A stretch of 64,000 bases of DNA from Macrostomum lignano (lineage: Eukaryota): assembly GCA_002269645.1 (NCBI GenBank), contig NIVC01001861.1, forward strand, positions 1 to 64,000. The letters run 5' to 3'. The notes beneath the pieces are model-generated. The model saw nothing but the letters and a program-made list of their open reading frames with translations, was not told the origin of the DNA and did no database searches. Shown here one piece after another: positions 1 through 64,000 of this stretch (positions are counted from its first letter, which is position 1; every line of letters begins with the position of its first letter). The translations under genes were made by a program, and so were the position numbers.

Positions 1-1498
1 AAAATTTATTCCTATGTAAATTTTGATATATAAATTAGCTTCTTACTGCTAACTAGTACTTTTATGCTACTTACCTAATTGCGTCACAAGATCACAAGTT
101 CATCTACAAAAGATCATTGTCTCTATAACAATTAAAAATAAAGGCAAAAAAGGTTTTGCGCATATTTTGCCTAAAAATTTTAACCCAGAAGCTTAAAAAT
201 CCTATATTTTCTAATCCCGGGATCACAAAAAAATGGGAATTGCAATCCCTAGTTTCAGTATATTTTAATCTAGAATATTGATGCACTTAGCTAATTGGAA
301 CGGAAGTGATACCTGCAGTTTAGGCTATTGGTTTAATCTTACTTAAGTAGAACTTAGTAGATCTGAATTGATAGTTGCTGCCACCAGGCTTCCTGATTTC
401 CCTAATCCTAGCAGTTAGTGATCAAAGGAGCAACACAGGAAAGCCAATCTTAACAAATTTATTACTCCAGAACAAAAGAAAATTATTATGCATGCAATGG
501 TTGGTGCAAATATTTAGTGGGCAATTACTACCCATTGTGCCCTATTAGTTGGCAATGACTACCTTCTAATAGTTTTAATTCCTTAAAACTTCTTTGCCTC
601 TTATCTTCTTATTCTTGGTCTTGTTTGAAAGTTAAGACTAACTTCTAGATGCCAGGACACTTTTCCCTGGGCCTCAACTGCTCGATACTTATAGAGAATC
701 CCAAAATTAGCAATTTACCCCTGCTCTAATTATTTCCCCTAGCTAAAACTACTAATAGTAGTATAAAAGCATATTTGAATTCACCCACTAAATTAATGCC
801 CTATTACATAATTATAAATTTGCAGGCCTATACTAAGTAAACCGGCATTTCTTATTATTGGCAAATATATAATTGCATTATAGCTAGAATATTATAATGT
901 TAGCTCTATTGGCAACTTTAGCAAGTATAAAAATAGATTATTAAAATAAAAAAATTAAATTTGTTTCAAATAAAAAAAGCAAAAACTAGGCCTTACTTTT
1001 GTTTAAGCCTTTATATACTACAATAAATATAAGAATAAAAAAGATAATATTAAAAAAACTTCTGCTTTTTTATAAATAAAATCCTAATTTATTCAGCAAT
1101 AAAATAAAAATTCTTTTTAAATAAAAGTTAAATAATATTGAACAATGTTAATTTGTTCTTTTTGTATAGTATGAGTCAGCAAAAATATTGTGCATGTTTA
1201 ATTAGTTTTAATTAGATATAATGGATATGTTTCCTAATATTTACTATCAAGGATTTGAACATTTTGAATTTTGTTTAAAATGATTATATTTCCTATTTAT
1301 TAGCTTAATATAATGTAGCTTTAATATATATATATATATATAATATAATATAATAAAATAATATAAATAATAATAAATAATAAATAATAAATAAATAAAT
1401 ATACAAGCTATATATAAATATAGTGTTGAGAGTTTAGTTTTCGAATTTATTAAGTATTTTATTTAAATAATACTTTGCATGCCAAGAAAAGCACAACC

Positions 1499-3876
<2,378 letters not shown>

Positions 3877-4184
3877 TTTGATTAGGGTTAGGGGTTTGCA
3901 AATAACCTAATATTTTCAAGTATTCAGTCTTTGTTCGTACCTATTTATTATTATATCTTTTATTAACTTCCTTTCACCATTATTAATATTATTTAAGATT
4001 TTTTATTTGGTAATGCAGAGGTCAAAAACTTTACCCGGCTATTGGCTTTTTTTTGCTAACCATCTTTGTGTTTTGGTAGTTCGGTAATGTTTTTGTAGTT
4101 TATTTGGATTGGTTCAGTTTATATAGCATAATAGATTGTAGCTGTATAGTGCGATGCGGAGCTGTAATGTCCATAGATAAAAGC

Positions 4185-5545
4185 TCCACAGGCTATTGAC
4201 CTTAGACAACAGATCCATAGGCTATTGACCTTAGACAACAGATCCATAGGCTATTGACCATAGACAACAGATCTATAGGCTATTGACCTTAGACAACAGA
4301 TCTATAGGCTATTGACCTTAGACAACAGATCCATAGGCTATTGACCTTAGACAACAGATCCATAGGCTATTGACCTTAGACAACAGATCCATAGGCTACT
4401 GACCATAGACAACAGATCCATAGGCTATTGACCATAGACAACAGATCCATAGGCTATTGACCATAGACAACAGATCCATAGGCTATTGACCATAGACAAC
4501 AGATCCATAGGCTATTGACCATAGACAACAGATCCATAGGCTATTGACCATAGACAACAGATCCATAGGCTATTGACCATAGACAACAGATCCATAGGCT
4601 ATTGACCATAGACAACAGATCCATAGGCTATTGACCATAGACAACAGATCCATAGGCTATTGACCATAGACAACAGATCCATAGGCTATTGACCATAGAC
4701 AACAGATCCATAGGCTACTGACCATAGACAACAGGTCCATAGGCTATCGACAATAGACAACAGATCCATAGGCTATTGACCTTAGACAACAGATCCATAG
4801 GCTATTGACCTTAGACAACAGATCCATAGGCTATTGACCATAGACAACAGATCCATAGGCTATTGACCATAGACAACAGATCCATAGGCTACTGACCATA
4901 GACAACAGATCCATAGGCTATTGACCATAGACAACAGATCCATAGGCTATTGACCTTAGACAACAGATCCATAGGCTACTGACCATAGACAACAGATCCA
5001 TAGGCTATTGACCATAGACAACAGATCCATAGGCTATTGACCATAGACAACAGATCCATAGGCTATTGACCATAGACAACAGATCCATAGGCTACTGACC
5101 ATAGACAACAGATCTATAGGCTATTGACCTTAGACAACAGATCCATAGGCTATTGACCATAGACAACAGATCCATAGGCTATTGACCTTAGACAACAGAT
5201 CTATAGGCTATTGACCTTAGACAACAGATCTATAGGCTATTGACCTTAGACAACAGATCTATAGGCTATTGACCTTAGACAACAGATCTATAGGCTATTG
5301 ACCTTAGACAACAGATCCATAGGCTATTGACCTTAGACAACAGATCCATAGGCTATTGACCATAGACAACAGATCCATAGGCTATTGACCTTAGACAACA
5401 GATCCATAGGCTATTGACCATAGACAACAGATCCATAGGCTATTGACCTTAGACAACAGATCCATAGGCTATTGACCATAGACAACAGATCCATAGGCTA
5501 CTGACCATAGACAACAGATCCATAGGCTATTGACCTTAGACAAAG
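4185..5545. repeat. Minisatellite, 29 bp unit (gctattgaccatagacaacagatccatag)
   Basis: Near-perfect tandem copies downstream of ATP6V0B. Confidence 0.95.
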
Positions 5546-6269
5546 AACTGACTCACAAGCCCAGTTAAATTATTTTGTCTATGGCCAAAAGCCAAACAAC
5601 TTGTTCCATCCTAGCTAGCGGCAGATGAACTGTTTTTATATTCTGAATTTAAATTTTGTACATTATGAATTAGCACTTGATTCTGCAGCAGTGTTATTGT
5701 TGAATTAATTATAGTGCTTAATATTGTCACATAAGCATATTGATTATGTTGCACTATTATATAATCGATTTACACAATTCATATTCTATGGATACTACTT
5801 TTGTTTTACTTTAATTTAGTTAGTTTAAGCTTTTATCCTCATTAAAATAATGTTGCAGACTTTTCCAGTACAATTATGGTGATCTGTTTCCTCAATCATC
5901 AATCATGCATAATTATAATTATTATTCCGACCTTAGATGTGCTGCACACAATTTCCCGTTGTGTTCTGTGTCTTGTTCTAATCCTATTATCATACTACTG
6001 ATAGTAATCGTTTCCTTGTTCATTACAACCACCTTATTATATAGAGAGTATTTTCGCGTATTAATCAAATCTTGTTCCTGTTGAAGAAAATAAAAAGTTT
6101 GCTTATAATTTTGCTGAAATTCCGTGTTTCTGATTGTTTGCTGACAAATTTGTCTTGGATTCCTGCATTAAATTTGCTTTTTTGTGTAGTACCTATTAGG
6201 GCCCAGCATTTTTCAGTGTAAAGTGATTGATAAATTATGAATCAAACAACTCTCAGTTTAGCAATAAAA

Positions 6270-6870
6270 TTTCATGTTTCATCAATCAAATCTCATATTT
6301 AATCGACCGAGTCTCATGTTTTATCAATGGGATCTCATGTTTCATCAATCGAATCTCATTTTTCATCAATTGAATCTCATGTTTCATCAATCGAATCTCA
6401 TATTTCATCAATCGAATCTCATATTTCATCAATCGAATCTCATATTTCATCAATCGAATCTCATACTTCATTAATCAAGGCTCATAATTCATCAATCAAA
6501 CCTCATTTTTCATCAATCGAATCTCATGTTTCATCAATTGAATCTCATGTTTCATCAATCAAATCTCATATTTCATCAATCGAATCTCATGTTTCATCAA
6601 TCGAATCTCATGTTTCATCAATCAAATCTCATGTTTCATCAATCAAATCTCATGTTTCATCAATCGAATCTCATATTTCATCAATCAAATCTCATATTTC
6701 ATCAATTGAATCTCATGTTTCATCAATCAAACCTCATTTTTCATCAATCGAATCTCATGTTTCATCAATCGAATCTCATGTTTCATCAATCGAATCTCAT
6801 ATTTCATCATTCTAATCTCATGTTTTATCGATCAAAGCTCATATTTCATCAATTAAATCTCGATTCATCG
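6270..6870. repeat. Minisatellite, 21 bp unit (tttcatcaatcgaatctcatg)
   Basis: Tandem copies just upstream of BBS1. Confidence 0.95.
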
Positions 6871-6972
6871 AGAAAATCCCATATCTCTTCAATATGTCTA
6901 TTGTACTCAGAAATATAAAATCCAATAAAAAATCAATCTTCAGCTACAATCCTAAGCAACAAACAGCCAGAA

Positions 6973-9900
6973 ATGTCCGAAGTCAATCAAGCTGGCAGCG
7001 CAGACGCACCGACCACAGGAGACGGAGCCGAAGTCTCTGGCGAGGCCTCCCAGCAGCAGCCGCAGCAGCAGAGCAGCGACAAATGGCTTGTGGCATTGAA
7101 GGATCCCACGCCTGGTCTGAACACCCTCAGCCAGTGCATGGTGCTCACTGACGTCACCGGAGATGGCGAGAATCGCCTAGTTGTAGCCGACCTCGGCGAC
7201 ACTCGCACCAACATGCGACTGCGGGTTTACAAAGGCACCGCGCTGGCTATGGAGAACACCATTATTGACCTGCCTGTTGGCGTGGCCGCCTTCTATCTGG
7301 ATACTAATACTCCCAGATCCCCGGCTGTTGCAGTGGCTTCCGGGCCTAGCGTTTTCATCTATAAGAACATGCGGCCGTACTTCCGGTGAGGCTTAGTTTA
7401 GGGGACAGGCTGAGGTTTAGTTTAGGGAAGAGGCTGAGGTTTAGTTTAGGGCAGAGGCTGAGGCTTAGTTTAGGGGGACAGGCTGAGGTTTAGTTTAGGG
7501 CAGAGGCTGAGGCTTAGTTTAGGGGGACAGGCTGAGGTTTAGTTTAGGGCAGAGGCTGAGGCTTAGTTTAGGGGGACAGGCTGAGGTTTAGTTTAGGGCA
7601 GAGGCTGAGGCTTAGTTTAGGGGGACAGGCTGAGGTTTAGTTTAGGGCAGAGGCTGAGGCTTAGTTTACGGGGACAGGCTGAGGTTTAGTTTAGGGCAGA
7701 GGCTGAGGCTTAGTTTAGGGGGACAGGCTGAGGTTTAGTTTAGGGCAGAGGCTGAGGCTTAGTTTAGGGGGACAGGCTGAGGTTTAGTTTAGGGCAGAGG
7801 CTGAGGCTTAGTTTACGGGGACAGGCTGAGGTTTAGTTTAGGGCAGAGGCTGAGGCTTAGTTTAGGGGGACAGGCTGAGGTTTAGTTTAGGGCAGAGGCT
7901 GAGGCTTAGTTTAGGGGGACAGGCTGAGGTTTAGTTTAGGGCAGAGGCTGAGGCTTAGTTTAGGGGGACAGGCTGAGGTTTAGTTTAGGGCAGAGGCTGA
8001 GGCTTAGTTTAGGGGAGTGGCTGAGGCTTAGTTTAGGGGGACAGGCTGAGGTTTAGTTTAGGGCAGAGGCTGAGGCTTAGTTTAGGGGAGTGGCTGAGGC
8101 TTAGTTTAGGGGGACAGGCTGAAGTTTAGTTTAGGGCAGAGGCTGAGGCTTAGTTTAGGGGGACAGGCTGAGGTTTAGTTTAGGGGGCAGGCTGAGGTTT
8201 AGTTTAAGGGGGAGGCTGAGGCTTAGTTTAGGGGGCAGGCTTAAGCTTAGTTTAGGCCCAGTGGGGAAGGCTGCGGCTTAGTTAAGGCCCAGTGGGGAAG
8301 GCTGAGGCTTACTCTAAATGAACAAGCTCAGTCGAAAATTAAAAAGCCTGTAACTTTGAGTGGTTTTGGTTGATGAATTTCTACATCAACATCCCGGCAG
8401 GTTCACCCTACCGCCACTGGATCTGCACCCCCTGGAGGAGGAGATCTGGGCGGCGGCCCGGGAAGGTCGCGCCTCCGCCGTCCAGGTGCGCGGCATCATC
8501 GAAGATCTTCGAAACCAGGGCGCCAGCATCACGGGTAGGTCGCAGCGGCTGCTAGCACTGCACCCCGACCAGCTGCAGGAATTCGTTGAGGCCTACAAAA
8601 CCGCCCCTCTCCGCCGGCTGAGCGTGGTGACCGCCTTGGACACGTTAAAGAAGTCGCACAGCGAGGAGGACGCGATCAGCTGCTTGGTGATGGGCACTGA
8701 GGCCTGCCAGGTGCAGGTGCTGGATCCGCAGGCCTTCACTGTGCTGGCTAAAATGCAGCTGCCCTCGCCTCCCGTGTTTCTGTGCTCATCTGGCCTGTTT
8801 GATGTGGACTATCGGATTGTGGCCGCCTGCCGGGACGGCGTCATCTATCAGCTGCGGCGGGGCGCCAAGGAGGCCACACAGGGTATGCTGGCCTGGGAAA
8901 TCTGGCTTGGGGAATCTGTTGGTAGCCATGGGAATCTTTGTTGGCAACCAGAGGAATCTTTGTTGGCAGTCCGGGGAATCTTTGTTGGTAGCCAGAGGAA
9001 TCTTTGTTGGCAGCCAGAGGAATCTTTGTTGGCAGTCTGGGGAATCTTTGTTGGCAGCCAGGGCAATCTTTGTTGGCAGCCAGAGGATCTTTGTTGGCAG
9101 CCCGGGAATCCTTATTGACAGCCTTGGGAATCTTTGTTGGGCAAGTTACGAGCGTAATTGCATAGTAACGAACACCCCCTCTCTGATACCCGTGCCCCAG
9201 GCATCAGACTGCGCGCCTCAGCCGTAGGCATGATCAGGGTTGACAAGCACATAGTCGTGGCCACCATGGACAGGCAGCTATCGGGCTACTCAACCAAGGG
9301 CAAAGAGCTCTGGCGCGCCGCCCTGCCCGCCGGTGTCACCGCCCTGGCGCCGCTCAGCCTGCCATCCAAAGGCTTCAACGCTGCTTTAGTAGCCATGGAT
9401 AACAATACCGTGTGTGTGTACAAGGACAAACTCGAGGTAGACAGATTAGTCACCGAGGACGTTGTCACGGGGATTCGATTCGGTCGCTACGGACGCGAAG
9501 AGGCCACCCTAGTTACCGTGGGCAGATCCGGCGGCTTGGCAATCTACATTCTGAAGCGCAGCGCCAAATTCGTTGATGGCGCCGGCGGAGTGGGCGGCCC
9601 GCCAGCCAAGCAGTTCAGCCGGCTGCCGCTGCCCAAGAAGACTCGCCTATTCGTTGATCAGACGCTGCGCGAACGCGACTGCGCCGTGTCGATGCATCGA
9701 CAATTTCTGCACGACCTCTACAGGCTGCGGCTGATGACGGCAGAGAACTACGTGCAGGCGTTGGAGACCAAGGCCACGCCAATCAGCGCCAGCAAGGAGG
9801 ACCCGGTTAAGCTGGCTTGCACTGTGCAAGGCGTCGGCCCCGTGTTCAGGCTGACTGTTGGCCTGCAGAATGCCAGCCTCACCACCGCTATTGCCGGGCT

Positions 9901-10462
9901 GGGCATCTCGTTTGCCTACGATGGACTGCTGTATAGGCTGGAGAAGGTCTACATTCCTGTGAGCTCTCTGCCTGAGTGTGTCCTTCCTGTGTAGCACCCG
10001 AGTATCTCCTTAGCTGTCCCTAAGTATGTCATAAGTAGCCATTGACTATCTCCTGTGTAGTACTTGAGTATCTCCTAATAGTCTGAGTATTCTATAAAGA
10101 GTCCTCGAGTTTATCCCGAATAGTCCTTAAGTATCTCACAAGTAGCCCTAGAGTCTCATTAGTTGTTGAGTATCTTAAATAATCTTGAGTGCATTATTGT
10201 CTTTAAAATTCTCATTAGAACTCTCACTAGTCTACAAGAAACTGAATTCCCAATCAAGTGTCTCACCGAACGCTGCCGAAAACTGTTTCAGGTACCCTAC
10301 CTGGTGCCCGGATTAACCTACAACTTCTCAACCATAGTGGAATGCCTGACAGACAAAGGCATAGCTGACGCAATCAAGGTGTACATATTGAAGCGGGACA
10401 ACGATTCGCCGCTAGTCACTGGCGTTGTCAATATGCCGGTCAGCGAGTCATTTGTTGTGTGA
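6973..10462 (+). CDS. BBS1: Bardet-Biedl syndrome 1 (BBSome subunit); exons 6973-7385, 8401-8882, 9201-9958, 10292-10462; 607 aa
   Basis: Motifs DVTGDGENRLVVADLG, VASGPSVFIYKNMRPYFRFTLP, LKKSHSEEDAISCLVMGTE, FGRYGREEATL, PKKTRLFVDQTLRER and VPYLVPGL..KGIADAIKV match BBS1. All junctions are GT-AG and in phase. Confidence 0.97.
7386..8315. repeat. Intronic minisatellite, 49 bp unit made of two related 24-25 bp halves
   Basis: aggctgaggtttagtttagggcagaggctgaggcttagtttagggggac repeated from the BBS1 intron 1 donor onward. Confidence 0.95.
8895..9145. repeat. Intronic minisatellite, about 21 bp unit (gggaatctttgttggcagcca)
   Basis: Tandem copies in BBS1 intron 2. Confidence 0.9.
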
Positions 10463-10574
10463 CCGACCGGCGGCGGAGTTTAAACTGTACTCGAGTTTTT
10501 TTACATTGGCTGAACCCTTCCTTCCTGATAGGCCGTCCGAACATATGGTCTACGTGTACACCCTTTTATCCAAA

Positions 10575-12540
10575 CTGTCTAAGCCTCCCGAAGAGCCTGT
10601 CTAAGCCTCCTTGAAGAGCCTGTCTAAGCCTCATTGAAGAGCCTGTCTAAGCCTCCTTGAAGAGCCTGTCTAAGCCTCATTGAAGAGCCTGTCTAAGCCT
10701 CCTTGAAGAGCCTGTCTAAGCCTCATTGAAGAGCCTGTCTAAGCCTCATTGAAGAGCCTGTCTAAGCCTCATTGAAGAGCCTGTCTAAGCCTCCTTGAAG
10801 AGCCTGTCTAAGCCTCCTTGAAGAGCCTGTCTAAGCCTCATTGAAGAGCCTGTCTAAGCCTCCTTGAAGAGCCTGTCTAAGCCTCCTTGAAGAGCCTGTC
10901 TAAGCCTCCTTGAAGAGCCTGTCTAAGCCTCCTTGAAGAGCCTGTCCAAGCCTCATTGAAGAGCCTGTCTAAGCCTCATTGAAGAGCCTGTCTAAGCCTC
11001 ATTGAAGAGCCTGTCTAAGCCTCATTGAAGAGCCTGTCTAAGCCTCATTGAAGAACCTGTCTAGGCCTCCCTGAAGAGCCTGTCTAAGCCTCAATAAAGA
11101 GCCCGTCTTAGTCTAAGCCTCATTGAAGAGCCTGTCTAAGCCTCATTGAAGAGCCTGTCTAAGCCTCATTGAAGAGCCTGTCTAAGCCTCATTGAAGAGC
11201 CTGTCTAAGCCTCATTGAAGAGCCTGTCTAAGCCTCCTTGAAGAGCCTGTTTAAGCCTCCTTGAAGAGCCTGTCTAAGCCTCATTGAAGAGCCTGTCTAA
11301 GCCTCATTGAAGAGCCTGTCTAAGCCTCATTGAAGAGCCTGTCTAAGCCTCATTGAAGAGCCTGTCTAAGCCTCATTGAAGAGCCTGTCTAAGCCTCATT
11401 GAAGAGCCTGTCTAAGCCTCCTTGAAGAACCTGTCTAGGCCTCCCTGAAGAGCCTGTCTAAGCCTCATTGAAGAACCTGTCTAAGCCTCATTGAAGAGCC
11501 TGTCTAAGCCTCATTGAAGAGCCTGTCTAAGCCTCATTGAAGAGCCTGTCTAAGCCTCCTTGAAGAGCCTGTCTAAGCCTCCTTGAAGAGCCTGTCTAAG
11601 CCTCATTGAAGAGCCTGTCTAAGCCTCCTTGAAGAGCCTGTCTAAGCCTCCTTGAAGAGCCTGTCTAAGCCTCCTTGAAGAGCCTGTCTAAGCCTCCTTG
11701 AAGAGCCTGTCCAAGCCTCATTGAAGAGCCTGTCTAAGCCTCATTGAAGAGCCTGTCTAAGCCTCATTGAAGAGCCTGTCTAAGCCTCATTGAAGAGCCT
11801 GTCTAAGCCTCATTGAAGAACCTGTCTAGGCCTCCCTGAAGAGCCTGTCTAAGCCTCAATAAAGAGCCCGTCTTAGTCTAAGCCTCATTGAAGAGCCTGT
11901 CTAAGCCTCATTGAAGAGCCTGTCTAAGCCTCATTGAAGAGCCTGTCTAAGCCTCATTGAAGAGCCTGTCTAAGCCTCATTGAAGAGCCTGTCTAAGCCT
12001 CCTTGAAGAGCCTGTTTAAGCCTCCTTGAAGAGCCTGTCTAAGCCTCATTGAAGAGCCTGTCTAAGCCTCATTGAAGAGCCTGTCTAAGCCTCATTGAAG
12101 AGCCTGTCTAAGCCTCATTGAAGAGCCTGTCTAAGCCTCATTGAAGAGCCTGTCTAAGCCTCATTGAAGAGCCTGTCTAAGCCTCCTTGAAGAACCTGTC
12201 TAGGCCTCCCTGAAGAGCCTGTCTAAGCCTCATTGAAGAACCTGTCTAGGCCTCCCTGAAGAGCCTGTCTAAGCCTCATTGAAGAACCTGTCTAGGCCTC
12301 CCTGAAGAGCCTGTCTAAGCCTCATTGAAGAACCTGTCTAGGCCTCCCTGAAGAGCCTGTCTAAGCCTCATTGAAGAACCTGTCTAGGCCTCCCTGAAGA
12401 GCCTGTCTAAGCCTCATTGAAGAACCTGTCTAGGCCTCCCTGAAGAGCCTGTCTAAGCCTCATTGAAGAACCTGTCTAGGCCTCCCTGAAGAGCCTGTCT
12501 AAGCCTCAATAAAGAGCCCGTCTTAGTCTAAGCCTCCCTA
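10575..12540. repeat. Minisatellite, 23 bp unit (gaagagcctgtctaagcctcatt) with a 765 bp higher-order duplication
   Basis: Tandem copies; rare variant units recur exactly 765 bp apart. Confidence 0.95.
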
Positions 12541-13627
12541 AACGCCCAATTTACCGGGAACTCTTACAATGGAAAAAAAAAATTTGCTCTGTAGTAACAA
12601 CGGATACTTTTATAAGAAATCCCAAGGCGAAACAGGTTGATCAAATTTACTTTGTCTGCACATTTTCTCAATGTTTTTACGATGTTATGCACAGATTGTG
12701 AACATTTTCAACATTGAACAAGCATTCCTCTGTTCCTGTACTCAAAATACTTTGCTCTATTATTCTATTCGAAATTTTTATCACCATGAGCTGTGATTTG
12801 TGTCCAAAAAATTTCTCAGATTCTTTTAAAAGATAAAAATGCACTTTTTGCGTCTGTATCCGTCCCTTTTGCAACTACATAAACTATATCGTAGTAACTA
12901 TAAGATAGAAATGACAAAAACTGTTGGAACCAAGAAAGGTGTTAAACTATAGGAACAGAAGAGAAAAGCCTTGATGAAATTTGTTTATTTATCTTGTGTA
13001 CCACTAGAGGGTTGCTAATTGTGTAATAAAACACAAAAAGGTTAATCAAGTTATCTATGTTTTGTAATGGCTATGCAAACATTTCAACCGAGAAGAGTTT
13101 GATGTTGTTAGAACTAAATTTCAAACAAAAAACATATATATTAGGGGGAAAATAATGCGCATCTATATATAGCCAGTTTATCCGCTGATAAAGTCATCAG
13201 TCATCAGTTGCTACTTGTGGAAACACGCCTTTACAATGAGAATTTTATATCCAACAGAATATACTCAGAACGCTCAATATTGCCTTTTTGCATACTAATT
13301 ATGTTTTTAACTAGTAGCTATCCTCATCTTGAAGAAAACATTAATTAGGCATAGCCGTCAGGAACTACTGAGAGATTTCACAGAGCAAGTAGGCTGTGTG
13401 AATTTTAATTCTTTTTGTAGTATAAACCATTATTGAGCATTAAGTGTATATTCTGTCTTGTAGCTCGTATTTCAAACTGGATAAACAAGGAAAAATGTTA
13501 TTGTTCAAGACGCCTGGAAAGTATTCGAATTCTACTTACCATTTTTTACTTTTTAAAAACTAATTTGTTTATATCAAATGGGCAAATTTGTCCCTACACC
13601 AGATACACTGAATCGGCCCCCAAAACC

Positions 13628-15412
13628 CTAGGCCCGAACCATGCAGCTCTCGGCCTGAAAGCTCATCTGGATTGAGCAGTGCGGAAACGAATGCCGCATC
13701 TGGTGCACCTTGTCCTTGTTGATGCCCGCGCAGAAACTGACGTCGAACAGCTCCAGCTTCGGGCAGGACTGCAGCACCTCGATCAGGATGTTGAATGTCA
13801 CCTGGTTGGTGCCGAGAATGTCCAGCTGCTGCAGCTGCTTGCAGTGCAGGGCTATGGCCTTCAGGTCCGTGTCGCATACCGTTCTGCGGAGAGTAGGGCG
13901 GATGGCTGAGATCTGGGGAGAGAATAAGGGCGGGTAGGGTGAGATCTGGGGAGAGAAAAGGGGCGGGTAGGGTGAGATTTAGGGAGAGAATAAGGGCGGG
14001 TAGGGTGAGATTTGGGGAGAGAATAAGGGCGGGTAGGGTGAGATCTGGGGAGAGAAAAGGGGCGGGTAGGGTGAGATTTGGGGAGAGAATAAGGGCGGGT
14101 AGGGTGAGATCTGGGGAGAGAAAAGGGGCGGGTAGGGTGAGATTTGGGGAGAGAATAAGGGCGGGTAGGGTGAGATTTGGGGAGAGAATAAGGGCGGGTA
14201 GGGTGAGATCTGGGGAGAGAATAAGGGCGGGTAGGGTGAGATCTGGGGAGAGAAGGGTAGATAAAAACAAAGGAGAAACTAACAGAGACGCAGTTCAGCA
14301 AGACTGACCTATTAGCGGTGAGAAAAAGCTTGCGCAGATTGCAGCACTGGCTGGCGAGGCGCAGGAAGCAGCCGGAGCTGGACTCCACCCGGGAGCACCA
14401 GCCCAGGTCGAGCTCCTCCAGCATAGCGCAGCCCTCGGCCAGCTGCAGGAGTCCGCGGCTGCTTAAACTGCCGCTGCGCCAGAAGTCCACGGATCGCAGA
14501 TTCGGACAATGGCGGGCCAGCGCCTCGGCCACCGGATTGAAGTCGGCTACGCGAGCGCAGGAGCTCAGGCGGAGACGCAGTAGGCCAGGATTAGCAGCGA
14601 TAATATCGAGCAGGGCGGCCTGGCCAACACCGGAGCGGCTCAGGTCGAGTCGTTCAAGGCGAGTGAGGCCGACAGACAGAGAGGCGAAGCCGGACTCGGT
14701 GGCCGGCGAGGCGCAGCCCGAGAGATCCAAATCTGGGTGGGGGATAAACGGAGTGATTGCAGAAACTAATAAGATGGCGAGGCATCGCACTATTTAAATA
14801 CATAAATAGTTACTCGCGCCGTAACCCACTTTTAAATATTGATTTTCTAGGGTTATAGCAGCGAATATTTCGGTTTAAAACCCAACCAACTTGGCCACAA
14901 GCCTACTTACTTTCCTTCTTATCTACTTAAAGCAGAACGCATCAAAAGCAAAACAGCTTCACAAAAAGCTTACCAGTCAGAGAGCGACAGTGCGACCCGA
15001 TAGCGGCTAGGCAGGCGTCGTCAAGAAATTTACAATTGGCCAAACGCAAATCGGTGAGCAAACAGGTGCCTAGCAACAGGCGGCAGAAGGAGCCGGGGCT
15101 GATGGCGCCGTCAGTGCCGCACCAGGACATGTCAAGTCCAGTCAGGCAGCCGGTGCGATGCTCCAGCACAGACAGGCTGGCGTCGCACACCCGGATGGAG
15201 TGCGGGCGAAGCCGGAGCTCCGTGTACAGCAGGGGGTCGCGGCAGTGGCGCTGGAGCAGCCGGCAGGTGTTGCCAAGGCGCAGCAGGGAGAGCAGGTCCA
15301 GGCGGCCCAGGATTCGAAGCAGCAGCTCGGGCGGGCAGGCGCCGAACCAGCCTGCGGATTCGTGCTCGGCGGCCGCTTCTGTGGCAGCGGCGGTATCCAC
15401 ACAATCTGTCAT
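13628..15412 (-). CDS. FBXL4: F-box/LRR protein 4-like; exons 15412-14974, 14732-14309, 13883-13628; 372 aa; start uncertain
   Basis: F-box GWFGACPPELLLRILGRLDLLSLLRLGNTCRLLQRHCRDPLLY, plus LEELDLGWCSRVESSSGCF..LRKLFLTANRTVCDTDL..LQQLDILGT..LELFDVSFC, match the C-terminal half of FBXL4. Phases are consistent. Confidence 0.9.
13905..14255. repeat. Intronic G-rich minisatellite, 33 bp unit
   Basis: gggcgggtagggtgagatctggggagagaataa repeated in the last FBXL4 intron. Confidence 0.9.
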
Positions 15413-16324
15413 TGTTGTTAATTGCTGCTTCCGAAAGCAGATAATGATAATAGAGCAGAATTCGTCGGATTAATATTCGATGTTGATTAATACTCTTCTG
15501 TTCGAGTTGCTGTTCCGCGAACTTTGGCTTGCTGCCAAAATATTGGCGGTCTGTCGAAAATTCGACAGCTGCTAGGTTAACAGGCAGTATGCATGTTGCT
15601 GCTTCTAGTTGCTTTTGCTGCTGCGGCTGCTTTTGAGGCTGCTGCTGCGGCAATAGCTGCTGTTGCTGGCGCTTGCTGTTATTGAGATGATGGCACTGCG
15701 CCTCTTGGCCAGCTTCTGCCTCGGCTTGGGACCAGTGCTGGGTGCTGCACAGCTGGTCTTGGCTACTGAGTTGGCGGGGCTGCAGGTGCAATAAAAAAAA
15801 CAGTAAAATAATTTAATATATGAGCCTTACATGTGTATATTAATATATGGTATACATTTATGCTTTGATTGAAATTTAAATATAATAAAGCCTTTATATT
15901 GCAAATCAACTTCTAATAATAATAAACTTCTAGTTGTTTAGCAGCTCAGCTATTTATAGAAGAAATAAAAACTAAATTTATGGATTTTTTATAATAGATA
16001 ATTTTTTTAAAATTTATGTACTTTGTGCTTTAAAAAACTGGCAATTCTTTAATACCTACCAATAAATTCAAATATATATTTTAACTAAAAAGAATTTTTA
16101 AGTAAATTTATTGTTATTAAGTAAATTTTTTGTTAATACGACAAAAAATGGTTTATTGATAGGTATGAAATCAATTTCATCATTTATTATAGCCTATAGT
16201 GGTCTTATAATATAAGACTAAAAAAGTAAAATAGAGAAAAAATCAGCATAGTTCTTGTTTGCTACAATAAATTATTTTAATAATTTTTCTTTACTTTTAG
16301 CCTAACTGGTGAATTTTTAACCAG

Positions 16325-16624
16325 GTGGCTGGCTGCCTGCACTATGTGGACCCTAACAATAATACTGAGAGCACTAATACCATTGAAGGATTTTCAGCAC
16401 ATGTGAAGGACAAATTCCAGAGGATATATGACCCATACATAGTCAGGAAGATGGCCTTTTTCATGGAAAATTCTGGCACAAAAGGGAGCTGGATGTGCAC
16501 CACACCAGCACATTCCATTGCAACAGTAGGAAAGGGAGAAAAATCTGGCATAGTATGGCGCAAGACAAAAAATGGCACAATCTGGTGCAAAACAAAACAT
16601 TTGCCAAGACAATATTTTCTATGA
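16325..16624 (+). mobile_element. Degenerate Merlin/IS1595(ISXO2)-like transposase fragment
   Basis: HYVDPNNNTESTNTIEGFSAHVKDKF resembles the FVDP...HTNTIEGxWxxxK third-catalytic-residue motif. An in-frame stop lies just upstream, so this is a remnant. Confidence 0.5.
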
Positions 16625-19600
16625 CAGAAAATTAGCATGCTATTCTTTTTACTAGCACTTTTTTGCCAGTGTATTGATGTTTTCTTAATTAATATACATT
16701 AACATTATAAGCTTTACCTATATTTTTTAAATAGAAAATTACTGATTTTTGCATTTTTTCAAAGAGTAGCAATATATTGTGTGAGCAAACATTTTTGTTA
16801 GAAGTAGTTCTTGTGCATGGCACAAGCAAATTTTTGATAGGATTTGTTCCAGTGCACAGGTTAATCAAACGTTTTTTATCAGATTTGTTCCAGCATATAC
16901 ATGCCATGATCCTGATTATGGTGTGTGAAACAATAATGCATTGTTTGAAACTTATCTAAATAAGTATCTCTAATACTATCTTTTCCTAGAGAAATCATTT
17001 GGCAAATTCATATACTGGGTTGCCTACTATTATTGATTTCTGACTAGGCCTACATTAAATTTTATTAATTTTTTTACTTTTAATATTTAGTTTTTTATAT
17101 ATTTTAATACAACAAATTAAAACTATACCAAAAAATCATTAGACATAAGTAATAAACAATAGACAATAGACAATTATAAAAGAAGTACTTTAAATATTAT
17201 TTGCTAAAAATTGAGAAAAAAGTTATTTTTTAGAGTAAAAAGTTTAAATTTTTTTCTTGTTCCATGAATATATGTTGATAGTATTGTATATAGCATATAA
17301 AGTCACTTTATTTGATCCTTTTGATCTATATATATACAAATATGCCATAGATCTAAGTCAAAAAATTTTTACTGTGTCATGTATGCTGGGATATATGCTT
17401 ATGTATGCTGAAAAAATAGCAAGTGCCCTTGTTGCATGCTACGAAATCCCAGCATATGTCTATATGCCTAACTATGAGACCTTAATTAATTTAGTAAATA
17501 CTGAAAAGCTGAAATATATTTAAAGATCTCAGCATACATGATATATCCCAGCATATATCCTATAGTCCAGATCATGCTAGATGCCCAATGTCAGGATCAT
17601 GTACCATTGTATGCTAGAAAAAAAATTGCTTCCATAGTTCATAAATGCACCAATGTATGCCAATAATTTTTTTATTGCATACAAAAATATGCCAAATACA
17701 AATTAAAACCAATATTAACAGCTTGCAAAATTTTAATATAAAAATGTGTTAAAACAGGTAAATTTTTACTAAACTACATAGAACTAGTTCCCAGTGAGCG
17801 GAGCGAACGCGCGAGGCACAAAGTGCCGAGCATGAGGAACAAACAGCCAGCCAATGCGCGAAGCGCATTGGGTGGTCTGGCTTGTGACGAATATAATAAT
17901 ATGAGACGTGTGCATCGAAAAAATGACAAGAAAAATCTCACAAAAACTGCTGTAACTTCAAAACTACAAGTGCGAATTTCACAAGTGAGGTGTCATTTTA
18001 AAGAGAAGAATCTGATCTATTTAACGAGTATAGTTTTGTATGGATTCACTGCGGAGAAAAGGAACAGGCTTCAGTTGAAATGTTTGTCTTAAGATTATGT
18101 CTTTACAAAAGTGCATTTCCTCATGCACATTAAAACTCGAGCTAAAAATGTTCGAGGGTTATAGGTGCGCCTTACTAAGATGCATAACATTATTGGGTTG
18201 TTTTTTTCAATTGTATCAAAAAGTTGGCACTTTGGTTGCAAAAAATGCAAAAATTGAAAATGTACTTTTACAGTTTTTTGCATTTTTTTCTATACTGCTA
18301 ATAGTTAAGCATACATACTATGCACCAATTGATGCGCAATTCAAAGATACACAAGTGTGGAAGTTTTCAATTCTTAAACATTTGAAATCAGAAAGTTATC
18401 GACGAAAGACTAAAAATCATGATCTCAAACTGATTTGAGGAAAAGTGCTCATTATAATTTTTGGAATATGGAAGAAACAATTCAACGCCGTCATTTAATT
18501 CCAAACTAACTGTACTTTAAGGTACTGCGATGATTTTTTTATTGAAAGAGCGAAACCTGTTTAAATATTTGAAAAAATGGAAAAAAAGTACCCTTTTTCA
18601 TAGAAATACACTCTTTTGACTGCTTAATCCGATTTCCAACAACAAAATAGTTGCTTTCCTGCTGGTGCAAACCATTATTAGGGTGAATTTTCAAAATTGC
18701 ATACTGTGCCAAAAGTAAACTGAAGCTTAATATTTATAAACATTAGAAACGGGACCACTAATGGGTATTTTACTTTGGTTACTTACTATGGACTAAACTG
18801 GCACTGGCAGAGACAGATTTGAGAGAAACTAATTGCTCCATTGTATTTGTATTTGGCTCCAGCGTTACAAATTACAATAGCTATTTCGGGGTCTAACCGG
18901 CTAAGTTATCAAAAAAGCTAGATACCAATCACCAGTTTCATCATCAGCTATACCTACCACGATTTTATAGTCACATGCAACAGTAATACCCTCCTTTAAA
19001 AGTTTTCAATATCTAAAATGATGTGTTAAATTTTATAAAATTTCATAAACAGTGAAATTTTAGCTGTTTACGTGCTGGTGGTTTGAACGTAGCTACTTTG
19101 TGCGAAAATACACTGTCATTAATACCGTACCTATTATTGTATTTATTGTATTGAAAGTTGATATGTAAATTGTACTTTTCTATTTTTTTGTCATTCGTTA
19201 TCGCACTCGGGCCGGCCTGCCTGCCTTGTGGGGTGTGGTGGCCACTTTCTCCCCCTTCTGCTAGGATCCAAAGCAAGCTTTCAAGTGTACATTTAATATT
19301 ATCGATCGATTATTTAAAACAAGCCTCTAGTGGCTGGTGTTGAGAGTGAGTGGCCTTGAGTGTACGCGAAAGCAAGAGGAAGCCCATGGGCGGACTATAT
19401 GAACCTTCCTTTAGTGGAAAGTTGGGCCTTGTGCATTGGATAGTGTACGCTACACAAGACAGAAGGTAAAGAGAAAGAGAACGACAGGCTAGCCAATAGC
19501 GATAGCATGTGCTTCTTTCTCTCCAGTCCACTATGGTAGGGGGGGGAGGGGGGTGTCAGACGGCCCAACTCTAACCCCCATACCCAAAACAGCGTACATG

Positions 19601-20047
19601 TAGAATAAGAAGGGATTGGGTCCAGATAAGTCTTCCCAAATGTACATGTATGTACAAAGACAAGCACAGACAAGAAAAATGGCTCTAAAAACCATTGTTA
19701 TTGTTACACTGTGTGTCTATTTTTATTAACTTGACTTTGACTTGTCTTTACTCTAGCATGGTCAAGGATAATTACTGTTACTTCATACCAAATTTACAAT
19801 TAATTGCATAAGATTAAGAAGGAATAATACAATCGAGGTCGAACCCATGATCACTTGACCCACCCACCCATGATCACTTCTGATTCTGACCTACATGTAT
19901 CTACTATATCCTGCCAGTTTCTCCAGTTTTATGGGTCTTGGTGTCGGTGATTCGAGCAATTCCATTACATTTTATCAGTGCAGTGCGTCTATTAATGCTT
20001 AGCTACTTGTATTTGTGTTGCAGAACTTATGCTCGTAGTTTCCCTTC

Positions 20048-20827
20048 TAGGGATGTTGACCCCGGGAGTGCTCCCCGGGGAGCTTGTCGGGGAATACTCT
20101 CCGGGGAATTTAACCGGGGACCCTAGGGAGAAAAAATATGAAAAAATGCATTTGTAACTTAATTTTTGCCATTTAAATAAGAAACTGATTCACAGAAAGC
20201 TGATTGAAACTCTGTCTATGCTCTTTTACCGCATAATTGCTTTTTTCAATGCATTACATGTATTTGAAACACAACACACGTTTGATTGTTTTTTCACTAA
20301 TAAGTCATTCAATCAAGCAAATTGCACGTAGAAAAGAAACCCGTCAGGAAAAAGAAGCCTTACTGACTAGTGACTGCTGTGTTGGTCTGCGTTGACGGCT
20401 TGACGCAGGCGCAGCGCTGCGTCATGCGTCAGGCACTGACGCATATGGGGGTGTCATACATATACTCCCTATTAGACAAGGACAAAATGGTGATTTACAT
20501 ATATATGCAAGAAATAAAATTCTGATTATAAAAACAGTCTCATTCATTAATTATCCTCTCACGAGTGTAGCTGTTTAGCATGCATTCCAACAAATGCACT
20601 TTTCCGATAAAGGTGCGCGCACGATTTCGTGATGCCACATTGTCAAATACAGTTTAAAAAAACATTGTTTAAAATTTTTACCCCTGCGCCTTGAACATGT
20701 AGTACAAAGCTTAAATCAAAGTTTAAAAAAATTCCACTTACAATCTAAGTGATCCGCCGTTTTTACTTATTTTTTCTTTTCACCGGGGTCCCCGATAAGA
20801 TAATTCCCTGGGGAATTGACATCCCTA
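20048..20827. mobile_element. Non-autonomous hAT-like element
   Basis: Inverted termini tagggatgt...acatcccta with imperfect subterminal inverted ggggacccc motifs; flanks ttcccttc / tttccttc resemble a degenerate 8 bp TSD. Confidence 0.5.
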
Positions 20828-23751
20828 ATTTCCTTCCTATAAATCATTTGACGTTAGAGACATTTTACAACTCTCGCCCTACTTTATCTATTAGGCTAAC
20901 TTTATGTATGACACGACGCAAAATATTAGGAGCATCAGCGTTAATAATGCCTTGAAAGTCTTTAAATAATCGATACAACACTAGGTATTATAAAATTCCA
21001 ACCCCAAAGCTCACTGGGGCGAAAAGACTTTGTCTTCATCAACTAGTTTATTTTACCTATTTTTGTTTTATTTTTAACTTCTTGGAAAAATTTAAATCTG
21101 TTTTTTTTGTGAAAGGCCTGGCTATTCTTTCTGATCAAAATTTAATTATTTTAACTATGTACATAGACTATGCCAAATGTAAACTGAATCATTTTTGTAT
21201 GTTAATTGTATAGATTGACTGGGACTTGGAACTTTTGGTCCCATTGCTATTTTGGGAATCTCTATACACCAAGCTATATACCAAGAGGCATGCCAGGCCT
21301 CTCTGTACCCCAAGTCGTATGCCAATAGTGTACCCTAGGTCCTTCTATATGCCAGAATCCAGAGTCGGGCTAGATATACCTTTAAACAAAAATCAAATAA
21401 TTACTAATGCATGCAGAAAAAATTAAATGCATGCCAATTCTCAAAACTATGCCTGTGTCGCAACAATAAATGACATTTTTTGAATTGCATAATAGACCCT
21501 TCTTGGCAAATTATTTAGTTATTTTTTCTGCTTTTTCTATGATATTTTTATAGGCCTATTGAAAATCAATACATGCAAAAATTGTTTAAATGTTTAATTA
21601 CAAGCTTAAAAAAACTGGAAAGCTTGAAATTTATGCCTAAAAATGAACTTTTTAACCTCTTTTCTACTTCACAATAACTCTTCTATGTGATTCTATGAAG
21701 TGCATGCCAGGTATGCACGCTTACTATATTCTTAGGAGTGAATACACACCATTTGTATATGCCTACTTTTGATATGCAAGGCCAATGCACACCCAAATTT
21801 TTGGGCATATACTATATGATCTGGAGTGTGGCATGCATCATACATGTCACCTCCTAACTATGGCCTATGGCCTATGGGACATTAGTAGTAAATATATAAA
21901 AGCAAAAAATATAAAGATTATGTGATAGGCAGTGTTATATACAAATATTTTAATTTAGTTTACCTTAACAGATCCCAGTCCTTCAGGCTTATAGCCTAGG
22001 GCCTAGGAAAAATACACTACAAAATCAAAAAAATCTTGGAAAATGCCAAATGCTGAAATGGTTTCAACTTTTTTATTCTTATAACTTAGACTGATTTTTA
22101 TGAACTAAACATTTTTTAAAACCTCTCAACAAGATCTATATGATTGACTACAAATATTCCATAGGGCCTATTTTTAAACAAAAAATCTCACTGAAGGCCC
22201 TAACATTAGTAACATTAGAGTTCTATAATATAGTAGGGTAAAGCCTAGGCCTATGCTTATAATTGAAATTCGTTCCTTACCAATATTTCAAATTGATAGA
22301 ACATGATCTAAGGTTTTAGATTATACACAGGAATACTTACTCGTACAAAATGAGGGCCGAGAGACGCGTGACTCGAGTCACCGAAGAAATTATTTACTTC
22401 GTAGATTTGGCTCCCCGCTTCAACTTGATGCTTGTTGAATAGTATTTCTTGGTTAGTGACTGGCACAGGGCGAAATGGAATTGCAAAAACAGCAAAAATG
22501 TTCTGCTTCTTAGCAAATTGCTTGCCCATGAATGAAAGCCATGATTAAAATGTTTTAAATGGGGATTTAACCCGATTAAAAACTGTTAAATTTTGAAGGG
22601 ATATGTACTGGAGTCGATTAACAATGAAGAAAAGAAAATTTGAATTTATGTTTCGTTGCATCACACATTCAATACAAGCATTAATTTATAACAAAAAATT
22701 TTCTTTTTAGTAAGATCTATGGCTAAGAAGCGGATTTCTACTAGTTGAACCTAAAATTATTAGCTGGATATTATTTATATTTAGCATTATAACTTGAAAT
22801 GACACATGGTTAGAGGAGCATCTAATATTCGAGTAACTGTAAAATCCTACAAGGTTACGGTCTTAAATTATCTATTTGTCTTCACATATTGAGGAAATTT
22901 TACAACGACGACGCTTTTAGAATTAGAAACATGCAATTCGATTCTAAGTGCATTCGGCTGTATGTGCTATAAACAGTATATATGTTTTCGTTTAGAAGAT
23001 TAGATGATTGTAGTTCGTCTGGAAAATTAGAATTCAATCATGTACTTAAAAATAAAAAAGGAATGGCACAGCTCAATTCTTTATGGTTTCATTTCATGAA
23101 TCTATTTTATCATCTCTGTTACACATAACACAGCCAGCTAAGAATGATAAAATAGACCCATCAAACCAATGATCGAGCCGATCGCCGTGCCACTTAATGG
23201 GTGATTTTTGGCAGAGCCCGCAGAGAACAGGAAATAATATGTATAACAGGATAAGAAAGTCAAAATATATCGAAAGATGAACATTGGGTCTGCCTTCATC
23301 GAAAGCAATAACATTTTTTGTGCTCAAGATATGAAAACTTTCTATCTCCGAAAGTGTACCAAAAATTGGCCTGGGACGTTCTTCTCATGCTATTTAAATG
23401 TACACGCGCTGGCCGAGAAAACATACGCAAAATGACTTGATTACATGTACATGTACATTACAAATAAACTATTAGATACAACTTCTAATGAATGAGGTCA
23501 GAGAAAGTCGCGTGTGTAAATTAATTACTTGACTAGCTGGATCAGTCCCAAAATCTGAGAGTTATATAATTGAAAATTAAAACTTCAATCATTCATAATT
23601 ATGGTGTACTCAAGTCTAGACAAAATACTTTTCAAAATTAGGGTCAAAACATGCATGGAAAAATCGAAATTTTCAGTTAGGCAAGAAATCAAGTCGGGGG
23701 CGGAGTCCGGTCCGTGTCAGAGGTCAATGGGTGCAGCGGAGCGCCTGCGGC

Positions 23752-24018
23752 CTACTTGCCGTGCAGGTGGCGGTAGATCCTGTAGGCGGCCCTGGCGTAG
23801 CGGTACACCTTCCTCCACCTGATGCGGCGGAGTCTGATGCGCCACTTCTTCTGCAGCTCGGCGGCCTTCTCGTCCGTCATCTCCTGCTCGTCCATGTCGG
23901 CCAAAGCCTCCAGCGCCGCCATTGCCTCCGCGTCCTCCTCCGACATCTCCTTGCTGCTGGGTCTGGCGACGGCCAGAGCCGCGCACAGCAGGAATCCGAG
24001 AACGAACTGCCACCTCAT
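23752..24018 (-). CDS. Secreted prepropeptide, 88 aa: signal peptide + acidic propiece + cationic Arg/Trp/Tyr-rich peptide ending in GK; candidate antimicrobial peptide precursor
   Basis: MRWQFVLGFLLCAALAVA / RPSSKEMSEEDAEAMAALEALADMDEQEMTDEKAAELQ / KK / WRIRLRRIRWRKVYRYARAAYRIYRHLH-GK*. Single exon, with a TATA-like element about 95 bp upstream. Confidence 0.85.
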   Translation of the reverse strand: MRWQFVLGFLLCAALAVARPSSKEMSEEDAEAMAALEALADMDEQEMTDEKAAELQKKWRIRLRRIRWRKVYRYARAAYRIYRHLHGK

Positions 24019-24112
24019 GCTTGCTTGGTTGAGTTGTGTTGCCTGATGAAGTTGAGAAGCTAAGAGATATCTCGTTTGCTGTTGGTTGAGTTCTGCTCTC
24101 GCAGGGGTCTCG

Positions 24113-24120
24113 TATTTATG
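24113..24120 (-). promoter_or_regulatory. TATA-like box of the peptide precursor gene
   Basis: CATAAATA on the minus strand about 95 bp upstream of the ATG at 24018. Confidence 0.45.
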
Positions 24121-24304
24121 CAGATAAACTCGGCACGTTTTTCGGCAAGTTGTTTTTTTTTGTTTTCGCAATGGCCTTCACGAGCAACTGCTTTCTTTTG
24201 AGTCTGTAGGTCAAGTGCAATAAAGTTGCTCTCCTACTTCGACTCAGTGTATAATTTTATCATTGCTTGTTCGCTTTTCAAGCATAGAGCGGCATTGACC
24301 TTAA

Positions 24305-24646
24305 TAGACGGCAACCTTCAATGCTGGGAATAGCGTCTGGTGACTGAAGACATCTGAATGAAGAAGAGAGAGGAGAGAGGGGAGAGGGGAGAGGGGAGAG
24401 GAGGGAGAGGGGAGAGGAGGTAGAGAAGAGAGGAGGGAGAGGGGAGAGGGGAGAGGGGGGAGAGGGGAGAGGGAAGAGGGGAAAGAAAAGAGAAGATTAG
24501 AGAAGAAAAGATAGAAGAGAGCTGAGAAGAGACACAAACCTTGAGCGGGCCGGATTGCTTTTGTGAAGTTTCAAAGGACCCGAGGGCCGGATAGAGAGGC
24601 TTCGCGGGCCGCATGTGGCCAGTGGGCCGGAGTTGGCTGACCCCTG
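24305..24646. mobile_element. hAT-type MITE remnant with internal GA-rich tract
   Basis: The right end gcgggccgcatgtggccagtgggccggagttggctgacccctg is typical of hAT MITE termini (CAGGGG...); the left end is only partly recognisable (ggcaacctt). Confidence 0.5.
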
Positions 24647-25675
24647 GATTAGAGGCTCAGATCTTATTACTATTGATGACAGACTGTCCATTGTCGTGTC
24701 CATCATTTGAGGTTTGCCTATTGTTTATGCTTGATCAGCGAAATTGGACTCCCTGTCCGAGGACTACAGGGATCTTCTGAATGCACTAGTCACATACGGA
24801 AAAATTCAACCTTCTGACAGAATCGTTGAATATCTCGTCGGTCTGTCTGGAGGTCCTGCGACTTGACTCCTGTTTGGAAAGGCGCAAAACAAAAATTGTT
24901 TTTTTTTTAGTTCTGAAATTTCGCGTGCCTGCGTTGCGACGACGTTGTTTAACAAGGTATCGACTTCAGAGAAAATTCAAGCACAACTAAAGCCTCTTCC
25001 TATCTCTCCAGTTTATTTTTTATAAAAGGATTTTTCCCGACTCATTGTTCCTGTCCGAGTATTATTTATCAGTTGGGAAAACCCATTTCATTTTATGATT
25101 TCACTGAGCAAAGCGTTTCGATGGTTCCCATCTTGTTGACGAATTTTGAAGCAAATTGAGGCTTTCAAATTAATTCTAATAAATTGTAAATTTAATCTTC
25201 ATTTTATTAAAAGCCAGTTAGCGGCACTCTGATAAAGCCAACTGCAGCAGTCTTGCAAATTGACTGCATTAGGGACCGTTTGATGGTAACCGCCTTGATT
25301 AAAAGTTGAATTAGTCTGCCGTCAATTTTCAATTGTTTTGGCGTTAATAAAAAAATAATTTGCAGTAGAAATCATTGATTCTTTTGTGAAGTGTGACGTT
25401 TTGTTATCCTCGATTTTTGTTAGCTCGGTTGAGATCATAAGAATTCGTCTGGGAATTTTTGCCCAAATTGGAATGACAATTAAATAAAAAGCATTTCCTA
25501 TAAACCGGTTTAGAAGGGAATGATGTTTAGTCGCTTGAATAGTTTCTGCAATAAAGAAATTCGGATCTGTCAGAAACTGAGCATGCAGTTGGTTCCTTAA
25601 TGTCAGACTGTGGCGCATTGGGAAAACCTGTTTATCAAGTTGTTATTCTGTCTGATGTAGCTATGAACTCATTGA

Positions 25676-26088
25676 TCACGGATAGCTGAACCCGAAGACC
25701 TGAATCTCGCAGATGCTGAGGCACTGGCCAAAGTCATTGATGACAGTCAGCTGGCTGCCGAATCTGCTGCAGCTGAAATTGCCGATTGCAAACGGAAACG
25801 TTTCGTTCCTTTCAACGCAGGTGACTCCGTCCAACTGGATTGAGAACACGTTTAACCTCTTTGCCTGGTTGTTGTCCAGCCGGTTATAGATGATCAAGTC
25901 CGAGACAAAGGATGCAGCAGGGAGGCTGGCTGTCCACCATTCCTGTCGATCAGACCCGCAGCCGGTGTGCATGCAGCAGTACCCGTTTTTAAAGTTTTGA
26001 TCCGTGTTGCCATCAATCGCATTGGAGCACGAGGCATTCTTGTACAGTGTGGACTGCGAGCAGTTTTGCAGCTGCAGTCGCTCCATCT
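25676..26088 (-). CDS. F-type lectin (fucolectin/FTP) domain exon
   Basis: CSQSTLY..ASCSNAIDGNTDQNF..CCMHTG..WW..L..VSDLIIYNRLDNNQAKRL..LSICEIQVFG has the H...RxD...R fucose-binding pattern. Strong acceptor ctaactttag at 26089, with an ATG 2 nt downstream (26086). Confidence 0.85.
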
Positions 26089-26743
26089 CTAAAGTTAGCA
26101 GGAAAACAGAACAACTACTAGAGGCCTGATTCGATGGATTTGGGAAGGGCGCTTTCACAAATTCCGTAAATTCTAAAAAGACTAGCATCCACTTTTATAG
26201 GCGTTTCACAAGGCCTAAAACAAACATCTTTGAAAGCAATGCTTTTAAAGTCTTGCTAAGTTGAGGGCTTGTGCAGCCACTAGTTTTGATTTTTATGAAA
26301 TACGAGTGGAACTCCTCCTTCGGAGGAGAAAGGGGAAGAACTCCCATCACCGGAATTCCATTCCCTGAAGTATCCATCAACTGAAGCAAATTCCATGTCT
26401 TGAACCCTATCTTCCAAATCGTCTCCAAATTCTTTACAAAACCTTTCAAAGACCATAGCTCAAAGACTCTCACGTCTCTCATATCTACTCTCTCCTCTCT
26501 TCGCTATTATCGTGACTCTCTCCTCTCTCTCCTCTCTCTCATCTCATCTCTACCCCTACTCCCTTATTTATTTATTTGCAGTTTTCCCATATAAGTTTCA
26601 ACGCTGACTTGCCAGTAGTCTAGGAGAAAAATTGCAACACACATACATACAGACAAACATCGCACCAGTTTTAGTATTAAGAAAGAGGCTTATAAAGTAT
26701 TGGTATTATGAAGTTAAAAGCCTATCTTTTAGTGTTTATTAGT

Positions 26744-27127
26744 CTAGGGTTTCTGAGCCCCCCCCCCATAGTACGCAGGTAGACTCACTGAGTGGCCGAC
26801 TGAAGACGGCTGTGTCCGGCTCCGAGACCGTCCAGCTGCCGAAGAACGCGTCGAATGCAAACAGCCGGCACAGCTCTCGGACGAAGGCGAAGCCGAAGCA
26901 GCCGCTTCGTTCAGTGCAGCGACTTCCGCATTCGATGGCGGAGCTGCCGCTGGTTGAGTGAAAGTGGGACGGCGCTGCTGAGCCAATAGCGCCGCTGCAG
27001 CCCGTGAGCCGTCAGGACTTGCAGCAGCAGCAGCAGCAGCATAGCTGCTAGCCAAGCTGATGTCTTCATGAGAGCGCAGGACTGCTAAGACGGAGTGGAT
27101 GCTGTGCGCTGCATCGGCAAACAAATA
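26744..27127 (-). CDS. Possible Ala/Ser-rich low-complexity exon of unknown gene
   Basis: GC-rich open frame of 128 codons after a possible acceptor (cctataag); no recognisable domain. Confidence 0.3.
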   Translation of the reverse strand, partial: YLFADAAHSIHSVLAVLRSHEDISLASSYAAAAAAASPDGSRAAAALLAQQRRPTFTQPAAAPPSNAEVAALNEAAASASPSSESCAGCLHSTRSSAAGRSRSRTQPSSVGHSVSLPAYYGGGAQKP

Positions 27128-27519
27128 CTTATAGGCAATGCCGCCACCGAAGGGGCGGGTCTCGTTTGCCCAACACTGCCGATTTGCTGGCTCCCGAGCA
27201 GTGGGGGCAGTGACAAAAATGGAAATAAAAAGCCGGTTTGATTTATTTTTGCAAGAGTTTCAAAACAGCGAACAGATTCAGAATTGGAGCAGGAAAGCTA
27301 TATTATATGTGATATATTATTTTAATAACAATCATCAAGTCATACGTTTTAAATTTCAACCATAAAAAATTATTTTATCGCCGTTGTTGATAGTTACAGT
27401 AAATAAGAAGAGTAGCAGCGAGATAGAGCTCAGTAGACACTACGAGAATTTTATGGCCTTGTATTTTGATACACTTGTAAAAGCTCTGCATTGAATCACA
27501 TCAAAAATATTCTAACTTT

Positions 27520-29010
27520 TCAAACCATGCAAAATTCTCTCAACCATCCCTCAGCCACCCCAGAACCACACCTCAAACACCCCTCAACCAACCAACCACC
27601 CCTCACAACCCCTCAACTACCCAATCACTCCTCAAACATCCCTAATCCACCCCTCAAACACCCTTTAACCACCCCTCAAAAACCCCTCAAACAACCCTCA
27701 AACACCCCTCAACCACCTCTCAACCACCCAACCACCCCTCAACCCCTCAACCGACCCTCAACCACCCAACCACCCCTCAACCCCTCAACCGACCCTCAAC
27801 CACCCAACCATCCCTCAACCACCCCTCAACCACCCAACCACCCCCTCAAAAACACCTCAACCACCCAACCAGCCCTCAAACACACCTAAACCACCACTCA
27901 AACACCCCCAACCACCCCTCAAACACCCCTCAACCACCCAACCATCCCTCAACCACCCCTCAACCACCCAACCACCCCCTCAAACACACCTCAACCACCC
28001 AACCAGCCCTCAAACACACCTAAACCACCCAACTACCCCTCAACCACCCCTCAACCACCCAACCACCCCCTCAAACACACCTCAACCACCCAACCAGCCC
28101 TCAAACACACCTAAACCACCACTCAAACACCCCCAACCACCCCTCAAACACCCCTCAACCACCCAACCATCCCTCAACCACCCCTCAACCACCCAACCAC
28201 CCCCTCAAACACACCTCAACCACCCAACCAGCCCTCAAACACACCTAAACCACCCAACTACCCCTCAACCACCCCTCAACCACCCAACCACCCCTCAACC
28301 ACCCAACCACCCCTCAACCACCCAACCACCCCCTCAAACACACCTCAACCCCACCCAACCACCCCCTCAAACACACCTCAACCACCCAACCACCCCTCAA
28401 CAACCCCTCAACCACCCAACCACCCCCTCAAACACACCTCAACCACCCAACCAGCCCTCAAACACACCTAAACCACCCAACCACCCCTCAACCACCCAAC
28501 CACCCCCTCAAACACACCTCAACCACCCAACCAGCCCTCAAACACACCTAAACCACCCAACTACCCCTCAACCACCCCTCAACCACCCAACCACCCCTCA
28601 ACCACCCAACCACCCCCTCAAACACACCTCAACCCCACCCAACCACCCCCTCAAACACACCTCAACCACCCAACCACCCCTCAACCACCCCTCAACCACC
28701 CAACCACCCCCTCAAACACACCTCAACCACCCAACCAGCCCTCAAACACACCTAAACCACCCAACCACCCCTCAACCACCCAACCACCCCCTCAAACACA
28801 CCTCAACCCCACCCAACCACCCCCTCAAACACACCTCAACCACCCAACTACCCCTCAACCACCCCTCAACCACCCAACCACCCTCTCAAACACACCTCAA
28901 CCACCCAACCAGCCCTCAAACACACCTAAACCACCCCTCAAACACCCCCAACCACCCCTCAAACACCCCTCAACCACCAAACCACCCCTCTTAACCATCC
29001 ACCCTTCAAC
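27520..29010. repeat. C/A-rich complex minisatellite (caaccacccct-like)
   Basis: About 1.5 kb nearly devoid of G on the + strand. Confidence 0.9.
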
Positions 29011-29029
29011 CAGAAAGACCAGTCAATGG

Positions 29030-32000
29030 CTAGTGCCGCTTGAAGTGCCTCAGCCGTCGCAGGTTGGTCTTCAGCAGGTTGATATCGCGAGACAACGTGG
29101 ATAAGTCAAGAATCACAACAAGGACGCAGAACACCACCACGATCATGATGACTACGGCGCCAACGCTTCCAGCGTTGCCTGCCTCCTTAGCCGGGGGCAC
29201 GTAGTGCTTCTGGTTGCCTTGTAGTTGGAGTGCCTCCGACTTCTCTGTTGATATTTAAGGTTGCATTAAGGCATTCACGATCGATGAGCATAATTGATAG
29301 TCTATTATCTTTTAATTCTGTGTGCCCTCTCCTTTTTGTTTAATACAGCCAAGCCACATCTCTTCCTGCGAGCTCTCGCGCTTCCCTCTTTCCAGCTTGG
29401 CACTGGCTATTTCTCACAGTTCGATTTCTAACTATTTTCTAAGAAACAAAAGTCCTTCCTGTTCGCCTCTGACTATTTTCTAAGAAACAAAAGTCCTTCC
29501 TGTTTGCCTCTGATTATTTTCTAAGAAACAAAAGTCCTTCCTGTTCGCCTCTGACTATTTTCTAAGAAACAAAAGTCCTTCCTGTTCGCCTCTGACTATT
29601 TTCTAAGAAACAAAAGTCCTTCCTGTTCGCCTCTAACTATTTTCTGAGAAACAAAAGTCCTTCCTGTTCGCCTCTGACTATTTTCTAAGAAACCAAAGTC
29701 CTTTCAGTTCGCCTCTGACTATTTTCTAAGAAACCAAAGTCCTTTCAGTTCGCCTCTGACTATTTTCTAAGAAACAAAAGTCCTTCCTGTTCGCCTCTGA
29801 CTATTTCTAAGAAACAAAAGTCCTTCCTGTTGGCCTCTGACTATTTCTAAGAAACCAAAGTCCTTCCTGTTCGCCTTTAACTATTTTCTAAGAAACAAAA
29901 GTCCTTCCTGTTCGCCTCTGTCAATTTTCTAAGAAACAAAAGTCCTTCCTGTTGGCCTCTGACTATTCTCTAAGAAACAAAAGTCCTTCCTGTTTGCCTC
30001 TGACTATTTTCTAAGAAACAAAAGTCCTTCCTGTTCGCCTCTGACTATTTTCTAAGAAACAAAAGTCCTTCCTGTTCGCCTCTAACTATTTTCTAAGAAA
30101 CAAAAGTCCTTCCTGTTCGCCTCTAACTATTTTCTGAGAAACAAAAGTCCTTTCAGTTCGCCTCTGACTATTTTCTAAGAAACAAAAGTCCTTTCAGTTC
30201 GCCTCTGACTATTTTCTAAGAAACCAAAGTCCTTTCAGTTCGCCTCTGACTATTTTCTAAGAAACCAAAGTCCTTTCAGTTCGCCTCTGACTATTTTCTA
30301 AGAAACAAAAGTCCTTCCTGTTCGCCTCTGACTATTTCTAAGAAACAAAAGTCCTTCCTGTTGGCCTCTGACTATTTCTAAGAAATCAAAGTCCTTCCTG
30401 TTCGCCTTTAACTATTTTCTAAGAAACAAAAGTCCTTCCTGTTCGCCTCTGACTATTTTCTAAGAAACAAAAGTCCTTCCTGTTTGCCTCTGACTATTTT
30501 CTAAGAAACAAAAGTCCTTCCTGTTCGCCTCTGTCAATTTTCTAAGAAACAAAAGTCCTTCCTGTTGGCCTCTGACTATTCTCTAAGAAACAAAAGTCCT
30601 TCCTGTTCGCCTCTGACTATTTTCTAAGAAACAAAAGTCCTTTCAGTTCGCCTCTGACTATTTTCTAAGAAACAAAAGTCCTTCCTGTTCGCCTCTGACT
30701 ATTTTCTAAGAAACAAAAGTCCTTCCTGTTTGCCTCTGACTATTTTCTAAGAAACAAAAGTCCTTCCTGTTCGCCTCTGTCAATTTTCTAAGAAACAAAA
30801 GTCCTTCCTGTTGGCCTCTGACTATTCTCTAAGAAACAAAAGTCCTTCCTGTTCGCCTCTAACTATTCTCTAAGAAACAAAAGTCCTTCCTGTTCGCCTC
30901 TGACTATTTTCTAAGAAACAAAAGTCCTTTCAGTTCGCCTCTGACTATTTTCTAAGAAACAAAAGTCCCAGTGAATGAGGCGTAAGACGCTGGCTCCTCA
31001 CTAATGCACTCGGGCAGATCGCTGGTATTCCACTGGCCATCGGCTTTGCAGAACAGAGCCGGCTCTCCGACGCCAGTCTCGGTGCCATTCTCGCACGTGA
31101 AGCTGATCTCAGTGGCGTAGGGGTAAGTCTCAGGTAGGTTGACCTCGATTGCGGGCACAATGGCCACTGTGCCATTTCCGTACTTCACCGTAGTTTTGGC
31201 TTTGTACTGGGCGTTCTTCACGATGGCCGCGGCGTCAGCTGTCCGACGGATGATTCTGTCTGAGAGGCAGCTGACGGCTGTTGCGGCAAGGAAAGAAGAG
31301 GACGTACGTGATTATCCTTGAGTGTCAGACTGCGAAAGACGTTTATTGCGCTTGGGTTTTTATGATTCGAAATCTTTCAAGATGCGAAACCTGTGCTCAG
31401 GAGTAACAGTTAGCAGGGAGTGAAAGTGCTCAGAGTGCTTGTTGTACTTTGAGGCAGCGTGGCCAAAACCACCAGCCAATCAGAACGCAAGAACTCTAGG
31501 CGGCGGGCAAGCCGCATACACAACAGTGCTCACTCACGCGTGCACTGCAGAGTTTTGAGCCGTTGCAGATCCGTACCCTGCGCTCCGTACCACTGCGCCT
31601 TGATGAGGCTGCCATTGGCTAGGCCGCAACGGAGCAGCTTCTCAAACTGGCGGTCCTCGAAGAAGTAGCCAATTTGACGACACTTGACGGACACCAGGTT
31701 TGGATAGAAGGGGAAACTCGACTGTTGAAATTCGCCGTAGCTCTTCTGGTCGTCGCGATTCTCCGCCTTGTACGGAGCCGCCTGGCTGCTGATCACAGTG
31801 CTGATGTCGTCGCATTTCACGGCTGGATTGGATTGGAGAGTTGCACTCAAATATAGCAAAGGTGATCATTTTATTTTATTTCTGACCAGATGTAACCAAC
31901 GGACCAAATTCGAGATCATTCGAGAAAGCCACTTAAACCCCCAGACACCCAAGGATGGGTTTCACAAACGCGAAATTTTTTGCACTTACTTTCATATACG

Positions 32001-35000
32001 AAGTCTTTTTAGCGGTTGTGAAAGTTTTGAGTAGCGGTTGTGTAAATGGTATTAAGATAACATTTAGCGGTTGTGAAGTTTCGCGTTTGTGAAGTTTCGC
32101 GTTTATGAAAGTAGGTGATTTAGCGGTTGTGAAGTTTTGCGTTTATGAAAGTAGGTGATTTAGCGGTTGTGAAGTTTTGCGTTTATGAAAGTAGGTGATT
32201 TAGCGGTTGTGAAGTTTTGCGTTTATGAAAGTAGGTGATTTAGCGGTTGTGAAGTTTCGCGTTTATGAAAGTAGGTGATTTAGCGGTTGTGAAATTTCGC
32301 GTTTATGAAAGTAGGTGATTTAGCGGTTGTGAAGTTTCGCGTTTATGAAAGTAGGTGATTTAGCGGTTGTGAAGTTTAGCGTTTATGAAAGTAGGTGATT
32401 TAGCGGTTGTGAAATTTCGCGTTTATGAAAGTAGGTGATTTAGCGGTTGTGAAGTTTCGCGTTTATGAAAGTAGGTGATTTAGCGGTTGTGAAGTTTCGC
32501 GTTTGTGAAAGCAACCCACAACCGGGACACCCAAACCCTAAGACTCAAGGAGATCACTAGAATTGGACTCTCGCGCCAAAAGTATCAGGGTTCGATTGCG
32601 CGAGCAGCCACGTTAATTTGGTGTTCTTGCACAGAAATTTGTCGGGGCCACGGATACTAAAATAGCTAGATGGGCCACTCAGGCATAAATACTTGGTAAA
32701 ACACCTGTCTACTTTCAGTTCAGTAGCAAAGAAGAATACATAAGCTATTTTATAAAAATAAAGGCAGCTGAAATTTCTTTGATAAGTTTAGAAGCCCAAG
32801 CTTGCAGGCGTAAACAACTTGCTAATTGGTTCAGCAGTAATGTAGATTGGCCAGTCCACTGGAATGTTATACATGGCAGCTTTGGCTTGGAATTCCGAGA
32901 AAAGCAATAAAAATTGAAGGGGCGAGGAGCATAGTGGGGAAAGGCGCGGTTCGAGGGTTTAGGCGGGGTGGTATTAAGAGCCAATAAATGAGCTTTGGCT
33001 TAAAAATACATTCGAATTCTTCTGTACTACTGAACTGAAAGTAGCTTACACGCAAATATACTGAGTGGCCCATCTAGTTACTCTAGCATCTGTGGCCTTA
33101 GGTAAGATTCGCGCCCAAGAGGGCCAACCTTAAGGCATGACAAGTCGACTCTTACATTACAAAACGATGAGCCTCAGGATCAACTTCTATCCTTGCTGAT
33201 TTCTACCACCTAAATTCTAAACCCATTTAGATTTGCACTTGATTGCAAACGCACCGGTGCAAGTGTTGAGGTCTGGCGGGCTCCATTCTCCCTGCGTTGG
33301 ATCCCTGAAGCTCTGGTCGCAGGCGATCTCGCCAGTAATCACACTGCTGTTCTTGTAGGACACGTAGCCTTTCTTGCAGTTGACGCTGAACTGATGCGTG
33401 TAGTTGTAGAATTCGTGCACCAGAGTGTCGGCGTACGGCATCACGTGCGGAATGCGCATGTCCGACTTCAGGATGGTGGCGTTGCAGCGAATCGCTGAAA
33501 TAATAAAATGACTTTATTTCAAGTCAAACAAAAACAAAACAAAACATCAAGCGCGAAGGTGACAGCAGCGCGCACTTGAGTCCATTTCCTCCATTCCAAG
33601 GACTGGAGGGGGGGGGTCGCCACAAACACACCCTCAATGACCCCAGCTAATGCTGGTACCCATTTTACAGCCGGATGAATTGAAGTATAATGCAGAGTTG
33701 AGTGTGTTGCTCAAGGACACCAACTGTTCCAGCATGATCGAGAATCGAACCCCCAACCTTTCACTCGTGAGTCCAATGCTCTAATCACAAGGCTACAACC
33801 ACCTCCCATTATTGTAGAGAGCATAAAACCAACTATTATGACACAAGCAACCCAGCCTCACGATAGCAGGGCTCAATCGATCCGTAGGCAAAGGTGCCAT
33901 TAGCCAAGCAGAACGCTTGATGCGGCAGCAGGCCCTCCGGTGTGGGCGTCGCCGCCGGAGTCTTCGCTAACGGCCTGTCGCTGTTCCTGTAGAAGCCGGG
34001 CCGACAGCGGATGTCGGACAGCAGCCCGTGATGAGGCACATTCTCGAGGTGCAGGCCATAGCTGATGTTCGACATGACCATCGTCAGAGGGTTGAGGCCG
34101 CGGATCTGGGACACGGAGCATGTGCTGGCTGGGGACGTTGGTGTGAGGGGGGAGCATATTGTGAAACCCAAACATTCTACTACTCTTCAGTAGTACGAGT
34201 AATTGTCGCAGATTTCAGTTAGAAAGCGCACCTGGCTTCTCGCAGACCACGGTAAAATTGTTGGTGCAGCTCTCGGCTCGAAGGCCCGAGCTGGGCGCCC
34301 AGTAGCCGCTAGCAGACGCGACGCTCACATCGATGATCAGCCGGCTGCAGTTCCGACCGGCCGGGCTCGCTGGCAAACCGCCGGGGGACCAGAACTTGCT
34401 GTCCACAGAGGCACTGGTAGCCTGCCAGATCCATTCGCTGTCTGCAGAGGGTGGCAGCATTAAGTCTTATACTGTACTGAAAGAGGGCACTGAAATCCAA
34501 AACAATCATCGAATCCATGAGGCAGAATTAGACTTGAAAGAACTTTCTCGGACGCATTCAAATGACATACGAAAACTCACGCAAAGATCCATTGCACGCA
34601 TTACAGTTTAGACAAAAAGGTACAACGCTCATGCAGCAACCGACCGTTCTTGGGCGACACAACCGCGTCGGCCCAGATGCTCGCCCCGGTGAACAGCACC
34701 GCCATGCAGTAGGCCGACAGGTCGAATACGTTCGCATCTCCGTCCACTCTGGCCAGACTGCCGCCAGCGGTGGCGCATCGTTGCCGCGCGGTCTCTCGGC
34801 CGACGGGAGCGTAGACGCTGCCGAGACGTTGGTAGCACTTGCCAGACACCGGCATGTAGGTCCACTCAGAGCCTGAGCACACTGTGGCACCGTTCACTGG
34901 CGGCATCGCATTGGCCGAAGACTGGAAATCTGCAGGTAAATCACCGAAGTGAAACTTAAGTTTAGGAACTCAAGGACTACTAAAGTAGAAGGAAGCAGCG

Positions 35001-35822
35001 CCCGAAATTTATGGAAAAAGGTTTTAAAGGCCACTTTACACCGAAAATACACTACGTAGATACGAAGTTTTCATTTTTTCAGCACAAAAATCGTTGTTGC
35101 TTTGGATAGGAGGCAGATCCAGTGCTCATCTCTTGATATGCTGTGCCTTTCTTATAGCTCTATCGATATTCATAAAGCTTTTTGTTCAGAAAATTAGAAT
35201 TCTATGTTAATTTCTTATCCTACGTACAATTGCATATGTCCTGTGCCTAAAAACCTTTAAAATGGCACGGCCCAGCTCATTGGTTTTATGAATCTATTTT
35301 GTCATTCTTAGCTGTGTAACAATATGTGTTTACAGCAGAGATGGATAAAATAGATTCATAAAACCACATACTCGAGCTGTGCCATGTATTTAATGATTTT
35401 TAGGTACAGGAAACATAGAATTCTAATTTTCTAAACGAAAAGCTTTATGAATATCAATAGAGCTATTAGAAAAGCACAACATATCAAAGAGATGAACATT
35501 GGGTCAGCCTCCTTTCAAAAGCAATAACAATTTTTGTGTTGAAAAAATGAAAACTTCGTATCTACGTAGTGTATTTTTCGGTGTAAAGTGGCCTTCAAAA
35601 CCTTTTTCCATGAAACGTGTGTCGCTTCCTGTATACGATGTTTTAGTTTTCCCTGTGGGAACTAAGAGAACTAAGATAACTAAGGTAACTAAGGTAATAG
35701 TTACTAAGGTAGGGGAACTAAGGTAAAAACACTGTATATAGAGTCAGGTAAAATCGAATGTCAAAACACTCACCTATGAGCCACAGCAAAGCAGCCGTTA
35801 AATGGTAGAGTAAAAGCAGCAT
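29030..35822 (-). CDS. Selectin-like type I membrane protein: signal peptide, C-type lectin, 4 sushi/CCP, TM, short basic tail; 608 aa; exons 35822-35774, 34929-34645, 34441-34232, 34128-33862, 33494-33255, 31822-31538, 31277-31002, 29244-29030
   Basis: All seven introns are GT-AG phase 1 and join to an open frame of 1827 nt. Signal MLLLLYHLTAALLWLIG; CTL WTYMPVSGKCY..ARQRCATAGGSLARV..WIW..CTNNFTVVCEKP; four Cys/Trp sushi-like exons (e.g. ISFTCENG..LFCKADGQWNTSDLPEC); TM VGAVVIMIVVVFCVLVVIL. Confidence 0.85.
29432..30966. repeat. Intronic minisatellite, 41 bp unit
   Basis: ttttctaagaaacaaaagtccttcctgttcgcctctgacta tandem copies. Confidence 0.95.
32025..32515. repeat. Intronic minisatellite, 40 bp unit
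   Basis: tagcggttgtgaagtttcgcgtttatgaaagtaggtgatt tandem copies. Confidence 0.95.
32560..32640 (+). mobile_element. Partial tRNA-derived SINE (family also at 37687 and 40340)
   Basis: B-box-like gggttcgattg followed by the shared tag gccacgttaatttg. Confidence 0.45.
33590..33808 (-). mobile_element. tRNA-derived SINE with CORE/Deu-like central domain
   Basis: Minus strand reads gggaggtggttgtagccttgtgattagagc..ggttcgattctc (A/B boxes), then gtgtccttgagcaacacactcaac...catccggctgtaaaatgggtacc. A 5' fragment of the same family lies at about 40755-40800. Confidence 0.7.
34970..35655. mobile_element. Foldback MITE with about 300 bp inverted arms
   Basis: atggaaaaaggttttaaaggccactttacaccgaaaatacactacgtagatacgaagttttc is mirrored by gaaaacttcgtatctacgtagtgtatttttcggtgtaaagtggccttcaaaacctttttccat; related to 62192-62648. 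Confidence 0.85.
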
Positions 35823-35986
35823 TGACAGTCGTTTCTTACACGAGTAAAAGAGGCCTGAAGAGAACAGAAGATGAGATTTTCAGCCTCCAGTCGATTAACT
35901 TGAGGCAGAATTTTTATACACCAAAAAGCTGGCCGAGGGGAAGAACAAGAAGGGGTTTAGCAGGGCAAAGCTTCTTGTGCTTCTGG

Positions 35987-36000
35987 ATTACCATGGCAAC
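35987..36000. promoter_or_regulatory. RFX X-box-like motif (ATTACCATGGCAAC)
   Basis: One mismatch to GTTRCCATRGYAAC, about 165 bp upstream of the lectin-sushi gene ATG. Confidence 0.5.
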
Positions 36001-36416
36001 GGTTAGTCACAAGAGAGAAGCACTCTCAGCTCCCTCTGCCCCGGCAGGGTGGGGACTCCAGTGTTTGCCTAGTTGCCGCTTCCGTTGCCGGCCAGTATAG
36101 GCTGGAAGAATACGATGGGAAGCACCGCTGCTGCTTCGCCAACTTTTCCGCTAAACTGCGCTCGCCCGTATACGACTCAAAACCTGCGCAGTAGAGTAAG
36201 CATATACAAAGTAAGATGGAGCTGCTGGAAACTCAAACCACTGTTTTTCTAGCTGCAGTTTCCTACCAAATATTGGCACAAAAAGCAACTTTTCTACTTG
36301 GCAGTCTACCCCGCACGAGGCGGCGAAGGTCTTCTTGGCTTGAGTATTACAGTTACAGCCCCTTGCTGCAGGCAAACAAAGTAGCATTTGCTTTAAACAT
36401 TTTCCTTAGTAGGATA

Positions 36417-36430
36417 CTTACCATAGCAAC
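36417..36430. promoter_or_regulatory. Second RFX X-box-like motif (CTTACCATAGCAAC)
   Basis: One mismatch to the consensus, about 600 bp upstream of the same ATG. Confidence 0.45.
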
Positions 36431-37686
36431 CGTACAAGGTCAAAAGCTACATGCAGTTTATTCCCCAATGAGGGGCGCAGATTGCTAGTCCACTATACTG
36501 TAGCATGCGTAGGCAGGCAGTTCGGGCACCTAGTTTGCACTCCGTGACCCCCACCCACCCAGCCTATCCACTTCCCTCTGCTCGAGCACATCCCAACGCG
36601 CACTCGATGAACCGGAAATCTGTGTTCTACCAGACAATAAATATACAGGCACAGGCACATTCTATTTCTCCACCTTTTTGAGTGGCTAACTCACACTCGC
36701 AACAACCAGCTAGAGTTGCTCGCTACATATACTAAAAATGGTTTGTCCGTAGCTATCTATCTAGGTTCGTGCTGGATTTCAGAAAAAATGGCTCAATCGA
36801 TTTTCTTGAGACTTGCACCGTTTGATCAGAATTTTTCCAGTGACAGTACTTGTCGGGAATAAAAAAAATTGCTCAATGCTAAAAGGATTAAATATTCGAA
36901 AAACAAGCTTTTTGCAAAGGTCAATCAGCATTTTCGAAAACGAATGCAAAGAATGACTGAATTCTGATTCTGACAAAGATTGCATCACAACAGGAATTTT
37001 ATTTATTATCAGTTATTTGGTGAAATTGTTGACTATAGGCATATATAGGCATATGCCGAATGTAAAATGAAAAATAATAAATTCTGTATGCATTTAGTGT
37101 CAATGCGCTAAAATGTCACACATTGTTTTGTTGCAGACTAAGCCAGATGATAAAAGCTGCTACCTCGGGTCAGGCACCACTGCGCTTAATTGTCTCTGCT
37201 TACTGTTGCAGCAATTCATGAGACCGATCCGTGTACCCTCTCAATGACTGCATTGCTATTTTGGAACATGTGTACTCAGCAACATTGAAAAGTTGCCAAT
37301 CTATGCGCCAGTGAGCAATTTCTCTGAGACTATTCTGAAACAAAAGATACGAGAAAACTGATCGGGGCAGCTTTAATCCGTCCAACAAAACCCTCGCACA
37401 CCGCTCCCCCACTTCATTCCTCAACCCAAGTCTGCCGCGGCGTACCTGATTTGCGTCACTCGCAAGATTGAGAGACTTTACCTGCACTCTCAAAAGTGGC
37501 GACAACAGACGGAATCTTGTGTGACGGCGAATTTTCGATGTGGCTGAGTATATTCTTCTATTCTGAAAAAGGCATTCTAAACTATTTTGTTGCATTAGCT
37601 CATATTCCTATAAGATGTATTGCATCCGTGTAGCAACCTACCAACCCCAGGGGAAATTCCGACGACTTTTCTTTTAATGCTCCAAA

Positions 37687-37800
37687 GGGGGGCCGTAGCC
37701 CAGCGGTAGCGCAGCTGCTCTGGTGTGCCAGCGACCCAGGCTCGATTCCAAGTGCAGTCACATTAATTTGGGGCTGAATTGGAATCTCGGCTTGGCTCTG
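37687..37800 (+). mobile_element. tRNA-derived SINE head
   Basis: A box TAGCCCAGCGG and B box GGCTCGATTCC without a paired acceptor stem, followed by cacattaatttg as in the copies at 32560 and 40340. Confidence 0.65.
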
Positions 37801-38214
37801 CTCGTGCACTCCTGTGTGAGTGTGTGCATGCCTGCGTACGTATCCGCGCGCTTGTATGCCTGCTCAGGGGAGTCGGCGGAATGGGTAGTTCTCGCCGGTT
37901 GTGTGCCTATGTCGCTTAAAGTGCGCCAGGGTGCACACAACCCCCTGCCTCTAATAAAAAAATTTAATGCTCCAGCGGGTTTGATACCTCTTCCTGCTGG
38001 CTGTAGCACAATTGAGGGAGCAAACATGGAAATAAATGATAGCATTTCTATAGTGTGGGCAAAGGCTTGAGCGACGACGACTAAGGGATCGATCGACTCT
38101 GCGAAATGGATCCTTGGCTGTTATTTTTCAATTAGGATTTTGTTACGCCGAAGCGATAAGTTAACTATTTTCGAAGCTAAAACGCTAGCAAAATACGTAA
38201 CGATGCAACATGTC

Positions 38215-39790
38215 AAACATAAAAGAAGCGGCATGTCAACCATGAAAGAAGCGGCATGTCAAACATGAAAGAAGCGGCATGTCAACCATGAAAGAAGCGG
38301 CATGTCAACCATAAAAGAAGCACCATTCAAGCGTAAAAGAAGCACCATGTCAAGCGTAAAAGAAGCACCATGTCAAGCGTAAAAGAAGCGCCATGTCAAA
38401 CATAAAAGAAGCGCCATGTCAACCATAAAAGAAGCGCCATGTCAAACATAAAAGAAGCGCCATGTCAAACATAAAAGAAACTTCATGTCAAACATAAAAG
38501 AAGCGCCATGTCAACCATAAAAGAAACTTCATGTCGAACATAAAAGAAGCGTCATGTCAACCATAAAAGAAACTTCATGTCGAACATAAAAGAAGCGTCA
38601 TGTCAAACATAAAAGAAACTTCATGTCAAACATAAAAGAAGCGCCATGTCAAACATGAAAGAAGCGTCATGTCAAACATGAAAGAAGCGTCATGTCAAAC
38701 ATGAAAGAAGCGTCATGTCAACCATAAAAGAAACTTCATGTCAAACATAAAAGAAACTTCATGTCAAACATAAAAGAAGCGTCATGTCAAACATAAAAGA
38801 AACTTCATGTCGAACATAAAAGAAGCGTCATGTCAAACATAAAAGAAGCGTCATGTCAAACATAAAAGAAGCGTCGTTTCAAACATAAAAGAAACTTCAT
38901 GTCAAACATAAAAGAAGCGTCATGTCAAACATAAAAGAAGCGTCATGTCAAACATAAAAGAAACTTCATGTCAAACATAAAAGAAGCGTCATGTCAAACA
39001 TAAAAGAAGCGTCATGTCAAACATAAAAGAAGCGTCATGTCAAACATAAAAGAAGCGTCATTTCAAACATAAAAGAAACTTCATGTCAAACATAAAAGAA
39101 GCGTCATGTCAAACATAAAAGAAGCGTCATGTCAAACATAAAAGAAACTTCATGTCAAACATAAAAGAAGCGTCATGTCAAACATAAAAGAAGCGTCATG
39201 TCAAACATAAAAGAAACTTCATGTCAAACATAAAAGAAGCGTCATGTCAAACATAAAAGAAGCGTCATGTCGAACATAAAAGAAGCGTCATGTCAAACAT
39301 AAAAGAAGCGTCATGTCGAACATAAAAGAAGCGTCATGTCAAACATAAAAGAAGCGTCATGTCAAACATAAAAGAAACTTCATGTCGAACATAAAAGAAG
39401 CGTCATGTCAAACATAAAAGAAGCGTCATGTCAAACATAAAAGAAGCGTCATTTCAAACATAAAAGAAACTTCATGTCAAACATAAAAGAAGCGTCATGT
39501 CAAACATAAAAGAAGCGTCATGTCAAACATAAAAGAAACTTCATGTCAAACATAAAAGAAGCGTCATGTCAAACATAAAAGAAGCGTCATGTCAAACATA
39601 AAAGAAACTTCATGTCAAACATAAAAGAAGCGTCATGTCAAACATAAAAGAAGCGTCATGTCAAACATAAAAGAAGCGTCATGTCAAACATAAAAGAAGC
39701 GTCATGTCGAACATAAAAGAAGCGTCATGTCAAACATAAAAGAAGCGTCATGTCAAACATAAAAGAAGCGTCATGTCAGACATAAAAGAC
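38215..39790. repeat. Minisatellite, 23 bp unit (catgtcaaacataaaagaagcgt)
   Basis: Tandem copies, intergenic. Confidence 0.95.
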
Positions 39791-40339
39791 TCCTTGGGGA
39801 ATCGGCTCATGAGGGGGGGGCGGCTGCTGAGTTTTCGGGGCTCATGGAGAAATACCCGAAATGCTGTGGCTCAAGGCTCATATGGAATTGCTGAGATGTC
39901 AAATATTCCGGTGTGAATTGCTGAAACGTCAGAGCTCACGGGGGATGGCTGAAATACTGTGGCTCTTGATCCAGTTGCTGAGATAGTAAGGCTAACGGGG
40001 GAATAGCTGAGATTTCGAGACTCATGAGGGGATTGCTGAAATGCTGCTGCTCATCGGGGGGAAGGGGTAGCTGAGATACCAAGGGTCAGTTGGATTCTGT
40101 TGGTAGGCCAACCTCGCTCACAGAGGATGCTGACAACTTAGACTAGATAGCTGGCTTTCAGGGCTGATGCTCTTTGCTTTTAACACCATTTCCTCAGGAT
40201 ATACTAACAATAGAGACTAAATTTAGCTTTCGAACATTGCATGCTTGAATTGACAACTTCTATGCTCAAAGTTGCAAGACAGAGAAAGTACATTCTTTTT
40301 GAGTCCTAGATTCAAATGAGCACCTTGCAGAGCCTGGTA

Positions 40340-40430
40340 GAAGTACCTAAATGTTGAGCACACTGAGCCAAAGACCTTGGGCTCGATTCCATGCGCGGCC
40401 ACATTAATTTAGGCCTCGTGTACGAAATTT
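40340..40430 (+). mobile_element. Partial tRNA-derived SINE
   Basis: gggctcgattcc..gccacattaattt shared with the 37687 copy. Confidence 0.5.
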
Positions 40431-41089
40431 GACACCTGGAGCTCGGAGAGTGTACATGAATGGACTATGAGAAATTTAGGACCCGTGTCTGTATCCGTTA
40501 GTATCCGTCTGTATGCTCAAAGGTCTGCTAGCAAGCCTGCATCGATCGATTTGACGAGATTATACCGGCGTTAAATTTCTACGTAGGATCTGAACTAGTC
40601 TGTACTGCAGGCTGGAGCGGTGAGAGCTGCTTGAGTGAGATGGACAGATTTAAGGGCTCTAAAAAGCCTTGCTATATTAAGCTCGTTGAAAGCCTCACTC
40701 ACTACGAGCTAACACTGCCGATGGTTGATTGACAAATACGCATACCAAACCATGGATCTTTCAGTCGTGAGTCCAACGCTTTAACCACTAGGCTGCAACT
40801 CTTTAATTATAAATATAACTACAATCAAGCAACTAAGAATTATTTGCATTGTTTGCGCTTTAAGACAGCACTGTCAGATTAGGCACAAAACTCTGTAGCG
40901 TGTATTTTCCTAACACAAAAATGCATTGAACTTATCAGACATTTGCAAATAGTTCAGAACCATTGAAAGAAAAAAATTACAAAAATAAAATTACAAAATA
41001 CATAATACGACTTTAATAAATAGGGAACAATGCTTAATGCACTTGAAGTTGACAAGCACAAACTAGCCAAGTCACACAGTCAAGTCCTA

Positions 41090-41550
41090 TCAATCAGGCG
41101 CTACAGAGGGCATCAGGCCTCTGATGTACAAGTTGCCCGCGCTCTTCGTCCGCTTTTTCTTGTTTTTCTTAGCCTTCTTCGGGCGCGCAGGCTCTGCATC
41201 TACATCGGGCAGCTCCTCAGATTCTGCCGCCACCTCTGAGAGAGAATCCAGTTGCTTCTGTTTCTTCTTCCGCTTCTTAGACGATTTCTTTTGCTTGGAG
41301 TCGTCATCGTTGCCGTCGGAGGCTGCGGTCGTAGAAAAAGCGCGCAGTAACAGGTCAGCAGCTCGCCGATGCCTGCGATTAGTGATTTTTTTATTAGAGG
41401 TGGCAGCATACTGTATGTGGCACTGATGGATCAGGTATATGATAGCACAGACAGACAGACAGACACTAAGACATTAAGACAGACACATAGACAGACAGAC
41501 AGACAGACAGACAGTCAGACAGACAGACACTAAGACATTAAGACAGACAC

Positions 41551-41593
<43 letters not shown>

Positions 41594-41896
41594 CTAAGAC
41601 ATTAAGACAGACACATAGACAGACAGACAGACAGACAGACAGTCAGACAGACAGACAGACAGACACTAAGACAGACAGACACTAAGACAGACAGACACTA
41701 AGGGCCGTATGCAGAAAGCTCTGTCTAGGGTAGTCCGGTCATGAAAAGCTAGTCTAGACTAGGATTTGGTATGCAGAAACACAAAGTTAGACCAGTCTAC
41801 TATAGCACAACTAGGCTAGCTAGACCATAGACTATAGACTGAACTACCCAAGTCCGGACTAGCTAGTCTGGATTAGGCTTTCTGCATACGGCCCTA

Positions 41897-41993
<97 letters not shown>

Positions 41994-42046
41994 GTCAGAC
42001 AGACAGTCAGGCAGACAGACAGACAGTCAGTCAGACAGACACAGAC

Positions 42047-42113
<67 letters not shown>

Positions 42114-42132
42114 CTAAAACACTAAGACACTA

Positions 42133-42197
<65 letters not shown>

Positions 42198-42258
42198 GTC
42201 AGTCAGACAGACATACAGACAGACAGACACTAAGACACTAAGACAGTCAGACAGACAT

Positions 42259-42301
<43 letters not shown>

Positions 42302-42320
42302 CTAAAACACTAAGACACTA

Positions 42321-42373
<53 letters not shown>

Positions 42374-43244
42374 GTCAGTCAGACAGACATACAGACAGAC
42401 AGACACTAAGACACTAAGACAGTCAGACAGACATACAGACAGACAGACAGACAGACAGACAGACCAACCTGTCATCCGAGCCCTCTAGATGTGGCTGCTC
42501 ATTTCTGGCCGGCTGTCCCTCCTCCTCAGCCGGCCGACCCCGGCGCTTCTTTCTTCTTCGAGCTGGCACCGCCGGACCCGCCGACTCTTCCACCGGATTG
42601 TCGGCTTCATCAGCCTCGGCCGGAGCCGTCACCAGCGCCGACGCTTCAGCCGCAGCTTCGTCAACGTCGGTATCGTCGATTCGCGACGGCAGCCGCTTGC
42701 CGAGCCGGCGGGCCGCCGCGCAGGCGGCTCCGTCAGAGGGCGGAAATTCCGTGAGGCGACGCCGCAGACTGGCGTAGACTTCGGCGGCAACGGCGGCGCC
42801 GGCCAAGGCCAGGACGCGACAGCGGGCCAGGACAGCCAGCAGCACAGTGTAGAGGCGAACCAGGTGGCCCATTGCCAGGTAGGGCAGCAGCAGCCGGGCG
42901 CAGCGGTCCGCAGCGGGCTGGACTTCAATCAGGCGACTGCGACGGTTGCGCAGCAGGAGGAGCGCCCGGACAGCGGCGGCGCGGTTCGGGCGTTGATTCG
43001 CGTCGATCAACGAGCGGACAAAGTCGCGCAATCGACGCCGCTCGTCGTCATTTCCGTTGTCGATAATAGCGCGACGGAATTTTCTGCGAACTTTGGCGAA
43101 CGCGCGCCAGTGCAGAAAATGGCGCTGCACGTGGCAGTACTTGACGTGCAGCTGGTCCATGAGGCGCAGCTCTTGGCCAGCCACTGGACAGTCCAGCGAC
43201 TCCGCTAGGCGAAGAAGCGATTTCTTAAAGTCGGCGGCCGATTG
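41090..43244 (-). CDS. NEPRO/Rmp1 (DUF4477)-like nucleolar RNase MRP-associated protein; exons 43244-42469, 41372-41090; no genomic ATG at the 5' end
   Basis: [30 protein letters not shown] and [28 protein letters not shown] resemble the two conserved helical blocks of NEPRO as I recall them. Lys-rich acidic nucleolar-type tail; phase 2 GT-AG intron; about 352 codons. Confidence 0.6.
41447..42463. repeat. (GACA)n microsatellite filling the intron
   Basis: Direct observation. Confidence 0.97.
41702..41894. mobile_element. PIF/Harbinger (Tourist-type) MITE, 193 bp
   Basis: Perfect 18 bp TIR gggccgtatgcagaaagc / gctttctgcatacggccc flanked by a TAA duplication (41699-41701, 41895-41897). Confidence 0.9.
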
Positions 43245-43279
43245 CTGCAATGAAATTCATTTAGTTGAAATTCTGTATG

Positions 43280-43652
43280 TGTCTAAGGTCTAGAGAACTG
43301 TGTCTCAGGTCTAAGAATGTGTGTCTCAGGTCTAGGGGTCTGTGTCTCAGGTCTAGGGGTCTGTGTCTCAGGTCTAAGAATTTGTGTCTCAGGTCTAGGG
43401 GTTTGTGTCTCAGGTCTAGGGTCTGTCTCAGATCTAGGGTCTGTGTCTCAGATCTATTGTCTGTCTCAGATCTAGGGTCTGTCTCAGATCTAGGGTATGT
43501 ATCTCAGATATAGGGTATGTGTCTCAAGTCTAGGGTATGTGTCTCAGATCTAGGGTCTGTCTCAGATCTAGGGTATGTGTCTCAGATCTAGGGTATGTGT
43601 TTCAAGTCTAGGGTATGTGTCTCAGATCTAGGGTCTGTCTCAGATCTAGGGT
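43280..43652. repeat. Minisatellite, about 18-20 bp unit (tctagggtatgtgtctcaga)
   Basis: Tandem copies between DCTD and the NEPRO-like gene. Confidence 0.9.
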
Positions 43653-44074
43653 CAACTGTCGGTAAAGTAAAAACAATTGAGATTGTTTTAAATTGAAAAA
43701 TCAATAAAACAAAGCAAATGAGAATACAGTTTTATTTTTCAATAAAAACAAGCGAGAAAGTCAAGAAACGCTTTAAAGTAGTAGTGAGTTACGTAAATTT
43801 ACTGCAGTAAAATCCGCCACGACTAAACAATTCATTGTTGGCTTAAGAAAAATCCAAAACCAAGCAAATCACCAGATTACAGGTACGTGATTTCTAACAA
43901 CCTGATACTCGTAGAATATTGAAGCCTAACTTAATTGGCTCCAACTTGTGCATCAAAATATGAATAATAAAAAGGGTAAAAGCGCTCCACCAAAAAATTT
44001 TCATAATAAATTCAAGCACCGAGAAAAATTGAAAATCCACTATGCTAAAAATGAAATCCGATAGTTCTAGCTCT

Positions 44075-44260
44075 CTTCCTCACCTGCCTCTTCCCCATCT
44101 GTCTCTTCCCTACCTGCCTCTTCCCCATCTGTCTCTTCCCTACCTGCCTCTTCCCCATCTGTCTCTTCCCTACCTGCCTCTTCCCCATCTGTCTCTTCCC
44201 TACCTGCCTCTTCCCCATCTGTCTCTTCCCTACCTGCCTCTTCCCCATCTGTCTCTTCCA
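44075..44260. repeat. Pyrimidine-rich 30 bp minisatellite downstream of the DCTD stop
   Basis: ctcttccctacctgcctcttccccatctgt tandem copies. Confidence 0.9.
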
Positions 44261-44434
44261 CACCCGTCTCTTCTTCCGATTCTTCCCCATGTGTCTCTCC
44301 TCCTCCACATCTCCCTTCCCTTGTCTCTTCCGCACCTCTCCTTCTCACCTGTCTGTTCCCCCTCCTCTTCCCCACCTACCCTCTTCCAGACTCCTCCAGA
44401 GGGGAGCCGAGGACCTTTCAATCCAGCAGCCATT

Positions 44435-44977
44435 TTAATCCATCAAGTCAACATCAAAGTCTACAGTAATTTGAGTTCTTTTAGACTCAAATTGGCACAT
44501 AGAGACGCCGGCCTTCGCCAGCATGCGCTTAGCTGCTTTGGTGGCCGGCTTTGTCCGATGCTTATCGGACAGATAAACCACCTCCTTGATGCCTGACTGG
44601 ATTATCAACTTGGCGCACTCGTTGCACGGAAACAAGGCCACGTAGATTGTGCAACCTGCAACTGTGGCTGAGTTCTTATTCACAATAGCGTTCATTTCGG
44701 CGTGGCACACGTACAAATGCTTGGAATCCATGGAGGTCGGATCTTTAGATTTGCCCCAGGGCAGCAGATCGTCGTGGCAACCGGTTGGCATGCCGTTGTA
44801 GCCAACTGCCACAATGCGCCTGTGCTGGTCCACAATGCAGCAGCCAACCTGGGTGACAGGGTCCTTGCTGCGCTGACCTGACAGACAGGCCACGGCCATG
44901 AAGTGGTCCTCCCAGCTCAGGTAGTCACGCCTGGGCCCGGCTGTGTCCCCATTGGCACTGCTCTGGCTGTCCGGCTC
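44435..44977 (-). CDS. DCTD: dCMP deaminase; one coding exon starting at a splice acceptor, no genomic ATG identified
   Basis: RRDYLSWEDHFMAVACLSGQRSKDPVTQVGCCIV..VGYNGMPTGC..LPW..YVCHAEMNAIVNKN..IYVALFPCNECAKLIIQSGIKEVVYLSDK, with HAE and PCxxC zinc motifs; acceptor ttctccaattccag at 44978. Confidence 0.96.
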   Translation of the reverse strand, partial: EPDSQSSANGDTAGPRRDYLSWEDHFMAVACLSGQRSKDPVTQVGCCIVDQHRRIVAVGYNGMPTGCHDDLLPWGKSKDPTSMDSKHLYVCHAEMNAIVNKNSATVAGCTIYVALFPCNECAKLIIQSGIKEVVYLSDKHRTKPATKAAKRMLAKAGVSMCQFESKRTQITVDFDVDLMD

Positions 44978-44994
44978 CTGGAATTGGAGAATGC

Positions 44995-45150
44995 CGTGTG
45001 AGCGCGGCAGTTCACTGAATGATGCTGTGTGAGAGTGCGGCAGTTCACTGAATGATGCTGTGTGAGTGCGGCAGTTCACTGAATGATGCTGTGTGAGAGT
45101 GCAGAAGTTCACTGAATGATGCTGTGTGAGAGTGCAGAAGTTCACTGAAT
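44995..45150. repeat. Short minisatellite (gcagttcactgaatgatgctgtgtgagagt-like)
   Basis: About 5 copies upstream of the DCTD acceptor; these create the false N-terminal extension in the ORF track. Confidence 0.85.
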
Positions 45151-46309
45151 GCTACACGAGAAGGGATAAGCGAGGATGATATACAGGGTCTAGTCAAAGG
45201 TTTTCCAATCAGTGAAAAAGTCACAAATAAAAAATGCAAGACAGTGAGTTACAGCAGATCAACAATTAAACAATAGAGGCATTTGCTCCACAGCAAGTTT
45301 ATTACAAAAAAACAATTGATAAAAGACTCATTCTCAGGCAACAATGCCCCAGAAGTGTGATACAGGGAAAGCTTATATCGGTGATGCTCCGGCTGCACTC
45401 TCTCGAATAAAGAAGATATTGGAAGGCTGAAAAATTTTCAGCAAAAGTATCTAGTTTTAACCGGTGCTATTAGCTGAATAGGCAAACACAGGATAGTTGA
45501 ATATAAGAGAAGAGCGGGGATATATGCCAACTAATAAATTGATAATTAATAAATGCTATCGAAGGTCCTTTGAAAGTGGCCACTTTGGCTACAAAATCAA
45601 ACAAAATAGTGTACTGGTTTTATTAAAGAAAAAATAGCTGGGGTAACCATCTGCATCAACTAGCGCCAATAAGTCGCTTTACTTACTACTGAACAAATAA
45701 GTAGAAAGCAAGTTTGAGACACTTTTTTGAAGAATCTCATTAGATTTGCATGTACACATATTTGAATGCAATAAACAGGTGATTTAATTAAAGAAAAGCT
45801 GACTTTTGGCCAGCTTCAGTTAAGCTACTTTCAGTTTGTGCGTCGCTAATTGCACTCTAACTAGCCTACTGAGTTAGTAGAAAGTTAAGCGGGCCAACAT
45901 AACGATTCTTGGACGACTCTTTCGCGACTCTTTTACGATTCAACAACTTACGTGACGCGCTTGTGTTGCAACAGTCGCCTCTCAGTCGCATTAGATGCGT
46001 TTTGAGTCTTTGAAAGTCACAAGAGTCGCTAGAGAGTTGTTTGAAACGACTTTAAAGCAGTTATGTTTACGGTAACGATTTCAACGGGTCAAGGTTATAA
46101 GTCTTAATAATCAACCATCATCATCATCAATCATCAATCATCATCATCGTCAATCATCATCATCATCACTAATCATCATCATCATCACCAATCATCATCA
46201 TCGTCAATCATCATCAATCATCATCATCAATCATCATTCTAATCATCAATCATCATCATCAATCATCATTCTAATCATCAATCATCATCATCAATCATCA
46301 TTCTAATCA

Positions 46310-49300
46310 TCAATCATCATCATCATCATCCAAATCGTGGTCGTTGTCCTCGGAGCTGCTGTTGCTGTCCGCATCGGACGAGCCGAAGCCGTTAATGTCC
46401 TCGAGCATCTGCCGTTCGTAGAACTCGTCGCTGTCCATGCTGAGATTCTCTTCTTCTTCATCGAACTCGTCCTCGTCATCATCGCTAAGCCAGGGCGGCA
46501 TGTGCTCATAGTCGAACATGAATAGATTGCCTGCCTCGGATTCGTCGCTGTCGTGTTCCTCCTCCGCCGACGAGTCACGGTCGTCGTTATCACCGACAGA
46601 GGCAGCGGCGGGGCTGGCAGTTTCGACAACTTCAACTCCGAAGCCTAGGCGAAGCCGAGCAAGACGCTCTGACAGCGCCAGAGATGCATCCGCATCCCCA
46701 TCGCCTCCCCCAGCTTCGGCTTCTTCGTCCTCCTCCGAGTCACTGCCTCTGCTGCCGCCACCGCCGCTGCCGCTGATCCGCAGGCGGAGTTTCGGGAACC
46801 GGTCGAAGCCGTCCGACAGAGCGGTTCGCCTGGCCAGAGCGGTAGCCAGCTGGCCGGGCCTGGCCAAACCCGGACACCTGGTCAGGTCTAGGCTGACGAG
46901 ACGCCGACAGTTGGCCAGCAGGGGCGCCAGGCCGCCGGGGCCGAGCATCGGGCAGCGGGCTGCCAGCAGCTCCTGCGGTGGTGGTTGAGCGGGCAAACAA
47001 TAAAGCGTGCGCTCTGAGATCAAGCAGAACTAATGCATTTGAGTAGGGGCTCAAGTATTGCGAAATCGTGCGACTGGAAATCACTTGTGACTGGAAATCA
47101 TTTGTGACTGGAAATCACTTGTGACTGGAAATCATTTGTGACTGGAAATCACTTGTGACTGGAAATCATTTGTGACTGGAAATCACTTGTGACTGGAAAT
47201 CATTTGTGACTGGAAATCATTTGTGACTGGAAATCACTTGTGACTGGAAATCATTTGTGAATGGAAATCACTTGTGACTGAAAATCACTTGTGACTGGAA
47301 ATCTTTTGTGACTGGAAATCACTTGTGACTGGAAATCATTTGTGAATGTAAATCACTTGTGACTGGAATCTTTTGTGACTGGAAATCACTTGTGACTGGA
47401 AATCACTTGTGACTGGAAATCATTTGTGAATGGAAATCACTTGTGACTGAAAATCACCTGTGACTGGAAATCATTTGTGACTGGAAATCACTTGTGACTG
47501 GAAATCACACTAATGGAAATCACACTAATGGAGTTCACACTAATGGAAATCACACGAAGGGAAATCACACGAAGGGAAATCACACGAAGGGAAATCACAC
47601 TAATGGAAATCATACTAATGAAAATCACACTAATGTAAATCACACAAAGGGAAATCACACGAAGGTAAATCACACTAATGAAAATCACACTAATGGAAAT
47701 TACACTAATGAAAATCACACTAAAAAAAAACACGAATGGAAATCACAGGAAGGGAAATCACACTAATGGAAATCACACGAAGGGAAATCACACGAATGGA
47801 AATCACACGAATGGAAATCACACTAATGGAAATCACACTAATGGAAATCACACTAATGGAAATCACACTAATGGAAATCACACTAATGGAAATCACACTA
47901 ATGGAAATCACACGAATGGAAATCACACTAATGGAAATCACAGGAAGGGAAATCACACTAATGGAAATCACACTAATGGAAATCACACTAATGGAAATCA
48001 CACTAATGGAAATCACACTAATGGAAATCACACTAATGGAAATCACACTAATGGAAATCACACTAATGGAAATCACACTAATGGAAATCACACTAATGGA
48101 AATCACACTAATGGAAATCACACTAATGGAAATCACACTAATGGAAATCACACTAGTGGAAATCACACGAATGGAAATCACAGGAAGGGAAATCACACTA
48201 ATGGAAATCACACTAATGGAAATCACACTAATGGAAATCACACTAATGGAAATCACAGGAAGGGAAATCACACTAATGGAAATCACACTAATGGAAATCA
48301 CACTAATGGAAATCACACTAATGGAAATCACACTAATGGAAATCACACTAATGGAAATCACACTAATGGAAATCACACTAATGGAAATCACACTAGTGGA
48401 AATCACACGAATGGAAATCACACTAATGGAAATCACAATAATGGAAATCACAATAATGGAAATCACACTAATAGAAATCACACTAATGGAAATCACACGA
48501 ATGGAAATCACACGAAGGGAAATCACACGAAAGGAAATCACACTAATAGAAATGGAAATCACACAAATGGAAACCACACTAATGGAAGTCACACTAATGG
48601 AAATCACACGAATGGAAATCACACGAATGGAAATCACACTAATGGAAATCACACGAATGGAAATCACACAAATGGAAATCACACGAATGGAAATCACACA
48701 AATGGAAATCAAGACACGGGAAATCAGCACACGAACTAAACTATTAAAACTGATTCCTAAGCTCATTGCTCACCTGCAGCTCTGGCGGCGGCGGCTGTCG
48801 TCCGTCAAAGGCGGTGCCGGACGCGTCTAGGAAGCTCAGGCGGCAGAGGCCCTTCAGCGAGGCGAAGTCTTCGTTAGCGAGGCCGGCGCAGTCCGGCAGG
48901 TCGAGTCGGCGAAGCTGCGGCAGGCGGGTGACGAGGCAGCGAAGGCAGCCGCCGGTCAGGTCAGCCCTGCCGAGATGGAGCGCCCGGAGGCTGCAGCCGT
49001 TCAGCTGCCAGGAGGCTTCGGCGGCTGCGGCGCTGCCTTCTCGGATCATCGGCCAGCGAGTCCAGTCCTCGAAGAGTGCGACATCCTTCGACTGAGGGGG
49101 AGGCGAACGGGTTTCTTGGGTAGTGGGGTATTGATACTGGGGTATTGGTATTGGGGCATTGATATTAGGGTATTAGGGTATTGGGGTATTAGCCTTGATA
49201 CTGGGGTATTGATATTTGGGCACTGGGTATTGATACTGGGGTATTGATATTTGGGCACTGGGGTATTGATACTGGGGTATTGATATTGGGGTATTGGGGT

Positions 49301-50746
49301 ATTATTACGTTTTAGCATTTGAGTATTGGGGGCATGGATATTTGGGGTATTGTGTATTGATAGGGAGTGTTACCCGCTCGATGCGCAGCTCCTCCAGCTT
49401 CTCCAGCTTCTCCCATCCGACTCGGTCGCCGAGCCGCTCCAACCGCCTCGCCAGCGTCAGCCGAAGCGACACCAGGCCGGAGCCGCAGGCCTCAGCTGCG
49501 GCCGTCACGACAGTCTCGTTCGCCACGTTGGTCAGCGTCAGCTGGCGAAGTCGGCAGTCGGCGATGAAGCAGAAGGCCTCGGCTTTGCGCAGCTGCTGGG
49601 CTGGCAGGCTGAGCTGCTCCAGGTGACGGCCGCAGCCACGCATGAGCAGCCAGAGGGCCTGGGGGCGGGTAAAGTGAACTTTTGCACAGCACTAACACGA
49701 TAACAGGATGTCTGTAGCTAACAGGATGTCTGTAGATAACAGCATTTCTGTAGCTAACAGGATGTCTGTAGCTAACAGGATGTCTGTAGCTAACCGGATG
49801 TCTGTAGCTAACCGGATGTCTGTAGCTAACCGGATGTCTGTAGCTAACAGGATGTCTGTAGCTAACAGGATGTCTGTAGCTAACAGGATGTCTGTAGCTA
49901 ACAGGATGTCCATACCCCAAGACGGACACCGAGTATCTTTCTGACTGTGTATCACAGCAGCGCGTCTCTAACTCACCTGGTCGTTGAACCGCTTGACGGC
50001 CTGCCGCGAGCTTCTCCGCCAGCCCCTGGGCAGCCGGCTGTCGGGTCAGCCAAGTGCAGCACCGTCAGGCACCGCAGACTGTCGCCAGCCAGCAGGCAGT
50101 CGAGAGGTGACGGACACACCGGCAGGCGCAGCTCCGTCAGCGCTGGCAGGCAGCGGGCGATGCGCGACAGCGCCAGGCTCAGGCCGGGCGGCGTTGCCTT
50201 GGTAACTGACAGGCTGCGGAGGTCAGACGCAGAGCCCAAACAGCGCAGGAACTGCTGCAGCTCGTCTTCCTCCTGCTGCCGCTCGCCGCTGTCGTCAAGG
50301 GAGTCGCCGCTGTCGGCAAAGTCCAGCTGGCGAAGTCGCAGGCCGAGCCGCGGTCGCCAGGAAACGAGCCGGCGAAAGCAGACGCAGGAGCGGCTCAGCC
50401 TCAGCCAGTCGGACGGCGCCAGGCGGTCGAGGACGCCGTCTTGGAATGCGCCGGGCGGCAGGCGGCGGACCGGACAGTCCGGCCGGCAGGAGGTGGGCGG
50501 GCCGGCCGGCGGCTCCGGGAAAATCTCGGCGCCCGGCAGGACGAAACGGCAGCGGACGCGGAAGCTCCAGTCCTGCTCGGCGTGGAACAAGTCGTCCAGG
50601 TTGCTCAGCTGCAGCACGAACCGCGCCGTGCCGTCTCCGCTGTCGCTGCTGGCGCTGGCAGCTGGCCGCGTCTTCATAATCAGGCCAAACTGGCCCAGTT
50701 TTGCTTCCAAGACGCAACTACGACTCTCCGTGTTGTTTTTCTCCCA
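46310..50746 (-). CDS. F-box/LRR protein, copy A, with acidic C-terminal tail; exons 50746-49977, 49658-49374, 49091-48774, 46972-46310; 1-nt deletion near 50043
   Basis: F-box-like PVRRLPPGAFQDGVLDRLAPSDWLRLSRSCVCFRRLV; LRRs LRSLSV, LTELRL, LEQLSL, LRALHL, LRRLDL, LSFLDA, LVSLDLTRC. The frame is restored by comparison with copy B. Confidence 0.85.
47070..48720. repeat. Two abutting related minisatellites: 17 bp (gtgactggaaatcactt) then 15 bp (cacactaatggaaat)
   Basis: Intron 3 of F-box copy A; source of the NGNHT/MEITL ORFs. Confidence 0.95.
49120..49370. repeat. Degenerate gggtattgatact-type repeat, intron 2 of F-box copy A
   Basis: Direct observation. Confidence 0.8.
49700..49912. repeat. 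18 bp minisatellite (aggatgtctgtagctaac), intron 1 of F-box copy A
   Basis: Direct observation. Confidence 0.9.
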
Positions 50747-50784
50747 CTGTACAAATGATTTTTTGAGGGAGATGGAATGAGAGG

Positions 50785-51030
50785 TCACGCTCAAATACTC
50801 GCTAAAGTGCACGCTCAAATACTCGCTAAAGTGCTCGCTCAAATACTCGCTAAAGTGCACGCTCAAATACTCGCTAAAGTGCACGCTCAAATACTCGCTA
50901 AAGTGCACGCTCAAATACTCGCTAAAGTGCACGCTCAAATACTCGCTAAAGTGCACGCTCAAATACTCGCTAAAGTGCCCGCTCAAATACTCGCTAAAGT
51001 GCACGCTCAAATACTCGCTAAAGTGCACGC
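50785..51030. repeat. 24 bp minisatellite (gtgcacgctcaaatactcgctaaa) in the intergenic spacer
   Basis: Direct observation. Confidence 0.9.
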
Positions 51031-51600
51031 TAAAAAACTTGGATAGAAAAATATGATAGCACTATCAGTAGTTAATTTGAGACAACCAACTTTATTGATT
51101 GGGATTAAATATCAGACGCAAGCACAAACATTGGTTACCAATAAAACAAAAGCAGAGTTTGGCAAACTCACTGAGTCAATTAGCAGTACGCAGCTGACGC
51201 AGTGAGACAATCGTCTGAATGAGATCTTGTGCTCGAGCTCGACTGGCTCCAGGCTGAAGTGCGAGGGAAAGCGAGTTATCAGCTTCCGCATAGCAGCCTC
51301 GTACGACCACGAAAAAACTTGAGCACGAAAATTGGCCGGTGGCTTGTCGTCCGATTCACACCCATAGGGCCAACACCCCCCTCCCCAGAGAGTGTACATG
51401 CCTGACGATTAGAAAGTCAGGGCTGCTGTACACCTTGTGTGAGCGTGTCATGAGTGCGTGCCTCATACAGTATTGGCGCGCTTGTGTGTCCTCAGGAGTC
51501 AGAGGAACGGGCAGAATTGCCTCACTGGCTGGTTACGGGAAGGTGTTGCCTGCAGCCCTCCCGCAATTGACAATACTACTATAGGCAGGTTTAAGGCTAC

Positions 51601-54600
51601 TCACATTTCCTCCGGATTGATCCACTTATCGAAGAAGTCGTCCAAGCCAGCGGGCAGCGGCGGCGGCACCAGCAGTTGGCGCGCCTGCCGCCAGCCAGCC
51701 GGGCCCAGGAAGCCGAGCCCCAGCAGCAGGCGGGCCACCAGACGGTCGAACTGGCGAATCGTCAGGCCGTCCGGTGGACTGCCGGCCAGCTCCTGGGCCG
51801 GGGCTCTGGCCGGGCCGGGCAGGCAGGGCCAGTCGGACAGGCGGCGGGCGAATTGGCGCCAGAGCCGGTGGCGGGCTAGCCTGTGAGAGCGGGGGCGGGA
51901 GAAACGGCCTTTGATTTTTAGACGCTTAACCAATTGTAACAATTGAACTGACTAGATAAAAATTTGGGAAATTAGACACTGCATTTTTGAAGCCCCGTTT
52001 CCGAGACCCCAATACACAAATCCTAATTCCCAAAATCCCGATTCCCAAAATCCCAAATCCTGAAATCCCAAATCCCGAAATCCATATTCTCAAATCACAA
52101 ATCCTGAAATCCCATATTCCCAAAATCCCAAATCCCGAAATCCCATATTCCCGAAATCCCAATTCCCAAAATCCCAATTCCAAAAATCCCAATTCCCAAA
52201 ATCGTAATTCAAAAAGTCCCGATTCCCAAAATCCCGATTCCAAAAATCCTGATTCCCAAAATCCCGATACTCAAAATCCTGCTTCCAATAACTTCGATTG
52301 CCCAAATCCCAACCATAATAATCCCGGCTGCCAAAACCCAATTCCCGAAATAAAATTCTCCAATCTACAATTTCCACTAAATTCCAATTTCAAATAAAAT
52401 AAGATCAACCCTCTGTTTCGAAGCCCCGCTCCTTAACTCTCAATAACGAATCTAATCTTCAAGACAAAGCCAAAACTGCCCGGTAGCTTAACCACCCCCC
52501 ATTCAACACACGAGAACAGCAAGTTCACCTGGTTAGCAGATGCGGCGTCAGCGACGTCTCCACCGACAGCCTGCACAGCCGGACCTCCTCGACAGCAGCC
52601 GACCAGCCGGCGTCTGCGTCGGCGCCTCCGCCCAGAGCTTCGACGCAGGCCTCCGCAGCGGCGTCGCCGTTGGTGTCACCGTCGCCATTTGCGCTTAGGC
52701 GAGCGTTCGGCAGGCCTTTGTGATAATTGCGCAATAAAAATTTTAAGTACACGGTAACACGATTTGATGTTACGAATTACGATTAACATGCTCTCATAAT
52801 ACCAGCTACAGACAGAACTGTAACACCAGCTACAGACGGTACTGTAACACCAGCTACAGAGGGCACTGTAACACCAGCTACAGATGGCACTGTAACACCA
52901 GCTACAGACGGTACTGTAACACCAGCTACAGACGGAACTTTAACACCAGCTACAGACGGTACTGTAACACCAGCTACAGACGGTACTGTAACACCAGCTA
53001 CAGACGGTGTAAGCCCATATAATCAAAGCTAGGAGATTATTAAATTTCCTCAAAGTATCTTACCGGCTCCAAAAGTGGCCTGGAAGTCTCGCAGAGCTCG
53101 GGTGAGCAGACCGAGAAGTCCGCCGCCGCAGCCGTCGCTGCCCACCTGCCGCAGCTGTCGCCTGGCAACAGCAAAGAACAGACGCGAGGCCAGAAGATGC
53201 TTCAAGCCGTCTGGCAAAGGCTGGCCAGTCACAGCCTCGAGCAGGCTGAAGCTGCACAGCTCTCCAAGGACCACTCTCGGCCGGGAGTTCAGCCAGCCGT
53301 CCAGGGCTGCCTGCAGGTCCCAGTCACCGCCGCGGTCGCCAGCCACCGGCCACCGAGGCTCGAAGGCGAGTCGCCGCAGCAACCGGCAGGCGGCCTCGTC
53401 CTCGGCCAGTCGGTCGGACACCAGCGCGTCCAGCTGTCCAATTCTGTCCGATGCGTCGGAAGGCAGCGGCTTGGAGCGGCAGGCAAAGAAGGACAACAGG
53501 CGGCACAGCTCCGGCCAGCTGCGGCCACTCAGGCTCTCCCGCAGTTGCCAGAACTCGGCGAGGCTCAGCGTCCGCTCCAGGAGTCCATCGGCGAGACGGC
53601 GAGAGAACTCGGCCAGCTGATCCACGTATTCGGCTCCGAGCTGGTCGCGGAAGTGAAGACAGTCGTCCAGCGGCTGCCACAGCTCGGACAGAGACAGCAG
53701 ACGGGGCAGAAGCTGCATTGGGGAGCCGCCTTGGCGCCACAGATCCGGGAAGTGGCGGGCGAACACTTGCGAGAGCAGCGAGGCGCGCAGAAGGTTGCGG
53801 TAGCTGAGAATTGGATAGCTGTTCAAGCGACCGCCGGAGTTGACTTGGATGCGGCTGCAAATAGTTGGGAAAAATAGGGAACAGACTGTTCGAGACTGGC
53901 TGTCTGTTCCAGAGTGATGAGATGCCTGTACCAGAGTGAAGAAATGCCTGTTCCAGAGTGAAGAAATGCCTGTTCCAGAGTGAAGGGATGCCTGTTCCAG
54001 AGTGGAAGAGATGCCTGTTCCAGAGTGGAAGGAATGCCTGTTCCAGAGTGGAAGGGATGCCTGTTCCAGAGTGGAAGGGATGCCTGTTCCAGAGTGGACG
54101 GGATGCCTGTTCCAGAGTGGACGGGATGCCTGTTCCAGAGTGGAAGGGATGCCTGTTCCAGAGTGGAAGGGATGCCTGTTCCAGAGTGGACGGGATGCCT
54201 GTTCCAGAGTGGAAGGGATGCCTGTTCCAGAGTGGACGGGATGCCTGTTCCAGAGTGGACGGGATGCCTGTTCCAGAGTGAAGAGATTACTGTTCCAAAG
54301 TAAAGAGATTACTGTTCCAGAGTGAAGAGATTACTGTTCCAGAGTGAAGAGATGCCTGTTCCAGAGTGAAGGATGCCTGTTCCAGAGTGAAGAGATGCCT
54401 GTTCCAGAGTGAAGAGATGCCTGTTCCAGAGTGAAGAGATGCCTGTTCCAGAGTGGAAGGGATGCCTGTTCCAGAGTGAAGAGATGCCTGTTTCAGAGTG
54501 TAGAGATGCACTAACTCCCTAATCAGTGCACAGAGAAGAGCTCACAAGTCAGGTAGGCTATTAAAGACACTCCGCAGCGGTCTCAATCGCGGTTCATCAT

Positions 54601-55549
54601 CCCAGCCAATGCCGCTAGCATTCTCAGCATCGTACGCAGCCAAAACGGGACCCCAGCGTTGGGCCAGCCGAGACAGAAGGTGATTCAATAACGCTGAAGG
54701 ACTGTCAATGCTGCCAGTGTTGGCAGTTACATTAGCAGCCTCAGCCAGCACTGAGGCTGCACTGGCTGCAAAGCTAGCCAATCCAGAATCTGCATAGGCT
54801 TCATCGCTCCAGTCGAGCCATTCGACGCCGAACCGGACCAACTTCAGACAGACAGCATCCCTGTTGGCATTTTTATTGGTCAGAATTTGAATTGCCGAAG
54901 CAAGATGGCTGGCTTCGAACACCACAACAATATTGGCACGCTGGACCAGGCTGCAGACCGTGTCCGCAAGGATGCCGAGTTGGTTTGGCTGAATGGCGGA
55001 GAAAAACAGTGTGGCCAAGGCTGGCTGGCGATCTTTCAAGCGAAGAAAGCGCGGCAATTGAGGCGACGGCGAAGGCGAGGACGATTGAAGGTCGAGCGCT
55101 AGGTGAAGAAGCGACTCGCCGAGTCCCTCGGCGTTGACAGCCAGCCGGCAGCCGGCCAGCAGCTGGCTGCAGAAGTCCGACCAGCGACCGTCGGTGGCAG
55201 CGGCTGAGACGCAGAGAAGCGCGGATTCGTCTTTAACCGAAGTGCTCAACAAGTGAAAATGATGGCTCGGCGTCAGCGGCCTGACCCGGGTGACGACAGT
55301 CCGATGCGGGAATCTGGGATGCCGATAGCGCAGAGAATAATCCCATCCGCCTGGCGGCAGACACATGGAAATTTGGATGCCGAATTGAGTGGCTTCTAGC
55401 AGCCGAATGGAATGGCGACAGTTGCCGCAGCAGACGGTGAGCTCCAGCTGCAGGCCGCTGTAGGAATGCGGCAGGCCGGCCAGCGACGCCTCTGAGGTGG
55501 CGCTTAGGCCGGAGAATTGCAGGTAGAAATTTTGCACCTGCTGCTGAGC
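51601..55549 (-). CDS. Uncharacterised Leu/Ala-rich protein, about 753 aa; exons 55549-54546, 53854-53064, 52715-52529, 51880-51601; no genomic ATG at the 5' end
   Basis: Four GC-rich exons join through GT-AG introns of phases 2, 1, 2 into one open frame of 2262 nt ending in TGA; polyA signal at 51091-51096; no family recognised. Confidence 0.75.
52015..52350. repeat. Degenerate 15 bp repeat (aaatcccaattccca)
   Basis: Last intron of the orphan gene. Confidence 0.8.
52795..53010. repeat. 24 bp minisatellite (ctgtaacaccagctacagacggta)
   Basis: Intron of the orphan gene. Confidence 0.9.
53890..54505. repeat. 22-23 bp minisatellite (tgcctgttccagagtggaaggga)
   Basis: Intron of the orphan gene. 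Confidence 0.92.
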
Positions 55550-55639
55550 CTGGAAATTGTACAGGATTGTGTCATTGTAGCAGCCTTATGCCTCATGCGG
55601 ATCGACCTTACAGCGATCCAAGATTCTCTAGGCGGTCTA

Positions 55640-57540
55640 GGGACAATTCTGTAACGATCTAGGGACCATTCTGTAACGATCTAGGGAGCATTCTGTAACG
55701 ATCTAGGGACCATTCTGTAACGATCTAGGGACCATTCTGTAACGATCTAGGGACCATTCTGTAACGATCTAGGGACCATTCTGTAACGATCTAGGAACCA
55801 TTCTGTAACGATCTAGGGACCATTCTGTAACGATCTAGGGACCATTCTGTAACGATCTAGGGACCATTCTGTAACGATCTAGGGACCATTCTGTAACGAT
55901 CTAGGAACCATTCTGTAAGTGGTCTAGGAACCATTCTGTAACGATTTAGGGACCATTCTGTAAGCGGTTTAGGGACCATTCTGTAAGCGGTCTAGGGACC
56001 ATTCTGTAACGATCTAGGGACCATTCTGCAACGATCTAGGGACCATTCTGTAAGCGGTCTAGGGACCATTCTGTAAGCGGTCTAGGGACCATTCTGTAAC
56101 GATCTAGGGACCATTCTGTAAGCGGTCTAGGGACCATTCTGTAACGATCTAGGGACCATTCTGTAAGCGGTCTGGGGACCATTCTGTAAGCGGTCTAGGG
56201 ACCATTCTGTAACGATCTAGGTACCATTCTGTAAGCGGTCTGGGAACCATTTCTAAGCGTTCTGGGGACCATTATACAAGTGGTCTAGGGACAATTCTGC
56301 AAGCGGTCAGAATGGTCTGGGGATCATTCTCTAAGCAGTCTGGGGACCATTGTCTAAGCGGTCTGGGGACTATTCTCTAAGCGGTCTGGGGATCATTCTC
56401 TAAGCAGTCTGGAGACTAGTCTCTAAGCGGTCTGGAGACTATTCTCTAAGCGGTCTGGAGACTATTCTCTAAGCGGTCTGGAGACTATTCTCTAAGCGGT
56501 CTGGAAACTAGTCTCTAAGCGGTCTGGAGACTAGTCTCTAAGCGGTCTGGAAACTAGTCTCTAAGCGGTCTGGAGACTATTCTCTAAGCGGTCTGGAAAC
56601 TAGTCTCTAAGCGGTCTGGAGACTATTCTCTAAGCGGTCTGGAAACTAGTCTCTAAGCGGTCTGGAGACTATTCTCTAAGCGGTCTGGGGATCATTCTCT
56701 AAGCAGTCTGGAGACTAGTCTCTAAGCGGTCTGGAGACTATTCTCTAAGCGGTCTGGAGACTAGTCTCTAAGCGGTCTGGAGACTATTCTCTAAGCGGTC
56801 TGGAGACTATTCTCTAAGCGGTCTGGAAACTAGTCTCTAAGCGGTCTGGAGACTAGTCTCTAAGCGGTCTGGAGACTATTCTCTAAGCGGTCTGGAAACT
56901 AGTCTCTAAGCGGTCTGGAGACTATTCTCTAAGCGGTCTGGAGACTAGTCTCTAAGCGGTCTGGAGACTATTCTCTAAGCGGTCTGGAGACTATTCTCTA
57001 AGCGGTCTGGAAACTAGTCTCTAAGCGGTCTGGAGACTAGTCTCTAAGCGGTCTGGAGACTATTCTCTAAGCGGTCTGGAAACTAGTCTCTAAGCGGTCT
57101 GGAGACTATTCTCTAAGCGGTCTGGAAACTAGTCTCTAAGCGGTCTGGAGACTAGTCTCTAAGCGGTCTGGAAACTAGTCTCTAAGCGGTCTGGAGACTA
57201 GTCTCTAAGCGGTCTGGAAACTAGTCTCTAAGCGGTCTGGAAACTAGTCTCTAAGCGGTCTGGAGACTATTCTCTAAGCGGTCTGGAAACTAGTCTCTAA
57301 GCGGTCTGGAGACTAGTCTCTAAGCGGTCTGGAGACTATTCTCTAAGCGGTCTGGAAACTAGTCTCTAAGCGGTCTGGAGACTATTCTCTAAGCGGTCTG
57401 GAAACTAGTCTCTAAGCGGTCTGGAGACTAGTCTCTAAGCGGTCTGGAAACTAGTCTCTAAGCGGTCTGGAGACTAGTCTCTAAGCGGTCTGGAGACTAG
57501 TCTCTAAGCGGTCTGGAGACTATTCTCTAAGCGGTCTGGG
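55640..57540. repeat. Compound minisatellite: 22 bp unit (ctagggaccattctgtaacgat) grading into a 23 bp unit (ctggagactattctctaagcggt)
   Basis: Direct observation. Confidence 0.95.
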
Positions 57541-58254
57541 GACCAAATTAATTATTCGTGACGCTATCAATACTTCAATCTGGCAGGCAATAAAAAAACA
57601 GGAATTTGGTAGACAAACACATTGTGTCCGCTATTTGTGCTTGGCACAGTTCTGAACACAACAGCTTGTAATTAATAAAAGTAATTACTAACAACATTGA
57701 CGATAAAATTTTTGGCTACTATGAGAAACAATAATTGAATTAAATACTGGAGCAGTATTGATAACAATTTAACCATAAGTATCTGAGACTACACTATTTT
57801 ACCAGGGTTAAACTTGAGCAATGTTGTCAACATTAACTATTTAATAACATACCCCAGTTAATTGGATACTGCAACGCAATAATAATAATAAGTGATAAGT
57901 TGGTCCTCTTGATCGATTTCACGCGCTTAAAGCGCTACTAACAGTAGAAATCTAAGTGGCATCTGCTAAAATAGCTGAATAAAGCAAAAATAAGATAGTT
58001 AGAAAGACAGTTTTACTGATCTAATTTTCAGAATAATGTTAATAATTGGAAGGCCTTTTAAAAAGGAAATCGGACAAGACAAAATCGCGGCATAGCGATA
58101 AAATTTGACATTTACAACTGAAAGTGGGGTGAATTTGCATTGTGTCGATATATATGTGGATGTATCTATGTAGAGAAATACAAAGATAAGTAGATCAAGA
58201 TAGAGAAAGATAAATAGAGACGGACAGACAGACAGATAGACACGGATAAATGAT

Positions 58255-59445
<1,191 letters not shown>

Positions 59446-59825
59446 CAAGGGTACGCTGTAATACAATAGACACAATGCTGGATCATGCCGCAGTTTTATT
59501 GAATTCATAAGCCCAAATTCTAAACAGTTAAAGTTAATTATAATTGATTTATAAGTCAATCGGCACCGGCCACCAGTATAGCACGCAGTTTAAAAGCCTT
59601 CCTAACAGTTGATAAAATAACTTTTGTAGTCTACGAGGCTAGCAAGGCTGATCACAGGATAAGCCACAAGAGTACAAGCGCTGACCGCACTTGGAGACAG
59701 GTGTAGACTTTTATATGGCAAGGCAAGCTGGTCAATCCAGCTAGTAGGCAATGTCCAATACAGCTGTGCACAAAATCGATAGTCTATGGCCAGCCCCGCT
59801 GACTCCGCTGGCGGCAACGGGGGTT

Positions 59826-62800
59826 TCAATAGTACATGTAATCGTCATCCGAGAACATATAGTGATCATCAGAGTCGCCAAAATAATCAAAGAAGTCGCC
59901 GAAGCCGCCACCGTACATGCTGCTCAGGCTGTCGTCATCGTCGTCATCGTCGCCGTCTCCGTTGTCATCGTCGTCGTCACTGAACCAAGGCGGCAGGCTG
60001 TGGCGCATGCCGAAGCGGAAGCCGAACGGATTGCCGAAATCCGGATCTTCGTCGCTGTCCACCGAGCTGTCATTGTTGGCGTCTGAAGAGTCCAGAACGC
60101 AGTCAACATCAACGCCGAATTCCAGGCGGAGCTGGGCCAGACGCTGGAGAGATCTTCGTCAGCGGCGGAGTCTTCTTCATCATCGGGGAGGCGCTGCTCC
60201 CGCCGCTGCGACCGATTCGAAGCCGGGCGGCCGGAAATCGGTCGAAGCCGTCCGACAGAGCCGCTCGCCTGGCCAGAGCGGCAGCCAGCTGGCCGGGCCT
60301 GGCCAAATCCGGACACTTGGTCAGGTCTAGACTGACGAGAGAGCGACACCTGGCCAGCAGGATTGCCAGGCCGCGAGAGTCTAGCCTCGAGCATCGGACG
60401 GCCAGTAGCTCCTGTAAATTGGCGCGAATTCAAAAAGTTTTATTGACTAGCTTTGTTGCTTGAGTTTCCATTTTTGCTTCCCCTATCATAATAGGCTTTC
60501 TTATTCTAGCCCCTTCCCGAAGTACTAGAGAGCCTCAGCACCGTTCATAGCCAATAGACTTAGTAGACTACTAATACATAGACTTAACAAGTAGTATACT
60601 CGTAAAATTATGGTAGCAAGTAGTATAAAAGCTGCTCTAGTGTCGCGACTATAATGTGCCCTGAACTAACTTCTTTCCCTCTCTCTGTCTGCGTGATTAT
60701 TTTGCTCCCTGCTTCATTGCTTCTTTCTGATTGGCTGCCAGTCTTAGCCTCTCCCTTTCCTTTCTTTCTTGCCTTACATTTATACTCGTGACGTTTATCT
60801 CTTATCCTAAACTTTTATATTCACCCTCCTTATCTCTTCGAACCCCATTCCGTGGCTTCAACCTCCTTATCTCTCCGACCCCATTCCGTGGCTTCAACCT
60901 CCTTATCTCTCCGACCCCCATTCCGTGGCTTCAACCTCCTTATCTCTCCGACCCCCATTCCGTGGCTTCAACCTCCTTATCTCTCCGACCCCCATTCCGT
61001 GGCTTCAACCTCCTTATCTCTCCGACCCCCATTCCGTGGCTTCAACCTCCTTATCTCTCCGACCCCCATTCCGTGGCTTCAACCTCCTTATCTCTCCGAT
61101 CCCCTTCTCGTGGCTTCAACCTCCTTATCTCTACGATCCCCATTCCGTGGCTTCAACCTCCTTATCTCTCCGATCCCCTTCGCGTGGCTTCAATCTCCTT
61201 ATCTCTCCGATCCCCTTCTCGTGGCTTCAACCTCCTTATCTCTCCGATCCCCTTCTCGTGGCTTCAACCTCCTTATCTCTCCGATCCCCTTCTCGTGGCT
61301 TCAACCTCCTTATCTCTCCGATCCCCTTCTCGTGGCTTCAACCTCCTTATCTCTCCGATACCCTTCTCGTGGCTTCAACCTCCTTATCTCTCCGATCTTC
61401 TTCTCGTGGCTTCAACCTCCTTATCTCTCCGATCCCCTTCTCGTGGCTTCAACCTCCTTATCTCTCCGATCCCCTTCTCGTGGCTTCAACCTCCTTATCT
61501 CTCCGATCCCCTTCTCGTGGCTTCAACCTCCTTATCTCTCCGATCCCCTTCTCGTGGCTTCAACCTCCTTATCTCTACGATCCCCATTCCGTGGCTTCAA
61601 CCTCCTTATCTCTCCGATCCCCTTCGCGTGGCTTCAATCTCCTTACCTCTCCAACCCTCATTCCGTGGCTTCAACCTCCTTATCTCTCCAACCCTCATTC
61701 CGTGGCTTCAACCTCCTTATCTCTCCAACCCTCATTCCGTGGCTTCAACCTCCTTATCTCTCCGACCCCCATTCCGTGGCTTCAACCTCCTTATCTCTCC
61801 GACCCCCATTCCGTGGCTTCAACCTCCTTATCTCTCCGATCCCCTTCTCGTGGCTTCAACCTCCTTATCTCTCCGATCCCCTTCTCGTGGCTTCAACCTC
61901 CTTATCTCTACGATCCCCATTCCGTGGCTTCAACCTCCTTATCTCTCCGATCCCCTTCGCGTGGCTTCAATCTCCTTACCTCTCCAACCCTCATTCCGTG
62001 GCTTCAACCTCCTTATCTCTCCAACCCTCATTCCGTGGCTTCAACCTCCTTATCTCTCCAACCCTCATTCCGTGGCTTCAACCTCCTTATCTCTCCGACC
62101 CCCATTCCGTGGCTTCAACCTCCTTATCTCTCCGACCCCCATTCCGTGGCTTCAACCTCCTTATCTCTCCGACCCCCATTCCGTGGCTTTACCAAGGACG
62201 ACTTAAGTAGAAGGACGGGAAACCTCGTTTCTTAGAAAATTTTAGAAGGCAGTTTTTTCCCGAAAAAATACACCACGGAGATAGGAAGTCTTCATTTTTA
62301 AGCACAAAAATTGTTATTGCTTTTGATAGGAACGGCGCCCTCTGATTTTTCCATTAACGCCCTTAAATCATGGGTATTAATGTACTAATGTACGTACAAT
62401 AAAAATAACATAGAATCCTAATTTTCTGAACGAAAAGCTTTACGAGTATGAATATCAATAGAGCAATAAGAAAGGCACAAAATAGCAAAAGATGAACATT
62501 GGATCTGCCTCCTATCAAAAGCAATAACAATTTTTGTGCTGAAAGAATGAAAATTTCTTATCTCCGTGGTGTATTTTTCGGAAAAACATGCCTTCAAAAA
62601 CTTTCTAAGAAACGAGGTTTCCCGTCCTTCTACTTAAGTCGTCCTTGGGCTTTACACTGTTTAGTCGTAAAAGCAGATTTCTGTACTTCCGTAGCACAAT
62701 GTAAGCGTCCAATACTGCATAATACAGAAGCCTTACAAGAATCAGTTTGCTTTTATCTGCTGCATCAGGCAAAGTACCCGTACCTAAAGTACACCTACAG

Positions 62801-64000
62801 AGATATAGAAAAAACAAAAGTACAACTAAGTCCTAAACTAAGATTACCTTTAGCTCTGGCGGCGGCGGCTGTCGTCCGTCAAAGGCGGTGCCGGACGCGT
62901 CTAGGAAGCTCAGGCGGCCGAGGCCCTTCAGCGAGGCGAAGTCTTCATTAGCAAGGCCGGCGCAGTCGGGCAGGTCGAGTCGGCGAAGCTCCGGCAGGCG
63001 GGCGGCGAGGCGGCGAAGGCAGCCGCCGGTCAGGTCGGCCCTGCCGAGATGGAGCGCCTGGAGGCTGGAGCCATTCAGCTGCCAGGTGTCCCAGGCCGGT
63101 GAACTGGCTTCGCCGCTTGCAGGATTCACAGGCCAGTGATCCCAGACTTCGTAGTTCTCAACCTCTTTTGACTGCAGGAAAAAGAGAAGCAGCGAGCTGG
63201 AAAAAATGAGCTGGACAAAAATGACTAAAATTGCAAAACTACTAACAGCTCAGCTGCTCTAACAAATCAAGAATAACAGCAAACTGATAAGAATAAATAA
63301 ATTGGTTAGTAAACTACTTAGCAATGAAAGCCTCTTCAGTGACACCCTCAGCTCAGCTACCCGTTCGATGCGCAGCTCCTCCAGCTTCTCCAGCTTCTCC
63401 CATCCGACTCGGTCGCCGAGCCGCTCAAGCTGCCTCGCCAGCGTCAGCCGAAGCGACACCAGGCCGGAGCCGCAGGCCTCAGCTGCGGCCGTCACAACAG
63501 TCTCGTTCGCCACGTTGGTCAGCGTTAGCTGGCGAAGTCGGCAGTCGGCGATGAAGCAGAAGGCCTCGGCTTTGCGCAGCTGCTGGGCTGGCAGGCTGAG
63601 CTGCTCCAGGTGGCGGCCGCAGCCCCGCATGAGCAGCCAGAGGGCCTGGGGTGGGTAACGAGAAAGGCCACTAGCATTGACAATGACACATTTACATCTA
63701 ACTGCCTTTCTACTTGGCCAATCCGATAGATTGTCCACTTCTGGGCATGACAGGCTACGTTGTTACGGACTGATGTACAATGTTCTGTAATTCCACCCAA
63801 AAAACTCTAATCCAAAAGCCCCTCACAGTTCACCTGGTCGTTGAACCGCTTGACGGCCTGCCGCGAGCTTCTCCGCCAGCCCCTGGGCAGCCGGCTGTCG
63901 GGGTCAGCCAAGTGCAGCACCGTCAGGCACCGCAGACTGTCGCCAGCCAGCAGGCAGTCGAGAGGTGACGGACACACCGGCAGGCGCAGCTCCGTCAGCG
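59826..64000 (-). CDS. F-box/LRR protein, copy B (5' end beyond the window); exons >64000-63834, 63645-63361, 63171-62848, 60411-59826; frameshift(s) near 60150-60190
   Basis: Same exon structure as copy A; exon 2 has 8 differences in 285 nt; acidic tail DSDEDPDFGNPF..DDDDD..MYY*. Confidence 0.85.
60835..62190. repeat. About 37 bp minisatellite (gacccccattccgtggcttcaacctccttatctctcc), last intron of F-box copy B
   Basis: Direct observation. Confidence 0.95.
62192..62648. mobile_element. Foldback MITE, same family as 34970-35655
   Basis: TIR ccaaggacgacttaagtagaaggacgggaaacctcgtttcttagaaa / tttctaagaaacgaggtttcccgtccttctacttaagtcgtccttgg; gcttta on both flanks may be a TSD. Confidence 0.88.

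Follow-up and report, generated by a model that had tools for sequence, protein, structure and literature searches.

A candidate amidated host-defence peptide gene from a Macrostomum-restricted multigene family, and its likeness to the arminins of Hydra

Described precursors and the layout of the locus

Frog preprodermaseptin-type precursors (dermaseptins, temporins, brevinins) combine a conserved signal and acidic propiece 'cassette' with a dibasic site and a variable cationic peptide, which is frequently amidated through a terminal Gly. The propieces of mammalian alpha-defensins are anionic prosegments that neutralise the charge of the peptide. Among cnidarians, the antimicrobial peptide (AMP) families of Hydra have a bipartite charge layout, are genus-restricted and occur in tandem clusters; one of these, the arminins, is reported as Hydra-confined (PMC10945409), and its peptide arminin 1a-C is treated as an amidated cationic antimicrobial peptide with a charge of +13 (PMC6217004). 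Hardly any effector peptides have been described from the innate immune system of flatworms. The window analysed here is a stretch of 64,000 nucleotides from the flatworm Macrostomum lignano, and contains a gene with the following features.

24129..24146, minus strand: promoter motif GCCGAAAAACGTGCCGAG with the core GGAAAAACGTGC, invariant in 9/9 aligned copies, preceding the TATA box by about 10 nt
24113..24119, minus strand: TATA-like box ATAAATA, with ATAAAT invariant in 9/9 copies
24019..24088, minus strand: 5'UTR, 5' end inferred, with the block CAGCTTCTCA.CTTCATCAGGC.ACA kept in all copies
23752-24018, minus strand: coding sequence (CDS), 88 codons, 267 nt, start ATG at 24018, stop TAG at 23752-23754
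23965..24018, minus strand: hydrophobic signal peptide, residues 1-18 (MRWQFVLGFLLCAALAVA), with n-, h- and c-regions and A-x-A (A-V-A) preceding the cut
23851..23964, minus strand: anionic propiece, residues 19-56, 38 aa, with 13 Asp/Glu and 3 Arg/Lys, net -10
23845..23850, minus strand: Lys-Lys, putative prohormone-convertase cleavage site, KK or KKK in 21/23 family members
23761..23844, minus strand: predicted mature peptide WRIRLRRIRWRKVYRYARAAYRIYRHLH, 28 aa, net +11 by composition recount
23755..23760, minus strand: Gly-Lys, putative amidation signal; G, GK or GKR ends 20/23 family members
23752..23754, minus strand: stop codon TAG, read from the sequence
23692..23751, minus strand: first part of the 3'UTR, a GC-rich block conserved among paralogues at 84% mean identity

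The translation of the 88-aa ORF is MRWQFVLGFLLCAALAVARPSSKEMSEEDAEAMAALEALADMDEQEMTDEKAAELQKKWRIRLRRIRWRKVYRYARAAYRIYRHLHGK. The first-pass annotation had described this ORF as intronless, with a 38-aa acidic spacer, a 28-aa cationic peptide and a GK-stop ending; on recount, all of its composition figures were reproduced and the ORF was found to be an uninterrupted single exon. The spacer contained the 13 Asp/Glu and 3 Arg/Lys that had been claimed, while the peptide contained 10 Arg, 1 Lys, 2 Trp and 4 Tyr, as well as 2 His, and neither acidic residues nor Cys. The proposed order of signal, acidic propiece, KK, cationic peptide and Gly-Lys also held, and was strengthened by its conservation among paralogues, just as the near-cancellation of charge between propiece and peptide proved to have a counterpart in co-variation at the family level. 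The strand had not been given previously; the minus strand was established here. A longer ORF of 139 aa, beginning with TTG, was rejected: it arises from applying bacterial start rules, and its upstream portion is 5'UTR and TATA region.

The tripartite layout of the window gene resembles that of the frog preprodermaseptins, and in both the mature domain outpaces the prepro part. This is a matter of analogy only; there was no sequence likeness and searches yielded no amphibian protein. Furthermore, the cleavage site is KK rather than the Lys-Arg of frogs, the peptide is Arg-rich where those of frogs are Lys-rich, and the CDS is intronless and belongs to a flatworm. The alpha-defensins share with the flatworm family an anionic propiece whose charge scales with that of the cationic peptide, but their fold is unrelated, the flatworm peptide being linear, predicted to be amidated and devoid of cysteines, and the processing enzymes differ. 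A further likeness concerns designed beta-sheet antimicrobial peptides such as (IRIK)2-NH2, in which hydrophobic and cationic residues alternate. Short members of the flatworm family (FVRVRVRL-G, IFRVRVRI-G, WLRVRARVRI-G) are natural octa- to decamers of alternating hydrophobic and Arg residues, and predicted amides; the likeness applies to this short class only, and the window peptide alternates just in its N-terminal half.

A multigene family in Macrostomum

The CDS at 23752-24018 is a real, intact, single-exon Macrostomum lignano gene with its own promoter. It was regarded as real because its base composition, its conserved TATA promoter and 5'UTR, the pN/pS below 1 against its paralogues, and the transcription of the closest studied paralogue all pointed in that direction. 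The ORF formed a GC island of 64-66% between flanks of 30-40% GC, with a GC3 of 0.92, and pN/pS was less than 1 in most pairs that include the window copy. A unit of approximately 600 bp (23692-24300), which runs from the promoter through 5'UTR and CDS to 60 nt into the 3'UTR, was repeated at no fewer than 9 further places in M. lignano. The transcript-derived model of one paralogue (P0002) likewise consisted of one coding exon, of 270 nt.

The promoter motif, TATA box, 5'UTR block and 3'UTR block of the window gene were common to the family. The inferred transcript start lay approximately 30 nt, and the ATG approximately 95 nt, downstream of the TATA-like box. The 9 aligned copies in which the upstream motif was invariant included the divergent L002 and L004 paralogues, and in L005 a similar sequence, GGAAAAACGTGG, precedes the TATA. 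The core promoter of the window copy was 94% identical to that of paralogue L1_37055. There was no upstream ATG in the 5'UTR (24019..24088). Transcript-derived partial proteins (e.g., P0005) read through the equivalent of window position ~24082, and the forward primer used for in situ hybridisation of a paralogue matched 24019-24042 with 2 mismatches. Beyond the stop codon, the 3'UTR block was more similar among paralogues (mean identity 84%) than either the coding part of the mature peptide (73%) or the remainder of the 3'UTR (45%). An RNA structure in this block (23692..23751) was considered and rejected, as there was neither a stable fold (z = +0.68) nor covariation. No canonical poly(A) hexamer occurred within 500 nt downstream of the window gene, and it was likewise absent downstream of L1_37055, which lies inside the transcript-derived model P0001.

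The family comprised at least 27 distinct sequences (clusters at 90% identity), all from Macrostomum; every match came from M. lignano except one unplaced contig of a sequencing run. Beyond Macrostomum there were no matches at E<=0.001 among 1.84 billion representatives, nor at E<=0.01 in a collection of 5.8 billion. A Pfam scan of the precursor gave sub-threshold noise only (PycTM, UPF0149), and a PDB sequence search with the mature peptide returned nothing meaningful. The window protein was 76-86% identical to P0001-P0003 and to the L001 copies, and fitted a prepropeptide family of the form M[KR]WQ..LG.LLC, with a near-invariant 18-aa signal, an acidic propiece with an L-EAL core, a K, KK or KKK site, and a basic peptide. 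Two of the 23 members that were parsed had a single K at the Lys-Lys position. The C-terminal peptides of these 23 members were Arg-rich or His-rich and between 6 and 34 aa in length; window-type peptides had 28-34 aa and a charge of +10 to +16, while short members were predicted amides of 6-10 aa ending in -RF, -RL or -RI (e.g., FVRVHVRF-G, FVRVRVRL-G). Members occurred in tandem clusters with pseudogenes, and the family also included a frameshifted copy and promoter-only stubs.

All relatives were annotated as 'hypothetical protein'. To this extent the first-pass annotation, which had recognised no known family, was right about the databases; however, the gene was already in the record, joined to its upstream neighbour in an earlier annotation, P0004. 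This model, from an independent assembly, maps colinearly onto the window and contains an identical mature peptide, while the exact window protein was absent from the protein collection. P0004 is a 634-aa 'Sushi domain' model in which the peptide would form the C-terminal end of a large protein resembling a receptor. This was rejected, given that the upstream ORF reaches a stop codon at 25676-25678, that the peptide gene is equipped with a separate TATA box, 5'UTR, ATG and signal peptide, and that paralogues L001-L004 had no match to the coding part of the upstream gene. P0001, a 139-aa model, was likewise discarded, being chimeric between two tandem copies separated by 27 kb. Text searches of the literature found no mention of any of 14 family gene identifiers or of the transcript identifier RNA815_1838.3, and no description of antimicrobial or Arg-rich secreted peptides from Macrostomum. 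The supplementary tables of PMC5816591, PMC5946080 and PMC12896417 had no relevant entry, and further family identifiers were absent from PMC7336406.

Comparison of paralogues showed that the three segments of the precursor had evolved at different rates. The signal peptide was near-invariant throughout the family (nucleotide identity 0.96, pN = 0.022, pN/pS = 0.30), and the propiece was almost as conserved (identity 0.89, pN = 0.078, pN/pS = 0.29), retaining its L-EAL core. The mature part was the fastest-evolving segment (identity 0.73, pN = 0.23, mean pN/pS = 0.64), at about three times the rate of the prepro part, and contained nearly all indels (all but one codon). Yet synonymous changes exceeded non-synonymous changes in every segment, and positive selection is not demonstrated by the mean value of 0.64. 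The KK and the Gly(-Lys) end were kept among paralogues despite the variable peptide between them. Net charges of propiece and peptide were strongly and inversely related (Spearman -0.85, n = 23, with the kinship of members ignored). By analogy, the fast mature part is the pattern seen in AMP and toxin precursors, and unlike that of neuropeptide precursors.

Likeness to Hydra arminins and a proposed mechanism

The comparison with arminins made in the first-pass annotation was closer than it had stated. Arminins 1a (ARM1A_HYDVU) and 1c (ARM1C_HYDVU) have precursors of 88 aa, the same length as the window precursor; the segments of arminin 1a are 18 + 39 + 31 aa, against 18 + 38 (+KK) + 28 (+GK) for the window gene, and it ends in GKK where the latter ends in GK. 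The two peptides share the motif WR.R..RR[IV]RWRKV..Y (core RR[IV]RWRKV), with 12 identities among 16 aligned residues. Smith-Waterman alignment of the mature peptide with arminin 1a-C gave a score of 57 (z = 5.8), which was reached by 0 of 3000 shuffles; BLASTP of the window protein against arminin gave E = 0.19. Both families are genus-restricted, tandemly clustered and fast-evolving.

There were also clear differences. The acidic part showed no position-specific likeness to arminins and the signal a generic likeness only. The cleavage region is KK-W in the flatworm but A-K-P-W in arminin, and the C-terminal halves are unrelated, with a predicted Arg/Tyr helix in one case and a Pro/Val-rich sequence in the other. 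Arminins are expressed in the endodermal epithelium, whereas a flatworm paralogue is reported as either 'gonads' or non-regional. Activity is established for arminin and predicted for the flatworm peptide.

Descent of both families from one ancient eumetazoan AMP gene was weighed as a source of this likeness. It would be compatible with a defensive role, but is improbable overall. Profile alignment with arminin by hhalign gave a probability of 89% with 3 family sequences, rising to 95% with 12 (E = 4.8e-8, 82/88 columns), and 88% when the window subfamily was left out; segment-shuffled controls gave 13-16 +/- 3-4 and none reached the observed score. Together with the equal total and segment lengths of the precursors, these values speak for descent. 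However, the order-specific part of the signal came from approximately 22 Arg/Trp cationic columns plus a generic contribution of the signal peptide, while the acidic part was purely compositional and performed no better than when shuffled. The best-conserved parts of the flatworm precursor, signal and propiece, lack a specific match, whereas under descent these are the parts expected to match. Neither side retrieved the other in profile searches: the flatworm family found Macrostomum proteins only, and arminin 1a-C (used as a tandem duplicate) found Hydra proteins only. The short flatworm members had no likeness to arminins, and arminins are reported from Hydra only (PMC10945409). Convergence is more likely than homology to account for the resemblance, because the likeness beyond shuffles sits only in the cationic part. 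It is slightly less probable again that the two are what remains of a single eumetazoan lineage of Arg/Trp defence peptides, ancient, amidated and charge-neutralised, in which fast divergence has made each appear genus-specific; if they were true homologues, these two 'orphan' AMP families would be evidence for a host-defence peptide lineage that predates the cnidarian-bilaterian split.

The explanation we favour, with moderate confidence, is that the window gene encodes a secreted, amidated, membrane-active host-defence 28-mer of a Macrostomum-restricted multigene family, functionally analogous to arminin 1a-C. The 18-aa signal peptide would take the precursor into the secretory pathway, where the 38-aa propiece (-10) would keep the C-terminal polycation (+11) neutralised while the precursor is transported and stored. 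A prohormone-convertase-type enzyme would then cleave after Lys57-Lys58, a carboxypeptidase would strip the final Lys, and peptidylglycine alpha-amidating enzymes would use Gly87 to generate the C-terminal amide. Flatworms are known to have both prohormone convertase 2 and amidated peptides (PMC2953531); for this precursor, cleavage, amidation and secretion are predicted from its sequence. The freed WRIRLRRIRWRKVYRYARAAYRIYRHLH-NH2 (calculated monoisotopic mass 3882.26 Da) would be amphipathic in both halves, extended in the N-terminal one, with its Arg and Trp, and helical in the C-terminal one, with its Arg and Tyr, and would act on membranes. Periodicity is consistent with these conformations: significant amphipathicity was found at approximately 150 degrees in the N-terminal half (p = 0.004) and at 100-105 degrees in the C-terminal half (p<=0.002), although over the whole 28-mer the helical hydrophobic moment at 100 degrees was not significant. 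An AlphaFold2 model was all-helical, with low confidence (pLDDT 59). Further cleavage could occur at internal RR and RK sites, and the alternative fragment VYRYARAAYRIYRHLH-NH2, cut at RK, would have a calculated mass of 2106.15 Da. Antimicrobial activity of the peptide is suggested by analogy with arminin. If active, the family would offer a natural structure-activity series, from alternating hydrophobic/Arg or His amides of 6-10 residues to Arg/Trp/Tyr peptides of 28-34 residues. It would also illustrate clearly how a flatworm family can come to share both its precursor design and its core motif with the Hydra arminins, whether through convergence or through deep homology. M. lignano is presented in a 2021 paper as the only flatworm with stable transgenesis, and the family is therefore directly testable; RNAi, in situ hybridisation and transparency are further aids, and the compact promoter (~300 bp) is usable for reporters.

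Expression and alternative roles

Paralogues are transcribed: their GenBank gene models are RNA-seq-derived (PMC5730564), and transcript RNA815_1838.3 maps exactly to the paralogue at L001:9977-10340. Expression of the window copy itself, like its producing tissue, is a prediction, and no result pointed to mucus or epidermis. In the entry for RNA815_1838.3 in Table S11 of PMC7336406, the in situ pattern is 'gonads', rather than epidermis, gut or mucus glands, and is credited to Ramm et al. 2019, a study of socially sensitive genes. Positional RNA-seq assigned the same transcript to class 0,0,0, with low-level reads in all body fragments and an equal relative level in head-only fragments, which have no gonads. 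For this close paralogue, the 'gonads' in situ and the non-regional RNA-seq are in conflict.

A role in signalling, in which the precursor is a prohormone and the product an amidated neuropeptide or peptide hormone that signals through a receptor, perhaps to regulate the gonads, was judged unlikely. Signal peptide, basic cleavage site and Gly amidation donor are typical of prohormones, and are shared with flatworm neuropeptide precursors (FLP, NPF, myomodulin-like). The -RF, -RL and -RI amides of short members recall FMRFamide-like and myomodulin-like peptides of flatworms, such as AVRLMRLamide (PMC2953531). Planarian germline development has been described as under peptide-hormone control, which the 'gonads' pattern of the paralogue would suit, and molecules that are both neuropeptide and AMP exist in Hydra. 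However, the C-terminal residues, which normally bind the receptor, vary among close paralogues (HLH, MPL, PFP, LPI, RLL, IIC), and it is the mature part that changes fastest and the spacer and signal that are kept, a pattern inverse to that of neuropeptide precursors. Members of this family have a single peptide copy per precursor; window-type peptides, at 28-34 aa and +10 to +16, are long and highly charged, and no orthologue was found in another flatworm or other animal. At least 27 paralogues also sit poorly with signalling, and RNA815_1838.3 was not enriched by positional RNA-seq in the head fragment, which holds the brain.

Another reading, carrying similarly little weight, is that the peptide is a secreted factor of reproduction whose primary role is not in immunity; it might be associated with gametes or eggs, or take part in sexual selection. 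The 'gonads' entry, from a study of socially sensitive genes, points this way, and rapid evolution combined with lineage restriction is typical of reproductive proteins in Macrostomum (PMC7336406). Against this, the relative level of RNA815_1838.3 was equal in gonad-free head fragments, no family member was found in the prostate or seminal-fluid entries of Table S11, and the arminin-like motif, combined with a charge-neutralised polycation, suggests a membrane-active effector. Gonadal production would in any case be compatible with defence. The periculins of Hydra are antimicrobial peptides of the female germline, maternal in origin, and offer a possible parallel for a gonad-made defence peptide, although they are larger, contain Cys and have no sequence relation to the flatworm family, and positional RNA-seq contradicts gonadal expression in the flatworm. 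Should the 'gonads' pattern be borne out, the family could connect defence peptides with the protection of germline or eggs, in a hermaphrodite studied for sexual selection.

The least probable alternative is that the family is active but the window copy a duplicate that is silent or in decay, with an ORF that has no function of its own; this would fit the lack of a copy-specific transcript, annotation or exact protein record, the presence in the family of a frameshifted copy, a pseudogene and promoter-only stubs, and the missing poly(A) hexamer, but it is countered by an intact ORF, TATA box, promoter motif and 5'UTR, by the close match of its core promoter to that of L1_37055, by the pN/pS below 1 in most comparisons, by the elevated GC3, and by the identical mature peptide that the independently assembled P0004 retains.

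Precursor organization and divergence

The first-pass annotation had described the following reading frame, though with no strand given, and every one of its composition figures was reproduced on recount:

23752-24018, minus strand: ORF of 88 codons, with ATG at 24018 and TAG at 23752-23754

The signal comprised 18 hydrophobic residues, the last three being A-V-A, and was followed by a 38-residue spacer with 13 Asp/Glu against 3 Arg/Lys. Lys-Lys separated this spacer from the mature peptide, WRIRLRRIRWRKVYRYARAAYRIYRHLH, after which Gly-Lys preceded the stop codon. The 28 residues of the mature peptide included 10 Arg, 1 Lys, 2 Trp, 4 Tyr and 2 His, with neither acidic residues nor Cys. The ORF formed a sharp GC island (64-66% GC, with flanks of 30-40%), and its third-position GC was 0.92. 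A 139-aa 'TTG' ORF in the mechanical listing was rejected, being the same frame extended into the 5' UTR and promoter. Just upstream of the peptide-gene homology block, a purine-rich (GAGAGG/GGGAGA)n tract at 24340-24540 showed GC skew of up to +0.89.

Parsing of 23 distinct family members identified a near-invariant signal, M[KR]WQ..LG.LLC..L, and an acidic propiece in all 23. The junction was KK or KKK in 21 members and a single K in the other two, while the C-terminus was G, GK or GKR in 20 of the 23. Between these signals lay peptides of 6 to 34 residues, belonging to two classes. The long class, to which the window type belongs, had 18-34 residues, a charge of +6 to +16 and the core RIRWR[RK]V...YR.YR. 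The short class had 6-10 residues in almost perfect alternation of hydrophobic residues with Arg or His, ending in Gly or Gly-Lys (FVRVRVRL-G, IFRVRVRI-G, WLRVRARVRI-G, FVRVHVRF-G, GFHVHFH-G, FIHIHF-G and FHLHLP-GK). Proteins P0009-P0012 and P0018-P0033 were listed under the short class, together with L005 541-813. P0006, from the unplaced contig L005, contained LPRVR repeats recalling proline/arginine-rich antimicrobial peptides. Gly-Lys/Arg is the textbook amidation signal. The persistence of the cleavage and amidation signals, when the peptides between them vary so much, argues for their actual use. Enzymes suited to such processing have been described in flatworms (PMC2953531). The net charges of propiece and peptide were inversely related (Spearman -0.85, n = 23, uncorrected for shared ancestry), which supports the earlier suggestion of a charge-balancing propiece.

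Pooled over six intact copies, pN/pS was 0.30 for the signal (pN 0.022, pS 0.073), 0.29 for the propiece plus KK (pN 0.078, pS 0.269) and 0.64 for the mature peptide plus GK (pN 0.230, pS 0.359); since mean pN/pS was below 1, positive selection was not demonstrated. With the exception of a single codon, all indels also lay in the mature part. Mean nucleotide identity was 0.96 for the signal, 0.89 for the propiece, 0.73 for the mature peptide, 0.84 for the first part of the 3' UTR and 0.45 for the remainder, and thus the peptide-coding part formed a trough of divergence with conserved flanks on either side. A variable mature part amid conserved flanks is the pattern of frog antimicrobial-peptide and cone-snail toxin precursors; neuropeptide precursors display the reverse. 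Judged by these sequence comparisons, the window ORF appears to be a functional coding gene with evolution of the antimicrobial-peptide (AMP) or toxin type.

Relatives, loci and transcript ends

Relatives of the window protein were M. lignano proteins only, each carrying the name 'hypothetical' or 'uncharacterized'. Among 1.84 billion representative proteins, a profile search produced ten matches, nine from M. lignano and the tenth from a 929-bp contig of a public sequencing run; a second profile search, of a 5.8-billion collection, produced 27 clusters at 90% identity, confined to the same taxa. In databases the gene family was represented by hypothetical proteins only, and no paper discussing it was found.

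P0004 (UniProt A0A1I8JEL3, 'Sushi domain-containing protein') matched the window exon by exon from 34061 to 23755 on the minus strand, with 79-100% identity, indicating that the window is M. lignano sequence and represents another haplotype, subgenome or assembly. The window ORF corresponded to its last 69 residues, with an identical mature peptide. P0004 was rejected as a single gene and treated as an artefactual fusion of two, because the last exon of the upstream gene has a stop codon at 25676-25678, because the peptide gene carries a promoter, start codon and signal peptide of its own, and because paralogues at loci L001-L004 lack any match to the upstream gene's coding part. In that upstream gene (25676-34061, minus, multi-exon), which codes for a Sushi/CCP-type, transmembrane, F5/8 type C (discoidin/lectin-like) protein, the final exon, ORF 25676-26188, matched F5_F8_type_C_2 just under the Pfam cut-off (E = 9.5e-6).

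Locus L001 (NIVC01001664.1, 9700-37400) was a tandem cluster of family copies within 27 kb:

10001, 18340 and 37055: three intact copies
26354, minus strand: one frameshifted copy
17007, minus strand: one pseudogene
33519 and 35162: two stubs of promoter plus eight codons

The duplicated unit was equivalent to window 23692-24300. GenBank model P0001 (Mlig001477g4) was rejected as one gene, since it is chimeric and joins the first L001 copy to the last across 27 kb.

Promoter and 5' UTR were compared in an alignment of nine copies; these and the 3' UTR had the following features in the window:

24129-24146, minus strand: GGAAAAACGTGC motif, invariant in all nine copies, ~10 nt upstream of the ATAAAT box
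24113-24119, minus strand: ATAAAT box, invariant in all nine copies
23692-23751, minus strand: GC-rich 3' UTR block, ~60 nt long and directly following the stop, with 84% identity among paralogues

A near-identical GGAAAAACGTGC-type motif preceded the TATA box of the divergent L005 gene (about 393-428), and the motif is a candidate family-specific regulatory site. Conservation of a 5' UTR block extended to the paralogues that had diverged furthest. Partial proteins derived from transcripts continued through the equivalent of window ~24082, which fits a start site ~30 nt downstream of the TATA box, and no ATG preceded the start codon of the window ORF. The 3' UTR block exceeded the mature-peptide coding part (73%) in identity among paralogues, and showed no significant fold or covariation. 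No canonical poly(A) hexamer occurred within 500 nt downstream of the window ORF, nor of the L001 copy at 37055 (L1_37055), a paralogue covered by the transcript-derived model P0001.

Comparison with Hydra arminin

Arminin was the single a priori candidate for comparison, tested since the first-pass annotation had named its layout. This likeness was borne out: the arminin 1a precursor has 88 aa, the length of the window ORF, and both comprise signal, acidic and cationic parts, which in arminin 1a measure 18, 39 and 31 aa, respectively, the last with a GKK end. Arminin 1a-C, KPWRFRRAIRRVRWRKVAPYIPFVVKTVGKK, has been employed as an amidated +13 peptide (PMC6217004). Aligned to arminin 1a-C WRFRRAIRRVRWRKVAPY, the window peptide WRIR--LRRIRWRKVYRY scored 57 (z = 5.8), a value reached by none of 3000 composition-preserving shuffles; other long-class paralogues gave p = 0.003-0.03.

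With hhalign, three family sequences matched the arminin alignment with 89% probability (E = 2e-6, score 36.2, 76 columns), and 12 sequences with 95% (E = 5e-8, score 46.1, 82 columns). Shuffling arminin columns inside each of the three segments gave scores of 13.0 +/- 3.2 and 15.9 +/- 4.2, never reaching the observed values, and the similarity therefore exceeded what shared tripartite composition alone gives. The cationic part alone scored 25.0, against 9.7 +/- 2.5 when shuffled. Without window-type members the family alignment gave 88% probability, and the short class alone 1.7%. Shuffling only the cationic part cost about 17-20 score units and only the signal about 8-9, the latter reflecting generic signal-peptide layout, while shuffling the acidic part cost nothing.

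The match lay in the fastest-evolving flatworm segment, whereas the best-conserved flatworm segments had no specific match; furthermore, neither flatworm-family nor arminin searches retrieved the other family. On both grounds convergence was judged more likely than descent, so that the shared Arg/Trp motif and precursor design would probably be convergent, and homology between the flatworm family and Hydra arminins seems unlikely. Since arminin is treated as antimicrobial in the literature, the resemblance raises the prior, by analogy, that the window peptide may be membrane-active, under convergence or homology alike.

The N-terminal 13 residues of the mature peptide were amphipathic at ~150 degrees per residue, the periodicity of an extended, strand-like conformation (p = 0.004), and the C-terminal 16 at 100-105 degrees, corresponding to a helix that bears an Arg stripe (p <= 0.002); the helical moment of the whole peptide was not significant. 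The AlphaFold model was helical with low confidence (pLDDT 59), and no Pfam family or PDB sequence was matched.

Expression, candidate functions and surroundings

GenBank models of the paralogues derive from genome-guided RNA-seq assembly, not ab initio prediction (PMC5730564), and annotated family members were thus assembled from RNA-seq transcripts. RNA815_1838.3 (501 nt), the transcript of a close paralogue, is listed with an in situ probe in Table S11 of PMC7336406, where it is mapped to Mlig001477.g4 and its expression pattern, attributed to Ramm et al. 2019, is entered as 'gonads'. Both probe primers matched L001:9977-10340 exactly, with the 364-nt probe length as stated; this paralogue encodes ...KKWLGRRRRVRIRWRKVLRLVYRIYRHMPLGK and has 86% nucleotide identity to the window copy. 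In the positional RNA-seq design, fragment A is reportedly a piece of the head severed anterior to the gonads. Across fragments A to D the transcript had 93, 94, 49 and 176 reads, and was classed 0,0,0, without positional bias and at an equal level in all four (PMC4490696). If fragment A is indeed that piece, RNA815_1838.3 occurs at the same relative level in tissue that lacks gonads. The non-regional RNA-seq conflicts with the in situ pattern as tabulated, and cross-hybridisation and multi-mapping among at least 27 paralogues may affect both data sets. The expression data for this paralogue gave no indication of mucus or epidermal expression.

The balance tilts slightly towards the window peptide being a putative secreted, charge-neutralised, KK-processed, C-terminally amidated cationic defence peptide, functionally analogous to arminin and belonging to a lineage-restricted, rapidly diversifying family. 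A signalling peptide would suit the prohormone-like signals of the precursor and the -RF/-RL/-RI amide ends of short members, but is improbable given variable C-termini, the reversed conservation pattern, high peptide charge, absence of orthologues and even levels in the head fragment. The 'gonads' entry in Table S11 points to a non-immune reproductive peptide; this reading is similarly doubtful, and would overlap with a maternal or germline defence role by analogy with Hydra periculin. That the window copy is a silent duplicate is quite improbable. As a defence peptide, it would belong to a well-known kind of system, in which an anionic propiece is followed by a cationic amidated peptide, and the window family is an uncharacterised case; orphan AMP-like families are common. 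Its points of interest are a resemblance to arminin that is order-specific, a natural series of amides in which hydrophobic residues alternate with Arg or His, and the genetically tractable host.

Other genes in the window were ordinary housekeeping neighbours: a Bardet-Biedl syndrome 1 (BBS1)-like gene had exons at 6973-9994 on the plus strand (GAE_BBS1 domain, E = 3.5e-9), and a dCMP/cytidine deaminase gene had exons at 44435-45145 on the minus strand (E = 4.4e-26). Repeats, namely minisatellites with periods of 15-49 nt and as many as 84 copies together with (GATA)n and (AGAC)n tracts, were very dense throughout, for example at 4171-5543, 10575-12523, 27539-28990, 29427-30968, 38209-39789, 47499-48711, 55623-57543, 58252-59445 and 60820-62189, and the six-frame list contained many spurious long ORFs as a result.
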